Assembly: GCA_951406725.2 (NCBI GenBank)
Contig: OX597816.1
Location: forward strand, 44,268,001-44,332,000
Source of the DNA: Octopus vulgaris
Lineage: Eukaryota
Direction of reading: 5' to 3'
DNA length: 64,000 nucleotides
Part shown: positions 1 to 64,000 of the stretch, piece after piece
Layout of the letters: every line of letters starts with the position of its first letter
How positions within the stretch are numbered: position 1 is the stretch's first letter
Position numbers and translations under genes: made by a program
The notes under the pieces: model-generated
Database searches by the model: none
Seen by the model: only the letters and a program-made list of their open reading frames with translations
Told to the model about the DNA's origin: nothing

Positions 1-221
1 TAAAATTTGCCATTTAGGCATTTACAAAGAGGGGACAAACAAGGACAGACAAATATAAAGGGTGAAGTAGCTTAACACAGTTACAATTTTCGAATGAAAT
101 TACGGATAAGATTATAAACAATGAATTTTACGAAGGCAATGTTTAAAAATATTAATGATCATGTCGAAGGACGGACACCCAGTCATCCGGGTAGAACCTT
201 TACTTTCTGATCCGGTCACAC

Positions 222-3200
222 TTACCTGGTGCCAAACATACCCATCTTGTATGCCACAGGCTTCCATCTTTTCACAAACATATCTCGTGACAGACACCTC
301 TTCTCCAGCCTGATTTTGCTACTGAGGTGGTAACTAAAAAAGTTAATCAACCCCTGGCCGGAGACAAAGGTGCCTGTCACTATACCTTTCGTACGCGTCT
401 TCCATACTGTTTCTTTCAGTATGGCTACTACACAGAAAAAACAAGCCTTTCTTTCCCTGTTAAGGAAAGGGGGCGGCACAATCTCGATGATAGACTCAGC
501 TGATAGCTGTACTCTTCCCATCACTGATAACAGTTGTTCAACAAAAGCTATCAGTCCCGATAACTCCGGACACTCCACGAATGCGTGCAAGACGGTCTCC
601 CTATCCTGCTCACATCGCGGGCATGTCGGCGAGACGGCACTACCGTGCCTTGACAGCTTGTCGCGAACAGGTAAAGCCGCACGGAAACACTGCCAGGCCA
701 GGGATTTCTGGTAATTATCCAGATACCCCGGCCCGAACGTCCTCCGGAACAGGTTGACCAACTGATTTTCATCGTAGCCCAGGGTCTCCCCCAAGGCTTC
801 TTCGGACTTAATCTCCACTAACCCGCTATAGAAATCCGTGGTGGAACTCCTGTTGCCGGCGTTGCCCACCCGAGATAGTAGCTGGAGCGCCTGACGGCAC
901 TCCAAATGCCATTCACTCAGTTTAGGTCTCCGCTTGATCCATGCACCGATGTCCGTTAGGGATGTTAACTGGGGAAGGTAGAACCGGACGTGCGGTGACC
1001 ACACCTGCTCTCCATCCAGGTAAAGCCAGAGGTGCCTCAACCTTAACGCGAGTTTTCGCATCCTCAGCCAAGGTATCCCTAGTCCACCCTTTAGCGGTTT
1101 CTGGCAGCAGACAGAGCGCTTTACAAGTGGCTTTCCTCCTTTCCACAAAAATCGGAAAAGGATTCTCTCCAACTTGTTCAGCCATAAATCGGGGCAAGGC
1201 ACCACGGTCAGACGGTAGGTGATTACTGATGCTATAAACATCTGCACCACCTCTGTCTTCCCTAGCAGGGATAACGCCCGCCCAGACCAGGTCTGGGTTA
1301 GAGCGGTCACCTTGTTGGCCACCTCACTCCAATTTTTCTCAATCTGGAGGTCTGGCCCGAACCAGACTCCGAGCAGCTTAACAGGACCTTCCGTCCAACG
1401 CCCTACGACGTTATTGGACGGCATCGGCTTGCCCCTCCAGGTGCCGAGTTACAAACCGACCGACTTGTCCTTGTTAACCTATGCTCCTGCCACCGCCTCG
1501 TAGCTTTTGATGGCCTCTTCCACCACTGGAAGCTGGCCTTCGTCTGCCACGATGATGGAGGTGTCATCCGCATACGCCGTAGCTCCTCTTCCACACCATA
1601 GATCATGCGGCGCGCCCCCTAGTGCCTCCAACTTCCGCAGCAAAGGCTCAAGAGCCAATACGTATAGGAGCGAGGACAGGGGACACCCTTGACGAACTGA
1701 ACGCTCGATCCTGAACGGCTTAGAAAAGGAACCGTTCACCTTGACTACAAACTCGATGTCGCTATACAAAGCAGCGATCCAGCCTCGAAAGGTCGGGCCT
1801 AGGCCAGCCTCTCCGAGGACCGCCGCCAGGTACCGATGGTCGACCCTATCAAATGCTTTGGACTGGTCTAAATGTACCAATGCTCCCCCTGCGCCAGAAA
1901 GCTTCCCCACCCTCTCTAAGGAGTAGCGTATAAGGTGGAGATTGTCGTGGATCGTTCTGCCGGGGATAGCGCACGTTTGCGCATCCCCGACAAGTTTGTC
2001 CACGACCCGCGCCAACCTTTTTGCTAGCACCTTGGCCAGAATCTTTATCTCTGTGTTTAACAGAGTTATGGGCCTGAAGTTCCCTATCTCGTCCCCCTTG
2101 TTCGGGTCCTCCCTGATCAACGTCACCGCCCCCGGCTCGCAGACTTGGGAATTCTCCCATTCTGCTGCCAGTTGGCGTAGACGCTAGCCAGCAGGTGCCC
2201 GAACAAGTCTGGCATACTTCTATAAAATTCATAGGGCAGACCATCGAGACCCGGCGACTTCTCCCTGGGGCACTTGCCCAACACCTCGATTACTTCCTCG
2301 GCTGTGATTGGCCCTTCACAGCACTCAGCCTCTCGTGTCGAGAGGCGCGGGCCACCAGACAGGAAGTCCCTAAGGGCCTCACCATGATCCAGCGTCCCGC
2401 ACCTCCCGAACAACTCGGCGAAGTGCTTGTGAAGTGCCTCACACATCTCGTCCCGCTTCTTGATCGTGCATCCGTTTTCATCAACAAGAGACCCAATTGT
2501 GGCATCGTTTCCACGCTGTGTTTCTATCGTACGGGCCCATCCGGCAACATTAATTCCCTCACGGCCCAATGCTCGTACTTTAGCCCGGACTCTACATCCC
2601 TCATGTTTGGTTTTGAGGTGACGGTCTAATGCCGTTCTCGCCGCTAAAATGTGAGATGCAGAGCCCAACCTCAACGCCTCCTCTAAGTTCTTAACTAGTT
2701 GCCCTTCTATTCTAGCCCTATCTAGTCTTAGTTGTTTACTAAATCTAATGGACTCGAATCGAATGGCTCTTTTGAGGGTGAACCACCACCGGTTATTAAC
2801 CACGGCTCCGGTTAACGCCCTCTGCACTAACACCTTAATCCGGCTACGGTATGCCTCGCGTGTCAAAATAGACTTGTTCAGCTTCCAGTAGCCGGTTCCT
2901 ATCTTAAATGTGCTATCTATGTCCAGTCTACACGTGACCATTCTATGGTCAGTATAGGGCACCTGGACGAGCTGTGGACAACTGAAACTAGACTTATCTC
3001 TAGTTCTTATCACTATCCTGTCTAGGTAAGACTTGAACCTTCCGTCGCCACTCATCCAGGTCCACTCTGGGACGTTCGGATGGTCAAGTCTGTAACGATC
3101 TGCCAGCTGAAACCGCTTAAGCAGATCCACGAGACGTGAGTTCACTTTCCTATAGATCGAGCCAACGCTATCGATGTGTACGTCAACGATAGCATTAAAG

Positions 3201-3622
3201 TCCCCTAATATCACTAAAGTCTTCGACGTCACGAGAAAGCCCTCTAGGCGCCGATAAAAATCAGTTTGGAAGCCTCTAGCACAAGGTGCATATAGTCCGA
3301 TCAACCTGAAGGCCTTACTGCTGTATGTCACATCAAGGACGACCAGCCCACCTTCTGGGTCTACATAGACTGTACTTGTCTGTAGAGCCAAGTCTTTACG
3401 GATCAGTACCACTACGCCCCCTCGCCCTCCGGTCTGGCCAGGAGACATGATTTTCTCGTAGCCATTTAGGAGAGGCGAGAAGGTTTGTAGGCTGTCCAGC
3501 TTGGTCTCTGTAGCAACCATCACATGTATATTATGTGATCTGAGGTCGTCGAGGAAACAAGCCTGCTTCCACTTCGAACTCAGACCACGCACATTTAAAC
3601 AACCAAGGTTAAGCGAAGCCAT
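222..3622 (-). CDS. Tx1 ORF2 (APE endonuclease, reverse transcriptase, CCHC finger), split by two frameshifts near 2125 and 1480
   Basis: ORF 2123-3622: LNVRGL, ATETK, GDFN, LDR, TDH, GYWKLN, KSPGLDGLPYEFY. ORF 1479-2126: NFRPITLLNTEIKILAKVLA, LDQSKAFDRVDH, RQGCPLS, AYADD. ORF 222-1424: KLLGVWFG, GGLG, CPRC..ETVLHAFVEC. Confidence 0.93.
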
Positions 3623-3639
3623 TACAAAAAGTAAAAGTT

Positions 3640-5063
3640 CTACTTACGTTTCGTTGGAGAGGTGGGGGCCGACCTCGCCACACGTTTGTGGGCCCCTTCT
3701 TTCTCCTCTTTCTTCAGATAGTCCGGCAAGTTCGCGATATGCCGGATGGCGTTTGGGTGTCTGTCTTTTAATTGTTTGAACGTTGTTTCCGCAATCCACG
3801 CGTGTCTATTTCGATCTTTGTATTCGTTGTACAGTCTTGCTGACTGATGCTGAACCACAATATCGTTTATGTATTTGTCTTGTGTGTCGAATTCAATTAA
3901 TATGAGTTCATTTTCTTTTTTGTTTTTTTTTCTGGGCCAGTTGAGCGGGATTTTTTTTCCGTGTCTGTTGTGTGTCTTTGTTTTTATTACTTTTTGTAGG
4001 GGATGTGGACGGGGATGCTGCACGAATTCTTTTACGAACTGGTGTAAATCACCCCTCTGATACCTCCATGGTATCGTCTGGGGTGGCAATGGTTTGTTCG
4101 GTAGGCGCCGCAGTTTTTAGGGGGGTGGGAGGTTTTAATAGTGTAGGGGTTTGTGAGTGCGAGGGCTGGGTTTTTTCTTCAGTCTGTTTTGGGGTTGGCA
4201 CCGTAACAGCGGGAGTGGGATTTTTTGTTTTTGTAGGGGTAGGTGTGTTTGCCAGGGTAGGAACTTTTTTATTATCTGAGGGGCCTGGTGTCTGCGGTTT
4301 CTTTTGCTTGTCGGGACAGTCTACACGAATGTGGCCCTTTTTGCCGCAGGCGTAACAGGTGGGTTTTCGGCCTTCGACCTGTACCCTGAGGGCTACGTCT
4401 CGCCCACGAGCACCCTCTCAGGAAGGAGCTGCAGGTCCTCCGCTGTTCCTTGAATTAATATATTAATGTTACGCCCGAGCCAAAATCGAGGGGTAGAGCA
4501 TATTACTTCTAGTATTTTTATTTTGTCCGCCCTTTTATATAATAGGGCGGCCACTACCTCTACCGGATCGACTTCCGGCGGGGCTTCTACAATCCTGACC
4601 CGGGACGTCCTGCGTCCCCTATAGCTTGGAAAAAGTACCACCTCCTTGGTTTTTAGGGGGTTTACAGAATGCCCGCGGGCCATTTCTTCCCCGAGAAGCG
4701 GACATCCACTGTGCCATATGCCCGTCCCCTGGCGACGTACACGATGTCCTTCCAAATCGGGGACAGGCATTTCTCGATGGTACTTTTTTCAAAGTGTTTG
4801 AACCTTCTGCTTTGTGGACAGAAAGTTTTAAACACTACGGTCCGCTTCTCGGTCTCCACGATACTGGCGGAGGGTGATATTTTAACATCACTACCCTCCT
4901 CTTGCATTTTTTTAAATAGCTCGACGAGCTGGTTGACATCGATATCAATTTTCTCGGTAGCCACTGCGGCTACCTCAGAAAATTTTTTAACATTGCTCTC
5001 CTCAAGAGCACTACTTTCGTGAATAATTTCAACAGACATTATTCTGTTGAAATTAGACAACAC
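3640..5063 (-). CDS. Tx1 ORF1, gag-like nucleic-acid-binding protein with CCHC knuckle; frameshifted
   Basis: Pieces 4662-5063, 4393-4770 and 3640-4089, plus the knuckle VEGRKPTCYACGKKGHIRVDCP read on the minus strand near 4313-4380. Ends 17 nt before the ORF2 ATG. Confidence 0.85.
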
Positions 5064-5445
5064 AAAAATTACGAGTATTGGTTTCCCACAAAACTGGGAA
5101 ACCTATAGAAAGTTTTTCTTCCAAAGTAGTTCAAAAAAGCAGTTCAAAAATTCCAATTCCCACCCCCATTCGGGGGAGGGGCATGAAATTAGTCTGGCAG
5201 GACTATGTATAGTCACGTAAATAAAAAGCCACAGTGGCTAACAGTTCAACGGTAAGAAATTATTCAATTATTTCCCGGTAAAACCGGAGAACAAGACAGT
5301 TCAGCAACGTTTAAAGGCAAATTTTCAGTAGTAGGAATTCAACAATTAACAACACAGCAAAACTCTTACCGGGAAGAAAACGCGTCCACACCGTAGTACG
5401 GTAAGCAAAGTCACTCTTCTGTCAGTGAGGTTAGCAAAGCTACTT

Positions 5446-7445
5446 TATTTTATATAATTTGCCACTAGGGCAGCACACAGAGTAGTAGCTACGGGCTGGA
5501 CAAGGACATTAATGGATGATGGTGGTGGTGGATGAAGATGGTGATGGGAGAAGTCGAAAGCGCCCGCCGACTTTCGCTTCTCTAAAACAATGTTTCAATA
5601 AATACATTTAATAAAATGTTCACAATGATTCAAATTACATAAAAAATGTTCAACAATTCTTCTCGTCAGGTCCCCGAAGCAAATTGTCTTGCCGCCTGCA
5701 GACAACTCTGCGACGACAAGTCGGGGCCTGCAAAGAGAAAGGTAAAGTCTTTCTTTTCAAAGGTCTCTGCGACCCTTGACAAAGTATCTTCTGTTACTTT
5801 TTCCGCAGCTACCTGCGGAGGCCATAACGGACTCCTTGAGCCGACCGTGCCCTTACGCTCTCGGTCACCCAAGCCATTCAAGAATCTTTCCACCTCCTCT
5901 CCCTTGTGGTAAAGGAGGAGAAGCATCTCCTCTTCACAGGGAGGGACTCACACTGCTCCGTCAGTGGCACACTTCCTACTGGCGGAGCCTTGTCCGCGGG
6001 TGGCACACATCCCACCCGCGGCTCCGTCGGCGACACAGAAACGTCAGTCGTCCGACCTCTCCTTTTTCTCCTCCTTCTTTTGGGGGAGACTGCTGACCCA
6101 GGGGACTCCGTCACCAGACACGGGGGATTGCTATCCCCCTTCGCCCCCTGAGCGTTCTTTGGCGGGCAACCATTGTTGCTCGCCTTTCTCTTTCTTTTCG
6201 TGGAGGCAACCTCCTCCACGACTTCCATCGTCTCCCCCTCCAATGAGGGGGCGGCGGGCGCCTTTTCCCCTCTCTGCTCCGGGGCACCACCACGGCCCCT
6301 GGGACAATTCTTCCTGATATGTCCGGGCTTCAGGCACAGGTGACACTTGGGGGGGCGACCCTCGAGTATCACCGGGTACCTGTGCCCAGCCATTCTCAGG
6401 AAGTCCGGGAATTTCATTTCTCCCACGGCTACCGGTGTCCACAGGGTCAAAGTTGCCCTCGACCCCTGCCAGGCGACCGCGGGAGCCACCTTCACACTCA
6501 GCAGTCTGGGTCCGCTATCCCCCAGGCCTCGCCGGATGGTCTTCTCGATCCATTCCGCCTCCGTGCCCGGGGGCAGCCCACACACCCAGGCTCTTTTCAC
6601 TTTTCTGCCACAATACGAGGGGAGGAACAAAATTTCCTCTCCCTCCAGTGGCTCGCTAGCAAATCTGCTAGCTTCCTCGGGGGTACCAAACAGCAACCAC
6701 ACCGTTGCAAATTTAGTCCCACGAGAAATAAATTTTATAGTTGGCAGGTATTCCCCCAACTCTTTCTCTATAGTATTCCTGTCGAAGAGGGCAATGGCTC
6801 CACGCGACCTAGAATAGGTTCGTAGGACCACCGTCCTCTTCTCAAGACTTTCAATCCACTGCTTGGGTGGGACGACCTCCCATTCCAAAGCGGTGGTTTC
6901 TTTTGTTGCCATGTTTTTTGTTTTTTTTTGTTTTTTTTTTATAAATAAATGTATTTAGAATAAAACTAAAAAACGAGAAGAAAAGGAAATCCGAAGAAAG
7001 TCACAATGAAAAAAGGAGAGAGTCAAATAAAGTTGAAAAGAAAGTCAAATAAAGTTAAAAAGAAAGTCAAAAACACAGGAAAATCCTTTTGGCCATTTGG
7101 TACTCCCGGCCTAAATCGAACCAGGATCGCACAACTTCCACAAAAATTGGTGTAAAATTGGTAGTTCTTCACAGCACCATACAATTTTCACAATTCGAAG
7201 ACGGATACGCCCCCAAAAATTTTCTCAGCGAGAAAAATATATCTGCCACATGTCGGCAGAATCAGAATTCTGAATCCAGTAGGACTTCCTGCATGTAAAA
7301 AATAATTCTCAACAAAAACTCCCACTGGACACAGAAAACAGAATCTTATCTTACATGGGGCTTCCAAAGTTTCAATTCAAGACGGCTTCAAAAGCACATC
7401 TTCACTGCTTCAGTAGCAAACACAACACTGACTCGCACATGCGCA
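5446..7445 (-). mobile_element. ORF1-only non-autonomous Tx1-derived retroelement (element 2, about 2.0 kb)
   Basis: Flanked by target copies at 5430-5445 and 7446-7461. Has a 5' UTR, ORF1, a 3' hairpin TGCC-CTAGT-GGCA and an A-rich end. No ORF2 sequence recognisable. Confidence 0.85.
5666..6912 (-). CDS. Gag-like ORF1 of element 2 with CCHC knuckle; probable frameshift near 5920
   Basis: EKRTVVLRTYS, LFLPSYCGRK and LEGRPPKCHLCLKPGHIRKNCP align with element 1 ORF1 (EKRTVVFKTF, LFPSYRGRR, VEGRKPTCYACGKKGHIRVDCP). C-terminus probably continues in ORF 5666-5926. Confidence 0.85.
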
Positions 7446-7461
7446 GTTAGCAAAGCTACTT

Positions 7462-8933
7462 TATTTCAACTATTTTGCCATAAAGGCATTACATAGAGGG
7501 GACACTACAAAAACATGTGGAGACATATAACAATTAAAAATAAAATGATACTGTGAGTGACATGAAAATGAACGTGAGAAAATAAATTAAGTTTATGATA
7601 ACATGCATGATATCTGAAAATGAAATATGAAATATGACGAGTGTGCTACTCACCCCACTTTGAGCAACACCACTCGCTGCCTTTGAGTCTGAATTCTTCT
7701 CTAATCTCTGGTCTAGTCCTCCTTTTTCCATTCTCGCTATCGCTTAAAGACAACTTTCTTTCGCAACCTTTTTCACCGGGGGAGGGGTTTTCTGAATTCT
7801 GTGGTGTCTGCTCTTTTTTCTTTTTCTTTTTTTCTTGTGGGGAAAGGGTGTGGGTGGGTCTGGTGTCTTTATGGGGCGGGTGGGTCTGAGTGGTCTTGGG
7901 TGGGATGGAGTTGGACTGGGGTACAATTTCACACTCAGTGTTCTTTCTTTTCTTCCTCTTCTTACTTCTGCTCTCTGCTACTATCCATTCTACCTCCTTT
8001 CGTCCGTCTTTGTCTTCGTCCTCTTTTTCTTCTTCTTTGTCTCCGCAACTGGTTCATCTATTTTTTCCTCTTTTTCTTCTGTAGGGGGCAGTGTGCTCTA
8101 ATGTGGCCTTTTTGGCCACATTTAAAGCACCGCGGGGTTCTGCCTTCTACCCATACTCTCAGTACCATTTCTCCCACTGACACCGTTTCCGCCAAATTTT
8201 CCAGCTCCTTCGCCTCCGCTTGTATGGTCATTTCCAGTAATTTTCCTTTGTAACTTCTTTCCTCTGTCTCTGTGGCTTGGAGGACAGTCACCTCCTCACT
8301 TCCAACGAGGACGGCTGCCGCAACCCAAGCCACCTTTATGTCAGGTGGAATTCCTTCTACCCTCACCTTAGAATTTTTTCTTCCAAGATAAGAGGGTAGA
8401 AGCACCAGTTCCTCAGCTTTTACGGTTGCACTTGCCAGCCTCCTCGCCTCCTCCTCTGTTTTAAACTGGACAACCACCGTCCCATATCCGCTTCCGTTTG
8501 CTATGTATGTTACTTCGTTCGAAAGCCCCTTTTTCTATTTTTTCCATATTCATCTGCTCCACTCTCCTACTCTCCACTGAGTGCACCTTGTAGGTGATGG
8601 TTTTCCTTTCCATATTCACCATGACCGTTTTCGGGGGTAGTAACTTTACGTCACTTCCCACCTTCTGTGTCATCTTATACAGCTCCTTCAGTTCAGTCAG
8701 GTCCACTTCCTTTCTCTTCACTCCCGCCGCGTCAGCAAAACTCTTCATTTTCTCCAAATGTTGGTCCATCCTGTTCACCGCCTTAACGAGCTCCTCCTCA
8801 GATGTGGACAGCTCGTACTCGCTAAGGTCCGAATACATTATTTTCCACTCGCCAACAAACCGCTGGCGAGCAGCTCAAAGGATTCTGTCCGCCTAGTCAA
8901 AACTTGACACAGTAAACAACTCGACGCATGCGC
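7462..8933 (-). mobile_element. ORF1-only non-autonomous Tx1-derived retroelement (element 3, about 1.47 kb)
   Basis: Flanked by target copies at 7446-7461 and 8934-8948. About 95-nt 5' UTR, ORF1, and 3' tail GTCCCCTCTATGTAA-TGCC-TTTAT-GGCA with an A-rich end. No ORF2. Confidence 0.85.
7744..8838 (-). CDS. Gag-like ORF1 of element 3; frameshifted; C-terminal boundary uncertain
   Basis: 8461-8838 (KSFADAA..GSDVK..ERKTITYK..SRR..IEK) aligns with element 1 4662-5063. 8058-8477 has LLPSYLGRK and VEGRTPRCFKCGQKGHIRAHCP. Confidence 0.83.
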
Positions 8934-8971
8934 GTTAGCAAGCTACTTACCACACAGCCACTCCTGCGCCT
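8934..8971 (-). mobile_element. 5' head of tRNA-derived SINE family A, interrupted by the Tx1 array
   Basis: Reverse complement AGGCGCAGGAGTGGCTGTGTGGTAAGTAGCTTGCTAAC matches the start of SINE copies at 52811, 30897 and 42133 (minus). Confidence 0.9.
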
Positions 8972-10129
8972 ATGTTTATTAATTTTTAATGCTTACTGAC
9001 AAACCTACGTATTGCGGAAGAGAATTGATATAATAATAGCAGGTACTGAATTATATGAAATAGTATTAAGTGATGAGAGTTTATACCATTAATAGGGTTA
9101 GCTTCATTTCATAAACATGGTTTCGTGTCCCAGCAGTATTTACATTTATAATGGTATATTCAAGCTTCGAATTATTTTTTTTTCTTTGTTTCTTTCTTGC
9201 TTTTTTTTTTGAGGGGGCGGAGAATGAAGTTAGACTACCCAGTCATACACAAACAGACACATGTTAACAGACATAGATGTTAACTCAAACACACACACAC
9301 ACGCAAAACTAACTCTAAAATATCTATTTTATTGTACACTGTCACAGCTATCTATTTAAGATTTCATCTTCTTGATGTATTCTAACGAAAAGCAATATTT
9401 TTTTTATGTGTATGTACGTGTATGCGTGTATGTGTATTCGTGTTGAACACTAACTGGAGCAAATTGTTTGTTTAAGTACCTACTAAATTGTCAGTCATCC
9501 TCTTCGGACGCATGAAGAGACCAGATCTTTACCTTGTCCAATTAAAAGACGTGTATATGTTTCCTCGTGATAGTAAAATACATTCCACTTGCTGCAATTA
9601 AGTGCACAATCTCTCAGCCAGCAATATACGCGTCGGTCGACTCATGAAGTGTAATTAGATTTTCGGGCTCAAGTTGGACCTGTAAAACGCTTTATGCACA
9701 TATAACAAGAACAAAATTGAACGACCAGCATCGTATTGCAGAAGTTAGGAGGAGCGAAACGAAAGTTTGCATCGATAGCCAGGCAGTAAAATCTGCAATA
9801 TTTCGATTATGTTATTAGGGTCCAGTTCACGTGAGCCCACGGGTGAATGCAGAAAAGAAAAATAGGCTTCCAAGCGAAAAGTATGAAGATAGAGCAATGG
9901 CTTGGAAAAGTAGTCGAAGAGGATCCTCGCAGAGTCTATGGCTGAAGCAAGTGACTGATATGTGTGAGTGTGGCGACAATGGGTTGTTGTATCTGAGGCT
10001 GTTGACCTTCAGCCATGAGGATGGACAACATCCAGCTCCTCTTTATCACTGTAAATATATATCATGCAAACAGGTTTCAAAGAAAAAAGACTACACGTGG
10101 CATATAGTAATAGGGGAAAAGTAAAAAGT

Positions 10130-11757
10130 TATGACTTTTTATTAAACCCAAAGATATATGCATGCAAATAAAAGATTTGAGGTGGAATTAACAAGTAGAA
10201 AAATCATTATCATGAGCCAATATAAAAAGTCATACCTGTTTCGCCATCACTGTTCACTAACTTTAATTCAGCACCGATTTCCAAACGGTGTTGGGTCTAA
10301 TAGCACTTGAGTAAAAAGACTGCATTGCAAAGCAGGTAAGCGGCTCTGAAAATGTTGATTAATAGAGTATAAATGGTATATGGGATGTATGAGGATTAGT
10401 GGGAGTATTGGTATTAATAAGGTTAGTAGTGTCCTGTATTGAGTTCTTTGTTCATAATAAGTTGTGGTTGATATTTGTTACTGAAAGTTGCCTCCTTCTT
10501 TAGCTTTTGCTGCACTGAGGTGTTCCGGAAACATTGATGAAAAGGGGAGATTAGGAAGTTTAGTTTAAGGTTCCTAGCACGTCTATCTATGTGCTCTCTG
10601 ATCTGTATGTGTCTATATTGTCGGAAGCAGATTTGGTGTTTGTGAAGCGTTGTTCTTCGTTTGAGGGACATTCGTTTTTAACCTATATAGTGGTTTCCGC
10701 AACCTAAGCCGGCATTAACATAGATTAGGTTTTCAGAGGCGCAAATGTAATTTCAATTTATCTTAAACATTTCATCTTGTTTGAAGTGAAATTCTGTACT
10801 CTCCAAAAAGTGGCGGCTTGTTCCACACTTAGGTTGCCCACGTTTTTTATAATAATTTCGCTTGCAGTTTGCTCTTGATAAGTTTCTGCAAGTCAAAAAT
10901 TTCATTCATTGTGTTATTCCCAGTGAGAATGGGTAGATTTTGTATGATGATGTTGAATGTCTTATTGATTCTTGGGTTATGTGTGGAAATGTATAGGAGT
11001 ACATTTAAATTTGGGGTAGCATTTCATCTAATTTCCCTTAATGTTTGTATGTCTCATTCCTTTTTTCGTTTAATCTAATAATCTATTAATGCTGTTGGGT
11101 AATGTTTCCTGATTGGTGTTGATTTAAGTTCACGGAGAATTAGCTCACGGGTATTGGTATCCGTAACTGTGGTGCAAATTCTTTTCGCTAGATTATAAGG
11201 TACATTAATTTTTATGTTTGGGGTTACATGAGTTGAATAATAGGTATTGATTTGAATCTGTGGGCTTATAAAAGATGTCCGTTTCGATGTGGTTATTAAC
11301 TATTTTATTTAGGATGTCAAGAAAACGAAGTTGTTTATTGCTGCGTTCCATGGTGAATTGTATGTTGCTATTGATATTGTTGAGCATAATTTTGAAATCA
11401 AGGAATTTGTCCAAGCTAACGTTCCAAAGCATAAAGCAATCTTCTAAGTACCTTTTCCAGCTCTCCATTAAATAGCAATGGAATGAGGTACCATATTTTT
11501 GTTGTGATAATTGCTATATGTTAAGTTATAGATAACGCATAACAAGGTTCACAATCACTGGTGCAGCTCGAGTTCCCATTGCAATTTCACATTTTTGTCG
11601 ATAATAAACTATATCGAACATGAAGCAGTTGTGCTGGAGGATAAATTTCATTCCTGTGATTATGAAGTTGTGTGTGATGCGACCTAGGATCTCTTCTGGG
11701 TATTTTGCTAGCCAGAAACATGATTGTGTTATACCATAATCATGAGGGAAATTGGTT
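10130..11757 (-). mobile_element. Degenerate Penelope-like element (RT C-terminus, GIY-YIG, pseudo-LTR)
   Basis: IAMGTRAAP near 11560; WKRYLEDCF..IQFTME..FLDI..YKPTDSNQYL..S (ORF 11205-11468); NLIY..CGNHYIG near 10690-10735. Confidence 0.85.
10226..10264 (-). ncRNA. Minimal type I hammerhead-like motif with G3-C8 core
   Basis: aaagtta-GTGAACA-g(tgatgg)c-GAAA-cagg-TA-tgacttt. Confidence 0.55.
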
Positions 11758-11789
11758 ATTTATCCATATTAGTGCAAGTTGTACTAATA

Positions 11790-12840
11790 TGTGGATACCG
11801 ACATTCGTGAGCTTAAATCAACACTAATCAAGAAACATTACCCAACAGCATTAATAGAAGATGGGATTAAACGAAAAAAGGTATGAGACATACAAACATT
11901 AAGGGAAATTAACCGAAATACTACCCCAAATTTAAAAGCACTCCCATACATTTCCACACATAACACAAGAAACAATGAGATATTCAACATCATCAAATCT
12001 ACCCATTCTCACTGGAGATATGAACAATGAATGAAATTTTCGTCGCACACTCAATTATCAAAAGCAAAATGCAACCGAAATGATTGAAAAAAATATTAAG
12101 CGTCGCAAGACTATATCCCTTAACAACGGAACCAAAAGGGGAAAAATGCAGTCGGCCTGTGTCACAGGGTTAAATATTTAACAGGCAAGGTGAAATATTT
12201 AAGATAAATTCAAATTTCACTTGCGTCTCTGAAAACCTAATCTATGTTAAAACCTGCTTAGGTTGCGGAAACCACTATACAGGTCAAATGCGAATGTTTC
12301 TCACACGAAGAACAACGCTTCACCAAAAAAAACAAATGTGCTTCCTATATAGATAGATACAGGTCAGTGAGCACATAGATAGATGTGTTAAGAACCTTAA
12401 ACCAAACTTCGTTATTTCCCATTTTTATCAATGTTCCCAGAACATCTCAGTGCAGCAAAGTCTAAATAAAAAGGCAACTTTCATTAATGAATATCAACCA
12501 AATTTAACATGAACACAGAACTCAATACAAGACACTACTAACCGTATTAATATCAATACTCCCACTAACTCTCATACATCCCATATACCATTCATACTCG
12601 ATGAATCATATTAACCTAATTGCATCACTTTCTGAACTGCTTACCACCTTTGCATGCATTCTTTTAACTCAGGTACCGTTACACCTAACACCGCTTGGAA
12701 ATCGGTCTTGATTCAAAGTCAGTGAACAGCGATAAGGAAACCGGTATGACTTTTTATACTAACTCATAATAATGATTTTATACTTCTTAATTCCACCTCA
12801 AATCATTTATTTGTATGTATGAGTTTATAAAAACAAGCCA
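11790..12840 (+). mobile_element. Second, diverged Penelope-like 3' fragment, inverted relative to 10130-11170
   Basis: Reverse-complement similarity to 10130-11170, e.g. tctgaaaacctaatctatgttaa and ttaggttgcggaaaccactata, including the pseudo-LTR. Confidence 0.82.
12715..12753 (+). ncRNA. Minimal type I hammerhead-like motif with G3-C8 core
   Basis: aaagtca-GTGAACA-gcgataag-GAAA-ccgg-TA-tgacttt. 7-bp stem I and palindromic stem III; the stem II closing pair is lost in this copy. Confidence 0.55.
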
Positions 12841-13949
12841 TTACTTCTATGCCGAGAGTTCATTTACTTTGTTTCTTTTTACTGTCTCCCCTCCCATATA
12901 AATGTATATATATATCCGTGCATGTGTGTGTGTGTGTCTATGTGACTATGTGTTTGTGTTAGTGCGCGCACGCGTGTCTATGAAGGGTTGCTAAAAAGAA
13001 CCTTGCTTTAAGGGTGTCGTGAAAGGCCTCCTTGGTGGCCCTACCTTCTTATAGGGCTAAGAAAAACTGAAAAACTGAAGGAATTCTGCAATAATTGTGT
13101 GAATCTGAGAGGAGAATATGTTGCATAAAATCATAATTAATTGATAAACATTATCAGTTTCTCTGTTTCAATATATGTGTGCTATTAAATCTCTAAAGTT
13201 GCAGTATTTTGTCTAAGCATGTATACTTCTGAAGAAGCAGAGTATACCTCAGTTGGAAGGGGTCACAAAAACATTGACTGGTCACATATTTTGAATGCAT
13301 CTTTTTAAATATGTATATGTAGATGCATACATAAAAATTTATTTCTAAGATTATAACAAAGAATTATTTTATATGCGACTTCGCTAATAAATAGAAAAAT
13401 GTTGAAAAGAAACAGTGCTTTTAATTAACAGAATTCAATCATTAAGCATTCATAATTGGAATGAATATTAATAAATATTAATAAATAATATTAATATTAA
13501 TATTAATAAATATTAATAAATAATATCAATGAATAAATATTAAGTATTTATGGAATTCTGATTTACTGTCGGGTGACTTTTGGCCAACCCTGTATATTCG
13601 TGATATCCCTTTTGTCGGTAACATAGACATTACATATCACATGTGATGGTGAGGCATCTGTAAAATAATTCTAAAATATTTGTACAGTAGTTTCACCTTG
13701 TATATTAGTGATAAACAAAATGAAAGTACACATGGATTTTGTTTCCAATATATAAATTAAATTCAAACGGAATCATATTCGTAAGTTTTGGTAACCTGAT
13801 GTTTTAGTAGGTATCTTCCTTGTTTGCTGCTTTGAATGTTGAACACTCCAAAAGGAAGTTTCTTTCTCTTAATTGCAATAATGGACGCAGTTCATTCAAC
13901 TATCATCCCCATTCTCAATATTAAACATGGAAAACTCAAGTACACATAT

Positions 13950-14165
13950 ATTTCTTTACTACCCACAAGGGGCTAAACACAGAGGGGACAAACAAGGACA
14001 GACAAACGGATTAAGTCGATTATATCTACCCCAGTGCGTAACTGGTACTTAATTTATCGACCCCGAAAGGATGACAGACAAAGTCGACCTCGGCGTAATT
14101 TGAACTCAGAACGTAACGGCAGACGAAATACGGCTACGCATTTCGCTAACGTTTCTGCCAGCTCG
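13950..14165 (-). mobile_element. SINE family B (tRNA-like head, Nin/Deu-like core, Tx1-like tail)
   Basis: Core GGTCGACTTTG(C/T)C..TCATCCTTTCGGGGTCGATAAA..AAGTACCAG and tail TTTGTCTGTCCTTGTTTGTCCCCTCT...GCCCCTTGTGGGTAGTAAAGAAATA. Many copies in the window. Confidence 0.88.
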
Positions 14166-14188
14166 TACACACAAATAAATAAAAACTT

Positions 14189-14225
<37 letters not shown>

Positions 14226-14639
14226 TGTGTGTCTGTGTGTGTATTTGCGAGTGAAGGCTTCGTGGTCGAGGTATTCAATTCGCGATCGAAAGATCGTAAG
14301 ATCGATTCTCGGGTAGCGCGTTGTATCCTTAAGCAAAACGCTATATTTCACGTTGCTCCACTTCACTCGCTCAAGTAATTTTCTACTATCAACACTGTGA
14401 CGTCATCAAAATTCTTGTTGGATTCACTTATTCTAAATACCATCTCACGCTATTAACTTATTTGATGTCCCTGATCCTGTAAAGAACAGTTTTTTGCAGA
14501 TTGGAAATCCATTGTGTCAACAACCAGCTAACATAATTCTAAATTGATCAACAAACTAGCTAACATAATTCTAAATTGTTGTCGTTGACGATTAATGGTA
14601 TGCCAACACTTGCTGAAGATGAATGTGCTCAAAGACATC

Positions 14640-14955
14640 CGCAACTGGTACTTAATTTATCGAACCCGAAAGGATGAAATGCAAAGTGCACCTCGGCGGA
14701 ATTTGAACTCAAAACCTAAAGACAGATGAAATACCTATTTCTTTATTACCCACAAGGGGCTAAACATAGAGGGGACAAACATGGACAGACAGATTATATC
14801 GACCCCAGTGCTTAACTGGTACTTAATTTATCGACCCCGAAAGGATGAAAGGCAAAGTCGACCTCGGCGGAATTTGAACTCACAACGTAACGGCAGCCGA
14901 AATACCGCTAAGCATTTCGCCCGACGTGCTAACGATGCTGCCAGGTCGCCGCCTT
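14640..14955 (-). mobile_element. SINE family B copy with an adjacent partial second copy
   Basis: Same core twice (14645-14735 and 14800-14955), with a tail between them. Confidence 0.85.
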
Positions 14956-14969
14956 TGCTCAATAATATA

Positions 14970-15250
14970 TTATATATTCAAACATGCCCTTCGTTTTGTA
15001 ACTTTTGAGTGAACTTTGAGATGAATTTTGTTGCTATCTCTAGCAAATTTTGCGGACTCGTAGCGAATACCTCGTATTGAATCATATTCGTCAATAAACT
15101 GGCGATATGTTTATATATTTCGTACTGTCTTACAAGCATTGTTATAAAAGAATTCTTTTATAACATACCAGAACCAGAATTTCCGTGCATGTATGCAAAT
15201 ATGTATGTACATATATGAATATATAAACTGTTATATACATATGATATTTT
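14970..15250. repeat. About 270-bp segment duplicated at 18035-18300
   Basis: attcaaacatgcccttcg...gtagcgaatacctcgtattg...ccagaaccagaatttccgtgcatgtatgcaaata occurs at both sites. Confidence 0.85.
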
Positions 15251-15276
15251 ATATATATATATGCCTATATAAAACC

Positions 15277-15315
<39 letters not shown>

Positions 15316-15984
15316 TAATATACACCTAAGAAAATGTACGTGTGTTGTTGTAGAGTGAGTATGCATATTTTTATTGTTAGATCTGTATATAATCTGAACC
15401 CTGAGAAATGTAATATATTTACCTGAACCATCACAGATTTTCCATGAGTGGAAACATCCCATGCTTTTACCGTTTTCGTGTTTCACACCATTAATTGTTT
15501 TTCATCTTGTCAGCCATAAAGCCACATGGAATTTAGCTTTCTGCAGGAATGTAATAGTAACAACTAGTTGCACAGGAAGGCGAACTGTCGAAAGAGAGAA
15601 CAAAAGAATAAAACGGTAAGAAAAATTGCTATCCATATTGTTATGTTTATGATATAAGACCATCAGCTTATATCAATATTATGCTTTCTGTTCACATGTA
15701 AGTAGATGTTTTAATGGATTTGCATTTTTCAGCATCATGTCTTTTAGCCATTTTGGTACGAAGTGATTTTAATATACACCCACTGCAGAGAAGATATTAC
15801 TTCAGACCAATGAAATCTGCTGCTATAAAACTGAACTTTATAATTTATTGTTTATCTGTTTGTAGTTTTCTAAATTTGTGCTGTGTCGCACAAACGATAT
15901 TTTACTAGCTGTTATACTCGTTGAGGACGAGTAATAATCGGAGTATTTTTTGATCCGAATTTTTCAATCGCCTGGCATAGAAGT

Positions 15985-16311
15985 GAGGTCAACACTCATT
16001 TTGAATAAATTTTACACAAAGTTGGTTTAATGAAAAGACATTACATGACAGTAGTAGTAGTAGTAGTAGTAGTAGTTGTTGTTGTTATTGTTGTTGCTAA
16101 GCAACAAGACGGGTAAGAGTGATTAGGTGATGCGCTAGGGCTTAGGGGCAGGAGACCCCAGACCCTGGGGAAAAAAGCAACTTTGGTCGTCTTGTTGTAG
16201 TCGAGGGCTCTTCGTTGACGCCCGACACCACTGGGAGGTGGCCCTCGAAGTTGGTTTAATGAAAAGACATTACATGGCGGTAATAGTAGTAGTAGTAGTA
16301 GTAGCAGTAGC

Positions 16312-16356
<45 letters not shown>

Positions 16357-16586
16357 TGTTGTTGTTATAGTTGTTGCTAAGCAACAAGACGGGTAAGGGT
16401 GATTAGGTGATGGTCTAGGGCTTAGGGGCAGGAGACCCCAGACCTTGGGAAAAAAAGCAACTTTGGTCGTCTTGTTGTAGTCGAGGGCTCTTCGTTGACG
16501 CCCGACACCACTGAGAGGTCAACACTCATTTTGAATAAATTTTACACAAAGTTGGTTTAATGAAAAGACATTACATGACAGTAATA

Positions 16587-16633
<47 letters not shown>

Positions 16634-16812
16634 TGTTGTTGTTGTTTTTATTGTTGTTGCTAAGAAACAAGACGGGTAAGGGTGATTAGGTGATGGTCCA
16701 GGGCTTAGGGGCAGGAGACCCCAGACCTTGGGGGAAAGAGCAACTTTGGTCGTCTTGTTGTAGTCGAGGGCTCTTCGTTGACGCCCGACACCACTGAGAG
16801 GTGGCCCTCGAA
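15985..16812. repeat. Three tandem units of about 230-300 bp containing (AGT)n/(GTT)n microsatellite
   Basis: aagttggtttaatgaaaagacattacatg...gggcttaggggcaggagaccccagacc...gacgcccgacaccactg recurs three times. Confidence 0.9.
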
Positions 16813-17946
16813 GTCGCTGGAAATGGAGATCTCCAGGTTTAAATTCTTGAACAGCTGCTGTTGCTTCTGGAGATTAGCCCCCAAATGACCTGTGATAAAA
16901 TTCAATCCAGCCATGATTATTTGCTGTAAGTGCCAGACCTTGTGTTCAGTGGACTATATTATGTCCACATTTTTTTTATTACGATTGGACGTGAGTTGGA
17001 GTGGTTATTTCCTGCGCGTACAACGAGATAGAAGTTTCCTCGATTGTTCTTAGAAGCGAAAGATTTCTAAAATGCAGAAGGCCATTATATACCATAATCG
17101 CATAAAATTCCTCTATATGCAGAACAGAAATTGAAGAACATGAACCTTTGATGTCTGCAATAGACATGTAAGGACAATGTGGTGGAAATTTGAAGATGTT
17201 TAGTAAAATATGAATTATAATTGCTATAAAATCGAGACATAGCCATATGCCAAACATGGTAATAAGCCAGAGATTAAAAATATTAAAACTTGTTATATTT
17301 ATCCTTATTATTGTCTTACTACGAGAGTATAACCCGCCATATAACGGGTGATGATGGCTTTTACAGAAATAAGTGCATATTTGCAACAGTCGTTATCTTG
17401 CGTATATTAAAATTCTACGTTGCTGGCGTTTATACAAAATAGCGGGATGAAGACTAATTTTTAAAGTATAAATTATTTATTAGATTAAAATGAGGTGAAA
17501 CGAATTCCTCATTTGTAAATTTGCAATAAATATGCGTAATGAATAATAATTATATTGCTTGACTATCATGTAAATAGTGAACCATACAGACTAATTCCAT
17601 ATAAGGTAGCATAACATTTTTAGAGTGACAACGCACCCAACAATTGAATATCATTTCCAGTAATAACGGATATTTAATACATTCTCATTCTCTATCTTAC
17701 TCCCTCTTTTACACTCTCTGTCCTTCTTCTTCTTCTCTCTCTCTATCTCTCTGATAATGACATAACAAATAGAATTACGCGCATGATCTACTACTTTGAA
17801 CTGTGAACACACACATACATACCGCATTAAACTCCTCATTCATACTGTATGTATGTATATATATATGTATATATATATGTGTGTGTGTGTGTGTGTGAGT
17901 GTATATATATATATGTATACATATATACATATATATGTGTGTTTAT

Positions 17947-18002
<56 letters not shown>

Positions 18003-18326
18003 GTATGTATGTACGTACGTATATGTGTATATATGTATTCAAACATGCCCTTCGTCTTTTTAACTTTTGGGTGGACTTTGAGATGAATATTTTTCCTATC
18101 TATAGCGAATTGTATAGACACGTAGCGAATACCTCGTATTGGATCATATTCTTCAATAAACTGGAGATATATTTAAATATTTCGTACTGTCTTACATGCA
18201 TTTGTTATAAAAGAATTCTTTTATAACAAACCAGAACCAGAATTTCCGTGCATGTATGCAAATATATATGTACATATATGAATATATAAACTTTTATATT
18301 TAAATATATATATAAACTTTTATATT

Positions 18327-18364
<38 letters not shown>

Positions 18365-18585
18365 TTATATTTAAATATATATGTACATATATGAATATAT
18401 AAACTTTTATATTTAAAAATATATATATGACCATGGGAAACTTTTGCCATGATGTAACCTAAGACAGCATCAATAAAGTGCTGCCTAAAACAGCGGTCGT
18501 CAATTTTGAACCCCACTTGTGTTCCTCTTTTACATGCACACACACATAGGTACAACTCATACACGCACACACACGTACAACTCAT

Positions 18586-18656
<71 letters not shown>

Positions 18657-19177
18657 ACACAAACACATATATTTATATGGACTTAAAGATGGATTGCAAT
18701 TTAGCATGTAATTTAGTTATTACAGTTTACTATTAATACTGATACAATGTATATTGATTTAAATGTCTCTGGTTGTTTTTGTTAGTAAGGTTAGGGTTTA
18801 ATCTTACCTATATATTGATTGATTGAAACAACGTGGTTATTAAGCTTTACTACTATATCACACTGCAGAAGAAGGTAGGGATTATAATTTTTTATGACTT
18901 AATAGAGTTGTCACTGTTTAGTTACGTATTTAGGAGGGGTTGTAATTTACTTATGGAATTTATTTATCGATACGGTTGAACATTGGGTAAACGTGTTTGA
19001 AAGTTGTGGTTTCTCTGCTTTGTTCCCAAACAACACTTATTTTAGTGCTGTCGACAACGCTAGATTGAATGGTACTGCTCAGGTGTCAAAACCATAATGA
19101 TATCCATGGGGCGGCTGATGATGGACGTATGTTGGATTGTTGGTATGGCTGTGGAAAAGTATTATAACACATCTTTT

Positions 19178-19219
<42 letters not shown>

Positions 19220-19407
19220 CGAAACTTTTGATTAATCTACTACAAGATTATTCATCTTTCTATTTCACATAATATATATATATATATATAAAAGGGCTTA
19301 GTAAAATAAATTACTTTGCCGCATACTGAACTCATTAGAAATAGCAGCTAAAAAAACTTTTTTAAAACTATTTCTAATAGTGTTTCAAATCCAAACCAAG
19401 GAGTTTC

Positions 19408-19459
19408 TGAGCTGATGATAGAAGTGTTGTTTTGACTAATCTTGAAACGTACGTTCTCA
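19408..19459 (+). ncRNA. Type I hammerhead ribozyme motif, copy 1
   Basis: tgag-CTGATGA-(imperfect stem II)-GAAA-cgtacg-TT-ctca; palindromic stem III. Confidence 0.65.
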
Positions 19460-19953
19460 AATAACCTTAGCATTTGATTTTTTGATGTCCTTACCCCCAA
19501 ACTTTTGTGAGTTGAATTAAGCAAACACTATATATGAGAGAGATTTTCTTTAAGTATTAGAAATAGTTTTAAAAAAGTTTTTTTAGCTGCTATTTCTAAT
19601 GAGTTCAGTATACGGCAAAGTAATTTATTTTACTAAGCCCTTTTATATAATGTAATAATTTGAATTCGCCTTAAATGGTCCCTTTGCATACTGAACACTT
19701 GGTGAAATTGATTAATAATTAATTAATTTTACCCTCAATTGTTGAAATTATAATTAATCTCCCTCTAATTAAAGCTTCGGATTTTACCGAAATAAGCATA
19801 GTGTTTGATGATTTTAACCCACGCTGATGGAAAGGGGAGAACAGAAATTCTTCGCTTGCTTATTTGGGTTTGTTGGCACTGTTAGTTACGAGCAGATCTT
19901 CGAAAGGGTATGTTCTTACTTTCAGTGTTTCCAAATCCAAACCAAGGAGTTTC

Positions 19954-20005
19954 TGAGCTGATGATAGAAGTGTTGTTTTGACTAATCTTGAAACGTACGT
20001 TCTCA
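19954..20005 (+). ncRNA. Type I hammerhead ribozyme motif, copy 2
   Basis: Same motif 546 bp downstream of copy 1. Confidence 0.65.
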
Positions 20006-20499
20006 AATAACCTTAGCATTTGATTTTTTGATGTCCTTACCCCCAAACTTTTGTGAGTTGAATTAAGCAAACACTATATATGAGAGAGATTTTCTTTAAG
20101 TATTAGAAATAGTTTTAAAAAAGTTTTTTTAGCTGCTATTTCTAATGAGTTCAGTATGCGGCAAAGTAATTTATTTTACTAAGCCCTTTTATATAATGTA
20201 ATAATTTGAATTCGCCTTAAATGGTCCCTTTGCATACTGAACACTTGGTGAAATTGATTAATAATTAATTAATTTTACCCTCAATTGTTGAAATTATAAT
20301 TAATCTCCCTCTAATTAAAGCTTCGGATTTTACCGAAATAAGCATAGTGTTTGATGATTTTAACCCACGCTGATGGAAAGGGGAGAACAGAAATTCTTCG
20401 CTTGCTTATTTGGGTTTGTTGGCACTGTTAGTTACGAGCAGATCTTCGAAAGGGTATGTTCTTGCTTTCAGTGTTTCCAAATCCAAACCAAGGAGTTTC

Positions 20500-20551
20500 T
20501 GAGCTGATGATAGAAGTGTTGTTTTGACTAATCTTGAAACGTACGTTCTCA
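20500..20551 (+). ncRNA. Type I hammerhead ribozyme motif, copy 3
   Basis: Same motif 546 bp downstream of copy 2. Confidence 0.65.
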
Positions 20552-20874
20552 AATAACCTTAGCATTTGATTTTTTGATGTCCTTACCCCCAAACTTTTGT
20601 GAGTTGAATTAAGCAAACACTATATATGAGAGAGATTTTCTTTAAGTATTAGAAATAGTTTTAAAAAAGTTTTAAAAAAGTTTTTTTAGCTGCTATTTCT
20701 AATGAGTTCAGTATGCGGCAAAGTAATTTATTTTACTAAGCCCTTTTATATAATGTAATAATTTGAATTCGCCTTAAATGGTCCCTTTGCATACTGAACA
20801 CTTGGTGAAATTGATTAATAATTAATTAATTTTACCCTCAATTGTTGAAATATATATATATATATATATATATA

Positions 20875-21045
20875 TACGAGGTACTTCTTTCAGTTTCCAT
20901 CTACTACATCCACTCACGGGGGTTTGGTCAGCTCGAACGTATAGTAGACGACACTTGCACAAGGAGCCACGCAATGGGACTGAACATAGAACCATGTAGA
21001 TAGGAAGCAAGCGTCTTACCTCAGAGCGACGCCTGCGTCTATAGC
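20875..21045 (-). mobile_element. SINE family A, 5' half, diverged
   Basis: ttctttcagtttccatctac...acacttgcacaagg..ccacgcaatgggactgaac... Confidence 0.75.
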
Positions 21046-21361
21046 TCCTTACTACACAACCACGATATATATATATATATATTTATTTATTTATTGTCTT
21101 CGTCTATCGTTTCAAATTACTGTTGTTTCCTTTCGCACGTACTCCCTGAATTATTATCTTTCCCGAGCCCTAATGCTACGCAAAACTTGCGGGTACCGCC
21201 GATATACGAAGTTCTTAGTCTTATGATTAAGGGCATGAAACTAGGTATTAGCATTTTCGGTCGATAACTGATGAAAAATTAGGGTCCTGACGTCTGTCCT
21301 ACGTAAACGTTTAGTAATATTTAATGCATTATTCATTTATATATATATTTGTGTATGTATG

Positions 21362-21436
<75 letters not shown>

Positions 21437-21534
21437 GTATGTGTGTATGTATGTATGTATGATGTGTATGTATGTATTTATGTCTGTATATACGTATGTA
21501 TGTATCTATGTATGTATATGTTTGTGTATGTTTC

Positions 21535-21725
21535 TTGTGTTTGTTCATCACCACCAATTGACAATTGGTCTTGGTATGTTTATGTCCCCGTAACTTAGCT
21601 GTTCGGCAAAGAGACCGATAGAATAAGTACTATGCTTAAAATAATAAGTCGTGGGTTCGATTTACTCGACTAAATCTCTTTAGGGCAGTGCTCCAACATG
21701 GATGCGGTCAAATAACTGAAACAAA
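21535..21725 (+). mobile_element. SINE family A, 3' half
   Basis: gttcggcaaagagaccgatagaataagtact...gcagtgctccaacatgg..gcggtcaaataactgaaacaa. Confidence 0.75.
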
Positions 21726-21791
21726 TAATGTGTATAGATATGGATGTATATGTGTGTGAGACCGAGTGCGTGTGTGTTTAAAAAGGGAGTA

Positions 21792-21822
<31 letters not shown>

Positions 21823-21917
21823 GCATACCAACATATGTATGCTTATATACATGCATACATGCATACAATATGTCTGTACATGTAACCTTACCTGTATACA
21901 CACACATATATATATAC

Positions 21918-22032
<115 letters not shown>

Positions 22033-22086
22033 TTATTGGTGAATTGAAGAAATGGAGCTGAACGAAGATTGCACAGAAATCGTTTT

Positions 22087-22177
22087 ATTTCATTCTACAC
22101 GTGTTTCGAAAGGCACAATTTACCAAAATCCGATTGAATAATGAGACCATATTGTGTCTTTCTCTTCAGGAAGAAAT
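22087..22177 (-). ncRNA. Type I hammerhead ribozyme motif, inverted copy
   Basis: Reverse complement of 23283-23372. Confidence 0.72.
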
Positions 22178-23282
22178 AGGAAATCCGTTGGAAAAAACAA
22201 AAGCAGAACAGAGGCGGAGCAAAACAAATCGAACTAGGCTCCTAAGAGCCCATGGCAAAACTGTTTATCAGTGTATGTCGAGAACCGGTGGTTGAAGATT
22301 TTAACGGGTCAGGCAGCGGTCATTCCTGTGGGTAATTATCTTAAAGGCTATTTCAGAATTTGTTATCAAGGGCTATGGGTGCAGGTATTATTTATAAACG
22401 CTATTTAAAAGCCAGATAAGTTTAACGCCGCCAATGGGGGCATCGAAAAGCCGACTGTAAAAGTCCGTTTACCATCCGGCCTCTAGCGAACAAAATATGG
22501 AAGAGTTCGGAGACACAAAGGTTGCACTTCCTTCTGCCCCTATCAAATGGGAGGGCCACCGACAAAATTGACCATTCCAGCCTGTAGCTTGAGTTCGTAT
22601 CCTTCAATCGCCGATTGGCGGCGTTACACTTATCTGGCTTTTAAATAGCGTTTATAAATAATACCTGCACCCATAGCCCTTGGTAACAAATTCTGAAATA
22701 GCCTTTAAGATAATTACGATTAACCACTGCAAGGGGAATTACTCCTGCAAGATAAACGGGGCTTTGTCTTTTGTTTTTTGTTTTTTGACGACGGGGGGTT
22801 TCCTTGACAAGGCAGGTTCAGACGAACACACGCACACATAAAACATAATATATTTTTTTCTGCCACCCAACCGTTCTTACTGCAGTAGCCATTGTGTAGA
22901 GCGGCTTAACCACTGACAGCCGAGCGATCAAACGCACACACGTAAACAAAAATGTTTTCTACCCCTTGACGGAGGTTTTGCCATCATGCGCCAGCACACA
23001 TATATAGAACAGTAAACACACACATGTCTCTAAGTAGATTTTTTTCTCGCCCCTTATAAAACATCCAATATTCCTTAAATAGTCAGAACTTTATTCTCGG
23101 TCACAAAGAACATCTACACACCCTCACCCACAGGAATGACCGCTGCCTGACCCGTTAAAATCTTCAACCACCGGTTCTCGACATACACTGATAAACAGTT
23201 TTGCCATGGGCTCTTAGGAGCCTAGTTCGATTTGTTTTGCTCCGCCTCTGTTCTGTTTTTGTTTTTTCCAACGGATTTCCTA

Positions 23283-23372
23283 TTTCTTCCTGAAGAGAAA
23301 GACACAATATGGTCTCATTATTCAATCGGATTTTGGTAAATTGTGCCTTTCGAAACACGTGTAGAATGAAAT
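23283..23372 (+). ncRNA. Type I hammerhead ribozyme motif with a long stem II
   Basis: tttcttc-CTGAAGA-gaaagacacaat...attgtgcctttc-GAAA-cacgtg-TA-gaatgaaa. Confidence 0.75.
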
Positions 23373-23619
23373 AAAACGATTTCTGTGCAATCTTCGTTCA
23401 GCTCCATTTCTTCAATTCACCAATAATATTTTAATTTCAATTATCCGCACCAACGCACGGTTGCAACACCATATGGTTGTACCTCCAACCGTGCTGTCTT
23501 CTGCTGTGATTTTTGCTACCAAGGTATCGGTTAAACTTTTGATTAATCTGCTACAAGATTATTCATCTTTCTATTTCAAATTATATATATATATATATAT
23601 GTAGGTCCCGGGTTGAGTC

Positions 23620-23672
23620 GGGCTTCCTGATGATTTCTTTTGAATGAAACAGTTCTAGTCCTGTAGAAGCTC
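23620..23672 (+). ncRNA. Type I hammerhead ribozyme motif in a short insert between (TA)n tracts
   Basis: gggcttc-CTGATGA-tttc(tttt)gaat-GAAA-cag...ctg-TA-gaagctc; 7-bp stem I. Confidence 0.78.
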
Positions 23673-23886
23673 CTTCTATAAAATAAATATATATATATAT
23701 ACGTACGCATATGTACGTTTTCGTTTCATATCATGAAATCATATACAAACCATAATTCTCTACTACAACCATAAAATACACAACAACAGACCATAATAGT
23801 AAATGATCTCAATATTGTCATCAATCATCACTTCTTTTCATGTTTTTGCCACTATATAATTATGTGTATATATGTTTGTATATATG

Positions 23887-23954
<68 letters not shown>

Positions 23955-24424
23955 CACACACACAAACATATATATATATATGTACGTATATATATATATA
24001 TGCATCCATGTATGCATATATACATGTATGTGTGTCTGTGTGTGTCTGTGTCTTTGTAGATAGACATCAACGGCTAAAACAAAATTTACAAAACACAAAT
24101 TTTCTTCATTAATTTTCAATGTCTTCGAGATGGTGTTTGTAATTAATTTCTATCCTTACATGAATTAAGATTGTCTAATTTTGTAGATTATATAATGCAA
24201 TATTCGATTTACCTATTCATTTTAGCTAGAAATTCCAATATCTCTTGCAAGATGGCGTCTTAATTCTTACTGTTTTTCTCATCTATCGCTATCACATTTG
24301 TTGAAGTCGTTCTCCTAGACGTCGTCTTTCTCACTGTTTTTGTTTCTTTATTTATATGCTCATTTATTTTTTTTTTATATTGAGTATTTGTAATTCTTCC
24401 TATGTGATACTATAATGATGTGTA

Positions 24425-24880
24425 GGGCTGCGAGCTGGCAGAATCGCTAGCTTGCTGGGTATAATGCTTGGTGATATCTCGCCCTTCTATATTCTGAATT
24501 CAAATTCCGCCGAGGGGTTGATGAAATAAGTACTGGGGTCGATTTAATCGTCTTATCTGCTCCCCAAAATTTCCAAAATTTGAAACCGATATTAAGCTTG
24601 CTGGGTATAGTGCTTGGTGATATCTCGCCCTTCTATATTATGAATTCAAATTCCGCCGAGGGGGTTGATGAAATAAGTACTGGGGTCGATTTAATCGTCT
24701 TATCTGCTCCCCAAAATTTCCAAAATTTGAAGCCGATATTAAAGACGTATATAAGTCAGCAGAATCGTAAGCATGCGAGACAATGCTTAGGGGCAATTCA
24801 TCCGTTTTTACGCTACGAGTTCAAACTACACTGGTGTCAACTTTGCCTCTCATCCTTTCGGGGTCGATGAAATACATACC
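24425..24880 (+). mobile_element. Diverged SINE B-type fragments with an internal duplication of about 147 bp
   Basis: gcttgctgggtata..gcttggtgatatctcgcc...ccccaaaatttccaaaatttgaa..ccgatattaa occurs twice, followed by a further Nin-like core. Confidence 0.75.
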
Positions 24881-25684
24881 AGTTGATTACTAGGGATGAT
24901 GTAACCGACATACCCACTTCCTCAAAATTGCTTCATACTCTACAACGACCCGGTCTTCTGATGTTTTCTCTCGTTTGTATCTATTAATGCATTTCTATCC
25001 ATTAAACTCTTTCTGTGTCATTGCTGGCAACAGTGAAAAGAAACAAAATCTTCCTTTTCCCCCTCTGTATTTCTTCCTTCAGTTGATTACTAGGGATGAT
25101 GTAACCGACATACCCACTTCCTCAAAATTGCTTCATTCTCTACAACGACCCGGTCTTCTGATGTTTTCTCTCGTTTGTATCTATTAATGCATTTCTATCC
25201 ATTAAACTCTTTCTGTGTCATTGCTGGCAACAGTGAAAAGAAACAAGATCTTCCTTTTTCCCCTCTGTATTTCTTCCCTCAGTTGATTACTAGGGATGAT
25301 GTAACCGACATACCCACTTCCTCAAAATTGCTTCATACTCTACAACGGCCCGGTCTTCTGATGTTTTCTCTCGTTTGTATCTATTAATGCATTTCTATCC
25401 ATTAAACTCTTTCTGTGTCATTGCTGGCAACAGTGAAGAGAAACAAAATCTTCCTTTTCCCCCTCTGTATTTCTTCCTTCAGTTGATTACTAGGGATGAT
25501 GTAACCGACATACCCACTTCCTCAAAATTGCTTCATACTCTACAACGACCCGGTCTTCTGATGTTTTCTCTCGTTTCTATCTATTAATGCATTTCTATCC
25601 ATTAAACTCGTTCTGTGTCATTGCTGGCAACAGTGAAAATAAACAAGATCTTCCTTTTCCCCCTCTGTATTTCTTCCTTCAGTT
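24881..25684. repeat. 200-bp tandem repeat, 4 copies
   Basis: agttgattactagggatgatgtaaccgac starts at 24881, 25081, 25281 and 25481. The unit begins inside a SINE 3' part. Confidence 0.95.
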
Positions 25685-26139
25685 CCTGTTTTCATTTGGG
25701 GGAGTGGGCATCTTTTAAATATTTTTTCCTGGCGTTTTATCGCCATTTGTTTGTTATTGGTCAACTATTGTCAGATTCTTTACTTGTCACTTTATATTTG
25801 TGCGTTATGAGTTCCGATAGTTTCATCTATGCGAGTGTGTTGAGTTGTTAGTGAACACAATTAGATGATTATTACAGCTGACATCTCTGACACCATCAAT
25901 CAGCATCTTCGATATTTTCACTATTTTCAGTCTTCAGCTTTCATATTTAAATTATGAGGACGAAAATATATAAATGGAAGGAGAAAGGGGGCTCAGATAG
26001 AATATTGATAGTGTATTGAGTTGCGAGCCGAAGCAAATTATGGAAACTGAAAAATATAATTCGGTATGATGAGGCGACCATAGTAGCTGCGTAGAATAAA
26101 CAAGTAGCAAGGTTTATAGATTAACCTGTTATTATAGCC

Positions 26140-26972
26140 TGATCTACAAGCAACAGACGATAAGCAGGTTCATCAATTAGAGAACCATGAGAAATAAAAG
26201 ACAAAGAAGAAGCAAAAGAAAATCACTACATCAGATCTTAAACAAAGGCTCTTAAACAAACGGAAAACTCGAGCAGAAGAAGATTTAATTTGGTTTTATC
26301 TCAAAGGAGAAAAACTTCGACCAAGATCAAGAAGTTAACCAAAGAAATGACACATGGTTGTGTGCAGACGCTTCTGAAGTTCCAAGTGTTATGCATGCAA
26401 AATTTCCTGCAACTGTCATGGTTTTAGGGTTTTTCAGCAACGAAGGACATGTGATGCCTCCTTACTTCTTCTCACAAGTTAACTCTTCCCCTTACAGTGA
26501 AGTACTGGAAAGACAATGAAAGACAGTGTATGCAATGGAAGGTCATATGTGCTTCAGTAAGACGCTGCACTATCACACATGACTCTAGTAACGCAGGAAT
26601 GGATGGTTGAAAATTTTCATGATCACATAAGCACTAACATTTGGCCTCCTAATTCCCCAGATCTCAATTCATTGGATTATTACATGAGGAGCGTTGTTGA
26701 GAGAGAGGTCAATGAACATACCCATAACACCAAAGATTCTTTGAAAGCTGCCATAGTCAGAGTAATGTCCAAAATCAAGCAGGATCTCTTGATTCAAGCA
26801 TGCAGATGATTTAGATTTCATATAGAAGCAGAAGATGGCTTTATAGAACAACATTATAGAAATTTCTTTTTATCCTCATAGCATTTTTTATGAATAAATT
26901 TATTATCTGTCATTATATAGCTGCTTTTTTGTATAAACATAAACCTGTCGTCAAATATCTTACGCACCCTGT
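26140..26972 (+). mobile_element. Degenerate Tc1/mariner transposase remnant with 3' TIR
   Basis: KFPATVMVLG..S.EGHVMPPYFF, then WPPNSPDLNSLDYY (ORF 26579-26809). Ends ...gcaccctg|ta. Confidence 0.8.
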
Positions 26973-27023
26973 ATATATATATAATGATAAAACTCAGAGC
27001 GAGTTATAAACAGTAGCGGCAAC

Positions 27024-27284
<261 letters not shown>

Positions 27285-27357
27285 GTATATATATATGTAT
27301 GTATGTGTATATATATATGTATGTATGTGTATATATATATGTATGTATGTGTATATA

Positions 27358-27393
<36 letters not shown>

Positions 27394-27640
27394 TGTATGT
27401 ATACTTTTTATTGAAGGTACACAATTATCACAGAACTGTTACTCAGAGTTTTACATCTCCGCTCCTCGGACAGTTGTATTTTCGTGACAACTGTCCGAGG
27501 AGAGAAGAAACTCTGAATAACACATCTATGATAATTGTTTTTGCAGCTATAAATAAAAACATTACTCTACCTTTGATATTCAAGTACTTTTTTCCACAGT
27601 GTTTCGCACTTATATGCTCACTTGTGCGTGTACATATATA

Positions 27641-29395
27641 TTGATTGATTGATTGATTGATTCTAGTTTCAGCTTATGAGCTGTGGCCATGCTGGGGCAC
27701 CGCCATTTGGTGTTGCTACTTGGTTTCACTTCATGGAGGCTTTCTAGCAACTGCTATTTGGTGCATGAGAGAGTTCGATGCAGCTGCCCTCATCTGCCCC
27801 TCCTGCCGTGAAGTTGGTTCATCTGGGACACCTGACAGGAAGAGATCCAGCTTCATTTTAAAGACATCTGTATCCACCCCATGCAGGTCTCTCAGGTTCT
27901 TCGGGAGGATATTGAAGAGCTGTGGGCCTCGGAAGCCCAGGCTATCACAGAATCTTGTCCTACATCTTGATGGCAGGTTTGGAGTCCTAGGCACCACGCA
28001 GTGGCGCCCAGTTCTGGCATTTGCGTAACTCTCGATGCCAAAGTTCAGGACACTTCCCTCCAGGATCTTCCAGATGTATATTATGGCATATCTTTCCCGC
28101 CTACGCTCCAGGGAATATAATTTTAATCTCTTGAGTCTTTCCCAGTAGCTTACATTCTGCATAGAGGCTATCTTCTTTGTGTAGCTTCGTTGGATCGCCT
28201 CAAGTTCTGTGATCAACTTGACGCTGGATGGTGACCATAGCTGAGAGCAATAGTCAAAGTGGCTTAGGACAAGTGTCTTCCAGAGGACCATCATGGTTTC
28301 TTGTTCTCTTGTTCTAAAGGTTCTAAGAATCCATCCAGCCAGCCGTCTACATTTCATTGTCAGTTTAGCAACATGTACATGAAAGGTCGCGTCATCACTC
28401 ATGTGAATACCCAGGTCACGCACTGATTGTGCCTCTGGGATTGCAATCCCTCCGGGTCCAGTGTATTCATTGGGTATTGCATTCAGTTTTGCATGCTGAT
28501 AGTATAAAGCTTGAAACTTTCCAGCATTGAACTGCATGCTATTCTTTTCAGCCCACTTGTATATTTCGTCCAGCTCACATTGCAGGTGTTTAGTGTCCTC
28601 AGGGTTCTGTATTGCCTGTGAAACTTTGTATCATCTGCATAACTTGTGATCGTGGCTCTCTGCGTGGCTGAGGGCATGTCTGAGAGGGCCATTATGAACA
28701 GTAGTGGTCCCAGAACAGTGCCCTGCGGAACACCGCTCACTATTTGTGTGTTAATGGAGGTGGCCCCATTGGCTACTACCACCTGACTTCTATCCTTCAG
28801 AAAGTCATGAAGCCATTCTCCCAGTTTTCCAACTATGTTGAGATCACGCAGTTTGTGACATATCATTCCATGATCGACTTTATCAAAGGCCTTTGCAAAG
28901 TCGAGATATATCACTTCCACATTTGAGTGGTTGAGCAGCCGTTTCAGTACCCAGTCATAGTGTTGTAGGAGCTGAGTTAAACAGCTTCTCCCTGGTCGGA
29001 AACCATGTTGGGTGTCGGGCAGCAAGTCATTCTCTTCAAGGAAGGTGATCAGCTTCCTTCTGACTATTCGTTCCATGACCTTGCTGATGTGTGAGGTCAG
29101 AGAGATAGGTCTATAGTTCTGGGCTTCCGCTCTGCTACCTCCTTTATGAATGGGGCATATTTTACCTTCCTTCAGTTTTCCTGGAAGTTTGCCAGCTGCA
29201 AGGAAGCTCTGAAAGAGGAACTGCAGTGGTCTTGCTAGGACTCTCTTACATGCTTTTAGGAGGATTGCCGGGAATCCATCGGGGCCAGTAGCTGAGTCTG
29301 TTTTCATTTCACCTATAGCCTTGGTTACATCGTCTTCCTTTATATCGATGTAATCTATCGTCGCCGCCTCTGATTTTATATCTGCAGTGGTAAAA
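27641..29395 (-). mobile_element. 5'-truncated CR1/L2-group LINE (RT to 3' end) with (AATC)n tail
   Basis: SATGPDG, NYRPISLTS, QHGFRPGRSCLTQL, YLDFAKAFDKVDH, SGVPQGTVLGPLLF, YADDTK, RDLG, LEAIQR, YWERL..LYSLERRR. One frameshift near 28620. Confidence 0.92.
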
Positions 29396-29937
29396 AGAAA
29401 TATAAATATAATCAACAGGTAACTTTGGTTAGAAGCTTTAATAATATAACATCCAAAATATAACAAGATATATATTTCAAATTCAGTAGAGTAGGAAAAC
29501 TATATTATAGAAAAAAACAAGAACTTATATTCACAATTGGTTATAGCAATATTATACAATATGGTAAACACTAATATTATAGCAATATTGTATAATATAG
29601 CAAACGTTCCAGGCTTCATGGTTAAGTATGTAACCATTATAATTCAATCGGCGTTTATTAGAGAATAACGCTAACAACAAATACGTCCACTGAATAGTTG
29701 AAGTGTGGTTTGTAGTTTGCCGGACAGAAATATCATCCAATTAAGTAACCACATATTTCATCGTTGAGATTTCCCAGACTTACATATGTAATATTACTGG
29801 ACACTAGTTATTTATCATCAATAACAGCCTCCTAGCAATAGCCAAACATTTCCAGCGAAGCATACATAACCTTGTCGTTAGAATCATTAATGGTAAATAT
29901 TTCAACTTGAAGGCGACAGAGAAAGAAAATGAGAGAT

Positions 29938-29973
<36 letters not shown>

Positions 29974-30286
29974 ATCGAAGAAGTAATAAGAAATGGGTTG
30001 AATCGACACTCACAGAAGATTGATATATTTTAATCCAATATTCACTCGATAAGTTTCAACATTGATTTACATTCTAGGACCAAATATCAACGTCAGAAAT
30101 AATTATCCGATCGCATTCTTTTGTAACTTGACAAACGTTGAAGATGTGATCTTATGAAAAATTTCGAAAATCATTTCTATCACGTAACACCCCCCCACAC
30201 ACACACATACGTACACACATGCATATACAAACACACATACACAAATACACATACACACACAACCCTATATACACGCGTATATATAA

Positions 30287-30615
<329 letters not shown>

Positions 30616-30895
30616 TATATATATACACACACATTTATATTTATAATATATCGTTCTTTTCCTTGATATATTGTTTTAGAACGTTTAACATCCAAACCGC
30701 CAAGGATCGGCTAGAGAAACCGAAATAGCAACCAAAATCTCTTTCATCACTCGTACTTGTCATACGAAACGAAGAACACATTGAATAATATAATTCTGAT
30801 TATATATGTTTCTACACAGAAACAACTGCAAATGCTCAAATATCCAATAGCAATTGTTCTCTTCCATTACAGGAATATAACAGAAACACTAACAT

Positions 30896-31075
30896 AGGTG
30901 CAGGAGTGGCTGTGTGGTAAGTAGCTTGTTTACCAACCACAAGGTTCCGGGTTCAGTCCCACTGCGTGGCAACTTGGGCAACTGTCTTCTACTATAGCCT
31001 CGGGCCGACCAAAGCCTTGTGAGTGGATTTGGTAGATGGAAACTGAAAGAAGCCCGTCGTATATATGTATATATG

Positions 31076-31111
<36 letters not shown>

Positions 31112-31324
31112 AGTTTGTGTATCTGTGTTTGTCCCCCCAACATCGCTTGACAACCGATGCTGGTGTGTTTATGTCCCTGTCACTTAGCGGTTCGGCAAAG
31201 AAACCGATAGAATAGGTACTGGGCTTACAAAGAATAAGTCCCGGGGTCGAGTTGCTCGATTAAAGGCGGTGCTCCAGCATGGCCACAGTCAAATGACTGA
31301 AACAAGTGAAAGAGTAAAAGAGTA
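30896..31324 (+). mobile_element. SINE family A, full length (tRNA head, internal (TA/GT)n, CR1-like tail)
   Basis: A box TGGCTGTGTGG, B box GGTTCAGTCCC, tail GGCGGTGCTCCAGCATGGCCACAGTCAAATGACTGAAACAAG plus (TAAAAGAG)n. Confidence 0.9.
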
Positions 31325-32134
31325 TACCGCATAAATATCAGAAAGAAAGACATACGCACACAACTCTGAGATACCTACAGTTAACGAAGGCTGGAATCGC
31401 CAACTGGATTCCAGCACTCACCAACATAAGATATGCAATGAGGAACAACAATGGCTGTTAACAGTGCCGGTCTCCTTCTTTGTGGAGTAGGAGCAGGTTC
31501 AATTTCTAGAATTTGCATTTATAGAGATTTCATATACAAAGGCACTGCCTGCGTTTTCTGCTTCTGGTAGCTGAAATCTAAGATGGATGCAGTCTTGTTG
31601 AGTTTCGTCATACCAACAAAGTATTCGTCTATGTTGAAATTATTCATTTTCCAATCTAGCCCAGCAATGACTCCAGCAGTGTGTCATCTTTTTAATTGGA
31701 AAATGTGTATGTATGTATGTATATGTGTCATCTTCGTAGTCATAAAACGAGACAGATGAATGACAACCTGGCCACTGGTGGTGGTGTAACACACCATACT
31801 AATCATATCTCTCGGGAATGTGGAAGACAGTGTAATTCGGCAGGAGGACTTAAATGACATGCAAAGGTACATGAAACCCAGTTACAACAACAGCCGGTTA
31901 TAACCAGTAAAGGTTTTAGTTGCCAATTTTGCACAAGACATTGTAGATCTTTGGCTGGGCTAAAAAGTCACATTCGATCACAGCACCAGTAACAGTTAAG
32001 CTTCGAGCGATGGCCATACTCGATAACGAGGGGGCAGCCATAATGTATATGTGCAGATTTGTATGTTTTGCTTTATGTATGCATTCTCATGCAAATAGTT
32101 GCATATCTAGACATGTTCATATATATATCTAAAT

Positions 32135-32460
32135 GATAAACTTCTGGATAGTTTTACAGGTTTTTACATTTCCAGTGATGCATTGGATGTGTAGTCTTCA
32201 AATTAGCTTTCTCCTTTCTGGTTTTCAGAAGCCTAAATTCTCAAGATTGGTATTTAGACAGTGTGTTACATATCACAGGCCCCTAATAGTTACAGGTATT
32301 AATCTGAATTTGCAATCTAGATAGAGAGACTGCAGATTTCTCAATAGTTCAGCGTAGGTATTCTCTTTTTTATTGATCTTCAGATTCATGTTAACGTCCG
32401 CTGGGCAGCAAATTTCCACAATTGTACACGGTTTCTGTTCTATATCCCAATCATTAAATC
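32135..32460 (-). mobile_element. 3' fragment of a restriction-like-endonuclease (R2/R4-group) non-LTR retrotransposon
   Basis: Minus strand reads WDIEQKPCTIVEICCPADVNMNLKINKKENTYAELLRNLQSLY...LIPVTIRG, resembling the RLE motif (E.xCP.D.N...K...Y..L...P.xxG). Confidence 0.6.
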
Positions 32461-32711
32461 ATGTACATATATGTATGTATGTATTAATGTATGTATCTAT
32501 GTATGTATGTATGAATATTTGTATATATGTAGGTGTGTGTATGTAAGTAGGTAGATAGGTATGTATGTAGGTACGTAGGTAATCAGGTAAGTATGTGTAT
32601 ATAAGAGTGTATATATATATATATATACACACTTAGATATACATACCTGCCTACCTACATACACATATGTGTATGTGCGCGCGCGCGCGAGTATGTGTCC
32701 ATATAATATAT

Positions 32712-32749
<38 letters not shown>

Positions 32750-33091
32750 GGGGTAAAATATGAAGAATCAACGAAAATGCATATTGCAAATAGAAAAAGG
32801 CTATTTATAACAGGTAACGACAAATATATACATTTAGATTGACTGAGGTAGTAATACGAGTCATAAAGGTCATATTATGAGATGATTATAAGATGATAAT
32901 AAAGTATGAGAACAAAACGAACCAATGGTTTACGCGAAGCTATTCATTGTTTAATCATGTCATAATAATGACTTTTATGACTCGTATTACTACCTCAGTC
33001 AATCTAAATGTATATATTTGTCGCTACCAGTCATAAATAGCCTTTTTCTATTTGCAATATGCATTTTCGTTGATTCTTCATATTTTACCCT
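32750..33091. repeat. Foldback with arms of about 140 bp and a spacer of about 60 bp, inside (TA)n
   Basis: gggtaaaatatgaagaatcaacg...gagtcataaa has its reverse complement at about 32955-33091. Confidence 0.88.
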
Positions 33092-33365
33092 TACATTTCC
33101 ACGTGTATTTTATATTTTATTTTCGTAACATATTTCTACTATATATATATATATATATATAATATTAATTAGAGACAAAACCACTATTTTGCAAAACAAA
33201 CAAGGAAAGACTTAATCAATACATAAAATTTTAATAAAAAGTAAAAAAACCGCCACTACAATTGTTTCATGTCTAATGACAATCTTATATAATATTTTAC
33301 TATAAAATTGGATTTAATCCTAAATCTGATTTTTTCCCTGTAAATTTGGATTTATTCCCTAATAT

Positions 33366-33433
<68 letters not shown>

Positions 33434-33439
33434 GAATAG

Positions 33440-33785
33440 TAAAGCCCCTCCCCCACTTTGATCATAAATGACCATGTGACTGCACCTAGAATGTTCCCCT
33501 CCGGGTTCATGTCTGGGCAAGGTTATTTGCAGAAGACCAGCAGTCACCCATGCATAGCAGTCTTCCATCTCGACGATGAGGATGTTGTCCAAGTGACAGG
33601 CAATAGCCGCTGCAGCCTGGCACCAATGACGTCGCAATTCATCTCTACACCGGAGTGAACCGGAGCAACGTGAAAATATGTCTTCCCCAAGAGCACAACG
33701 CACACCATGGTCCGGAAATGGACCTCACAATGTCTCAATTGTGAGCCCAACGCTCTAACCAGTGAGTGATCCTCCATCTCGCACC
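33440..33785 (-). mobile_element. tRNA-derived SINE, third family
   Basis: Minus strand CACTGGTTAGAGCGTTGGGCTCACAA...GTTGTGCTCTTGGGGAAGACATATTTTCACGTTGCTCC. Related fragment at 14255-14375. Confidence 0.65.
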
Positions 33786-33844
33786 GCGTGCTCACACATA
33801 CATACATATTGTATGAATATACATATGTGTGTGTCTCTCTCTCT

Positions 33845-33930
<86 letters not shown>

Positions 33931-34022
33931 GTTGTATTTTATATGTATTAATTTTATTTCTATATTTTGGTTTACGTTTTTCACTGTTTGATTTGCCTAA
34001 TAGTGGTTTTATCTCTAATTTA

Positions 34023-34111
<89 letters not shown>

Positions 34112-34805
34112 GAGAGAGAGAGTGTGTTAGGTGTGGTGTACAGATATTGAATATTGAGAAAAGACGTCACCAGAATTTGGGCAAAAATCTTTTTATTTAT
34201 TCATTACTAATAGCGCTTTCGTTCTTTTTTCGGATTTGTCAAATAAAACTTTTTGAATGTTCAAGCAGCTTGTTCATTTATATAAAACAGATGTTTTGGT
34301 GGGGTTTTGTGTAGAAGAGGAGAACATGGGTTCTGTTTTTTTGGGGGTGAGGTTCCAGGACATTTGGAGATAGATAGATAGAAAGATAGGTAAGTAGGTA
34401 CGTTGATAGATAGGTAGATAGACAGATAGATAGAGAGAGAGTGGGAGAGTGAGAGGAGGGGACGGGGTATCCCCTTTCTATTCACCATTCATTCATTTAG
34501 TCATTTACCATTGTATTGAAATGGGTTTAAGGATGGTGACCACTTCAACAAAAGAAACAGGTGTGGTGTGGTTATCACTGAATATCTTTTTGCTTTCTTT
34601 CTCCATTTTTACCACTTTTTGTCTTCTTTCTTTATCCTTTTCTTCCTTTTTTCACCTCTTTCCTTCTTTTTTCTCCTCTTTCTTTTGCTCCTCTTTGAAT
34701 TATATTTAGACTACAAAATGTACTGTCTCCGCTTTTCTTTCAAACTGTCAATTTTGGAGAGAATTTGTTGAGGAAATGTAGTTCCAGTGCTTTTCGATAT
34801 TGCAG

Positions 34806-35038
34806 GGCGGCGAGCTGGCAGAAACGTTAGCACGCTGGGCGAAATTGCTTAGCGGTATTTCGTCTGTCGTTACGTTCTGAGTTCAAATTCCGCCGAGGTC
34901 GACTTTGCCTTTCATCCTTTCGGGGTCGATAAATTAAGTACCAGTTACGCACTGAGGTCGATGTAATCGACTTAATCCGTTTGTCTGTCCTTGTTTGTCC
35001 CCTCTGTGTTTAGCCCCTTGTGGGTAATAAAGAAATAG
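34806..35038 (+). mobile_element. SINE family B
   Basis: Full head, core and tail. Confidence 0.9.
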
Positions 35039-35039
35039 G

Positions 35040-35330
35040 TATTGCAGATCGTCCCGTGCACATTTGTAAAAGGGAAAAATTTTGAATTTCCCGTCACTGC
35101 ATATTTCCAGATGCTTACTTAATGGAATCTTGCGCAATTTCTCTTGCCGGATATGTTTCCTGTAGATTCCTGCAGAGGGAATTATTTGTTTCGCCAATGT
35201 AATTTTCTTTATAGTTTGGGCAGGTGATGCTGTATACTGGGTTTTGCAGTTCATATCTGCATTTATTTTGAAAAGGGATCTGCTCTTGAATTTTATGTGG
35301 AATCCACTTCCTAATATTTAAAGTTGTTGT
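35040..35330 (-). mobile_element. Penelope-like GIY-YIG fragment
   Basis: QNPVYSITCPNYKENYIGET (ORF 35115-35360), followed by HLEICSDGKFKIFPFYK. Confidence 0.7.
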
Positions 35331-35449
35331 TGTTGCATGTTCCACTTCTCTTACCTCCACATTCTTTTACTAAGAATTCTGATTCATTCTCCGATTTGAA
35401 TTCTGCCATTGTGAGATGTTTTTTTAAAGATTTTTTTGGTTGGCGTCTA

Positions 35450-36207
35450 CCATTCCATAAGGCGTTTTTTCAATCAAAAACCTCTATTTCAAAAACAAAC
35501 GTTGCAAAGCGTTTAGAGTGGAGTAAAAACCTACATAATTGGTCCATAGAGCAGCGGAAGAATATTATTTTCTCGGACGAGTCATCTTTTACCTTGTTTC
35601 CGACCACCAGCCGAGATTACGTGTGGAGATAGCCAAAACAAGCATTTGACCCAGACTACCTTCTTTCAACTGTTAAACATGGAGGAGGATCTGTGATGAT
35701 CCGAGGGACTATATCTTGGAAATCCGCCGGTCCAATGGTTTCCCTTTATGGCAGGTTTAATAGCCAAGACTATTTCGGCATACTATCTAATCAAATTCAT
35801 CCTACGATTGCGGAACTCTTTGCGGAGGGAAACATAATCTTTCAGAATTATAATACACCATTTCACACAGCTAAAGTTGTTACTGAATGGTATGAGGAAC
35901 ATTCTAGTGAAGTTCAACATCTTATCTGACGACCAGAGTCCTCAGATCTCAATATTATTGAACATTTATGGTGCATTTTAGAAAAACAATTATGGAATCG
36001 ATATTCTGTACCATCATCACCACAAGAAATGGAGACTGTTTTAGCTGAAGATTGGGCAAAAATTCCTTTGGAAACAATTCAAACTTTGTACGAGTCCATA
36101 CCTCGCAGAATTCAAGCTGTAACTACTGCCAAAGGCGGTCCTGCTCCGTATTTAAATAAATTTGTTTGAAATTTTAAGGTTTTTCCATTATTTTTTCCAA
36201 CCCTATA
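35450..36207 (+). mobile_element. Degenerate Tc1-type transposon, 3' part
   Basis: KRLEWSK, IIFSDESSF, TVKHGGGSVM, IFQ..N.P.H, SDLNIIEHLW. Ends in TIR-like ttccattattttttccaacccta|ta. Confidence 0.85.
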
Positions 36208-36229
36208 AATGTATATATATATATATATA

Positions 36230-36391
36230 ATGCGCAACACTGACTAAGTGGTAAGAAACTTGCTTCCCAACCACATGGTTCTGCGTTCAATCCCGCTGTG
36301 TGGGATCTTTGGCAAGTGTCTTCTACTACAGCCTCGGGCCGACCAAGGCTTTGTGAATGAATTTGATAAACGGAAACTGAAAGAAGCTCGT

Positions 36392-36439
<48 letters not shown>

Positions 36440-36858
36440 TAATCCAAACAAGAAAACACAGAAAAAAAAGAGAAAAAAGAGAAAAAAACACAGCAACGCA
36501 GGACGTGGAACAATTAAAGTATTATTGACGCGCAGGAAACAAGGAGAAGGAAAGATCCCAAGGAGGGAAGACAGAGGAGAAAATATTTGAGCTGGTAGTG
36601 CTCGTCTGTGTGTGTATGTGTGTGCGTGTGTGTATTTATGTGTGTTTGTGTTTGTTTGTCCCCACCACCATCGCTTGACAACAAATGCCTGTGCGTTTAT
36701 AGCCCCGCAACTTAACGGTTCGGCATAAGCGACAGATATAATAAATACTAAGCTTACAAAGAATAACACGAGGGGTAGACTTTTTCGAATAAAAGTCGGT
36801 GTTCCGACATGGCCACAGTCAAATGACTGAAAGAAGTAAAAGAAAAGAATAAAAGAAT
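36230..36858 (+). mobile_element. SINE family A, interrupted in its microsatellite by a 36434-36605 fragment related to 60020-60238
   Basis: Head at 36230-36395 and tail at 36650-36858. The insert is reverse-complement similar to 60050-60238. Confidence 0.8.
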
Positions 36859-36918
36859 ATATATTAGAGAGTATTCAGTTATAGTCGATTGTTGAATTAT
36901 TCAAAACGCATTATTACA

Positions 36919-37024
<106 letters not shown>

Positions 37025-37046
37025 ATATATATATATATATATATAT

Positions 37047-37312
37047 GGAGGCGCAATGGCCTAGGGGCAGCGGACTCGCGGTCGTAGGATCGCGGTTTCG
37101 ATTCCCAGACCTGGCGTTGTGGGTGTTTATTGAGCGAAAAAACACCCTGCTGTACTCTTTTCGCCACAACTTTCTCTCACTCTTTCTTCTGTTGGCCTGC
37201 TCGCTTAGCCAGCGGGGTGGCGTCATTTGAAGACTAAAAGAATGCGAAGCGAAATGTGACCAGCGATGTGTAGCAACATCTGATAGCCTGGTCAATCACG
37301 GTGATCACGGTG
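37047..37312 (+). mobile_element. tRNA-derived SINE, fourth type
   Basis: GGAGGCGCAATGGCCTAGGGGCAGCGGACTCGCGGTCGTAGGATCGCGGTTTCGATTCCC head with A/B boxes; (GATCACGGT) repeat at the tail. Confidence 0.7.
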
Positions 37313-37472
37313 ATATATATAATAATAATTATTATGAATTCAATTGATATATATACTTGCATGTATGTATGTATGTGGTTTTACTCTATACTCTTTATCT
37401 TATATTAAACTTTTTAATACTTTTTGATAGTTATATTTATAAAAAAAAATTAACAATAATAATAAAAATAAA

Positions 37473-37534
<62 letters not shown>

Positions 37535-38006
37535 TCAATTTAGGGTAGCAAAAAATTCAATAGAAATTTATCGCTACCAGCGGCCTAGTGGAAAAGAGAA
37601 TATAGTCAAAGACTAAATTGATTAATTGATAATTTTCTGACTAATTCTGAGATTGAATCGGCAGTTTATATTTACTGCTGATAAGTTGGCGCGAATACGT
37701 TGGTCTTGAAAATTTTAAGACAGATATTCCGGAGGCATTGATACAGACGCCTCGTGTATATTTGTCTCTCCCAGGTTTTTTCTGATGAAGTGTGATGAGC
37801 TTAATTTAATTTAATTAAGCTATAGTTTATCATTAAAAACGATGCATCGTATAAAAGATGAATTAGGGTATACGTTTTTAAATTTATTTTATTTATTTAT
37901 AAATTTATAAGTATAAATTGATAATTTAAATAATTTTTAAAATTTTAACTTTAAATTTAAATTATTTAAATTTTGAATTTTATATATTTTGTATATTATA
38001 TTAATT

Positions 38007-38639
38007 GGATCTTTTCTATTCTGAAGCCAGTTTTTTCAAATTTTTCCTACTGAACCAAACAATTTGAAACTTCGTATACTGGTAGAATGTGTCAAAAGTA
38101 AACTTAATTGTAAACCAGAATGAAAACGGAATTGTAACTTCTAAGTTTAACGTTGTTTAATAATTAGAATTTTATCCAATGATATTCCGTCATTCGGCTT
38201 TATTTTATTTACTCCGTCTCGACCACCAATTTCGTGACGTATTAAACATCTTAAATGTAAACAAGCTATAGTCAGCCACCTTCTAATAACAAAAGTTTGT
38301 CTTTGAAGTTACCGTCTAGGGGAAGCATTGATGTACATGTGTGTGTGTGTGTGTGTTTGATGGGGTGTGGGAGACAGTATGTTGTGTAAGTGAAGTGCTT
38401 CTGTTAGTGTGTGTGAAGAGACAGAGAGAGTAATGTGTGAAAGAGAGAGATAACTGAAATTTTTTACTCGGTGTATGTGTATATGCCTGAATGTATGTGT
38501 GTACGTATCTGTGTATGTGTATGTATGTATGTATGTATGTATGGCCGATTCAATGTAATTTTTTACACATACTTACACACACACACACACATACATACAC
38601 ACACACATGCAGACATACATATACACATACACCGAGTAA

Positions 38640-38684
<45 letters not shown>

Positions 38685-39201
38685 TTTATAAAAATATGGT
38701 AAAGTAAAAAAATTACTTAACCACACACCGAGCTTTTTAGAAATAGCAGCCAAAAATTTCTCAACTGCAAGAAAAAGTCTCCCAGACAATGCATACTCAG
38801 AAATAATTCACATACGTATAAGAGAAAAGCAACGAAAAATCACATGGATTCTCCGATATATGTTATAAAAATATGGATTCTCCGATATAATTTATAAAAA
38901 TATGGTAAAGTAAAAAAATTACTTTACCACACACAAACTTTTTAGAAATAGCAGACGTCACAAAACTGCTTTCAACGTCACACTAACAGATCGCAGTAAC
39001 GTTTTAGATATGAAAACAAGCAATCTCATTGGTTAAAATTCGCAGTTTTAATCTACGATTAAAGTCATAAAATAGATTTTTCTCAAATAAACTAGTTCCA
39101 ACTGGCGAATAAACTAGTTCCACTCTATGAGTACACAAAGTTTCAAATTATTTAGTTAACTAGAAAGATCTGGGGTCCTGGCCACAAATTTGAAAAGATC
39201 C
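38007..39201. mobile_element. Non-autonomous DNA transposon with GGATCTTTTC TIRs and 8-bp TSD tattaatt
   Basis: tattaatt|ggatcttttc ... gaaaagatcc|tattaatt. Subterminal aaacttcgtatact(g/t)gtagaatgtg is shared with the 57765 element. Confidence 0.8.
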
Positions 39202-39278
39202 TATTAATTAATTTCATTTCTATGTATTGATTTATGTTTTTCACTGTTTGATTTGCCTAATAGTGGTTTTATCTCTAA

Positions 39279-39318
<40 letters not shown>

Positions 39319-41704
39319 TATATGTGTGTGCGTGTATGTATATATGCATGCATGTTGGGACAAATAAATGCGTTCCTGAAATGATCTTCCCTCCTCTTGC
39401 GTATAGCCTATCTAAGTTTACTCTACCTAGTGTCTCCCGGTTCTTTCCAACGCAGTTGAATGTTATTCGAAAGAGATTTGCTGTCTTTTCTAACAAGCCC
39501 AGCACCCACATACAAACTATCTCACCCATTGATTCATGTTTCTGTGTGTCAGTGTATAGAAATTCATCTGTAGGAGGAGTTGGAGATGTTCTTAGAAATG
39601 TTATGTATACGCTAGCTTGTCAAGTAAATAATGATACTGGAAAAAAATTATAGAACTAGAGGACAAATCAAAAAAAAAAAAAGAAAGAAAAGAAAGAAAA
39701 ATTATCCTTTGGTTTCTCAATGGTTGTATCTGTCAGCTTTCGCATCTATCAATCAGTGTATGGTTGTGAATAATTTATTGATTCAAGTTGTATATATAAA
39801 CAATTTGCATTAAATATAAACCACAGATATTCCGATCAATGACATGAAAACAAAATTCACGTACCGTATCTTTTTTTGCTTTTTTTGCTTTTTCAGTTTA
39901 GTTATTACCAGAGTAGTGTGGCTTCTTGTTTTTTTTTTAGAACTATTAACCTCATTTATTTTGTTTCGCATTCACAAAACATTTTCGAAGTGTATAGCAT
40001 AATGGATTAGAACTGAGGGAGGAAAAAAAGCGTGTTAAATATAAAAGTTCAATGTTCAAACGTAGCCTGAATACAAGGAAGAATATATGTTATTTTTATT
40101 TTTATTGTATTAGCATTACCTTTTCACCAGAAATACTGTGGTTTGGGGAACTACTGTTGCTTCTGTTATATTCCTGGAAAGCAACTCTCTTCCACACATT
40201 ATTTTTAGAGTTGTTTCGATCCTACTGAATAAAGCTTCTCGTTTTGTGGGTTCTTTTTTTTTTTGACAAGTGATTATGAGGTAACTAGTTTATTTTTAGT
40301 AATAAAAGTAAAAGACATAATATGAAACATTTTTACTAATAGAATTAGCAGTAAAAACTGAATGAAGATTAACAGGGGAGTGATACCGCTTATAGGTTTA
40401 AGCTCGTTGAGAAAACGACTACTTGTACTATGGGACTTGCGGTATTTCCTAACCAGATACGAGGATAAAAATTAAGTGTAAACCTCAAATTATTTACAAG
40501 TACTTTTCCTAATCATTGATGATGTCTTATTATTGTACCATATCTATAACAAAGTGAAAGCACAAAGGCTGTTGGAGACTAATTGTTTTTAACATAATAA
40601 AATAAATTTTAACCGATTACAAAGTTGTAGCTTGATTACCGCTAGCATATTTGGAACGACTTATCCAAACATTCTGAATTGCATCGGAAAAGTCACCCAG
40701 TCGAATAGCAAAGACTCTTCAACGAAAACACGTTGTCCATTCACCCACTGATATGTTAGCCTCTCTCTGTTCCTCTTACTTTCTCGCCATCTCCCTCTGT
40801 TTCTCCCCCTCTCTATCTCACTCTCTGTCTCCTTCTCTCTCCCTCACTCGTTTCTATCACTACACAAAAATCCCTTCTCTTAGCTATCATATTCGTATAT
40901 ATCACCTCCATCGTTATCTACCCTATGCAATAGCTTCCCATATCATTTGTAATGTGTCTCACTTTTAGATCCCTTACGAATAAAACCGTCCCTAATCCTG
41001 CTTTAAAATTCTTCGTCCACGATTCTTTTTATTCACACACCAATCTATATAAGGCCAAACATAACATCACGACTCTTATCAGCCCGGAAGTGTCTACTAA
41101 AGTCGTAAATGCTGTCCATTGTCGTCGCCCAAATAATTAGTTTAAAAATAGTGTAGTCTAGTTGAGTAAACAGAAACACAAAAGATATGATTAACAGAGC
41201 TGACAGCACAAATTGCTCTGAAAGCTACGGTAATGGATTTTGACATGTTAATTGATGTGCGTGTATGTATGAGTCGCTGTGTTTATGTATTATGAGTTGC
41301 CGTGTTTATGTATGAGTTGCTCTGTATATGAAAGTTGAGTTTTGATTTTAAGTTACTACGTTAGATACGGTTGACACGGCTGAAATCTCTCATTTGCAAT
41401 AGCTTCTTGATATTCGTCTCTCACCAAAACTAGCAAAGTAAATAAATTCTCTCCAAGTTCATCACAGGACCTACCTTCATTTTTATGCGTAAGAAGGCTT
41501 ATGGGAGAATTCATGTGCGTTAATCTCACCAATATGTATGCTATTATGTTAGTAGGGCAACGATCAGCAACTGGTGACTTTCGTAACTAGCTCTGTGTGT
41601 TTTTCCTGGAAGTTTCCCAGCAGATTATAACTGAAGTTTCCCGTTACTTTCTTACAGGTGTTGTGTTTAGGAGACGCCATCTTATCGGTTTCTCTTTCTC
41701 TCTC

Positions 41705-41915
41705 TTTTCTCTTTTACTTGTTTCAGTCATTTTGACTGCGGCCATGCTGGAGCACAGCCTTTAATCATCGAGCAACTTATTCTTTGTAAGCCCAGTACTT
41801 ACTCTATCGGTCTCTTTGCCGAACCGCTAGTTGACTGGGACGTAAACACACCAGCATCGGCTGTCAAGCGATGATGGAGGGGGGGGGGGGGGCAAACACA
41901 GACATACAAACTCAT

Positions 41916-41968
<53 letters not shown>

Positions 41969-42133
41969 TACGACATGCTTCTTTCAGTTTCCGTCTACTA
42001 AATCCACTCACAAGGCTTTGGTCGACCTGAGGCTATGGTAGAAGACACTTGCCCAAGGTGCCACGGAGTGGGACTGAACCCGAAACCATGTGGTTGGTAA
42101 ACAAGCTACTTACCACACAGCCACTCCTGCGCC
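41705..42133 (-). mobile_element. SINE family A, full length, uninterrupted target site
   Basis: Reverse complement of the 30896-31324 family. Confidence 0.9.
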
Positions 42134-42419
42134 TTTTATATCCTTTTATATCCTGGTTTATATCCTCTTTCTAAGAAATTGAGGAGAGAAGACGTATCAA
42201 TAGAAATATTTGATTCTTGATGAAAGATTATGTTTGATTCCGATTGAAAGTGAACTCAAAGTGTAGAGAGCGAGAGCAAACGCCACAAGTTTCTAATGAT
42301 TCTGTCATTTCGCTTCGTTTTTAGCTTCTGCAGCAGAAGGGAAAGTACAGACATAGTCTCCAGCCACAGTCGGTGTTTATAACGTTTAGAATTAGTCATA
42401 AAGGAAAATGTTTAGTTCC

Positions 42420-42453
<34 letters not shown>

Positions 42454-43024
42454 ATGCATATCTGAATGTTCATAAGTGCCTGAGAATCAAAGTCTGTGTT
42501 AAAATGTGTTATTGAAAACTGATATATCAATGTGTATTTATATGTAGGCTTTCAAGATGTGGTTGCGTCAACTCACGTTTCCATATATCTGTGTGTAAGT
42601 AAATGATTCGGTGTTTGTTTACTTCTCTCACGGACTGACTGTCAATATGTGTGTGTATATGTGTGCGTACATGTGTGTGTGTGTGTTCGTATGTGTATGT
42701 GTATGTGTGCGCGTGTTGAGTTATACGTGCGTGCATGTACTCGTCTCCTCTCCATACGCTGTGTCATTACTGTATGTTCAACATGTTCATATGCATGTAT
42801 GTGTGCATGCCGTTGCACATCTGTATGTACTTAGACTGTCCACTTCACTCTGTCATTACCACCTTTAATGAACATTTACACCAGCAAATGTAATATGTAA
42901 TCGTTATCATGAATATTTAATCTACAGACACAATCACTCTCGTAATTATTCCATGCAACCGCCTCATCTCTCGACATATTTGCTTCTATGAACGCATCTG
43001 TCTCTTACACACACACACACACAC

Positions 43025-43066
<42 letters not shown>

Positions 43067-43095
43067 GCACGCGGATACATACATACATACATACA

Positions 43096-43128
<33 letters not shown>

Positions 43129-43572
43129 GTGTCTGTGAGTGTGTGCGTTTATGTATGTGATTTTAGGAAATATTAATATGCGATTGCGTATGTTTTTAAT
43201 TGAACAAGTATAAGTATCTTTATGTGTGTGAGTGTGTATCTGTGTATTCGGTCTGTATATGTGTGAACATGAGTTTATAATTGTTTGCATCTATAATGTA
43301 GCGAGTTAGGAGTTGGTTTGAGTTTCACACTTTCGCCTCGGTTAAGGACAACTCGGCTAAATTGCTGCATATGCATCTGCTCATAGACGAGAGTGATCAA
43401 TCATGTATAGACTATATACTGTAGTTAGACATATTTCATTTAACAGTACAGCTCATCATTACTTTCATGTTGCATTAGTCATATTCAAATATTTGAGAAT
43501 AGCTGTTATCCTCGTAAAGGATTTTGGGAATATGGAAAACCACTCTTTCCAGCCATTCATACCTCTCGCTTT

Positions 43573-43609
<37 letters not shown>

Positions 43610-44054
43610 AGACCAAAGTGTACGTACGCCGCTATATATATAAAATACAAAAAGGGACAACAAAACATCCAGATAGACGATACAAAGAAAACAAGGACGG
43701 GTCATTCGAAGTTTTCTTTCCTCAGTCAAGCACCAGATTATCCTTGCAATTTCGGCTGATCATTCTTGAGATTGCTGCAATCTGGTCAGCCCCAAGGAAA
43801 AACTAAGCTAAGAGCATTAGATACTTTGGAAGAAAGCAGCGAATGTATACAAAAATAAGGGCAGAAAAAATGGACAATATTGCACAAATATAAATACAAT
43901 AAAATTAATAACAGGACAAAATAACAGGTGTCATCGAATAAGGACGAATTGGATTAAGCTGGCGCGTGTGGAAATGAAGCCTTGCGGCAGAAATCGTCTA
44001 TCTGGATGATTTGTTGTCACTTTTTGTATATTTCATATATATATACACTTTGAC

Positions 44055-44420
44055 TATTCTTACGTTCTGAATTCAAATTATGTCGAGATCAAATTTGCCT
44101 TTCATCATTTCGGGCTTGATAAAATAAGTACCAGGTGAACATAGAGGTCGATGTAATTGACTTTATCTCAACCCCAAACTGCTGGTCTTGTGACAGAATT
44201 TTAAATCAATACACATAAATACAATTATATTATTAGTTTCAAATTTTGGCAGAAGGTCAGCAATTTCGAGGAGGGAATAAGTCGCTCAACTGGCACTCAT
44301 TTTATTGACTTCGAACAGCTAAGGAGGCATCGGCTGAATTTGGACCCAGAGAGTAAAAATTGGACGAAATATCGCCAAGCATTTTGCTCAGTGTGCAAAC
44401 GTTTCTGCCGGATCACCACT
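44055..44420. mobile_element. Two old Nin-core SINE fragments in opposite orientations
   Basis: tttgcctttcatcatttcgggcttgataaaataagtacca on plus, and a diverged reverse copy at 44240-44420. Confidence 0.6.
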
Positions 44421-44847
44421 CATTCACACACAGACACACACACACACGCCAAATAAACACACTAAACAGACATACAAGTTCATTCACGAGCGTGCACACA
44501 AACACACACGAAATATATACGTAGAACAATCACATATACAAATGCATTCAAAGGCTTGTCACACACACGAAATTGCATTCAAACACTCACACATCTACAT
44601 CAGTCGCAACAACACCCCTCCATCTAATAACCACACTAATCCCTTGCACACTCACAAATCCACACATCTGCTATTGTCGCCAGTACACACACTCACTAAC
44701 TCAAACACACGCACACATACACACACACACACACACACACAGACACACACACAAATACATTCACAGACACACACACGCGCGCGCACACATGCACGTACTC
44801 AACAACTTTATATATAAATTTACATATATGTTTATAGATAAAGAGAT

Positions 44848-44931
<84 letters not shown>

Positions 44932-45386
44932 CTAACAACGACTTTTGGTGCTCCAAATTACCTAACATATATGGACAATGTTAAATTTTATAAAACAATA
45001 AAAAAAATTCAAAATCTCAATATATATTAACCCACTTTCTAACTGTGTCACCAGCTGAAACTAGTCTAAACAATTAAGTGGGAAGTAAAACAGTCACACT
45101 AGTAGTTTCTGTGTCAATGCGTTTATTAACTTAAAATAATGCAACAAGATGAATACCAGAGACAGTAAAGATAGAGAACATCAATTGTCATAACGTCCCA
45201 TTAGTCCACGAGAGCCAACCATACCATCATACAGCGTACGTTTTAGGGAACGACGATCCTTATATTGGCGACTATATTTCATGGAAAATGCAAGCAAATC
45301 TTTTTCATCTCACACCATACACATTTAAACGAGGAAACGACGCTTTGAATAACGTAGATTTAGATCCCCTTGAAAATATGGGTAAG

Positions 45387-48300
45387 TGTTATATTGCAAT
45401 ACTACACAGTGGCTGTGTGAGCTACGAAATCCTTGTCGCCACTTATATCGCAATACTACACAGTGGCTGTGTGAGCTACGAAATCCTTGTCGCCACTTAT
45501 ATCGCAATACTACACAGTGGCTGTGTGAGCTACGAAATCCTTGTCGCCACTGTTATATCGCAATACTACACAGTGGCTGTGTGAGCTACGAAATCCTTGT
45601 CTCCACTGTTATATCGCAATACTACACAGTGGCTGTGTGAGCTACGAAATCCTTGTCTCCACTGTTATATCGCAATACTACACAGTGGCTGTGTGAGCTA
45701 CGAAATCCTTGTCGCCACTGTTATATCGCAATACTACACAGTGGCTGTGTGAGCTACGAAATCCTTGTCGCCACTGTTATATCGCAATACTACACAGTGG
45801 CTGTGTGAGCTACGAAATCCTTGTCGCCACTGTTATATCGCAATACTACACAGTGGCTGTGTGAGCTACGAAATCCTTGTCGCCACTGTTATATCGCAAT
45901 ACTACACAGTGGCTGTGTGAGCTACGAAATCCTTGTCGCCACTGTTATATCGCAATACTACACAGTGGCTGTGTGAGCTACGAAATCCGCGTTGCCACTG
46001 TTATATCGCAATACTACACAGTGGCTGTGTGAGCTACGAAATCCTTGTCGCCACTGTTATATCGCAATACTACACAGTGGCTGTGTGAGCTGCGAAATCC
46101 TTGTCGCCACTGTTATATCGCAATACTACACAGTGGCTGTGTGAGCTACGAAATCCTTGTCGCCACTGTTATATCGCAATACTACACAGTGGCTGTGTGA
46201 GCTACGAAATCCTTGTCGCCACTGTTATATCGCAATACTACACAGTGGCTGTGTGAGCTACGAAATCCGCGTTGCCACTGTTATATCGCAATACTACACA
46301 GTGGCTGTGTGAGCTACGAAATCCTTGTCGCCACTGTTATATCGCAATACTACACAGTGGCTGTGTGAGCTACGAAATCCTTGTCGCCACTGTTATATCG
46401 CAATACTACACAGTGGCTGTGTGAGCTACGAAATCCTTGTCGCCACTGTTATATCGCAATACTACACAGTGGCTGTGTGAGCTACGAAATCCTTGTCGCC
46501 ACTGTTATATCGCAATACTACACAGTGGCTGTGTGAGCTACGAAATCCTTGTCGCCACTGTTATATCGCAATACTACACAGTGGCTGTGTGAGCTACGAA
46601 ATCCGCGTTGCCACTGTTATATCGCAATACTACACAGTGGCTGTGTGAGCTACGAAATCCTTGTCGCCACTTATATCGCAATACTACACAGTGGCTGTGT
46701 GAGCTACGAAATCCTTGTCGCCACTGTTATATCGCAATACTACACAGTGACTGTGTGAGCTACGAAATCCTTGTCGCCACTTATATCGCAATACTACACA
46801 GTGGCTGTGTGAGCTACGAAATCCTTGTCGCCACTGTTATATCGCAATACTACACAGTGGCTGTGTGAGCTACGAAATCCTTGTCGCCACTGTTATATCG
46901 CAATACTACACAGTGGCTGTGTGAGCTACGAAATCCGCGTTGCCACTGTTATATCGCAATACTACACAGTGGCTGTGTGAGCTACGAAATCCTTGTCGCC
47001 ACTTATATCGCAATACTACACAGTGGCTGTGTGAGCTACGAAATCCTTGTCGCCACTGTTATATCGCAATACTACACAGTGGCTGTGTGAGCTACGAAAC
47101 CCTTGTCGCCACTGTTATATCGCAATACTACACAGTGGCTGTGTGAGCTACGAAATCCTTGTCGCCACTGTTATATCGCAATACTACACAGTGGCTGTGT
47201 GAGCTACGAAATCCTCGCCGCCACTATTATATCGCAATACTACACAGTGGCTGTGTGAGCTACGAAATCCTTGTCTCCACTGTTATATCGCAATACTACA
47301 CAGTGGCTGTGTGAGCTACGAAATCCTTGTCGCCACTGTTATATCGCAATACTACACAGTGGCTGTGTGAGCTACGAAATCCTTGTCGCCACTTATATCG
47401 CAATACTACACAGTGGCTGTGTGAGCTACGAAATCCTTGTCTCCACTGTTATATCGCAATACTACACAGTGGCTGTGTGAGCTACGAAATCCTTGTCGCC
47501 ACTTATATCGCAATACTACACAGTGGCTGTGTGAGCTACGAAATCCTTGTCTCCACTGTTATATCGCAATACTACACAGTGGCTGTGTGAGCTACGAAAT
47601 CCTTGTCTCCACTGTTATATCGCAATACTACACAGTGGCTGTGTGAGCTACGAAATCCTTGTCGCCACTGTTATATCGCAATACTACACAGTGGCTGTGT
47701 GAGCTACGAAATCCTTGTCGCCACTGTTATATCGCAATACTACACAGTGGCTGTGTGAGCTACGAAATCCTTGTCGCCACTGTTATATCGCAATACTACA
47801 CAGTGGCTGTGTGAGCTACGAAATCCTTGTCGCCACTGTTATATCGCAATACTACACAGTGGCTGTGTGAGCTACGAAATCCTTGTCGCCACTGTTATAT
47901 CGCAATACTACACAGTGGCTGTGTGAGCTACGAAATCCTTGTCGCCACTGTTATATCGCAATACTACACAGTGGCTGTGTGAGCTACGAAATCTGTCGCC
48001 ACTGTTATATCCTTACACAGTGGCGCACGAAACTGTTATATCGCAATACTACACAGTGGCTGTGTGAGCTACGAAATCCTTGTCGCCACTGTTATATCGC
48101 AATACTACACAGTGGCTGTGTGAGCTACGAAATCCTTGTCGCCACTGTTATATCGCAATACTACACAGTGGCTGTGTGAGCTACGAAATCCTTGTCTCCA
48201 CTGTTATATCGCAATACTACACAGTGACTGTGTGAGCTACGAAATCCTTGTCTCCACTGTTATATCGCAATACTACACAGTGGCTGTGTGAGCTACGAAA

Positions 48301-51300
48301 TCCTTGTCGCCACTGTTATATCGCAATACTACACAGTGGCTGTGTGAGCTACGAAATCCTTGTCTCCACTGTTATATCGCAATACTACACAGTGGCTGTG
48401 TGAGCTACGAAATCCTTGTCGCCACTGTTATATCGCAATACTACACAGTGGCTGTGTGAGCTACGAAATCCTTGTCTCCACTGTTATATCGCAATACTAC
48501 ACAGTGGCTGTGTGAGCTACGAAATCCTTGTCGCCACTTATATCGCAATACTACACAGTGGCTGTGTGAGCTACGAAATCCTTGTCGCCACTGTTATATC
48601 GCAATACTACACAGTGGCTGTGTGAGCTACGAAATCCTTGTCGCCACTGTTATATCGCAATACTACACAGTGGCTGTGTGAGCTACGAAATCCTTGTCGC
48701 CACTGTTATATCGCAATACTACACAGTGGCTGTGTGAGCTACGAAATCCTTGTCGCCACTGTTATATCGCAATACTACACAGTGGCTGTGTGAGCTACGA
48801 AATCCTTGTCGCCACTGTTATATCGCAATACTACACAGTGGCTGTGTGAGCTACGAAATCCTTGTCGCCACTATTATATCGCAATACTACACAGTGGCTG
48901 TGTGAGCTACGAAATCCTTGTCGCCACTGTTATATCGCAATACTACACAGTGGCTGTGTGCTACGAAATCCTTGTCCCACTGTTATATCGCAATACTACA
49001 CAGTGGCTGTGTCCTTGTCGCCACTGTTATATCGCAATACTACACAGTGGCTGTGTGAGCTACGAAATCCTTGTCGCCACTGTTATATCGCAATACTACA
49101 CAGTGGCTGTGTGAGCTATCGAAATCCTTGTCGCCACTGTTATATCGCAATACTACACAGTGGCTGTGTGAGCTACGAAATCCTTGTCGCCACTGTTATA
49201 TCGCAATACTACACAGTGGCTGTGTGAGCTACGAAATCCTTGTCGCCACTGTTATATCGCAATACTACACAGTGGCTGTGTGAGCTACGAAATCCTTGTC
49301 GCCACTGTTATATCGCAATACTACACAGTGGCTGTGTGAGCTACGAAATCCTTGTCGCCACTGTTATATCGCAATACTACACAGTGGCTGTGTGAGCTAC
49401 GAAATCCTTGTCGCCACTGTTATATCGCAATACTACACAGTGGCTGTGTGAGCTACGAAATCCTCGCCGCCACTGTTATATCGCAATACTACACAGTGGC
49501 TGTGTGAGCTACGAAATCCTTGTCGCCACTGTTATATCGCAATACTACACAGTGGCTGTGTGAGCTACGAAATCCTTGTCGCCACTGTTATATCGCAATA
49601 CTACACAGTGGCTGTGTGAGCTACGAAATCCTTGTCGCCACTGTTATATCGCAATACTACACAGTGGCTGTGTGAGCTACGAAATCCTTGTCGCCACTGT
49701 TATATCGCAATACTACACAGTGGCTGTGTGAGCTACGAAATCCTTGTCGCCACTGTTATATCGCAATACTACACAGTGGCTGTGTGAGCTACGAAATCCT
49801 TGTCGCCACTGTTATATCGCAATACTACACAGTGGCTGTGTGAGCTACGAAATCCTTGTCGCCACTGTTATATCGCAATACTACACAGTGGCTGTGTGAG
49901 CTACGAAATCCTTGTCGCCACTGTTATATCGCAATACTACACAGTGGCTGTGTGAGCTACGAAATCCTTGTCGCCACTGTTATATCGCAATACTACACAG
50001 TGGCTGTGTGAGCTACGAAATCCTTGTCGCCACTGTTATATCGCAATACTACATAGTGGCTGTGTGAGCTACGAAATCCTTGTCGCCACTGTTATATCGC
50101 AATACTACACAGTGGCTGTGTGAGCTACGAAATCCTTGTCGCCACTGTTATATCGCAATACTACACAGTGGCTGTGTGAGCTACGAAATCCTTGTCGCCA
50201 CTGTTATATCGCAATACTACACAGTGGCTGTGTGAGCTACGAAATCCTTGTCGCCACTGTTATATCGCAATACTACACAGTGGCTGTGTGAGCTACGAAA
50301 TCCTTGTCGCCACTGTTATATCGCAATACTACACAGTGTCCCACTGTGTGAGCTACGAAATCCTTGTCGCCACTGTTATATCGCAATACTACACAGTGGC
50401 TGTGTGAGCTACGAAATCCTTGTCGCCACTGTTATATCGCAATACTACACAGTGGCTGTGTGAGCTACGAAATCCTTGTCTCCACTGTTATATCGCAATA
50501 CTACACAGTGGCTGTGTGAGCTACGAAATCCTTGTCGCCACTGTTATATCGCAATACTACACAGTGGCTGTGTGAGCTACGAAATCCTTGTCGCCACTGT
50601 TATATCGCAATACTACACAGTGGCTGTGTGAGCTACGAAATCCTGTGTGAGCTACGAAATCGCCACTGTTATATCGCAATACTACACAGTGGCTGTGTGA
50701 GCTACGAAATCCTTGTCGCCACTGTTATATCGCAATACTACACAGTGGCTGTGTGAGCTACGAAATCCTTGTCGCCACTGTTATATCGCAATACTACACA
50801 GTGGCTGTGTGAGCTACGAAATCCTTGTCGCCACTGTTATATCGCAATACTACACAGTGGCTGTGTGAGCTACGAAATCCTTGTCGCCACCCACTTTATA
50901 TCGCAATACTACACAGTGGCTGTGTGAGCTACGAAATCCTTGTCGCCACTATTATATCGCAATACTACACAGTGGCTGTGTGAGCTACGAAATCCTTGTC
51001 TCCACTGTTATATCGCAATACTACACAGTGGCTGTGTGAGCTATGAAATCCTTGTCGCCACTATTATATCGCAATACTACACAGTGGCTGTGTGAGCTAC
51101 GAAATCCTTGTCTCCACTGTTATATCGCAATACTACACAGTGGCTGTGTGAGCTACGAAATCCTTGTCGCCACTGTTATATCGCAATACTACACAGTGGC
51201 TGTGTGAGCTACGAAATCCTTGTCGCCACTATTATATCGCAATACTACACAGTGGCTGTGTGAGCTACGAAATCCTCGCCGCCACTATTATATCGCAATA

Positions 51301-51346
51301 CTACACAGTGGCTGTGTAAGCTACGAAATCCTTGTCGCCCCTGTTA
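45387..51346. repeat. Satellite array, 56-bp unit, about 106 copies
   Basis: Unit TGTTATATCGCAATACTACACAGTGGCTGTGTGAGCTACGAAATCCTTGTCGCCAC, with 54-bp and substitution variants and no unique spacers. Confidence 0.98.
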
Positions 51347-51754
51347 TGTCGCTCGTTCGAATGCCTTCTACTCAACTCTACTCTCCTCCTCTCCACTCTA
51401 TATCTACGTATTGGGCTAGCCTACTTCATCGACTGGGGGCGTCCACACAACAGTAAGTCACTGCAAGACTGCTTTGCTCATGGTTTTTACCAATCACCAT
51501 CAAAATGAAAATAAAAACCAGCAACAACAATAACAACGACGTTGGTGGCAACATCATCAACTAAACAAGAGCGACAAAGATGCCTACAAGAACATCAACA
51601 ACAATGCGAACCACAGCAAGATTACAGATATATACTTAATATTTATGAGTGTGCATCATACGGCAAAGGTAACACATTTCATACGATAAAGCTTTGCATG
51701 TCGAAACATGCACCATATTTCTGTGCGGGAGCTTGATATATATATAAATATATA

Positions 51755-51788
<34 letters not shown>

Positions 51789-52810
51789 TGTGTGTCTGTG
51801 TGTATATATATGTATGTTTGTGCTTGCATGCGTGCGTGTGTATCTGCCGCGCGCGTGCTTATAGTATTATGCTTCGATGGATAATTGATGTTTTACTTAA
51901 GAGTAGCCTATGTAAATCCGAGTATGTTGCTACAGTACTAAGTTGACAATTTAAATCATGTATTGGAAAGTTCATTGAATAATAGATAACTTCCTGTTCA
52001 CACTTTGACAGGATGTCGTAGATTCGAATTTTGAGATTACACCGAAAACGGAGAGGTGCAGTGTGATATGATAAAATTACGAGAGTAAATAATGGGGACA
52101 GGTGATCTGTTGTTTAGTCGGATACTCCAAAGGTGTTACCTAAATCTATTGAGAAATCTCCGGCTAATTTGTGATAAGAAAATCGATTCACATAATATAC
52201 ACACCTAGCATTCTATGAAGTTCTTCCAGGTACAGACAAAACGGTCGGTGTGATGCAGGTAGTTTTTGTTAGGACAGGTAAAGGTAATGATCTGGGAGAG
52301 GAAGCGGTTAGTGTGGCAAAGTAGACAGGGGATGGAAAGATCTAGATCAGGTGCGGGAGAAGAGAGGTGTCACGAATCAGTAGCTCTTGCAATTTGTGGG
52401 CATAATCAAAGGAGAAAGATATAAATTGCAAAAGAGGCAGGAACTAGCGAGATCGGACGGTAGTTTTGTAGAATCGAAGGGCAGTGTACAGGAGAGGTTA
52501 GATATAGGAGTTGTAAATGAAGAGGAGGGAAGACAGTTGTTTGTGAGGTAGCTATAAGTTAAATGAGTGGTGATGTGGTTTATTTTGTAGGAAAGTATGA
52601 GGGCACCTTGGAGTAAGGTCGGGTTACACTCAACTTCTAGTCATTTCAGAACATACGTTCAGAGTAGAATGTAGGGACCATGAGAAGTGGATCGTATACT
52701 CAAAACGGGTTGTCAGACTGTCTGGAATGGTAGAGAGTAAGGGAAATGGAATGTGGATTAGCGGTTAGCGTTTTAGATACAATATAGGTGTAAGAAGGAG
52801 AAAATGCTGT

Positions 52811-53243
52811 AGGCGCAGGAGTGGTTGTGTGGTAAGTAGCTTGCTAACCAACTACATGGTTCCGGGTTCAGTCCCACTGCGTGGCATCTTGAGCAAGTGT
52901 CTTCTGATATAGCCCCGGGCCGACCAATGCCTTGTGAGTGGATTTGGTAGACGGAAACTGAAAGAAGCCTGTCGTATATGTGTGTGTGTGTGTGTGTGTG
53001 TGGTTGTGTGTCTGTGTTTGTCCCCCTAGCATTGCTTGACAACCAATGCTAGTGTGTTTAGATCCCCGTCACTTAGCGGTTCGGCAAAAAAGAGACCGAT
53101 AGAATAAGTACTGGGCTTACAAAGAATAAGTCCCGGGGTCGATTTGCTCAACTAAAGGCGGTGCTCCAGCATGGCCGCAGTCAAATGACTGAAACAAGTA
53201 AAAGAGTAAAAGAGTAAAAGAGTAGAGTAAAAGAGTAAAGAGA
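52811..53243 (+). mobile_element. SINE family A, full length, with an empty Tx1 target AAGTAGCTTGCTAAC at 52834-52848
   Basis: Complete head, microsatellite and tail with (TAAAAGAG)n. Confidence 0.92.
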
Positions 53244-53422
53244 ACAGTAGTTGCCAAATTTGTAATAAATAAAGGTAGATATAGTGAGTTTTATTTTTCT
53301 ATTTTGATGGAGGGATGCAGAAGTTTCAAGGAAGTTAATAAATGGAGGATATGAAATGACGAGCGTTGTGAGAGATGCTAACTAGGAGATGAATCAGTTC
53401 AATGACGAAAGATGATGCACAG

Positions 53423-53655
53423 ATGGCGAGCTGGCAGAAACGTTAGCTCGCCGGGCAAAATGCGTAGCCGTATTTCGTCTGCCGTTACGTTCTGAGTTCA
53501 AATTCCGCCGAGGTCGACTTTGCCTTTCATCCTTTCGGGGTCGATTAAATAAGTACCAGTTGCGCACTGGGGTCGATATAATCAACTTAATCCGTTTGTC
53601 TGTCCTTGTTTGTCCTCTCTGTGTTTAGGTCTTTTGTGGGTAGTAAAGAAATAGA
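53423..53655 (+). mobile_element. SINE family B
   Basis: Full head, core and tail. Confidence 0.9.
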
Positions 53656-54486
53656 TATTTCTATATAACAGATAAAAATAGTCTCAGACTCATACAGTCG
53701 CCTGACTACATACACAAAAATTAAGACTCACATACATACAAGCAAACAGATGTAAGAGCGGTAATATACATGCAATCAGCATTCACGTACATATACACAT
53801 AAAAACACGCACAAAAGCACATGAGTCCCTATAATTTTCATTGGCATGCTCCGTACGTAAATATTGCAACAGCTCAACAAGCACATACACATATCTACTA
53901 TTCACACGCACACAAACACACACATACACATGCACACAGTACTACGAAAACACCAAATACGCACACAAGTACATGTAGAAACATATAAACACATGCGAAC
54001 TTACACACAAAAACAGGTCAACCTGAACGACAGCTGATAGCCATGTACTTACACACATATACACTTAAGCATACGCGCATATAAACACTTATATACACAG
54101 ACGGACATAGTCCTCATTATCTCCCCTTTTCAACTTTGTAATTGAACATCAATTTATTCCCTCACGTCTTCCCCACTCAACAAAATGGCCTACTCCTAAA
54201 TGCATGTTTCTCGGACGCCTCACTTTTTCCGCGTTTTTTTCCTCTTTCTTTCTCTCTTTGTAGGTTTTCTTTACGTTGAATAGCAAATAAGTTCAACACA
54301 TCGAACTTTTATTTCATTACTCAGAAACAGTTTGAAACTAATCTGACTTTATGGTGTTAAATATTACCATTGAAGTGTTAAACTAGTACCATATGTTTCA
54401 TACTTTGTTCTTCCTATGTTCAGCATTTCAATGTTAATTTTCTTAATTTTATATATACATATAAGTATGTCCATACATACATGTGT

Positions 54487-54560
<74 letters not shown>

Positions 54561-54644
54561 AGATAAAGAGATAAAACTATATATGCATATATATATATAT
54601 ATATGGAGATAGACAGATAACACTATATACAGACACACACACAC

Positions 54645-54691
<47 letters not shown>

Positions 54692-55297
54692 ATACATATA
54701 GACATTCTTGTATCTACAAACATATTTACAGGTATAAATATATGTATACATACAAAACTATATATACATATATATATATATGTCTATCTATTTATGTATG
54801 TGTGTGTGAATGTTTGTCTGTATGTGTGTGTGTGTACAAACGCGAAAGCACACACACGTATGAGTGCGTATGTCAAGTGCTATTTTCTTTCGTTTGTACA
54901 CATACATATATACATACATACGTACATACGTATATACATACGTACATACATACGTACATACACACACACACACACACCGTGTGTTTATTGTCGTTGGCTG
55001 TCTCTGTTTTGGTAGAAGAATAGATGAAATCTGAAAAGACAAATGATCAAGATAATTAAAAGGAAGCCGTATCTTCAGGAATGTCTGTAAACGGATGTCG
55101 TAGTCTGTGCTACGTCAAAGAGAAACAAGTGTTTGCTAATGTATAATTCGGAATTGTCCATATTAACTGATCTTCCTTGTTTTAATGAGCTTAACAAAAC
55201 TTTCCACAGTCTTGAGATTTTCCGGCTTACGAGCGCCTGCCTCTGCTGCTGATAAATGTTATTGATACAGATTGAAGACGGTGATGGCGATGATGAC

Positions 55298-55464
55298 GAC
55301 TACTACTACTTACCACTACTACTACGTTCACCTACACTACAACTATCGCCTGAACCGCCAACACCACTGCTAGAACTGCCACCAGCTCAGCTACCTTTAT
55401 AAATGAAATAACTGCTACGGCTGCCAACATCACCTACTACCACTATTACTACTACTTCTACTAT

Positions 55465-55544
<80 letters not shown>

Positions 55545-55567
55545 TCACCACCACCACCACCACCACC

Positions 55568-55609
<42 letters not shown>

Positions 55610-55898
55610 GTACTACTACTACTACTACACCTACAACAACTACTACTACTACCACCACCACCACCACCACCACCACCACCACCACCACCACCACCACCAC
55701 CACTACTACTACTACTACTACAACTGTACTACTACTACTACTACTACTACTTACCACTACTACTACGTTCACCTACACTACAACTATCGCCTGAACCGCC
55801 AACACCACTACTAGAACTGCCACCAGCTCAGCTACCTTTATAAATGAAATAACTGCTACGGCTGCCAACATCACATACTACCACTATTACTACTACTT

Positions 55899-55965
<67 letters not shown>

Positions 55966-56009
55966 CACCACCACCACCACCACCACCACTACTACTACTA
56001 CTACTACTG

Positions 56010-56041
<32 letters not shown>

Positions 56042-56264
56042 ACCACTACTACTACGTTCACCTACACTACAACTATCGCCTGAACCGCCAACACCACTAC
56101 TAGAACTGCCACCAGCTCAGCTACCTTTATAAATGAAATAACTGCTACGGCTGCCAACATCACCTACAACCACCACTACTTCTACTACTACTACTTCTAC
56201 TACTACTACTACTACTACTACTACAACAACTACTACTACTACCACCACCACCACCACCACCACC

Positions 56265-56297
<33 letters not shown>

Positions 56298-56544
56298 GTA
56301 CTACTACTACTACTACTACTTACCACTACTACTACGTTCACCTACACTACAACTATCGCCTGAACCGCCAACACCACTACTAGAACTGCCACCAGCTCAG
56401 CTACCTTTATAAATGAAATAACTGCTACGGCTGCCAACATCACCTACTACCACTATTACTACTACTTCTACTACTACTACTTCTACTACTACTACTACTT
56501 CTACTACTACTACAACAACTACTACCACCACCACCACCACCACC

Positions 56545-56589
<45 letters not shown>

Positions 56590-56772
56590 GTACTACTACT
56601 ACTACTATTACTTACCACTACTACTACGTTCACCTACACTACAACTATCGCCTGAACCGCCAACACCACTACTAGAACTGCCACCAGCTCAGCTACTTTT
56701 ATAAATGAAATAACTGCTACGGCTGCCAACATCACCTACTACCACTATTACTACTACTTCTACTACTACTAT
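55298..56772. repeat. Five tandem units (about 280-440 bp): conserved block of about 135 bp plus variable (ACT)n/(ACC)n
   Basis: cgttcacctacactacaactatcgcctgaaccgccaacacc...ttataaatgaaataactgctacggctgccaacatcac recurs near 55325, 55766, 56055, 56335 and 56627. Confidence 0.93.
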
Positions 56773-56996
56773 CAGCCCCACTGAACCATGACCACAGTTG
56801 CAATTACCATCTACAACTCTTACAAGTGTGACCATCTCTACAACTACTACCACCTCCACTACTACCAGAAACAGTAGTGGTGGTAGTTGTTGTAGTAGTA
56901 TTAGTAGTAGTAGTAGTAGTGCTAGTACCACTACCATCATGATCACCACTATTACTACAATTACAGCTATTACAACTACAAAAACAACCGAAACTG

Positions 56997-57030
<34 letters not shown>

Positions 57031-57157
57031 CACTACTTGTGTTAAGGAATATGTGTGGAACGTGGCGGTTTTAGGAGAACGAGGCTGCTATTTCTCACAC
57101 AATGAACGACTAGTTACAGACTTCTTCGATAGCTCTCTTGAATATAGCATATTTTAA

Positions 57158-57590
57158 TGCGGTGAGCTGGCATAGACGTTAGCCCGCCGGGCGAAATGCT
57201 TTGTGGTATTTCGTCAGTCGCTGCTTTCTGAGGTTAAAATCCGCTGAGGTCGACTTTGCCTTTCATCCTTTCGGGGCCGATATATTAAGTACCGGTTACG
57301 CACTGGGGTCGATGTAATCGACTTAATCCCTTTGTCTGTCCGTGTTTGTCTCCTCTATGTTTAGCCCCTTGTGGGCAAGAAAGAAATAAGAAACGTTAGC
57401 ACGCTGGGCGAAATGCTTAGCGGTATTTCGTCTGTCATAACGTTTTGAGATCAAATTCCGCCGAGGTCTACTTTGCCTTTCATCTTATCGAGGTCAATAA
57501 CTTAAGTACCAGTTGCATACTGTAGTCGATGTAATTGACTGGCACCCTTCCAAAAACTTTCAGGCCTTGTACCTAGAGTAGAAAAGAATA
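57158..57590 (+). mobile_element. SINE family B followed directly by a 5'-clipped related SINE
   Basis: Two consecutive Nin-like cores; the second has a different tail. Confidence 0.82.
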
Positions 57591-57764
57591 TATTATATTT
57601 TTGTACCTGAAGGTGCTGATATCTGTGAGCTGTTCCTCGATCTATTCACAGAATGCAAGTTCGTATATTTAGTTGGCATTTTTCGGTTTGTAAATGTTCT
57701 GCGGAAAGCAACTTCTTGTACAATTCTTCCATTTGTATAGACACAGACAGCAGTCTGTGGATTT

Positions 57765-58582
57765 GGATCTTTTCCATTTGAACGGCAGTTTTCAACACAA
57801 TTTCTAGTTAACTAAATACTTTTAAACTTCGTATACTTGTAGAATGTGTTTATAAAACATCATTTTTTCTTGGCTTTATTGAGAAAATTCTATATGTTGT
57901 AACATATTTAAAATCGAGCATTTCGGCAATTTTAACCAATCAAATACGTCCATTTGGAGTCAAAACCACACCATGCTGTATGAATATGTCCCTCGTTTAA
58001 GAAACAGATTGGGTTTATTTACATTTGCGAAGAAAGAAAGATACTCTTCCCCCACCCCAACCCTAACCCTAACTCTAACTAAACCTTAAAATAGATTGAA
58101 ATGCAATAGATCGATACTAGGGTTATAATTATGGGTGACATTTTCATTTGACACCGCTAGAAAAAAATCCTATTTTCCGTAGCGGTGTCGTATGAAATTT
58201 TCACCCATAATTATAACCCTAGTATCGATCTATTGCATTTCAATCTATTTTAGGGTTAGGTTTAGAGTTATGGTTAGGGTTAGGGGTGGGGGAAGGGTAT
58301 CTTTTTTTTTTCGCAAATGTAAATAAACCCAATCTGTTTCTTAAACGAGGGACATATTCATACAGCACAGTATGATTTCACTCCAAATGGACGTATTTGA
58401 TTGGTTAAAATTGCCGAAATGCTCGATTGTAAAGTGGAAATATGTTACAAACTATAGAATTTTCTCAATAAAGCCAAGATAAAATGATGTTTTATAAACA
58501 CATTCTACCAGTTTACGAAGTTTAAAAGTGTCTAGTTAACTAGAAATTGTGTTGACAAATGCCGTTCAAAAGGAAAAGATCC
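57765..58582. mobile_element. Palindromic MITE (arms of about 400 bp) with GGATCTTTT termini and 8-bp TSD gtggattt
   Basis: gtggattt|ggatcttttccatttgaacggca...tgccgttcaaaaggaaaagatcc|gtggattt. Confidence 0.9.
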
Positions 58583-58809
58583 GTGGATTTTTCTACGAAT
58601 GCTAATTCTGAGAAACTGAGTTTGTAGCTAGATTACGATATTTTTCTATTTGCTTGACGTTATAAACATACAGATATCCACAGGCTATTAGAAACAATAA
58701 AAGAGAGACATGAAAGGTTGTTTCTAATATACGATTTTGTGTCGTTTGTCATTTCCACGGTAGCTATAAAACGTTTTGGTTTGGCAGAAAAGAGATAAAA
58801 TATTAAACA

Positions 58810-58967
58810 TAGGCGCGGTTATATGTGTGGGTAACAAGACTGATTCCCAATGTGGTTTCGGGTTCAATCCAACTGCGTGGTATCTTGGGCAAGTGTCTTC
58901 TATAACTTCAAGCTGAAGAAAGCTTTGCTAGCCGATTTGATTCACAGAAACAGAAGGAAGTCCGCCT

Positions 58968-58970
<3 letters not shown>
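58810..58970 (+). mobile_element. Diverged SINE family A, 5' half
   Basis: aggcgcgg...gggttcaatccaactgcgtggtatcttgggcaagtgtcttcta. Confidence 0.7.
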
Positions 58971-59020
<50 letters not shown>

Positions 59021-59960
59021 ATATATATACACATTTGTGTGTATGTATGTATGTCAGTAGGTATGTATGTGTGTGCATCATGGGTAGACTCATTCGTCGC
59101 ACGGATTCAAGCCATCACACCTTGTTTTGGGGTGTCTTTAACAGAGTCTATTCTGTTGCAAGTATTTGGGTCTCATCACCATTCTATCGATACCATACTA
59201 CTACGCAACAGTGTCTAGGACCTTTAAAGTGTAAGGAATTCCATACCATCATCGTATATGACCATTATTTTATGAATACCTGGCCCATGATTGCTGAACG
59301 TATTGGGGCCATATTACCTTTAGGAAGTAGCATATACCGGATGATATCCTCTAATGCTAACACAATCTTTTATATTGCTTGCGCATCCATGATGAAAGGA
59401 ACTAATATGAAATGCAATAATATGCAGTAAAACATTAATGTTAGATTCCAATAATGACGAAGAACGGTCTTCGTTTCTCTGAAGATACTTGAACAACTGC
59501 TAACACATGCTCTCTTCTTCTACAGCCATACCGTTCAACAGCATCGTGTATACAATAGCCATACAATTCAACTGTACCAGAATGCCAACACCCTACTGCA
59601 TGACAACGCAAAAACTAATAAACCGTTCTCATCATATTACATTTTAATATAGCGATCGTCTTCAAGGTCGCCTCATATACATGTTTATGTGTGAATATCA
59701 AGGTAGCTAGTTCACGCCATTGAAAAGACCCCAATATGGAGAAATACCTCTGAAGTTTATGCTGGCCATTGTTGAGGTGCGGTTTCATCTCTCCCCGGTA
59801 TTTATTGTTCTTTAACACAGCATATCCATAACAGATGTTATCACAAGACAAAAACAGCAATAAATGACCTATTAACGGCATGTATATATTAAGCAATATG
59901 TAAAATGGTCATATTAATTTATTACTGCTTAATTTCGTTATGCTGCATACATACACGCAC

Positions 59961-60021
<61 letters not shown>

Positions 60022-60099
60022 TATGTCTATTGACCGCGTATGTACCGTTGGCGATTTTTTTCCTCTGTCTTCCCTTCTCTGGATCTTTCCTTCCGCTAT

Positions 60100-60134
60100 G
60101 TTTCCGACGAAGAGCTCCGCTCGAAACATTAAAC
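60100..60134 (+). ncRNA. Minimal hammerhead motif (U4C variant) in a short Penelope-pLTR-like insert at 60020-60238
   Basis: gttt-CCGACGA-a-gagc(tcc)gctc-GAAA-cat-TA-aac; stem III degenerate. Confidence 0.55.
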
Positions 60135-60310
60135 CTTCCTTCTTTCCTTCTTTCCTGAGCGTCCAATAATACTATATTTGTTCCACGTCCTCGCGTTGTT
60201 GTGTTTTTTTTGTGCTTTCTTGTTTGGATTAACTATTTATGTATGTATATATGTATATGTAAATATATATACATATACATACATATATGCATACATATAT
60301 ACATACATAT

Positions 60311-60384
<74 letters not shown>

Positions 60385-60914
60385 CAAAAATTCCAGATCT
60401 AAAATCTCTCTAAGAGATCAACGCAGTAGTTTTACTAACAAGTAATGTTTGCAGTCACTTCAACTTGGCTTTCCATTTGAATGGGCTTTACTGCGATCGT
60501 TTAACCCCAGGAGGACATCTCTAGCTCGCTAAAGATGCACAGCTGCATCCGAGATAGTGCGAGAAGGAGAGCGAACCCCTACCACCTTCTAGCCACGACC
60601 AGCAAACCAGGCTGTTTTCGGGTTATTTCTGCCTCTCTTCAGTACTGGACACATCTTCTTCTAGAGATGGTAGTAGCTCGCTTCTGCTCGCAATATATAT
60701 AATTTCAAGCGACATACATATCTGTATTTGTAAATCTCGAACGGCGACGAATGAGTCCTCAACACCGCATTGGAGGAGAAATTGTTTTTATTTGTGTATT
60801 GATGGCTACCATTGATTTCATGTTATGATATTAAGATATTTCTCTTAACGTGACACCAATGGTAGCCTCAATACACAAATAAAGAAATATATCTATATAT
60901 CTATATATATATAT

Positions 60915-61047
60915 CTTTTTGCCGATCGGCCTGGTTACAGGGGCGTAAACACCCCAGCAACAGTTGTCAAGCGGTTGTCAAGCGGTAAACACAGAGACAG
61001 ACACGCAAGCACACACATACGCACGCACATACGCACGCACACACACA

Positions 61048-61085
<38 letters not shown>

Positions 61086-61277
61086 TATACACACACACAC
61101 ATACACACACACAGACACACAGACACACACACAGACACACACACACACCACAGGCTTCTTTCAGTTTCTGTCTACCAAATCTGCTCACAAGGCTATAGTA
61201 GAAGACTCTTGCCCAAGATGTTACGGTTATACAGTGGGACCAAACTCGAAACCATGTGGAAAGGAAGTGTGCTTCTT
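60915..61277 (-). mobile_element. SINE family A body; its head is displaced to 62117-62142 by an insertion
   Basis: ...cttgcccaaga...cagtgggaccaaactcgaaaccatgtgg...gcttctt stops at 61277. ttctcaccgcacagccacgcttatgc resumes at 62117. Confidence 0.78.
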
Positions 61278-62116
61278 TATGCTTCTCATCAAATTTGCCA
61301 TAAAGGCACTACATAGATAGAAGTAAATGCAGGTTGGACAACAACACAAATGAAATTAATGATGAGCAAAATAATGATATTGATGAAGGAAGCAGACGAC
61401 GCCCGCCGATCGATGCTTTCCGAAAACATTGTTCTTTTTTTTCTTTTATAAAAACCAATTGAGGTTATAAACCTCTTGCTATTGTTCTTTGGGACACAAG
61501 GTCCTTTCAAATGAGGCACTAAGCCTCTTACATTTTTCACAAATGGACTCCACGTCCTTACAAAATGTGGCGCTAATCCTCTTGAATTTTTTACAACTCG
61601 AGGCATTAAAGCCTCTTACTTCCATGCCCGGCTAGGCCCACCGCCTCATTCAAGCACCCGGACGCTGCCAAGTCAGGGCACTTTAGCATAAATTTAAATA
61701 TATCCTCGGAGAAGGAGATCATTATCCTGCGTTAGTCGGTTTCTCCTATGACCTCCGCAGCCATCTGCGGAGGCCAATTAGGTCTTCAGTGCAGGACAGA
61801 ACCCCTTCCCTCTGGCCTTTTTTTTTTCACCTTCTTTACAAAGTTTTGTAAAGCCCCTCCTTGTGAAAGAGGATTACAAATTCCTCGTCTATCAAATAGG
61901 AAGGGGCCACAGTTTCTTCCGTCGGTGGCACAATTCCCACCGACGGGGTTTCGGGACATGTCGGCAGCGTTTTAGTAACCGCCGGTAATGCCCCGTTTTT
62001 CTTCTTTTTTTTTTCCTTTTGCCACGGGAGGGTGGAGTTCTTCCGTTTTGCCCGGAAGATTTTCCTTCCCTCCCGCAGCCTTAGAATCCCTCGGTGGGCA
62101 ACCATTTCCACCAACA
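61278..62116 (-). mobile_element. 5'-truncated, diverged ORF1-only Tx1-derived element (element 4, related to element 2)
   Basis: 3' hairpin tttgccataaaggca is identical to that of element 3. Minus-strand peptides NGCPPRD, PSVGIVPP, ILFHKE and PNWPPQMAAEV match element 2 NGCPPKN, PRVGCVPP, LLYHKG and PLWPPQVAAEK. Confidence 0.78.
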
Positions 62117-62668
62117 TTCTCACCGCACAGCCACGCTTATGCATGTGTATGCGTGTGTGTGTGTGAATGTGGGTGGTTTGTGGATATGTATGTTTAGTTA
62201 TGTATGTGTATATATACATGCTCACGCATTTGTAAATATGTTACAGGTCGTAATTTAGGGTGAATTTCTAAACAAACATGTAGTGATCTTTTTATTCTCA
62301 TCAAACGGAAGTAAGATAAAGGACCAGTCTCCTTTCATTCATCCGTCTGCTCAAGAAGAGAAATGCATAGAAGTAATTATTTAAATCAATCAAAATTAAC
62401 GCCTAGTTGCAAACGTGATTAACCTGTATTCGCGAGCAATGTGGTCAAATAATTGATATTAATTCGCAACACAGCATTCGTTAAAATCCTAAGAGAAACT
62501 GCAAAGTAGTTAAACTCTATCATTTAGGGCTATTGCTATGAAACTATGAGCAGATGTAAAATACACTTGATAATTTCTCTCTACGTACGCACGCACGGAC
62601 GCACACACAAGATATGCATTTTCCGCAGCTTTTAGACTACTCATAAGACGATTAATACCTAGGAAGAA

Positions 62669-62900
62669 AGCGGCGAGTTGGCAGAAACGTTAGCACGCCG
62701 GGCGAAATGCTTAGTGGTATTTCGTCTGCCGCTACGTTCTGAGTTCAAATTCCGCCGAGGTCGACTTTGCCTTTCATCCTTTCGGGGTCGATTAAATTAG
62801 TACCAGTTACGCACTGGGGTCGATATAATCGACTTAATCCGTTTGTCTGTCCTTGTTTGTCCTCTCTGTGTTTAGCCCCTTGTGGGTAGTAAAAAAATAG
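62669..62900 (+). mobile_element. SINE family B
   Basis: Full head, core and tail. Confidence 0.9.
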
Positions 62901-63237
62901 ATTAATACCTGCGACGTATTTGCAACCATAAATGTTACTATATATCTCAGAACATGGCAATAATTTATTGTTCATGTGCAGAAATCTACCAAAGAACTCA
63001 ATAACGAACGACTAAAAGTAATATAAATTGTCTTTATCTTATGTACTCTAACGGAATTAGAAAGAAATCAGGGAAATGGGTTAAAATTAATATACATTAA
63101 AATTAATGCATTTCATTTTTTGATAAATATTTATAATTTATCGCTCCGAACTTACACTCAAATTAGATGACGCACTGAGCAGCAGATTGTTATCACACAA
63201 TTTCAATATATTTGAATTCACATTCATTTAAATAAAA

Positions 63238-63633
63238 CTAGCAGTATCGCCGGCGTTGCTCGGGGTTGTAAGGGAAATAACTATATAAGCATTTTTAGAG
63301 AGTTATAGCCAAAAAATAGCAAAAAAATGCATTAAAAATGGAAAAAATATGATGGTAAATTTTTTTTAAATCGTTGTCTCATCGTAGACATTTTTAGAGA
63401 GTTACTTCCCTTTATTTAAAAAATATGCGTTAAAATGGAAAAAAATGATGTTAAATTATTTTTAAAATCGTAGACTCATCGTAGACGCGTGCTAATACCC
63501 AGAAGGGCTCGCTATGAATCACGACTATAAGATACCCGGTTTTGGTTAAACTGCGCCGCAAAATGTGGGAGTAGTTAGGAATCTAAATCGTAGGAGACAG
63601 ACACTCACACAACTTCACTTTTATATATAAAGA
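63238..63633 (-). mobile_element. Non-autonomous Helitron
   Basis: Minus strand starts A|TCTTTATATATAAAAG and ends with a GC-rich imperfect hairpin (CCGAGCAACGCCGG) then ...CTGCTAG|T. No TSD. Confidence 0.75.
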
Positions 63634-64000
63634 TATCTACAACTTAGGTCTTACGTTGTATGTTTTGCAAGTGTATTCATATTAGTGCAGTTCGTTTATG
63701 CTTTAAATTGTCCGTTTTTGCTTGTGTTTTCCTGCATCCAGCTGTCAGAAACACGTATGTTGCCCCGGATATACATATTTGGCTTGGGTTGTTTCTTTTT
63801 ATTTAATTCTTTTTATTTATCTTATTTTTTTTTGTTTTTTGTTTTTTAAATTCTGTTAGACTCTATAACCTTTTAATGGCTGATATTTCTGTATAGAATA
63901 TCTGTTTATTATGCTCTTTGGCAGATTTCTGCAACTTGAGGAGGGAACGAGAACAACAACTACAACAACAACGAGGACAACGAGAACAACAACGACAGCG

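Follow-up and report, generated by a model that had tools for sequence, protein, structure and literature searches.

An L1-group LINE lineage of Octopus vulgaris inserts at one site in the head of a tRNA-like SINE and stacks there in arrays

The window analyzed here, a 64,000-nt stretch of Octopus vulgaris contig OX597816.1, opens with three minus-strand elements that share a boundary motif, as the first-pass annotation had noticed. This motif reads AAGTAGCTTTGCTAAC at 5430–5445 and 7446–7461 (both minus strand) and AAGTAGCTTGCTAAC at 8934–8948 (minus strand), with a further copy of the latter at 52834–52848 (plus strand). Shuffled-sequence controls predicted 0.19–0.63 matches for the junction motifs; the 15-mer search returned four matches in the window, a number reached by 0 of 100 shuffles, and the looser 16-mer search returned three, reached by 5 of 100. 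Element A (1–5429) is an autonomous-type LINE with ORF1 and an APE-RT ORF2, frameshifted in this copy. It is separated by the B/A junction 16-mer (5430–5445), which is the 15-mer plus a junction T, from element B (5446–7445), a member of a 2.0-kb ORF1-only family. The C/B junction 16-mer (7446–7461) leads to element C (7462–8933), of a 1.5-kb ORF1-only family, and the 15-mer at 8934–8948 joins C to the 5′ remnant of an interrupted SINE (8949–8971, minus strand) that retains its A-box-like part. The last motif runs on into the SINE 5′ end, with 8934–8972 and 52810–52848 being 97% identical. The 15-mer at 52834–52848 lies within an uninterrupted SINE copy (52811–52980, plus strand), and two further uninterrupted copies of a GTTTAC subtype lie at 30895–31076 (plus) and 41962–42134 (minus). 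The last 7 bases of element A fall just outside, before the window start, where the flanking DNA consists of the tail, the 15-mer, and the SINE body, as had been predicted.

Only A encodes APE/RT. Its ORF2 (222–3622, minus strand) is split over three frames here and spans 1133 aa in open copies, with an N-terminal APE, an RT, and a C-terminal zinc motif (zf-RVT); the catalytic motifs are present, and a profile search recovers PF03372, PF00078, and PF13966, all above cut-off. Natural copies with both ORFs open exist at loci L152, L191, and L194. The A ORF2p matches human L1 ORF2p with an E-value of 1e-66 over residues 6–870 and R2 proteins at 1e-19 or weaker, which places its RT nearer to L1 than to the R2 type. 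Element A is an L1 group non-LTR retrotransposon, and the octopus lineage likely belongs to the Tx1 clade. ORF1 of that clade carries a CCHC knuckle, unlike the mammalian L1 type. The A ORF1 (3640–5039, minus strand; frameshifted here, 466–467 aa in open copies) has a candidate CCHC knuckle, with a zf-CCHC score of 23.9 bits against a cut-off of 20.8. Its look-alikes in the Atlas include a ZCCHC3 RNA-binding cluster (0.91, rank 10), and the ORF1 profile search gave no direct PF23057/8 match. Protein, representative, and cluster searches returned no named Tx1 protein, only hypothetical ones from Argonauta, Patella, and Branchiostoma, among others. In a tree of 57 relatives, most of them unnamed, the deep nodes are weakly supported. 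In a repeat annotation of O. vulgaris, 13 L1-Tx1 families, with 421 insertions, are listed as active in the recent past (PMC13282606), and the present lineage may be among them; the word “target” is absent from the main text of that paper.

The first-pass annotation had called all three elements Tx1-type retrotransposons; B and C, however, are ORF1-only and non-autonomous. B ORF1 (5878–6912, minus strand) spans 344 aa here and 414–415 aa in two other copies; that of C is frameshifted in the window and spans 408 aa in another copy. Over the aligned parts, these proteins are 28% (B) and 42% (C) identical to A ORF1. Both families are multicopy, lack ORF2, and have the 3′ tail in common with A. 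They are HAL1-like non-autonomous LINEs, and the common tail and target suggest that they are moved in trans by a LINE ORF2p. Like HAL1 (half-L1), they are LINE derivatives coding only for ORF1p (PMC5753468); HAL1 is described there for mammalian L1, while B and C insert site-specifically and have ORF1s far removed from that of A. The tail TGCC-N5-GGCA is a putative 3′ hairpin in A (8–20) and C (7476–7488) and is present as a motif in B (5460–5472). The first-pass annotation had suggested collecting genomic hits to this tail; it occurs in all three elements and also in a sister group whose insertions fall in AAT/ATT tracts. Its hairpin stability is not significant (z −0.6 to −1.7).

The target SINE is short, dispersed, and of very high copy number, with a simple-repeat tail and 87,796 exact 27-mer sites in the genome. 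SINEs that have been named in octopuses include OK, OR1, OR2, and Twhirl. ARAGORN and Rfam call no tRNA in its head. Local alignment places the head collinearly with tRNA-Thr, -Glu, and -Lys of the same genome at scores of 40–41; of 20 tRNAs compared, the best 7 outscored every one of 200 shuffles. By box consensus, the head carries what we take to be A-box-like and B-box-like motifs, and the insertion site lies between them, as had been suggested, so that a LINE insertion probably splits the SINE internal promoter. True tRNA genes are not targets among the 80 A 3′ flanks; ARAGORN finds one tRNA in all of loci L001–L231, and the 15-mer occurs in none of 12 own-genome tRNA sequences inspected. 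The SINE may offer the LINE lineage a safe harbor.

Targeting of the SINE, first proposed from this window, extends across the genome. All 80 A 3′ ends examined stop at the motif, at one base and in one orientation, with AAGTAG starting within 1–2 nt of the element end. Unrelated flanks in most copies would have spoken against targeting; instead, 72 of the 80 A ends lie in the SINE body, five abut another element in an array, and three fall elsewhere, compared with a published criterion for Tx1 target specificity of >20% of flanks in one repeat (PMC4494074). At 30 A 5′ loci, the element is preceded by the SINE head in 26 cases and by an element tail in four, and the motif continues at 30/30 B 3′ loci. 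Exact tail plus 15-mer junctions number 993 genome-wide, with many tail variants (control, 0), and these sense junctions compare with 2 in antisense. The target is quasi-palindromic, and the rare insertions in antisense lie at its mirror site. One off-target copy, L230, is found in a different, unrelated repeat that contains a look-alike 16-mer. These are independent insertions with a fixed 3′ junction, a fixed orientation, and no poly(A) tail. Measured against a subtype background taken from genome counts, the GCTAAC subtype makes up 33 of 41 A targets versus 36% of empty sites (p = 7e-9). Older tails lie on an AAGAAG..TTCC SINE subtype, and older junctions have matching leaders.

The two 15-mers that flank an insertion differ partly in origin. 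The 3′ copy co-varies with diagnostic bases of the downstream SINE body and is therefore target DNA. None of the sites yielded an empty allele, and pre-insertion sequences were therefore deduced from this copy; at the window locus, where an empty allele or partial arrays were sought in contigs of 4 public runs, the only joints recovered derived from repeats, and none bridged the locus specifically. Where a full-length insertion has a target that differs at position 13, its 5′ copy shows the element’s version, ending in AAC, in 15/15 cases, so the 5′ 15-mer is partly element-derived and not a pure target-site duplication (TSD). The first-pass annotation had stated that its proposal would be refuted if the 15-mer belonged to the element termini irrespective of SINE context; this holds in part at the 5′ end and does not hold at the 3′ end. 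The extra T is present at 7 of 35 matched versus 13 of 18 mismatched sites (p = 3e-4), and intact SINE sites with and without it number 6 and 31,566. The extra T is a junction product; we rejected an inherited element variant, as it is scattered over the A tree and tracks target mismatch. Among solo copies, target positions 10–15 match in 38 of 53 that are full-length but in 1 of 7 that are truncated (p = 0.006). Three truncated copies, L160, L214, and L230, carry duplications of their own target that span about 15–16 nt, while in the truncated L154, L157, L162, L167, and L178 the duplications reach only 0–10 nt, indicating that the top-strand cut is not fixed. Mismatches amount to 1.9% in the head and 3.7% in the body, versus 0.5% in the element’s first bases; the head mismatches resemble target DNA, and an origin of the whole head from the donor was rejected.

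We consider it probable that these features reflect an L1-group, probably Tx1, radiation that uses target-primed reverse transcription to enter the dominant tRNA-like SINE at a single site in its head. On the bottom strand, ORF2p would nick at GGT^AAG or one base beyond it; its cut on the top strand would lie up to about 15–16 nt downstream. The element RNA is predicted to begin inside the upstream 15-mer, around positions 8–11, which would allow the cDNA end to anneal to the top-strand overhang. Matched sites would yield clean full-length insertions; mismatched sites would yield junctions overwritten with the element’s version, an extra T, or truncation, biasing the family toward the matching SINE subfamily, although this bias could instead come from the endonuclease. 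The ORF1-only B and C, with the same 3′ tail, would be carried in trans. Where a site is already occupied, new copies would enter preferentially at its 5′ junction, probably owing to the neighboring position of an element promoter in open chromatin, and arrays would thus grow 5′-ward. Arrays of R1 grow at the 5′ TSD, and annealing of RNA-borne target sequence has been proposed for R1 (PMC2718515) and for R1/R2 (PMC3774820).

Stacked copies account for 13 of 80 A insertions (16%), whereas 1–6% would be expected if insertions chose at random from the empty sites, of which there are at least 87,796. Restoration of the target by the TSD, the explanation originally offered for the arrays, is therefore insufficient alone. 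Array units differ by 0.1–2.4%, and one has a nearer relative on another chromosome than its neighbors. The window elements show a polarity in their private substitutions, at 0.07% for C, 0.22% for B, and 0.52% for A. Among neighboring units differing by at least 0.15%, counted by hand in small numbers and across families, eight comparisons favor a younger 5′ unit and two oppose it; arrays grow mostly at the 5′ side. It is unlikely, though some observations fit, that arrays arose mainly from read-through transcripts copied into concatemers or from unequal crossing-over of neighboring units, in place of repeated insertion. In the C9 array, the three A copies group together as a single clade (support 0.997), which fits local duplication equally well, B units are 0.74% apart within arrays versus 1.85% between them, and C/B junctions recur at three loci. 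The extra-T junction also spans whole arrays on C5 and C10, but it would also be inherited under insertion at the 5′ junction. Against this account, A copies preceded by B are spread over several different regions of the A tree; single arrays combine units of different families and ages, and also an internally deleted one; and at L223 a B unit lies upstream of an A copy that shares just about 90% identity with the young family.

Rather doubtful is a model in which proteins tether the machinery to a small accessible SINE subset, for example one bound by Pol III factors, with no reading of sequence, and in which this tethering gives rise to both specificity and stacking. By our estimate, 16% stacking would result if effectively a few thousand sites were available, and the SINE subfamily bias fits as well. 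The look-alike 16-mer at L230, the mirror-site antisense insertions, and growth mostly at the junction distant from the B-box-like motif argue against it. It is improbable that, with SINE targeting as such accepted, each 15-mer is simply a TSD and arrays arise only through the restored site, which is the model of the first-pass annotation. Two identical standard 15-mers in 28 of 53 solo full-length copies and the true duplications of the three truncated copies agree with this, but the 15/15 informative pairs differing in the element’s direction contradict it at the 5′ junction, and the excess stacking also speaks against it. A composite SINE-LINE element that multiplied as one piece, or an artefact of assembly, would account for SINE head and body flanking most copies, yet it is refuted by 5′-truncated copies still preceded by an intact head. 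Near-identical elements in SINE bodies of different subfamilies and the higher mismatch of head and body than of the element’s first bases also speak against it, leaving it a negligible prospect.

Targeting of other transposons by Tx1 families is already published, with Tx1L in Tx1D, Tx1-Mar in Mariner-N4_AMi, Tx1-9_AMi in Harbinger, and Tx1-8_Crp and Tx1-4_AMi in LTR elements (PMC4494074). Like the octopus lineage, these are APE-RT LINEs that prefer another transposon and have a non-autonomous partner with the same target, and tandem insertions separated by a TSD are also described for SINEU-3 (PMC4494074). The octopus lineage differs from the families described there in its SINE target, in its one base-precise site rather than two regions, in partners that code for ORF1 rather than being snRNA-headed, and in its youth, with open copies. 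Repbase entries apart, the literature searched contained no SINE as the target of such a LINE. R1 shares the precise 3′ ends and the arrays growing at the 5′ TSD, which is 14 bp in R1, and in R1 and R2, as in our model, target sequence at the RNA 5′ end is proposed to anneal and prime the second strand (PMC2718515, PMC3774820). R1 and R2 belong to other clades and insert in homogeneous rDNA, where donor and target copies are hard to distinguish, unlike the octopus system, in which SINE subfamily variants label donor versus target at each insertion.

Keno, a U2 snRNA-specific Tx1 element, has the same ORF2 architecture as A (PMC4494074, PMC4640811); the octopus lineage differs in its target and its lack of poly(A). 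Two relatives with 29% identity, L256 and L259, end in U2 at the Keno-type position, and the octopus lineage does not group with them in the weakly supported deep tree. The SINE site aligns with the downstream target in U2 at 12–13 of 18 bases, with a post hoc p of 3e-4 to 2e-3, and the C tail resembles U2 stem-loop I (p 8e-4; A, 0.13; B, 0.03). U2 itself occurs in 0 of 80 A flanks, and it was rejected as a present target, the single genomic tail plus U2-like match (L308) not being a U2 gene. We tentatively entertain, as possible but not favored, a history in which the lineage left a Keno-like U2 target for the SINE look-alike, tracks SINE subfamilies as they turn over, and re-acquires from its target a short RNA leader that guides annealing, with occupied sites preferred by several families, both autonomous and ORF1-only. 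The older tails and junctions on the AAGAAG..TTCC subtype are a further lead in this direction.

SINEs normally parasitize LINEs; here the roles are reversed, and LINEs use a SINE as an address. Because tens of thousands of slightly different target copies exist, bases contributed by the target can be told apart from those contributed by the element RNA at each insertion. Second-strand priming, a part of LINE integration that is poorly understood, thereby becomes testable with nothing more than genome data. The APE endonuclease, which is young, is tightly selective for its site, and has natural copies with open frames, is of interest for biochemistry and possibly for cephalopod gene delivery, and the same arrangement is a warning that repeat libraries in cephalopods will fuse SINE and LINE sequence.

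The first-pass annotation had placed a 15-nt target word at the junctions of three elements (5430–5445, 7446–7461 and 8934–8948) and, uninterrupted, in a SINE at 52834–52848; all four positions proved exact. The segment 8934–8972 matches the beginning of the SINE at 52810, and the adjacent upstream DNA, singled out beforehand as a check, runs from an element tail through the 15-mer into SINE body. The locus therefore reads SINE head–C–B–A–SINE body, with all three elements in the orientation of the interrupted SINE. The proposed head-to-tail stack of three retrotransposons stands in its order, but APE/RT coding is confined to A. Element A (1–5429) carries an ORF1 with a CCHC knuckle and an ORF2 with APE, RT, and zf-RVT domains; the window copy is frameshifted, and both frames are open (466–467 and 1133 aa) in copies L152, L191, and L194. 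B (2.0 kb) and C (1.5 kb) carry ORF1 only, with 28% and 42% identity, respectively, to A ORF1 over the aligned parts, and open ORF1 copies of both are present elsewhere in the genome. Derivation of B and C by deletion of A was rejected; they are separate multicopy families. Internally deleted A copies that keep both ends (2.2–5.0 kb) occur at L153, L172, L190, L195, and L225.

The three elements share the 3′ end TGCC-N5-GGCAA..AAATA, without poly(A), where an AATAAA is finished by the first bases of the target. B and C both begin with GCGCATG words, which we take to be promoter-like. Hairpin loop positions 1 and 4 (window 8–20 and the tail matches) appear by eye to co-vary as T..A or C..G, perhaps reflecting just two lineages. 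Elsewhere in the window, a 56-bp satellite (~106 units, 45387–51352) has AGTGGCTGTGTG in its unit, as does the SINE head, and tandem repeats at 16050–16814, 24449–25684, and 55434–56771 have periods of 280, 147, 200 and 289 bp.

The window corresponds to C3:44268001–44332000, and genome-wide counts cover 2.8 Gb in 227 contigs. An exact 25-mer of the A tail has 109 matches, of which the first 80 in listing order were fetched irrespective of their flanks. AAGTAG follows within 1–2 bases in 80/80. Tabulating the flanks, as the annotation had advised, places SINE body 3′ of 72 copies (71 called automatically, L188 by eye) and another element 3′ of five; in L193 and L223 a 15-mer-like word precedes unclassified DNA. 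L230 is an off-target 0.5-kb copy in an unrelated short tandem repeat with a target-like word and a 16-nt duplication. Among best-match loci, which are biased toward young copies, the 30 best A 5′ ends are preceded by SINE head (26) or element tail (4). The motif follows the tail in all 30 B 3′ loci, leading into SINE body (4), another element (25), or unclassified DNA (1), and it or a decayed form is next, by eye, in all 28 of the 30 C loci that reach the tail. Exact tail-plus-15-mer junctions number 993, and empty SINE target sites at least 87,796. We regard a SINE-targeting LINE system with ORF1-only passengers as almost certainly real, genome-wide, and base-precise.

The target at 52829–52850 is quasi-palindromic, GGTAAG and CTTACC being exact complements in the GCTTAC subtype, and the rare antisense insertions (two exact junctions) lie at the mirror site. 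More element families begin after this 15-mer (L023, L069, L080, L081, L086; L068, L099, L100, L105). No tRNA gene was found at the A end among the 80 copies. An antisense tRNA-Ser(AGA) gene (L219:5624–5705) lies ~14 nt upstream of an A copy that is slightly truncated and has no SINE head, and at L042 a tRNA-like 3′ end lies ~10–15 nt 5′ of the SINE head. The head itself is recognized by neither the tRNA finder nor any Rfam model. It is collinear with tRNAs of its own genome; for the best 7 of 20 tRNAs the score exceeds those of all 200 shuffles. This alignment would place the nick directly after the D-loop GG, between words that we take to be A-box-like and B-box-like. A tRNA origin is plausible.

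The 15-mer had been read as a target duplication, which holds for its 3′ copy and only partly for its 5′ copy. Variants of the 3′ copy (GCTAAC, GCTTAC, GTTTAC, and AAGAAG..TTCC with some other tails) change in step with diagnostic bases deeper in the SINE body, and this copy is therefore target DNA. The 5′ copy shows no such tracking of the target: position 13 of the target is not A in 15/53 solo full-length A copies (adjoining no other element), and the 5′ copy ends AAC in 15/15. A position-8 target variant occurs on both sides in L216 and is lost in L231, placing the switch to element sequence at ~positions 8–12. An extra T marks 7/35 junctions at matched sites versus 13/18 at mismatched ones (p = 3e-4); intact SINEs comprise 6 with it versus 31,566 without. 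Truncated copies without the leader, the stretch of 15-mer that the element RNA would carry at its 5′ end, duplicate their own target over ~15–16 nt (L160, L214, L230) or 0–10 nt (L154, L157, L162, L167, L178); L166, L208, L217, L219, and L222, whose 5′ ends have no recognizable head, were left out of these counts. The target matches in 38/53 full-length solo copies versus 1/7 truncated ones (p = 0.006), and the matching subtype occupies 33/41 A targets versus 36% of empty sites. The first element base is reached in 66/80 A copies.

The element RNA would begin a few bases within the upstream 15-mer. Annealing of the cDNA end to the overhang would then prime the second strand. It is likely that the element carries the 5′ leader, and the extra T is consistent with slippage or a non-templated base where annealing fails. 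Such annealing of RNA-borne target sequence has been proposed both for R1 of the melanogaster type and for many R2 elements (PMC2718515, PMC3774820).

Thirteen of 80 A copies touch another element, in 11 arrays, versus 1–6% expected by chance for 1,000–2,000 insertions over 31,566–87,796 sites. Array units are mutually different and of mixed ages. Private substitutions amount to 0.07% (C), 0.22% (B), and 0.52% (A) in the window, and rise along the contig C9 array (0.04, 0.11, 0.48%). By hand count of comparisons differing by at least 0.15%, eight point to a younger 5′ unit and two point the other way. We lean toward re-insertion that is preferentially 5′-ward, and our best guess at the cause is open chromatin around the promoter of the resident element; R1 arrays are likewise reported to grow at the 5′ side (PMC2718515). 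The A copies of the C9 array form one clade and B units are closer to each other within arrays, a pattern that local duplication or cis re-insertion could also produce. One C10 unit is 0.2% from a C1 unit and 0.6–0.8% from its own array neighbors. Arrays of six to eight units, mainly B, lie at C1 223.69–223.71 Mb, C5 78.74–78.76 Mb, and C10 101.17–101.19 Mb, with the extra-T junction throughout the latter two.

A loose tail pattern has 2,162 genomic matches versus 19 for the control, with AAGWAG next in 1,292. The first 20 listed exceptions comprise six SINE-associated loci (one antisense), three chance or unrelated matches, and 11 of a sister group with the same hairpin followed by AAT/ATT-rich tracts (L312, L314, L315, L318, L319, L321, L322, L324, L325, L327, L328); at several, an apparent second SINE family follows the tract. 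Judged from tails and flanks, this tail appears to be the mark of a broader lineage that has at least two targets, a caution against over-GENERALISING. L308:250–340 has the same tail, a U2-like 18-mer, and then unrelated DNA, maybe another element's start, with no U2 gene.

ORF2 of A is L1-group; its nearest named relative, at 63% across the RT region, comes from Argonauta hians. Of 55 metagenome loci, 40 were scanned with Rfam. Among these, two relatives end in U2, both at the Keno-type position (L256:4675–4885, L259:5815–5977), and a third ends in U1 (L275:9202–9356), consistent with a Tx1 neighborhood; L259 also has a U2 5′ piece close to its start (107–134). The octopus lineage does not fall beside these relatives in the tree. 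It is probably a Tx1 member; descent from a U2-specific element is doubtful, the 12–13/18 bases alike between SINE and U2 sites being a post hoc lead only.

Tx1 targets listed in PMC4494074 are piggyBac, Mariner, Harbinger, and LTR elements, U2, U5, 5S, satellites, and microsatellites, with tandem insertions around a TSD; HAL1 is defined in PMC5753468. For O. vulgaris, PMC13282606 gives a count of 13 active L1-Tx1 families, targets unmentioned in its main text, and the passages of PMC4640811, PMC5035012, PMC8869645, PMC8967140, and PMC4758252 contain no SINE target. No SINE-specific LINE was found in the literature searched, a body that lies apart from Repbase, the 2004 Tx1 survey, and subscription journals and supplements. 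Precedents exist for every mechanical step; what appears new is the SINE as a target class and the natural labeling of donor versus target bases.

Follow-up and report, generated by a model that had tools for sequence, protein, structure and literature searches.

Two elements that encode only an ORF1 protein, E3 and E2, stand directly in front of a two-ORF LINE, E1, in a 64,000-nucleotide stretch of Octopus vulgaris DNA (the window). This raises the question of whether they are separate, long-lived families that borrow the ORF2 protein of another element, or one-off deletions of two-ORF LINEs. We consider it likely, at a probability of about 0.85, that E2 and E3 represent two old ORF1-only non-autonomous lineages parasitizing a site-specific LINE of the L1/Tx1 group, the E1 lineage. 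On the minus strand the units run head-to-tail in the order SINE head, E3, junction, E2, junction, E1, junction and SINE body, and a single SINE encloses the entire array; its head occupies 8970-8934 and its body restarts just past window position 1. The features are as follows.

8934..8970, minus strand: tRNA-like 5′ head of the target SINE, with an A-box-like motif, ending at the head-side junction (from the sequence; the same head precedes most copies elsewhere)
7461..8933, minus strand: E3, ORF1-only element, 1473 bp
7646..8838, minus strand: E3 ORF1, with three indels in this copy near 8531, 8086 and 8030; open form 400-408 aa
8088..8129, minus strand: E3 CCHC zinc knuckle (Pfam zf-CCHC, E 1.7e-4)
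7476..7488, minus strand: E3 terminal hairpin, 4-bp stem and 5-nt loop; AAATAA follows after 8 nt, without poly(A)
7446..7460, minus strand: E3/E2 junction, made up of duplicated target and a few bases resembling it that the E2 5′ end brings
5445..7445, minus strand: E2, ORF1-only element, 2001 bp
5666..6912, minus strand: E2 ORF1, open for 344 aa and then frameshifted near 5947; open form 414-415 aa
6304..6345, minus strand: E2 CCHC zinc knuckle (Pfam zf-CCHC, E 0.02)
5460..5472, minus strand: E2 terminal hairpin
5430..5444, minus strand: E2/E1 junction, duplicated target
1..5429, minus strand: E1, two-ORF LINE of 5437 bp, its end 8 bases past the window start; presumed ORF2 donor family
3640..5039, minus strand: E1 ORF1, frameshifted in the window copy
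4357-4316, minus strand: E1 CCHC knuckle
222..3622, minus strand: E1 ORF2, with APE endonuclease, reverse transcriptase and zf-RVT; broken in this copy
8-20, minus strand: E1 terminal hairpin

The target SINE may be of tRNA origin, as judged from A- and B-box-like motifs spotted by eye; neither ARAGORN nor Rfam returned a tRNA match in it. It also holds a CCTTGGG motif as in CORE/Ceph domains (PMC5786205, in part). Genome-wide there are 58,747 exact empty sites, a lower bound, and about 1.4% of targets are occupied, the occupied and empty counts both being lower bounds. The insertion point is flanked by the two box-like promoter motifs, and a SINE copy that is hit would be expected to fall silent.

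The initial annotation had described elements 2 and 3 as units with a 5′ UTR, a CCHC-bearing ORF1, a short 3′ UTR and the LINE-type terminal hairpin, but lacking ORF2, and this layout was found in both. The 5′ UTR measures 95 nt in E3 and 533 nt in E2, the 3′ UTR about 185-220 nt in either, and E2, E3 and E1 all end in a TGCC-N5-GGCA hairpin. A tblastn search with an open 1133-aa ORF2 against 98 units shorter than 3 kb (some copies counted twice) found no ORF2 remnant in E2 or E3; the sole matching unit was a 5′-truncated two-ORF copy at another locus. The ORF1s had been called full-length, which holds for their extent, but both window copies are interrupted: a single frameshift lies after the knuckle in E2, and E3 has three indels. 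Homopolymer errors are an unlikely source of the 8- and 28-nt losses in E3. The window copy of E1 is broken by several indels.

As had been proposed, the three ORF1s can be aligned but are strongly diverged, at 24-32% identity (26-28% for E2-E3, 32% for E1-E3 and 24-29% for E1-E2). The UTRs, described as unrelated, do fail to align at E < 0.01 over most of their length, but their last 38-45 nt are 79-84% alike and GCGCATG starts both E2 and E3; one further 20-nt match is at chance level. In Pfam the ORF1s matched zf-CCHC and, weakly, RRM_3 (E 0.013), with no L1 ORF1 match, and a PDB profile search returned knuckles only, with L1 ORF1p absent from its matches. ESM look-alikes (0.90-0.93) included ZCCHC3-type RNA-binding domains (0.90), and there are weak hints of a possibly RRM-like fold. 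The closest database protein to E2 ORF1, and the only homolog found, is an uncharacterized Octopus sinensis protein with 61% identity. A bacterial promoter scan, irrelevant to this DNA, gave no match.

Both elements are multi-copy with a fixed ORF1-to-tail junction. The DNA searches for E2 and E3 scored 37-40 candidates each, 37 of them for E2, and yielded at least 20 full-length E2 matches at 94-100% identity and at least 19 delimited E3 units of 1388-1507 bp, which differ from the window copy by 0.6-21.5%. For E1, a query with its 5′ 2.4 kb gave at least 38 matches at 97-100%. E2 and E3 copies occupy dispersed internal sites on many chromosomes, and older E3 copies lie in an older-looking variant of the host SINE. 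Median pairwise distances are 1.7% for E1 and 1.6% for E2; the two are equally young. Mosaic haplotypes occur among the E2 copies. The initial annotation had suggested checking whether the frameshifts vanish in a consensus or in short reads. ORF1 is open in 4/30 E2 and 2/19 E3 copies, and contigs from sequencing runs showed other copies without the breaks near 5947 and 8531, but most copies are broken (26/30 and 17/19). Contigs from runs under three organism labels covered all 30 bins, and E2 was joined directly to the SINE head in contigs of three runs. Among 20 copies of E1, ORF1 is open in two, ORF2 in three and both in one. The tail-plus-target pattern had 805 exact matches and its reversed control 0; the ends of the first 30 matches belonged to ORF1 in 20 cases, to ORF2 in six and to neither in four (several within one array). 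Arrays also contained further families with ORF1 only, measuring 1.45 kb and 2.0-2.3 kb and differing in their 5′ ends.

Intact 3′ ends run straight into AAGTAGCTT, with no poly(A), in 26/27 E2 and 20/22 E3 copies, which places 46/49 at the same target. E1 copies end at this target and SINE body in 20/20 cases, above the criterion for target specificity of more than 20% of flanks in PMC4494074 (in part). Three 5′-truncated E2-group copies (L147, L160 and L167) are bounded by head and target, and since the 5′-truncated copies meet the SINE head at about AAGTAGCTT(G), the target duplication is about 9-10 bp. In full-length copies, the element itself brings the 4-7 bases that follow. Where both ends were seen (48 sites), TAAC at the head stood against TTAC/TTAT at the body in 12 cases and the reverse in one (p = 0.003), and an extra base occurred at the junction 10 times on the head side and 0 times on the body side. 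The element RNA probably has its start just within the target remnant and would anneal there during second-strand synthesis. Across 10 family tails, 92.5% of the cells of the tail hairpin are paired, above all slid controls, and three of its four pairs show double changes. Related families at other targets also carry a similar hairpin, so it marks the lineage and not the site; being lineage-wide and only 4 bp, it cannot by itself name the ORF2 donor.

Stacks of elements reach nine units at one site. Divergence is 2.5-13.5% among the E1 partners behind E2 and at most 4.4% among the E2 copies, so E1 and E2 did not arrive as co-copied pairs. The partner is often older than the E2 it stands behind, members of one array fall in different haplotype groups, and a one-base junction variant runs through arrays of different haplotypes and families (7/7 junctions in one, six in a row in another), having been handed on locally. 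From these older partners, mixed haplotypes and the inherited junction variant we deduce that arrays grow by sequential insertion at the head-side junction; in the window the most likely order of insertion was E1, then E2, then E3. Alternatively, ORF1-only RNAs could have been added by template jumping or as read-through dimers instead of by self-initiated insertion, which would explain the arrays. Most E2 copies are in arrays, two near-identical pairs lie within one array (0.05-0.1%), and mosaic haplotypes together with mosaic ORF1s point to template switching. However, solo full-length and 5′-truncated copies exist (10/24 loci are solo), the partners are often much older than the E2 in front of them, and a junction variant spanning an array is expected from repeated local target duplication; we regard this origin as improbable.

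Two simpler schemes were also set aside. Co-copying of dimers is not supported, as partner ages differ and the distances of E2 and of its F5-family partners are uncorrelated (rho 0.07, p = 0.31, n = 8), a result that argues against co-copying yet gives no support to heritable neighbor choice. Simple tandem duplication of arrays does not fit the spread of members over different haplotype groups, despite two near-identical pairs.

The families differ in how often they re-use occupied sites. In position-ordered pattern matches (the first 100 of 122), which miss arrays with an extra-T junction, another element lay behind the tail at 14/24 E2-type loci (22/32 copies), one of the 24 really being an E1 variant, against 4/68 E1-type loci (6 if two unclear ones are counted). 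The contrast has p = 3e-7, or 3e-6 with the unclear ones counted. E3-type tails had an element behind them in 4/7 cases, and the rate for E1, too, is slightly higher than expected by chance (4/68, p = 0.014). Such a contrast between elements expected to share one endonuclease is our most surprising result. BLAST-ranked counts, which put E2 in front of another element in 17/20 copies or 15/18 loci, were discarded for possible bias to arrays. Separately, E2 haplotype group sorted with partner type (8:0 versus 0:5, p = 0.0008), a hint only, as the grouping was made post hoc and is confounded with age.

E1 has a Tx1-type architecture of two ORFs, with APE, RT and a C-terminal zinc domain in ORF2, and among solved structures its ORF2 came closest to L1 (L1 ORF2p at E 1e-66, against R2 at E 1e-19). 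"Tx1-like" is used here as a label by architecture, with no named Tx1 reference among the E1 homologs. Eight ORF2-bearing copies were seen at the target, and their best matches are 67-99% like E1 ORF2. Because the ORF2-bearing copies at the site all resemble E1, and E1 and E2 are equally young, the E1 lineage is the likely donor of an ORF2 protein borrowed in trans. The donor might instead be another related LINE family, since a similar hairpin is found in several related autonomous families, which are abundant (616 ORF2 starts). Against this, the endonuclease determines target choice (PMC4494074, in part), of the two other autonomous families with a full reading, one is at an (ATT)n repeat and one at another sequence, and the ORF2-bearing copies at the SINE site all resemble E1. 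We therefore think a different donor quite improbable.

We calculated dN/dS by the Nei-Gojobori method, using our own script, over the ORF1 core of naturally open frames only. Ratios were 0.10-0.27 in the E2 group (28 pairs) and 0.12-0.18 in the E3 group (6 pairs), with bootstrap upper bounds of at most 0.51, and dS reached 1.2-2.3, near saturation; the low-complexity C-terminal half was looser (0.19-0.80). Purifying selection has thus acted across deeply diverged ORF1-only families. Some ORF1 pairs are mosaic, with a dS between E2 and family F4 of 1.57 in front and 0.12 behind. In the ORF1 tree the E2 group, including the O. sinensis protein, had support of 100/100 and the E3 group 96/97. Sampled members number at least eight in the E2-group clade and four in the E3-group clade; every one is from an ORF1-only unit, and there is no two-ORF member in either. 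AU tests rejected neither a single origin of both groups (p = 0.324), nor E3 with E1 (0.149), nor all three together (0.221), and the tree ties neither ORF1-only lineage to E1 (AU p 0.149-0.324).

The two-ORF elements were sampled through the 616 matches of the ORF2-start pattern, from the first 100 of which 14 non-E1 variants were followed up. An ORF1 was present in 10/14; these ORF1s were 23-34% identical to that of E2 and mostly 28-50% to that of E3, and no two-ORF element in this partial sample (14/616 ORF2 starts) had an ORF1 close to either. The E3 ORF1 is 41-50% identical to a family at another target and 32% to E1, thus as close or closer to that family. On sequence grounds, both ORF1-only lineages are old and without a close two-ORF parent in the partial sample.

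E2 and E3 could still derive from two-ORF LINEs by internal deletion, either once only or recently, with divergence and selection that predate the loss of ORF2, given that the sampled two-ORF diversity is 14/616 ORF2 starts and that 37-40 candidates were scored per DNA search. This would require ORF2 to have been lost many times in parallel and all the parents to be missing, while the two supported clades are entirely ORF1-only in the sample; the best two-ORF ORF1 in the sample is 23-34% identical to that of E2, no ORF2 remnant was found, and the E3 layout is kept over 21% divergence and across the older SINE variant. Such deletions are very unlikely. Copy number, the fixed junction, selection and the two clades instead bear out the earlier view of long-lived, separate ORF1-only families; single-copy elements with close ORF1s only in two-ORF LINEs, its opposite, were seen in neither part, as the close ORF1s sampled occurred only in ORF1-only units. 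That the ORF1s are host-domesticated genes or passive riders with the SINE, as purifying selection, the annotated O. sinensis protein and the ZCCHC3-type look-alikes might suggest, is extremely unlikely and largely refuted by copy decay and truncation, most copies being broken, dispersed, bounded by target duplications and some 5′-truncated, with head-side and body-side junctions that vary by locus.

We propose that each ORF1-only element would carry an internal promoter of its own, from which transcription would start within the 5′ target remnant, a few bases in. Its own ORF1p, with a conserved core of about 200 aa and one knuckle, is under selection and would coat the RNA, presumably as a chaperone. 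The ORF2p of the E1 family would bind the common hairpin-AAATAA tail in trans, nick the SINE head at AAGTAGCTT(G) and copy the RNA by target-primed reverse transcription. This would leave the pattern seen, namely a duplication of about 9-10 bp, 5′-truncated copies, and full-length copies with element-borne 5′ junction bases. Later elements would insert in front of earlier ones because the head-side junction stays a target.

The least certain step is that ORF1-only families re-use occupied sites far more than E1 does. In R1-type elements, read-through RNA pairs with the target. Pairing of RNA read through beyond the tail with the nicked target is the cause of the re-use that we favor, if tentatively, and would make neighbor preference heritable. 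Steering by the element's own ORF1p is unlikely, and both open chromatin and template jumping or co-copying are more doubtful still. HeT-A Gag steers its partner to telomeres, and there is a small chance that ORF1p similarly redirects the borrowed endonuclease/RT to already occupied sites, a "safe, pre-disrupted haven", which would also account for these lineages retaining an ORF1p. If true, this would be a non-telomeric case in which the ORF1p of a hyperparasite, and not the common ORF2p, sets a second level of target choice.

LINEs of the HAL1 or HeT-A kind raise the question of why ORF1 is kept, one for which HAL1, being old, is a difficult test case. The octopus genome combines young families, partly open, with a probable ORF2 donor and one defined target, and the roughly tenfold difference in re-use of occupied sites offers a direct readout for swapping ORF1, tail or read-through sequence. 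The families further show that ORF1-only lineages can last to synonymous saturation, diversify into many families and outnumber the host LINE at its target.

Our literature search, with most subscription journals outside it, found no ORF1-only Tx1-type or SINE-targeting octopus elements, and the available parts of PMC9115989 and PMC3747384 hold nothing on this ORF1-only system. Thirteen recently active L1-Tx1 families are reported from O. vulgaris, without structure or targets in the part of the paper covered (PMC13282606), and the present families may already stand in Repbase or in the curated library or supplements of that study. Target-specific LINEs of the Tx1 clade include Tx1L in Tx1D, Keno, Kibi, Koshi and Tx1-Mar, with transposons, snRNA/5S genes and microsatellites as listed targets, and SINEU is a non-autonomous partner with a common target and tandem copies around the duplication (PMC4494074, in part). 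E1 resembles these LINEs as an APE-RT element at a fixed site in a repeat, but its tRNA-like SINE head is not among the listed targets and adds to those of site-specific LINEs. SINEU encodes no protein, unlike E2 and E3, in which a protein under selection is retained.

HAL1 has a poly(A) tail and dispersed insertion, and mammalian L1-type ORF1p has a coiled coil, RRM and CTD without a knuckle. E2 and E3 likewise code only for ORF1p, but differ in their CCHC knuckle, lack of an L1 ORF1 Pfam match, lack of poly(A), site specificity and youth. HAL1 proper is excluded, as their ORF1 is not L1-type by Pfam and PDB profile and AAATAA runs straight into the target. The analogy with HAL1, a non-autonomous L1-group derivative with ORF1p only and several origins (PMC5753468, in part), thus stands in function but not as membership, and HeT-A-type elements are equally close. 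HeT-A, HAL1 and Ag-Sponge are ORF1-present non-autonomous LINEs of the Jockey, L1 and CR1 clades, respectively (PMC5786205, in part). Of the families of telomeric Jockey-clade elements in Drosophila, about 40% have ORF1 only, and new lineages of this kind descend from existing ones (bioRxiv 10.1101/2025.06.09.658640, in part). Like E2 and E3, HeT-A-type elements are ORF1-only, site-restricted and arranged in head-to-tail arrays mixed with two-ORF partners, but they belong to the Jockey clade and lie at chromosome ends, whereas E2 and E3 are of the L1/Tx1 group, at an internal SINE site with target duplication and no evident host benefit. Ag-Sponge of Anopheles is comparable in keeping ORF1 but differs in clade, and we know of no site specificity for it. 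ORF1-only LINEs are therefore already known as a kind; E2 and E3 work like HAL1 or HeT-A while being a member of neither, and our literature search found no L1/Tx1-group version that targets a SINE.

Two-ORF families related to E1, the two-ORF LINE at the start of the window, were found at other sites in the genome. In the family at L170 (G000:C1:202325000-202333300), ORF2 is 53-63% like that of E1, and the copies form head-to-tail arrays of ~5.9 kb located at an (ATT)n microsatellite. Another, at L171 (G000:C1:157643800-157651300), is arranged in tandem units of 5.26 kb with a flank different from that of the L170 family, and its ORF1 is 41-43% alike to the ORF1s of the group of E3, an ORF1-only element.

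A second tRNA-like SINE of ~250 bp, distinct from the SINE whose head is the shared target of E1, E3 and the other ORF1-only element, E2, was present in seven copies in the window:

13977-14200, second SINE
14764-15000, second SINE
30360-30620, second SINE
34780-35040, second SINE
53395-53655, second SINE
57130-57390, second SINE
62640-62900, second SINE

Over 30 nt, its 3' end matches the E1 3' UTR at 90-97%, and its terminus is a hairpin resembling that of E1. This SINE accounts for the very high depth seen over window positions 1-302. The nearest-looking tail was that of the L171 family, which is a candidate mobiliser of this SINE. At L098/L153 (G000:C21:41.61 Mb), a second-SINE copy occupies the head-side junction of the target, ahead of a truncated ORF2-bearing copy.

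Other repeats in the window were as follows:

10945-11995, MITE-like inverted repeat, 90% complementarity between two arms that are each at least 190 nt long and lie ~670 nt from one another (the right arm may extend beyond the scanned end)
16050-16814, tandem repeat, 280-bp unit
24449-25684, tandem repeat, 147/200-bp unit
27731-29499, minus strand, a further LINE fragment, broken, that carries an RT domain (Pfam RVT_1, E 8e-26)
45387-51352, satellite, 56-bp unit, ~100 copies, 94% alike
55587-56771, tandem repeat, 289-bp unit

Four copies of the target SINE in the window carry no insertion:

21033, empty target SINE
30903, empty target SINE
42127, empty target SINE
52818, empty target SINE

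At L131 (G000:C1:39262062-39265091), the same target holds a ~100-bp insertion in which the 5' end of F5, a family met as an array partner of E2, is joined to the F5 tail; this may be a non-coding bipartite derivative.

E2, E3 and F5 all open with the word GCGCATG/CATGCGC:

8933-8927, 5'-end word of E3
7445-7434, 5'-end word of E2

Such 5'-end words could possibly act as an internal promoter exchanged among families. The GCGCATG/CATGCGC start resembles an NRF1-type site, and other families open with ETS- or CRE-like words.

Follow-up and report, generated by a model that had tools for sequence, protein, structure and literature searches.

Several LINEs of the Tx1 clade are specific for their targets: Tx1L inserts into Tx1D, Keno into U2, and Kibi and Koshi into microsatellites, and in crocodilians Tx1-Mar inserts into Mariner-N4_AMi (PMC4494074). 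Dependants of this clade (SINEU-3) occur in tandem insertions with one target copy between them (PMC4494074). The type I ORF1, which has RRM and a CCHC knuckle, fits the Tx1 group (PMC5203782). Two non-autonomous elements code for the first protein alone: HAL1 (half-L1) encodes ORF1p only (PMC5753468), and HeT-A is gag-only, is negatively selected, forms arrays with TART and TAHRE and is thought to receive its RT from a partner (PMC5537684). The A box/anticodon region of tRNA-type sequences is the target of the Dada DNA transposons (PMC8869645). For Octopus vulgaris, a repeat annotation describes 13 recently active L1-Tx1 families, and the accessible main text of that paper contains none of the words "target", "nested" and "non-autonomous" (PMC13282606). 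Full-text searches of the literature, mostly of freely accessible papers, found neither a SINE-targeting LINE of Tx1 type nor ORF1-only dependants of one; the families described below may already be catalogued, for example in Repbase or Dfam.

The DNA analysed here is a stretch of 64,000 nucleotides from O. vulgaris (the window). One end carries a head-to-tail array of three elements within a SINE, and toward the other end an old SINE is split by a further insert (Table 1). The original prediction had taken this insert for an ORF1-only relative of the middle element of the array (element 2, here E2), inserted independently at the same position of the SINE. It is very probable, in our judgement, that the insert is a dead, 5′-truncated copy of an old ORF1-only family (family D), which was specific for the SINE site and was mobilised in trans by the ORF2 of an autonomous LINE.

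Table 1. Positions of the features discussed, numbered from the first nucleotide of the window
Feature	Position	Strand	Evidence
Family D copy, 5′-truncated, last ~830 nt of a 2.15-kb ORF1-only element	61278..62116	-	blast, alignment, tree
Host SINE, 3′ part, old AAGAAG-type variant	60915..61277	-	blastn and alignment to intact SINE 52810-53220
Decayed 3′ target copy within host SINE	61263-61277	-	junction aligned to L004
Host SINE head, 5′ part (A-box-like stretch), ending in short 5′ target copy	62117..62136	-
ORF1 C-terminal half, decayed (stops, frameshifts)	61610..62106 (lower end approximate)	-	tblastx, tblastn
3′ tail hairpin TGCC-N5-GGCA, then decayed GAAATA end	61296..61308	-
E1, autonomous LINE (ORF1 and APE-RT-zf ORF2), frameshifted copy	1..5429	-
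Target copy between E2 and E1	5430..5445	-	sequence
E2, 2.0-kb ORF1-only element; intact relatives encode 415 aa	5446..7445	-
Target copy between E3 and E2	7446..7461	-	sequence
E3, 1.47-kb ORF1-only element; intact relatives encode 400-408 aa	7462..8933	-
SINE head and first target copy of the E3-E2-E1 array	8934..8972	-
SINE-like repeat of ~230 bp	13946-14165, 14640-14955, 30374-30618, 34806-35046, 53417-53661, 57156-57540, 62667-62902
RT-bearing LINE fragment of another kind, two long reading frames; CR1-like, we presume	27734-29499	-
Tandem satellite of ~6 kb, unit ~56 bp, ~96% identity	45384-51352
Inverted pair, ~1 kb, 79% identity	10158-11134 / 11806-12820
AT-rich element, internal ~98-bp duplication at 63290-63486; ends taken by us to resemble a non-autonomous Helitron-type repeat	63235-63635
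Trinucleotide-rich, internally repeated arrays, mutually matching	55296-57038 and 15985-16814

The insert in the old SINE and family D

The homology of the insert to the C-terminal half of the E2 ORF1, claimed in the original prediction, was confirmed: tblastx of 61278-62116 against E2 (5446-7445) gave significant, collinear matches (E 2.7e-17), which include the peptides NGCPP and WPPQ.AAE, and tblastn placed residues 247-408 of an intact E2 ORF1 at about 62106-61642 (E 3e-13). The local DNA alignment of the two scored 90, as compared with a mean of 31 and a maximum of 39 for 100 dinucleotide shuffles (z=20). The tail that had been noticed in the insert is also there: TTTGCCAYWARGGCA occurs four times in the window (6, 5458, 7474, 61294) and in a single orientation, where 0.07 occurrences are expected by chance. 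The breakpoints were mapped onto the SINE exactly as first given, i.e., the head stops at 62117 and the body, beginning with the target's AAG, restarts at 61277, at the position that is used by the array at 1-8972 too. It is an older variant of the SINE, AAGAAG...CTTCC rather than AAGTAGCTTGCTAAC, that has been split. The target site duplication, which had been called too degraded to read, is short, yet it is partly readable as GAGAA on the 5′ side versus AAGAA on the 3′ side (~five bases), and the duplicated bases overlap a microhomology of a few bases to the element. An independent insertion at the same target position and in the same orientation as the array is borne out.

The genome to which the window belongs (2.8 Gb) was searched with the insert, and the best 40 of 1,434 candidates yielded 58 matches. 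Among the matches listed, the best are 84-86% identical to the insert and extend further in the 5′ direction; relatives reach 2.1 kb, which rules out a family with a fixed length of ~830 bp. One of them (L002) is a complete family D element of 2,146 bp, flanked by two target copies, and another (L047) is 2,092 bp long; in neither is there a match to ORF2. The insert starts near nt 1,319 of L002, in keeping with the ORF1-only structure and the 5′ truncation that had been proposed. In a tree built on the 830 nt at the 3′ end, it stands with L002 and L003 (87-88%) and far from E2, to which it is 53% identical over this stretch. It is therefore not a piece of E2, and the description of the insert as an internal replicate holds for the whole group of families but not for E2 itself. 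In ten relatives the junction with the SINE head lies at the first nucleotides of the element, and in four copies, the insert among them, at internal points (about nt 1097, 1319, 1350 and 1446). The placement in the tree, together with the internal join to the SINE head, identifies the insert as a truncated member of family D; judged from its sequence, it is a dead and decayed member of an old ORF1-only family of its own. All family D copies seen are decayed. Directly behind one D copy, at the AAGAAG variant, lies an old autonomous element with 74% identity to E1 (L189), an arrangement that makes it a plausible autonomous partner for family D.

At five further loci (L157, L169, L165, L164 and L161), tiny insertions of tens of bases to ~120 bp lie between the SINE head and the target and contain little but the tail, which represents extreme 5′ truncation.

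The elements, their shared tail and their target

On the minus strand, the order of the array is SINE head, E3, E2, E1, and the 3′ end of E1 and the remainder of the SINE fall just before window position 1. E1 is 5.43 kb long and has at least 25 full-length copies in the genome (97-100% identical), some with both ORFs open (467-aa ORF1, 1133-aa ORF2). In Pfam searches of the ORF2, Exo_endo_phos, RVT_1 and zf-RVT were all above cut-off; the closest solved structure is human L1 ORF2p (E 7.9e-67), and R2 was matched at 6e-20. Among the 120 homologs listed for this ORF2, the nearest named one is a hypothetical protein of Argonauta hians (64%), and none is a named Tx1 reference. E1 represents an autonomous APE-RT LINE lineage that is Tx1-like in its AP-like endonuclease, RT and C-terminal zinc motif, in an ORF1 homologous to the type I ORF1 of E2 (below) and in a target preference with duplication. 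A relative of E1 (~85%) uses the TAC variant of the target.

Among the ORF1-only elements, E2 has at least 20 full-length copies (94-100%), F (2.24 kb) at least 40 matches at 94-100%, and further families of ~2 kb (G) are found at L185, L187 and L188. Some copies of young E2, E3 and F have intact ORFs of 400-416 aa. The 3′ UTRs of E2, F, G and D are related. Of 5,710 database candidates, a single one is homologous to the E2 ORF, an "uncharacterized protein" from Octopus sinensis (61%), so that automatic annotation is likely to assign such elements to unknown repeats or host genes. At L082-L090 and in other E2 matches, part of the E2 ORF1 (at 92-97%) is combined with a different 5′ UTR or 3′ part, pointing to a possible exchange of modules among ORF1-only families.

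The sole DNA shared by all families including E1 is a 3′ tail of ~45 nt with a small hairpin, and the DNA likeness of the ORF1-only families to E1 is restricted to these last ~45 nt. The hairpin has a four-pair stem and a variable five-base loop; the exact stem was found in 92 of 125 tails, 21 being unparsed. The folding of 70-nt tails is not more stable than that of shuffled sequences (z -1.2 to -1.6), and support for the hairpin comes from the conserved stem with its variable loop rather than from folding energy. A genome search for the tail-plus-target pattern gave 144 matches, which are circular with respect to specificity and were used for finding further families alone.

The elements lie in one orientation at one position of the head of a very abundant SINE, and their specificity can be seen in the sequence that follows them. 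At 106 distinct element 3′ ends, taken from loci found via similarity to element bodies, the target motif follows in 101 (young families being undercounted, because identical contexts were merged), compared with 183 of 5000 random window positions (3.7%). The other five ends lack the motif, and L003, scored as a match, is doubtful. For the D-like class the motif is present at 24 of 26 ends. Exact empty sites in the genome amount to ~62,000: 27,671 of the AAC variant, 31,019 of the TAC variant and 3,269 of the old AAGAAG-TCC variant. E1 resides in the AAC variant in 18 of 23 cases (expected 0.45, p=0.0013). Middle-aged families are in the TAC-type variant in 18 of 18, mostly at loci chosen by the tail-plus-target pattern, and D copies in the old AAGAAG variant in eight of eight. 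Three points speak against a simple tracking of the target: old elements can only occupy old hosts; E2 and young E3 have no bias for the AAC variant (5/13, p=0.78); and young insertions are absent from the AAGAAG variant (0/36), but with p=0.26 this avoidance is not significant. The diagnostic bases deeper in the host SINE agree with the subfamily assigned at the target.

The host SINE carries stretches that, judged by eye, resemble an A and a B box, and it presumably belongs with the SINEs described from octopus by Ohshima and Okada (1994). ARAGORN found no tRNA in the window, Rfam found none at 52700-53300, and folding gave no cloverleaf. A second abundant SINE-like repeat of ~230 bp, with copies 83-93% alike, carries none of the four window tails.

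The absence of ORF2 behind the ORF1 of these elements was consistent: an APE match lay downstream of none of 101 ORF1 cores of the E2/F/D or E3 type, at loci from searches that each scored the best 40 candidates, so that a rare autonomous element with an ORF1 of the E2/D type could be missed. Within their locus, 90 of these cores reach a tail, eight run off the locus and three are without a tail. Likewise, tblastn with ORF2 gave no match in D, E2 and E3 elements. The autonomous elements fall into three age layers, all with E1-type ORF2, and E1-type ORF1 is present in both for which ORF1 was seen (E1 and L189).

The ORF1s of E1, E2 and E3 are mutually 24-39% identical. The AlphaFold model of the E2 ORF1 (mean pLDDT 67, confident outside residues 209-327) predicts two RRM-like domains, a CCHC knuckle, a disordered linker and a small C-terminal domain. 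Its best Foldseek matches are tandem-RRM proteins, with hnRNP A1 UP1 at the top (E 2.6e-4); zf-CCHC matches are at or just below cut-off, and Pfam gave no match to Transposase_22. The E1 ORF1 is homologous to that of E2 by sequence, the fold being predicted from the E2 model. In the core of ORF1, most dN/dS values are 0.1-0.2; they range over 0.10-0.32 in nine of nine pairs of stop-free ORFs and over 0.09-0.26 in all 14 pairs in which a D copy takes part, and they are rough for distant pairs because dS is near saturation, whereas the linker (0.35-0.84) is nearer neutral. These ratios indicate that the ORF1 of the ORF1-only families is under purifying selection and has been kept functional during amplification. 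Three database proteins (P0143, P0171 and P0257) combine the ORF1 core with domains of other kinds (C2H2 zinc fingers, LDL-receptor repeats or WD40); these fusions may be either gene-model artefacts or exaptations.

Mode of insertion and alternative explanations

The shared tail and the shared target suggest that the ORF1-only elements are mobilised in trans by the ORF2 of a partner, and the junctions point to an endonuclease specific for the SINE site. The autonomous ORF2 protein would bind the 3′ hairpin tail of an ORF1-only RNA, which may be packaged by the parasite's own ORF1; the endonuclease would then nick the SINE just before AAG[T/A]AG, followed by target-primed reverse transcription. 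For the insert in the old SINE, synthesis would have ended after ~830 nt, and the cDNA would have been joined to the SINE head via microhomology, leaving a short duplication. Full-length copies would start with 5-6 nt that resemble the target. Each insertion would rebuild a usable target, which makes head-to-tail arrays possible, and an element that lands between the A- and B-box-like stretches probably inactivates the SINE receiving it.

Of the 28 solo insertions that could be parsed, 18 have matching 5′ and 3′ target copies and 10 have differing ones. Young copies in a non-AAC host still end their 5′ copy with CTAAC in five of six cases, three with one extra base, and two older E3 copies have the reverse pattern, with older endings. 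This suggests that the apparent duplication of 15 bp consists of a true duplication of ~9-11 bp and 5-6 bases borne by the element. The variants of the 5′ junction do not cluster on the E1 tree and so may arise at each junction; their inheritance from donor copies or RNA finds no support on that tree.

In the arrays, 19 of the 27 E2 loci whose 3′ end is intact have another element behind the E2, and the same is true of E1 in one of 28. The E2-F pairs fall mostly within one E2 clade; E2-type tails lie upstream of F copies in five of 20, the other 15 having no element upstream. Strict transposition of an E2-F dimer was rejected, as the E2 and F trees match in part only and the E1 partners of E2 are scattered; the trees do not discriminate co-movement from repeated insertion. 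Elsewhere, at L188 (G000:C7:13466500-13472420) and L090/L099, no fewer than five ORF1-only elements with a common CTCG-type target variant form one array, and behind the E2 copy of L081 (at L186) there is a target copy followed by 5.8 kb without a match to ORF1, ORF2 or SINE. In contigs of other organisms (X9, X13), all 30 bins into which window 1-9100 was divided are covered with a likeness of at least 90%, and in X9 contigs the E2 5′ end leads directly to a SINE head. In one of four contig-level runs, guessed to be RNA, E2 is nearly fully covered, and E1 and E3 hardly, an observation given no weight here.

Other explanations would account for parts of these data. The ORF1-only copies could be short-lived deletions that arose repeatedly from an unseen LINE with a D/E2-type ORF1, selection having acted in the parent. 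HAL1 did arise several times independently in mammals (PMC5753468), and the genome searches covered the best 40 candidates each; but none of the 73 cores of the E2/F/D type has APE downstream, and the relatedness of the 3′ UTRs across E2, F, G and D, as well as the E1-type ORF2 in all three age layers and the E1-type ORF1 of E1 and L189, also make this origin improbable. Alternatively, the site could be set mainly by base pairing of the RNA end with the SINE, the endonuclease being relaxed. In favour of this, the 5′ target copy of several insertions agrees in its distal 5-6 nt with the element and not with the host, one E2 copy (L085) ends in AAGTAG and is followed by non-SINE DNA, and the RNA of R2 is believed to make use of target sequence from upstream at 5′ junctions (PMC6895275). 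The 3′ junction is nonetheless base-precise in nearly all copies, host-specific variants start inside the 3′ target copy, and target choice in such elements is mainly credited to the endonuclease (PMC4494074), so we regard site choice by pairing as quite improbable. Finally, the split SINE and its insert could have spread as a composite unit or by segmental duplication, the copies then not being independent. The frequent followers of E2 and the single clade of most E2-F pairs imply that some co-movement of arrays is possible; as a general explanation, spread as a unit is highly improbable, given that truncation points vary among copies, that the flanks outside the SINE differ and the host SINE bodies come from different subfamilies, and that most F copies stand without an upstream element.

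Trans-mobilisation of ORF1-only families by a SINE-specific LINE is thus the reading we prefer. A wider version of it, which we hold to be unlikely, is a three-tier system of parasites over tens of millions of years: a LINE specialised for the head of the dominant SINE of its host, ORF1-only lineages that have done without ORF2 for so long that dS is nearly saturated, and 5′ ends that would track SINE subfamilies in the order AAGAAG..TCC, AAGTAG..TAC, AAGTAG..AAC. In its boldest form, the changes of the SINE at the target would be an escape from a promoter-splitting LINE that re-adapted, and E2 would be a specialist that lands in front of other elements or travels with them.

Comparison with known systems

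The insert is a fossil from the oldest layer of a system on a SINE head with ~62,000 exact empty sites. This system makes it possible to test why a non-autonomous element retains an ORF1 of its own, by what means ORF2 is recruited in trans through a short tail, and how specificity for a target shifts with the turnover of the repeat that serves as target; a recently active APE-type endonuclease that is probably highly site-specific becomes available for study as well.

Like LINEs of the Tx1 clade, the octopus elements combine an APE-RT ORF2 and an RRM and CCHC ORF1 with a fixed site in a multicopy repeat and with tandem insertions. The target here, however, is a SINE head, there being no SINE among the targets described in the accessible part of PMC4494074, and the dependants are protein-coding ORF1-only elements, whereas those of the Tx1 clade in that source are snRNA-derived SINEU. 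The ORF1-only families are best read as parasites, similar to HAL1 and HeT-A, of the ORF2 of a SINE-specific LINE. With HAL1 they share the form of a non-autonomous LINE derivative that codes for ORF1 alone between defined 5′ and 3′ ends. Their ORF1, however, is of the RRM-CCHC type and that of HAL1 is Transposase_22, which rules out HAL1 proper, the mammalian L1 derivative; furthermore, the octopus elements insert at a specific site, several families with deep splits between them were active together in recent times, and the shared hairpin tail is without a poly(A) run. The resemblance to HeT-A lies in a selected ORF1-only element in head-to-tail arrays with an autonomous partner (PMC5537684); HeT-A, in contrast, is located at chromosome ends and serves its host, whereas the octopus elements occupy internal SINE sites with a duplication and have no evident role for the host. 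Dada has similar target positions, but consists of DNA transposons that hit real RNA genes (PMC8869645). Known parts, a site-specific LINE of Tx1 type and ORF1-only parasites, are combined here on an apparently undescribed target.
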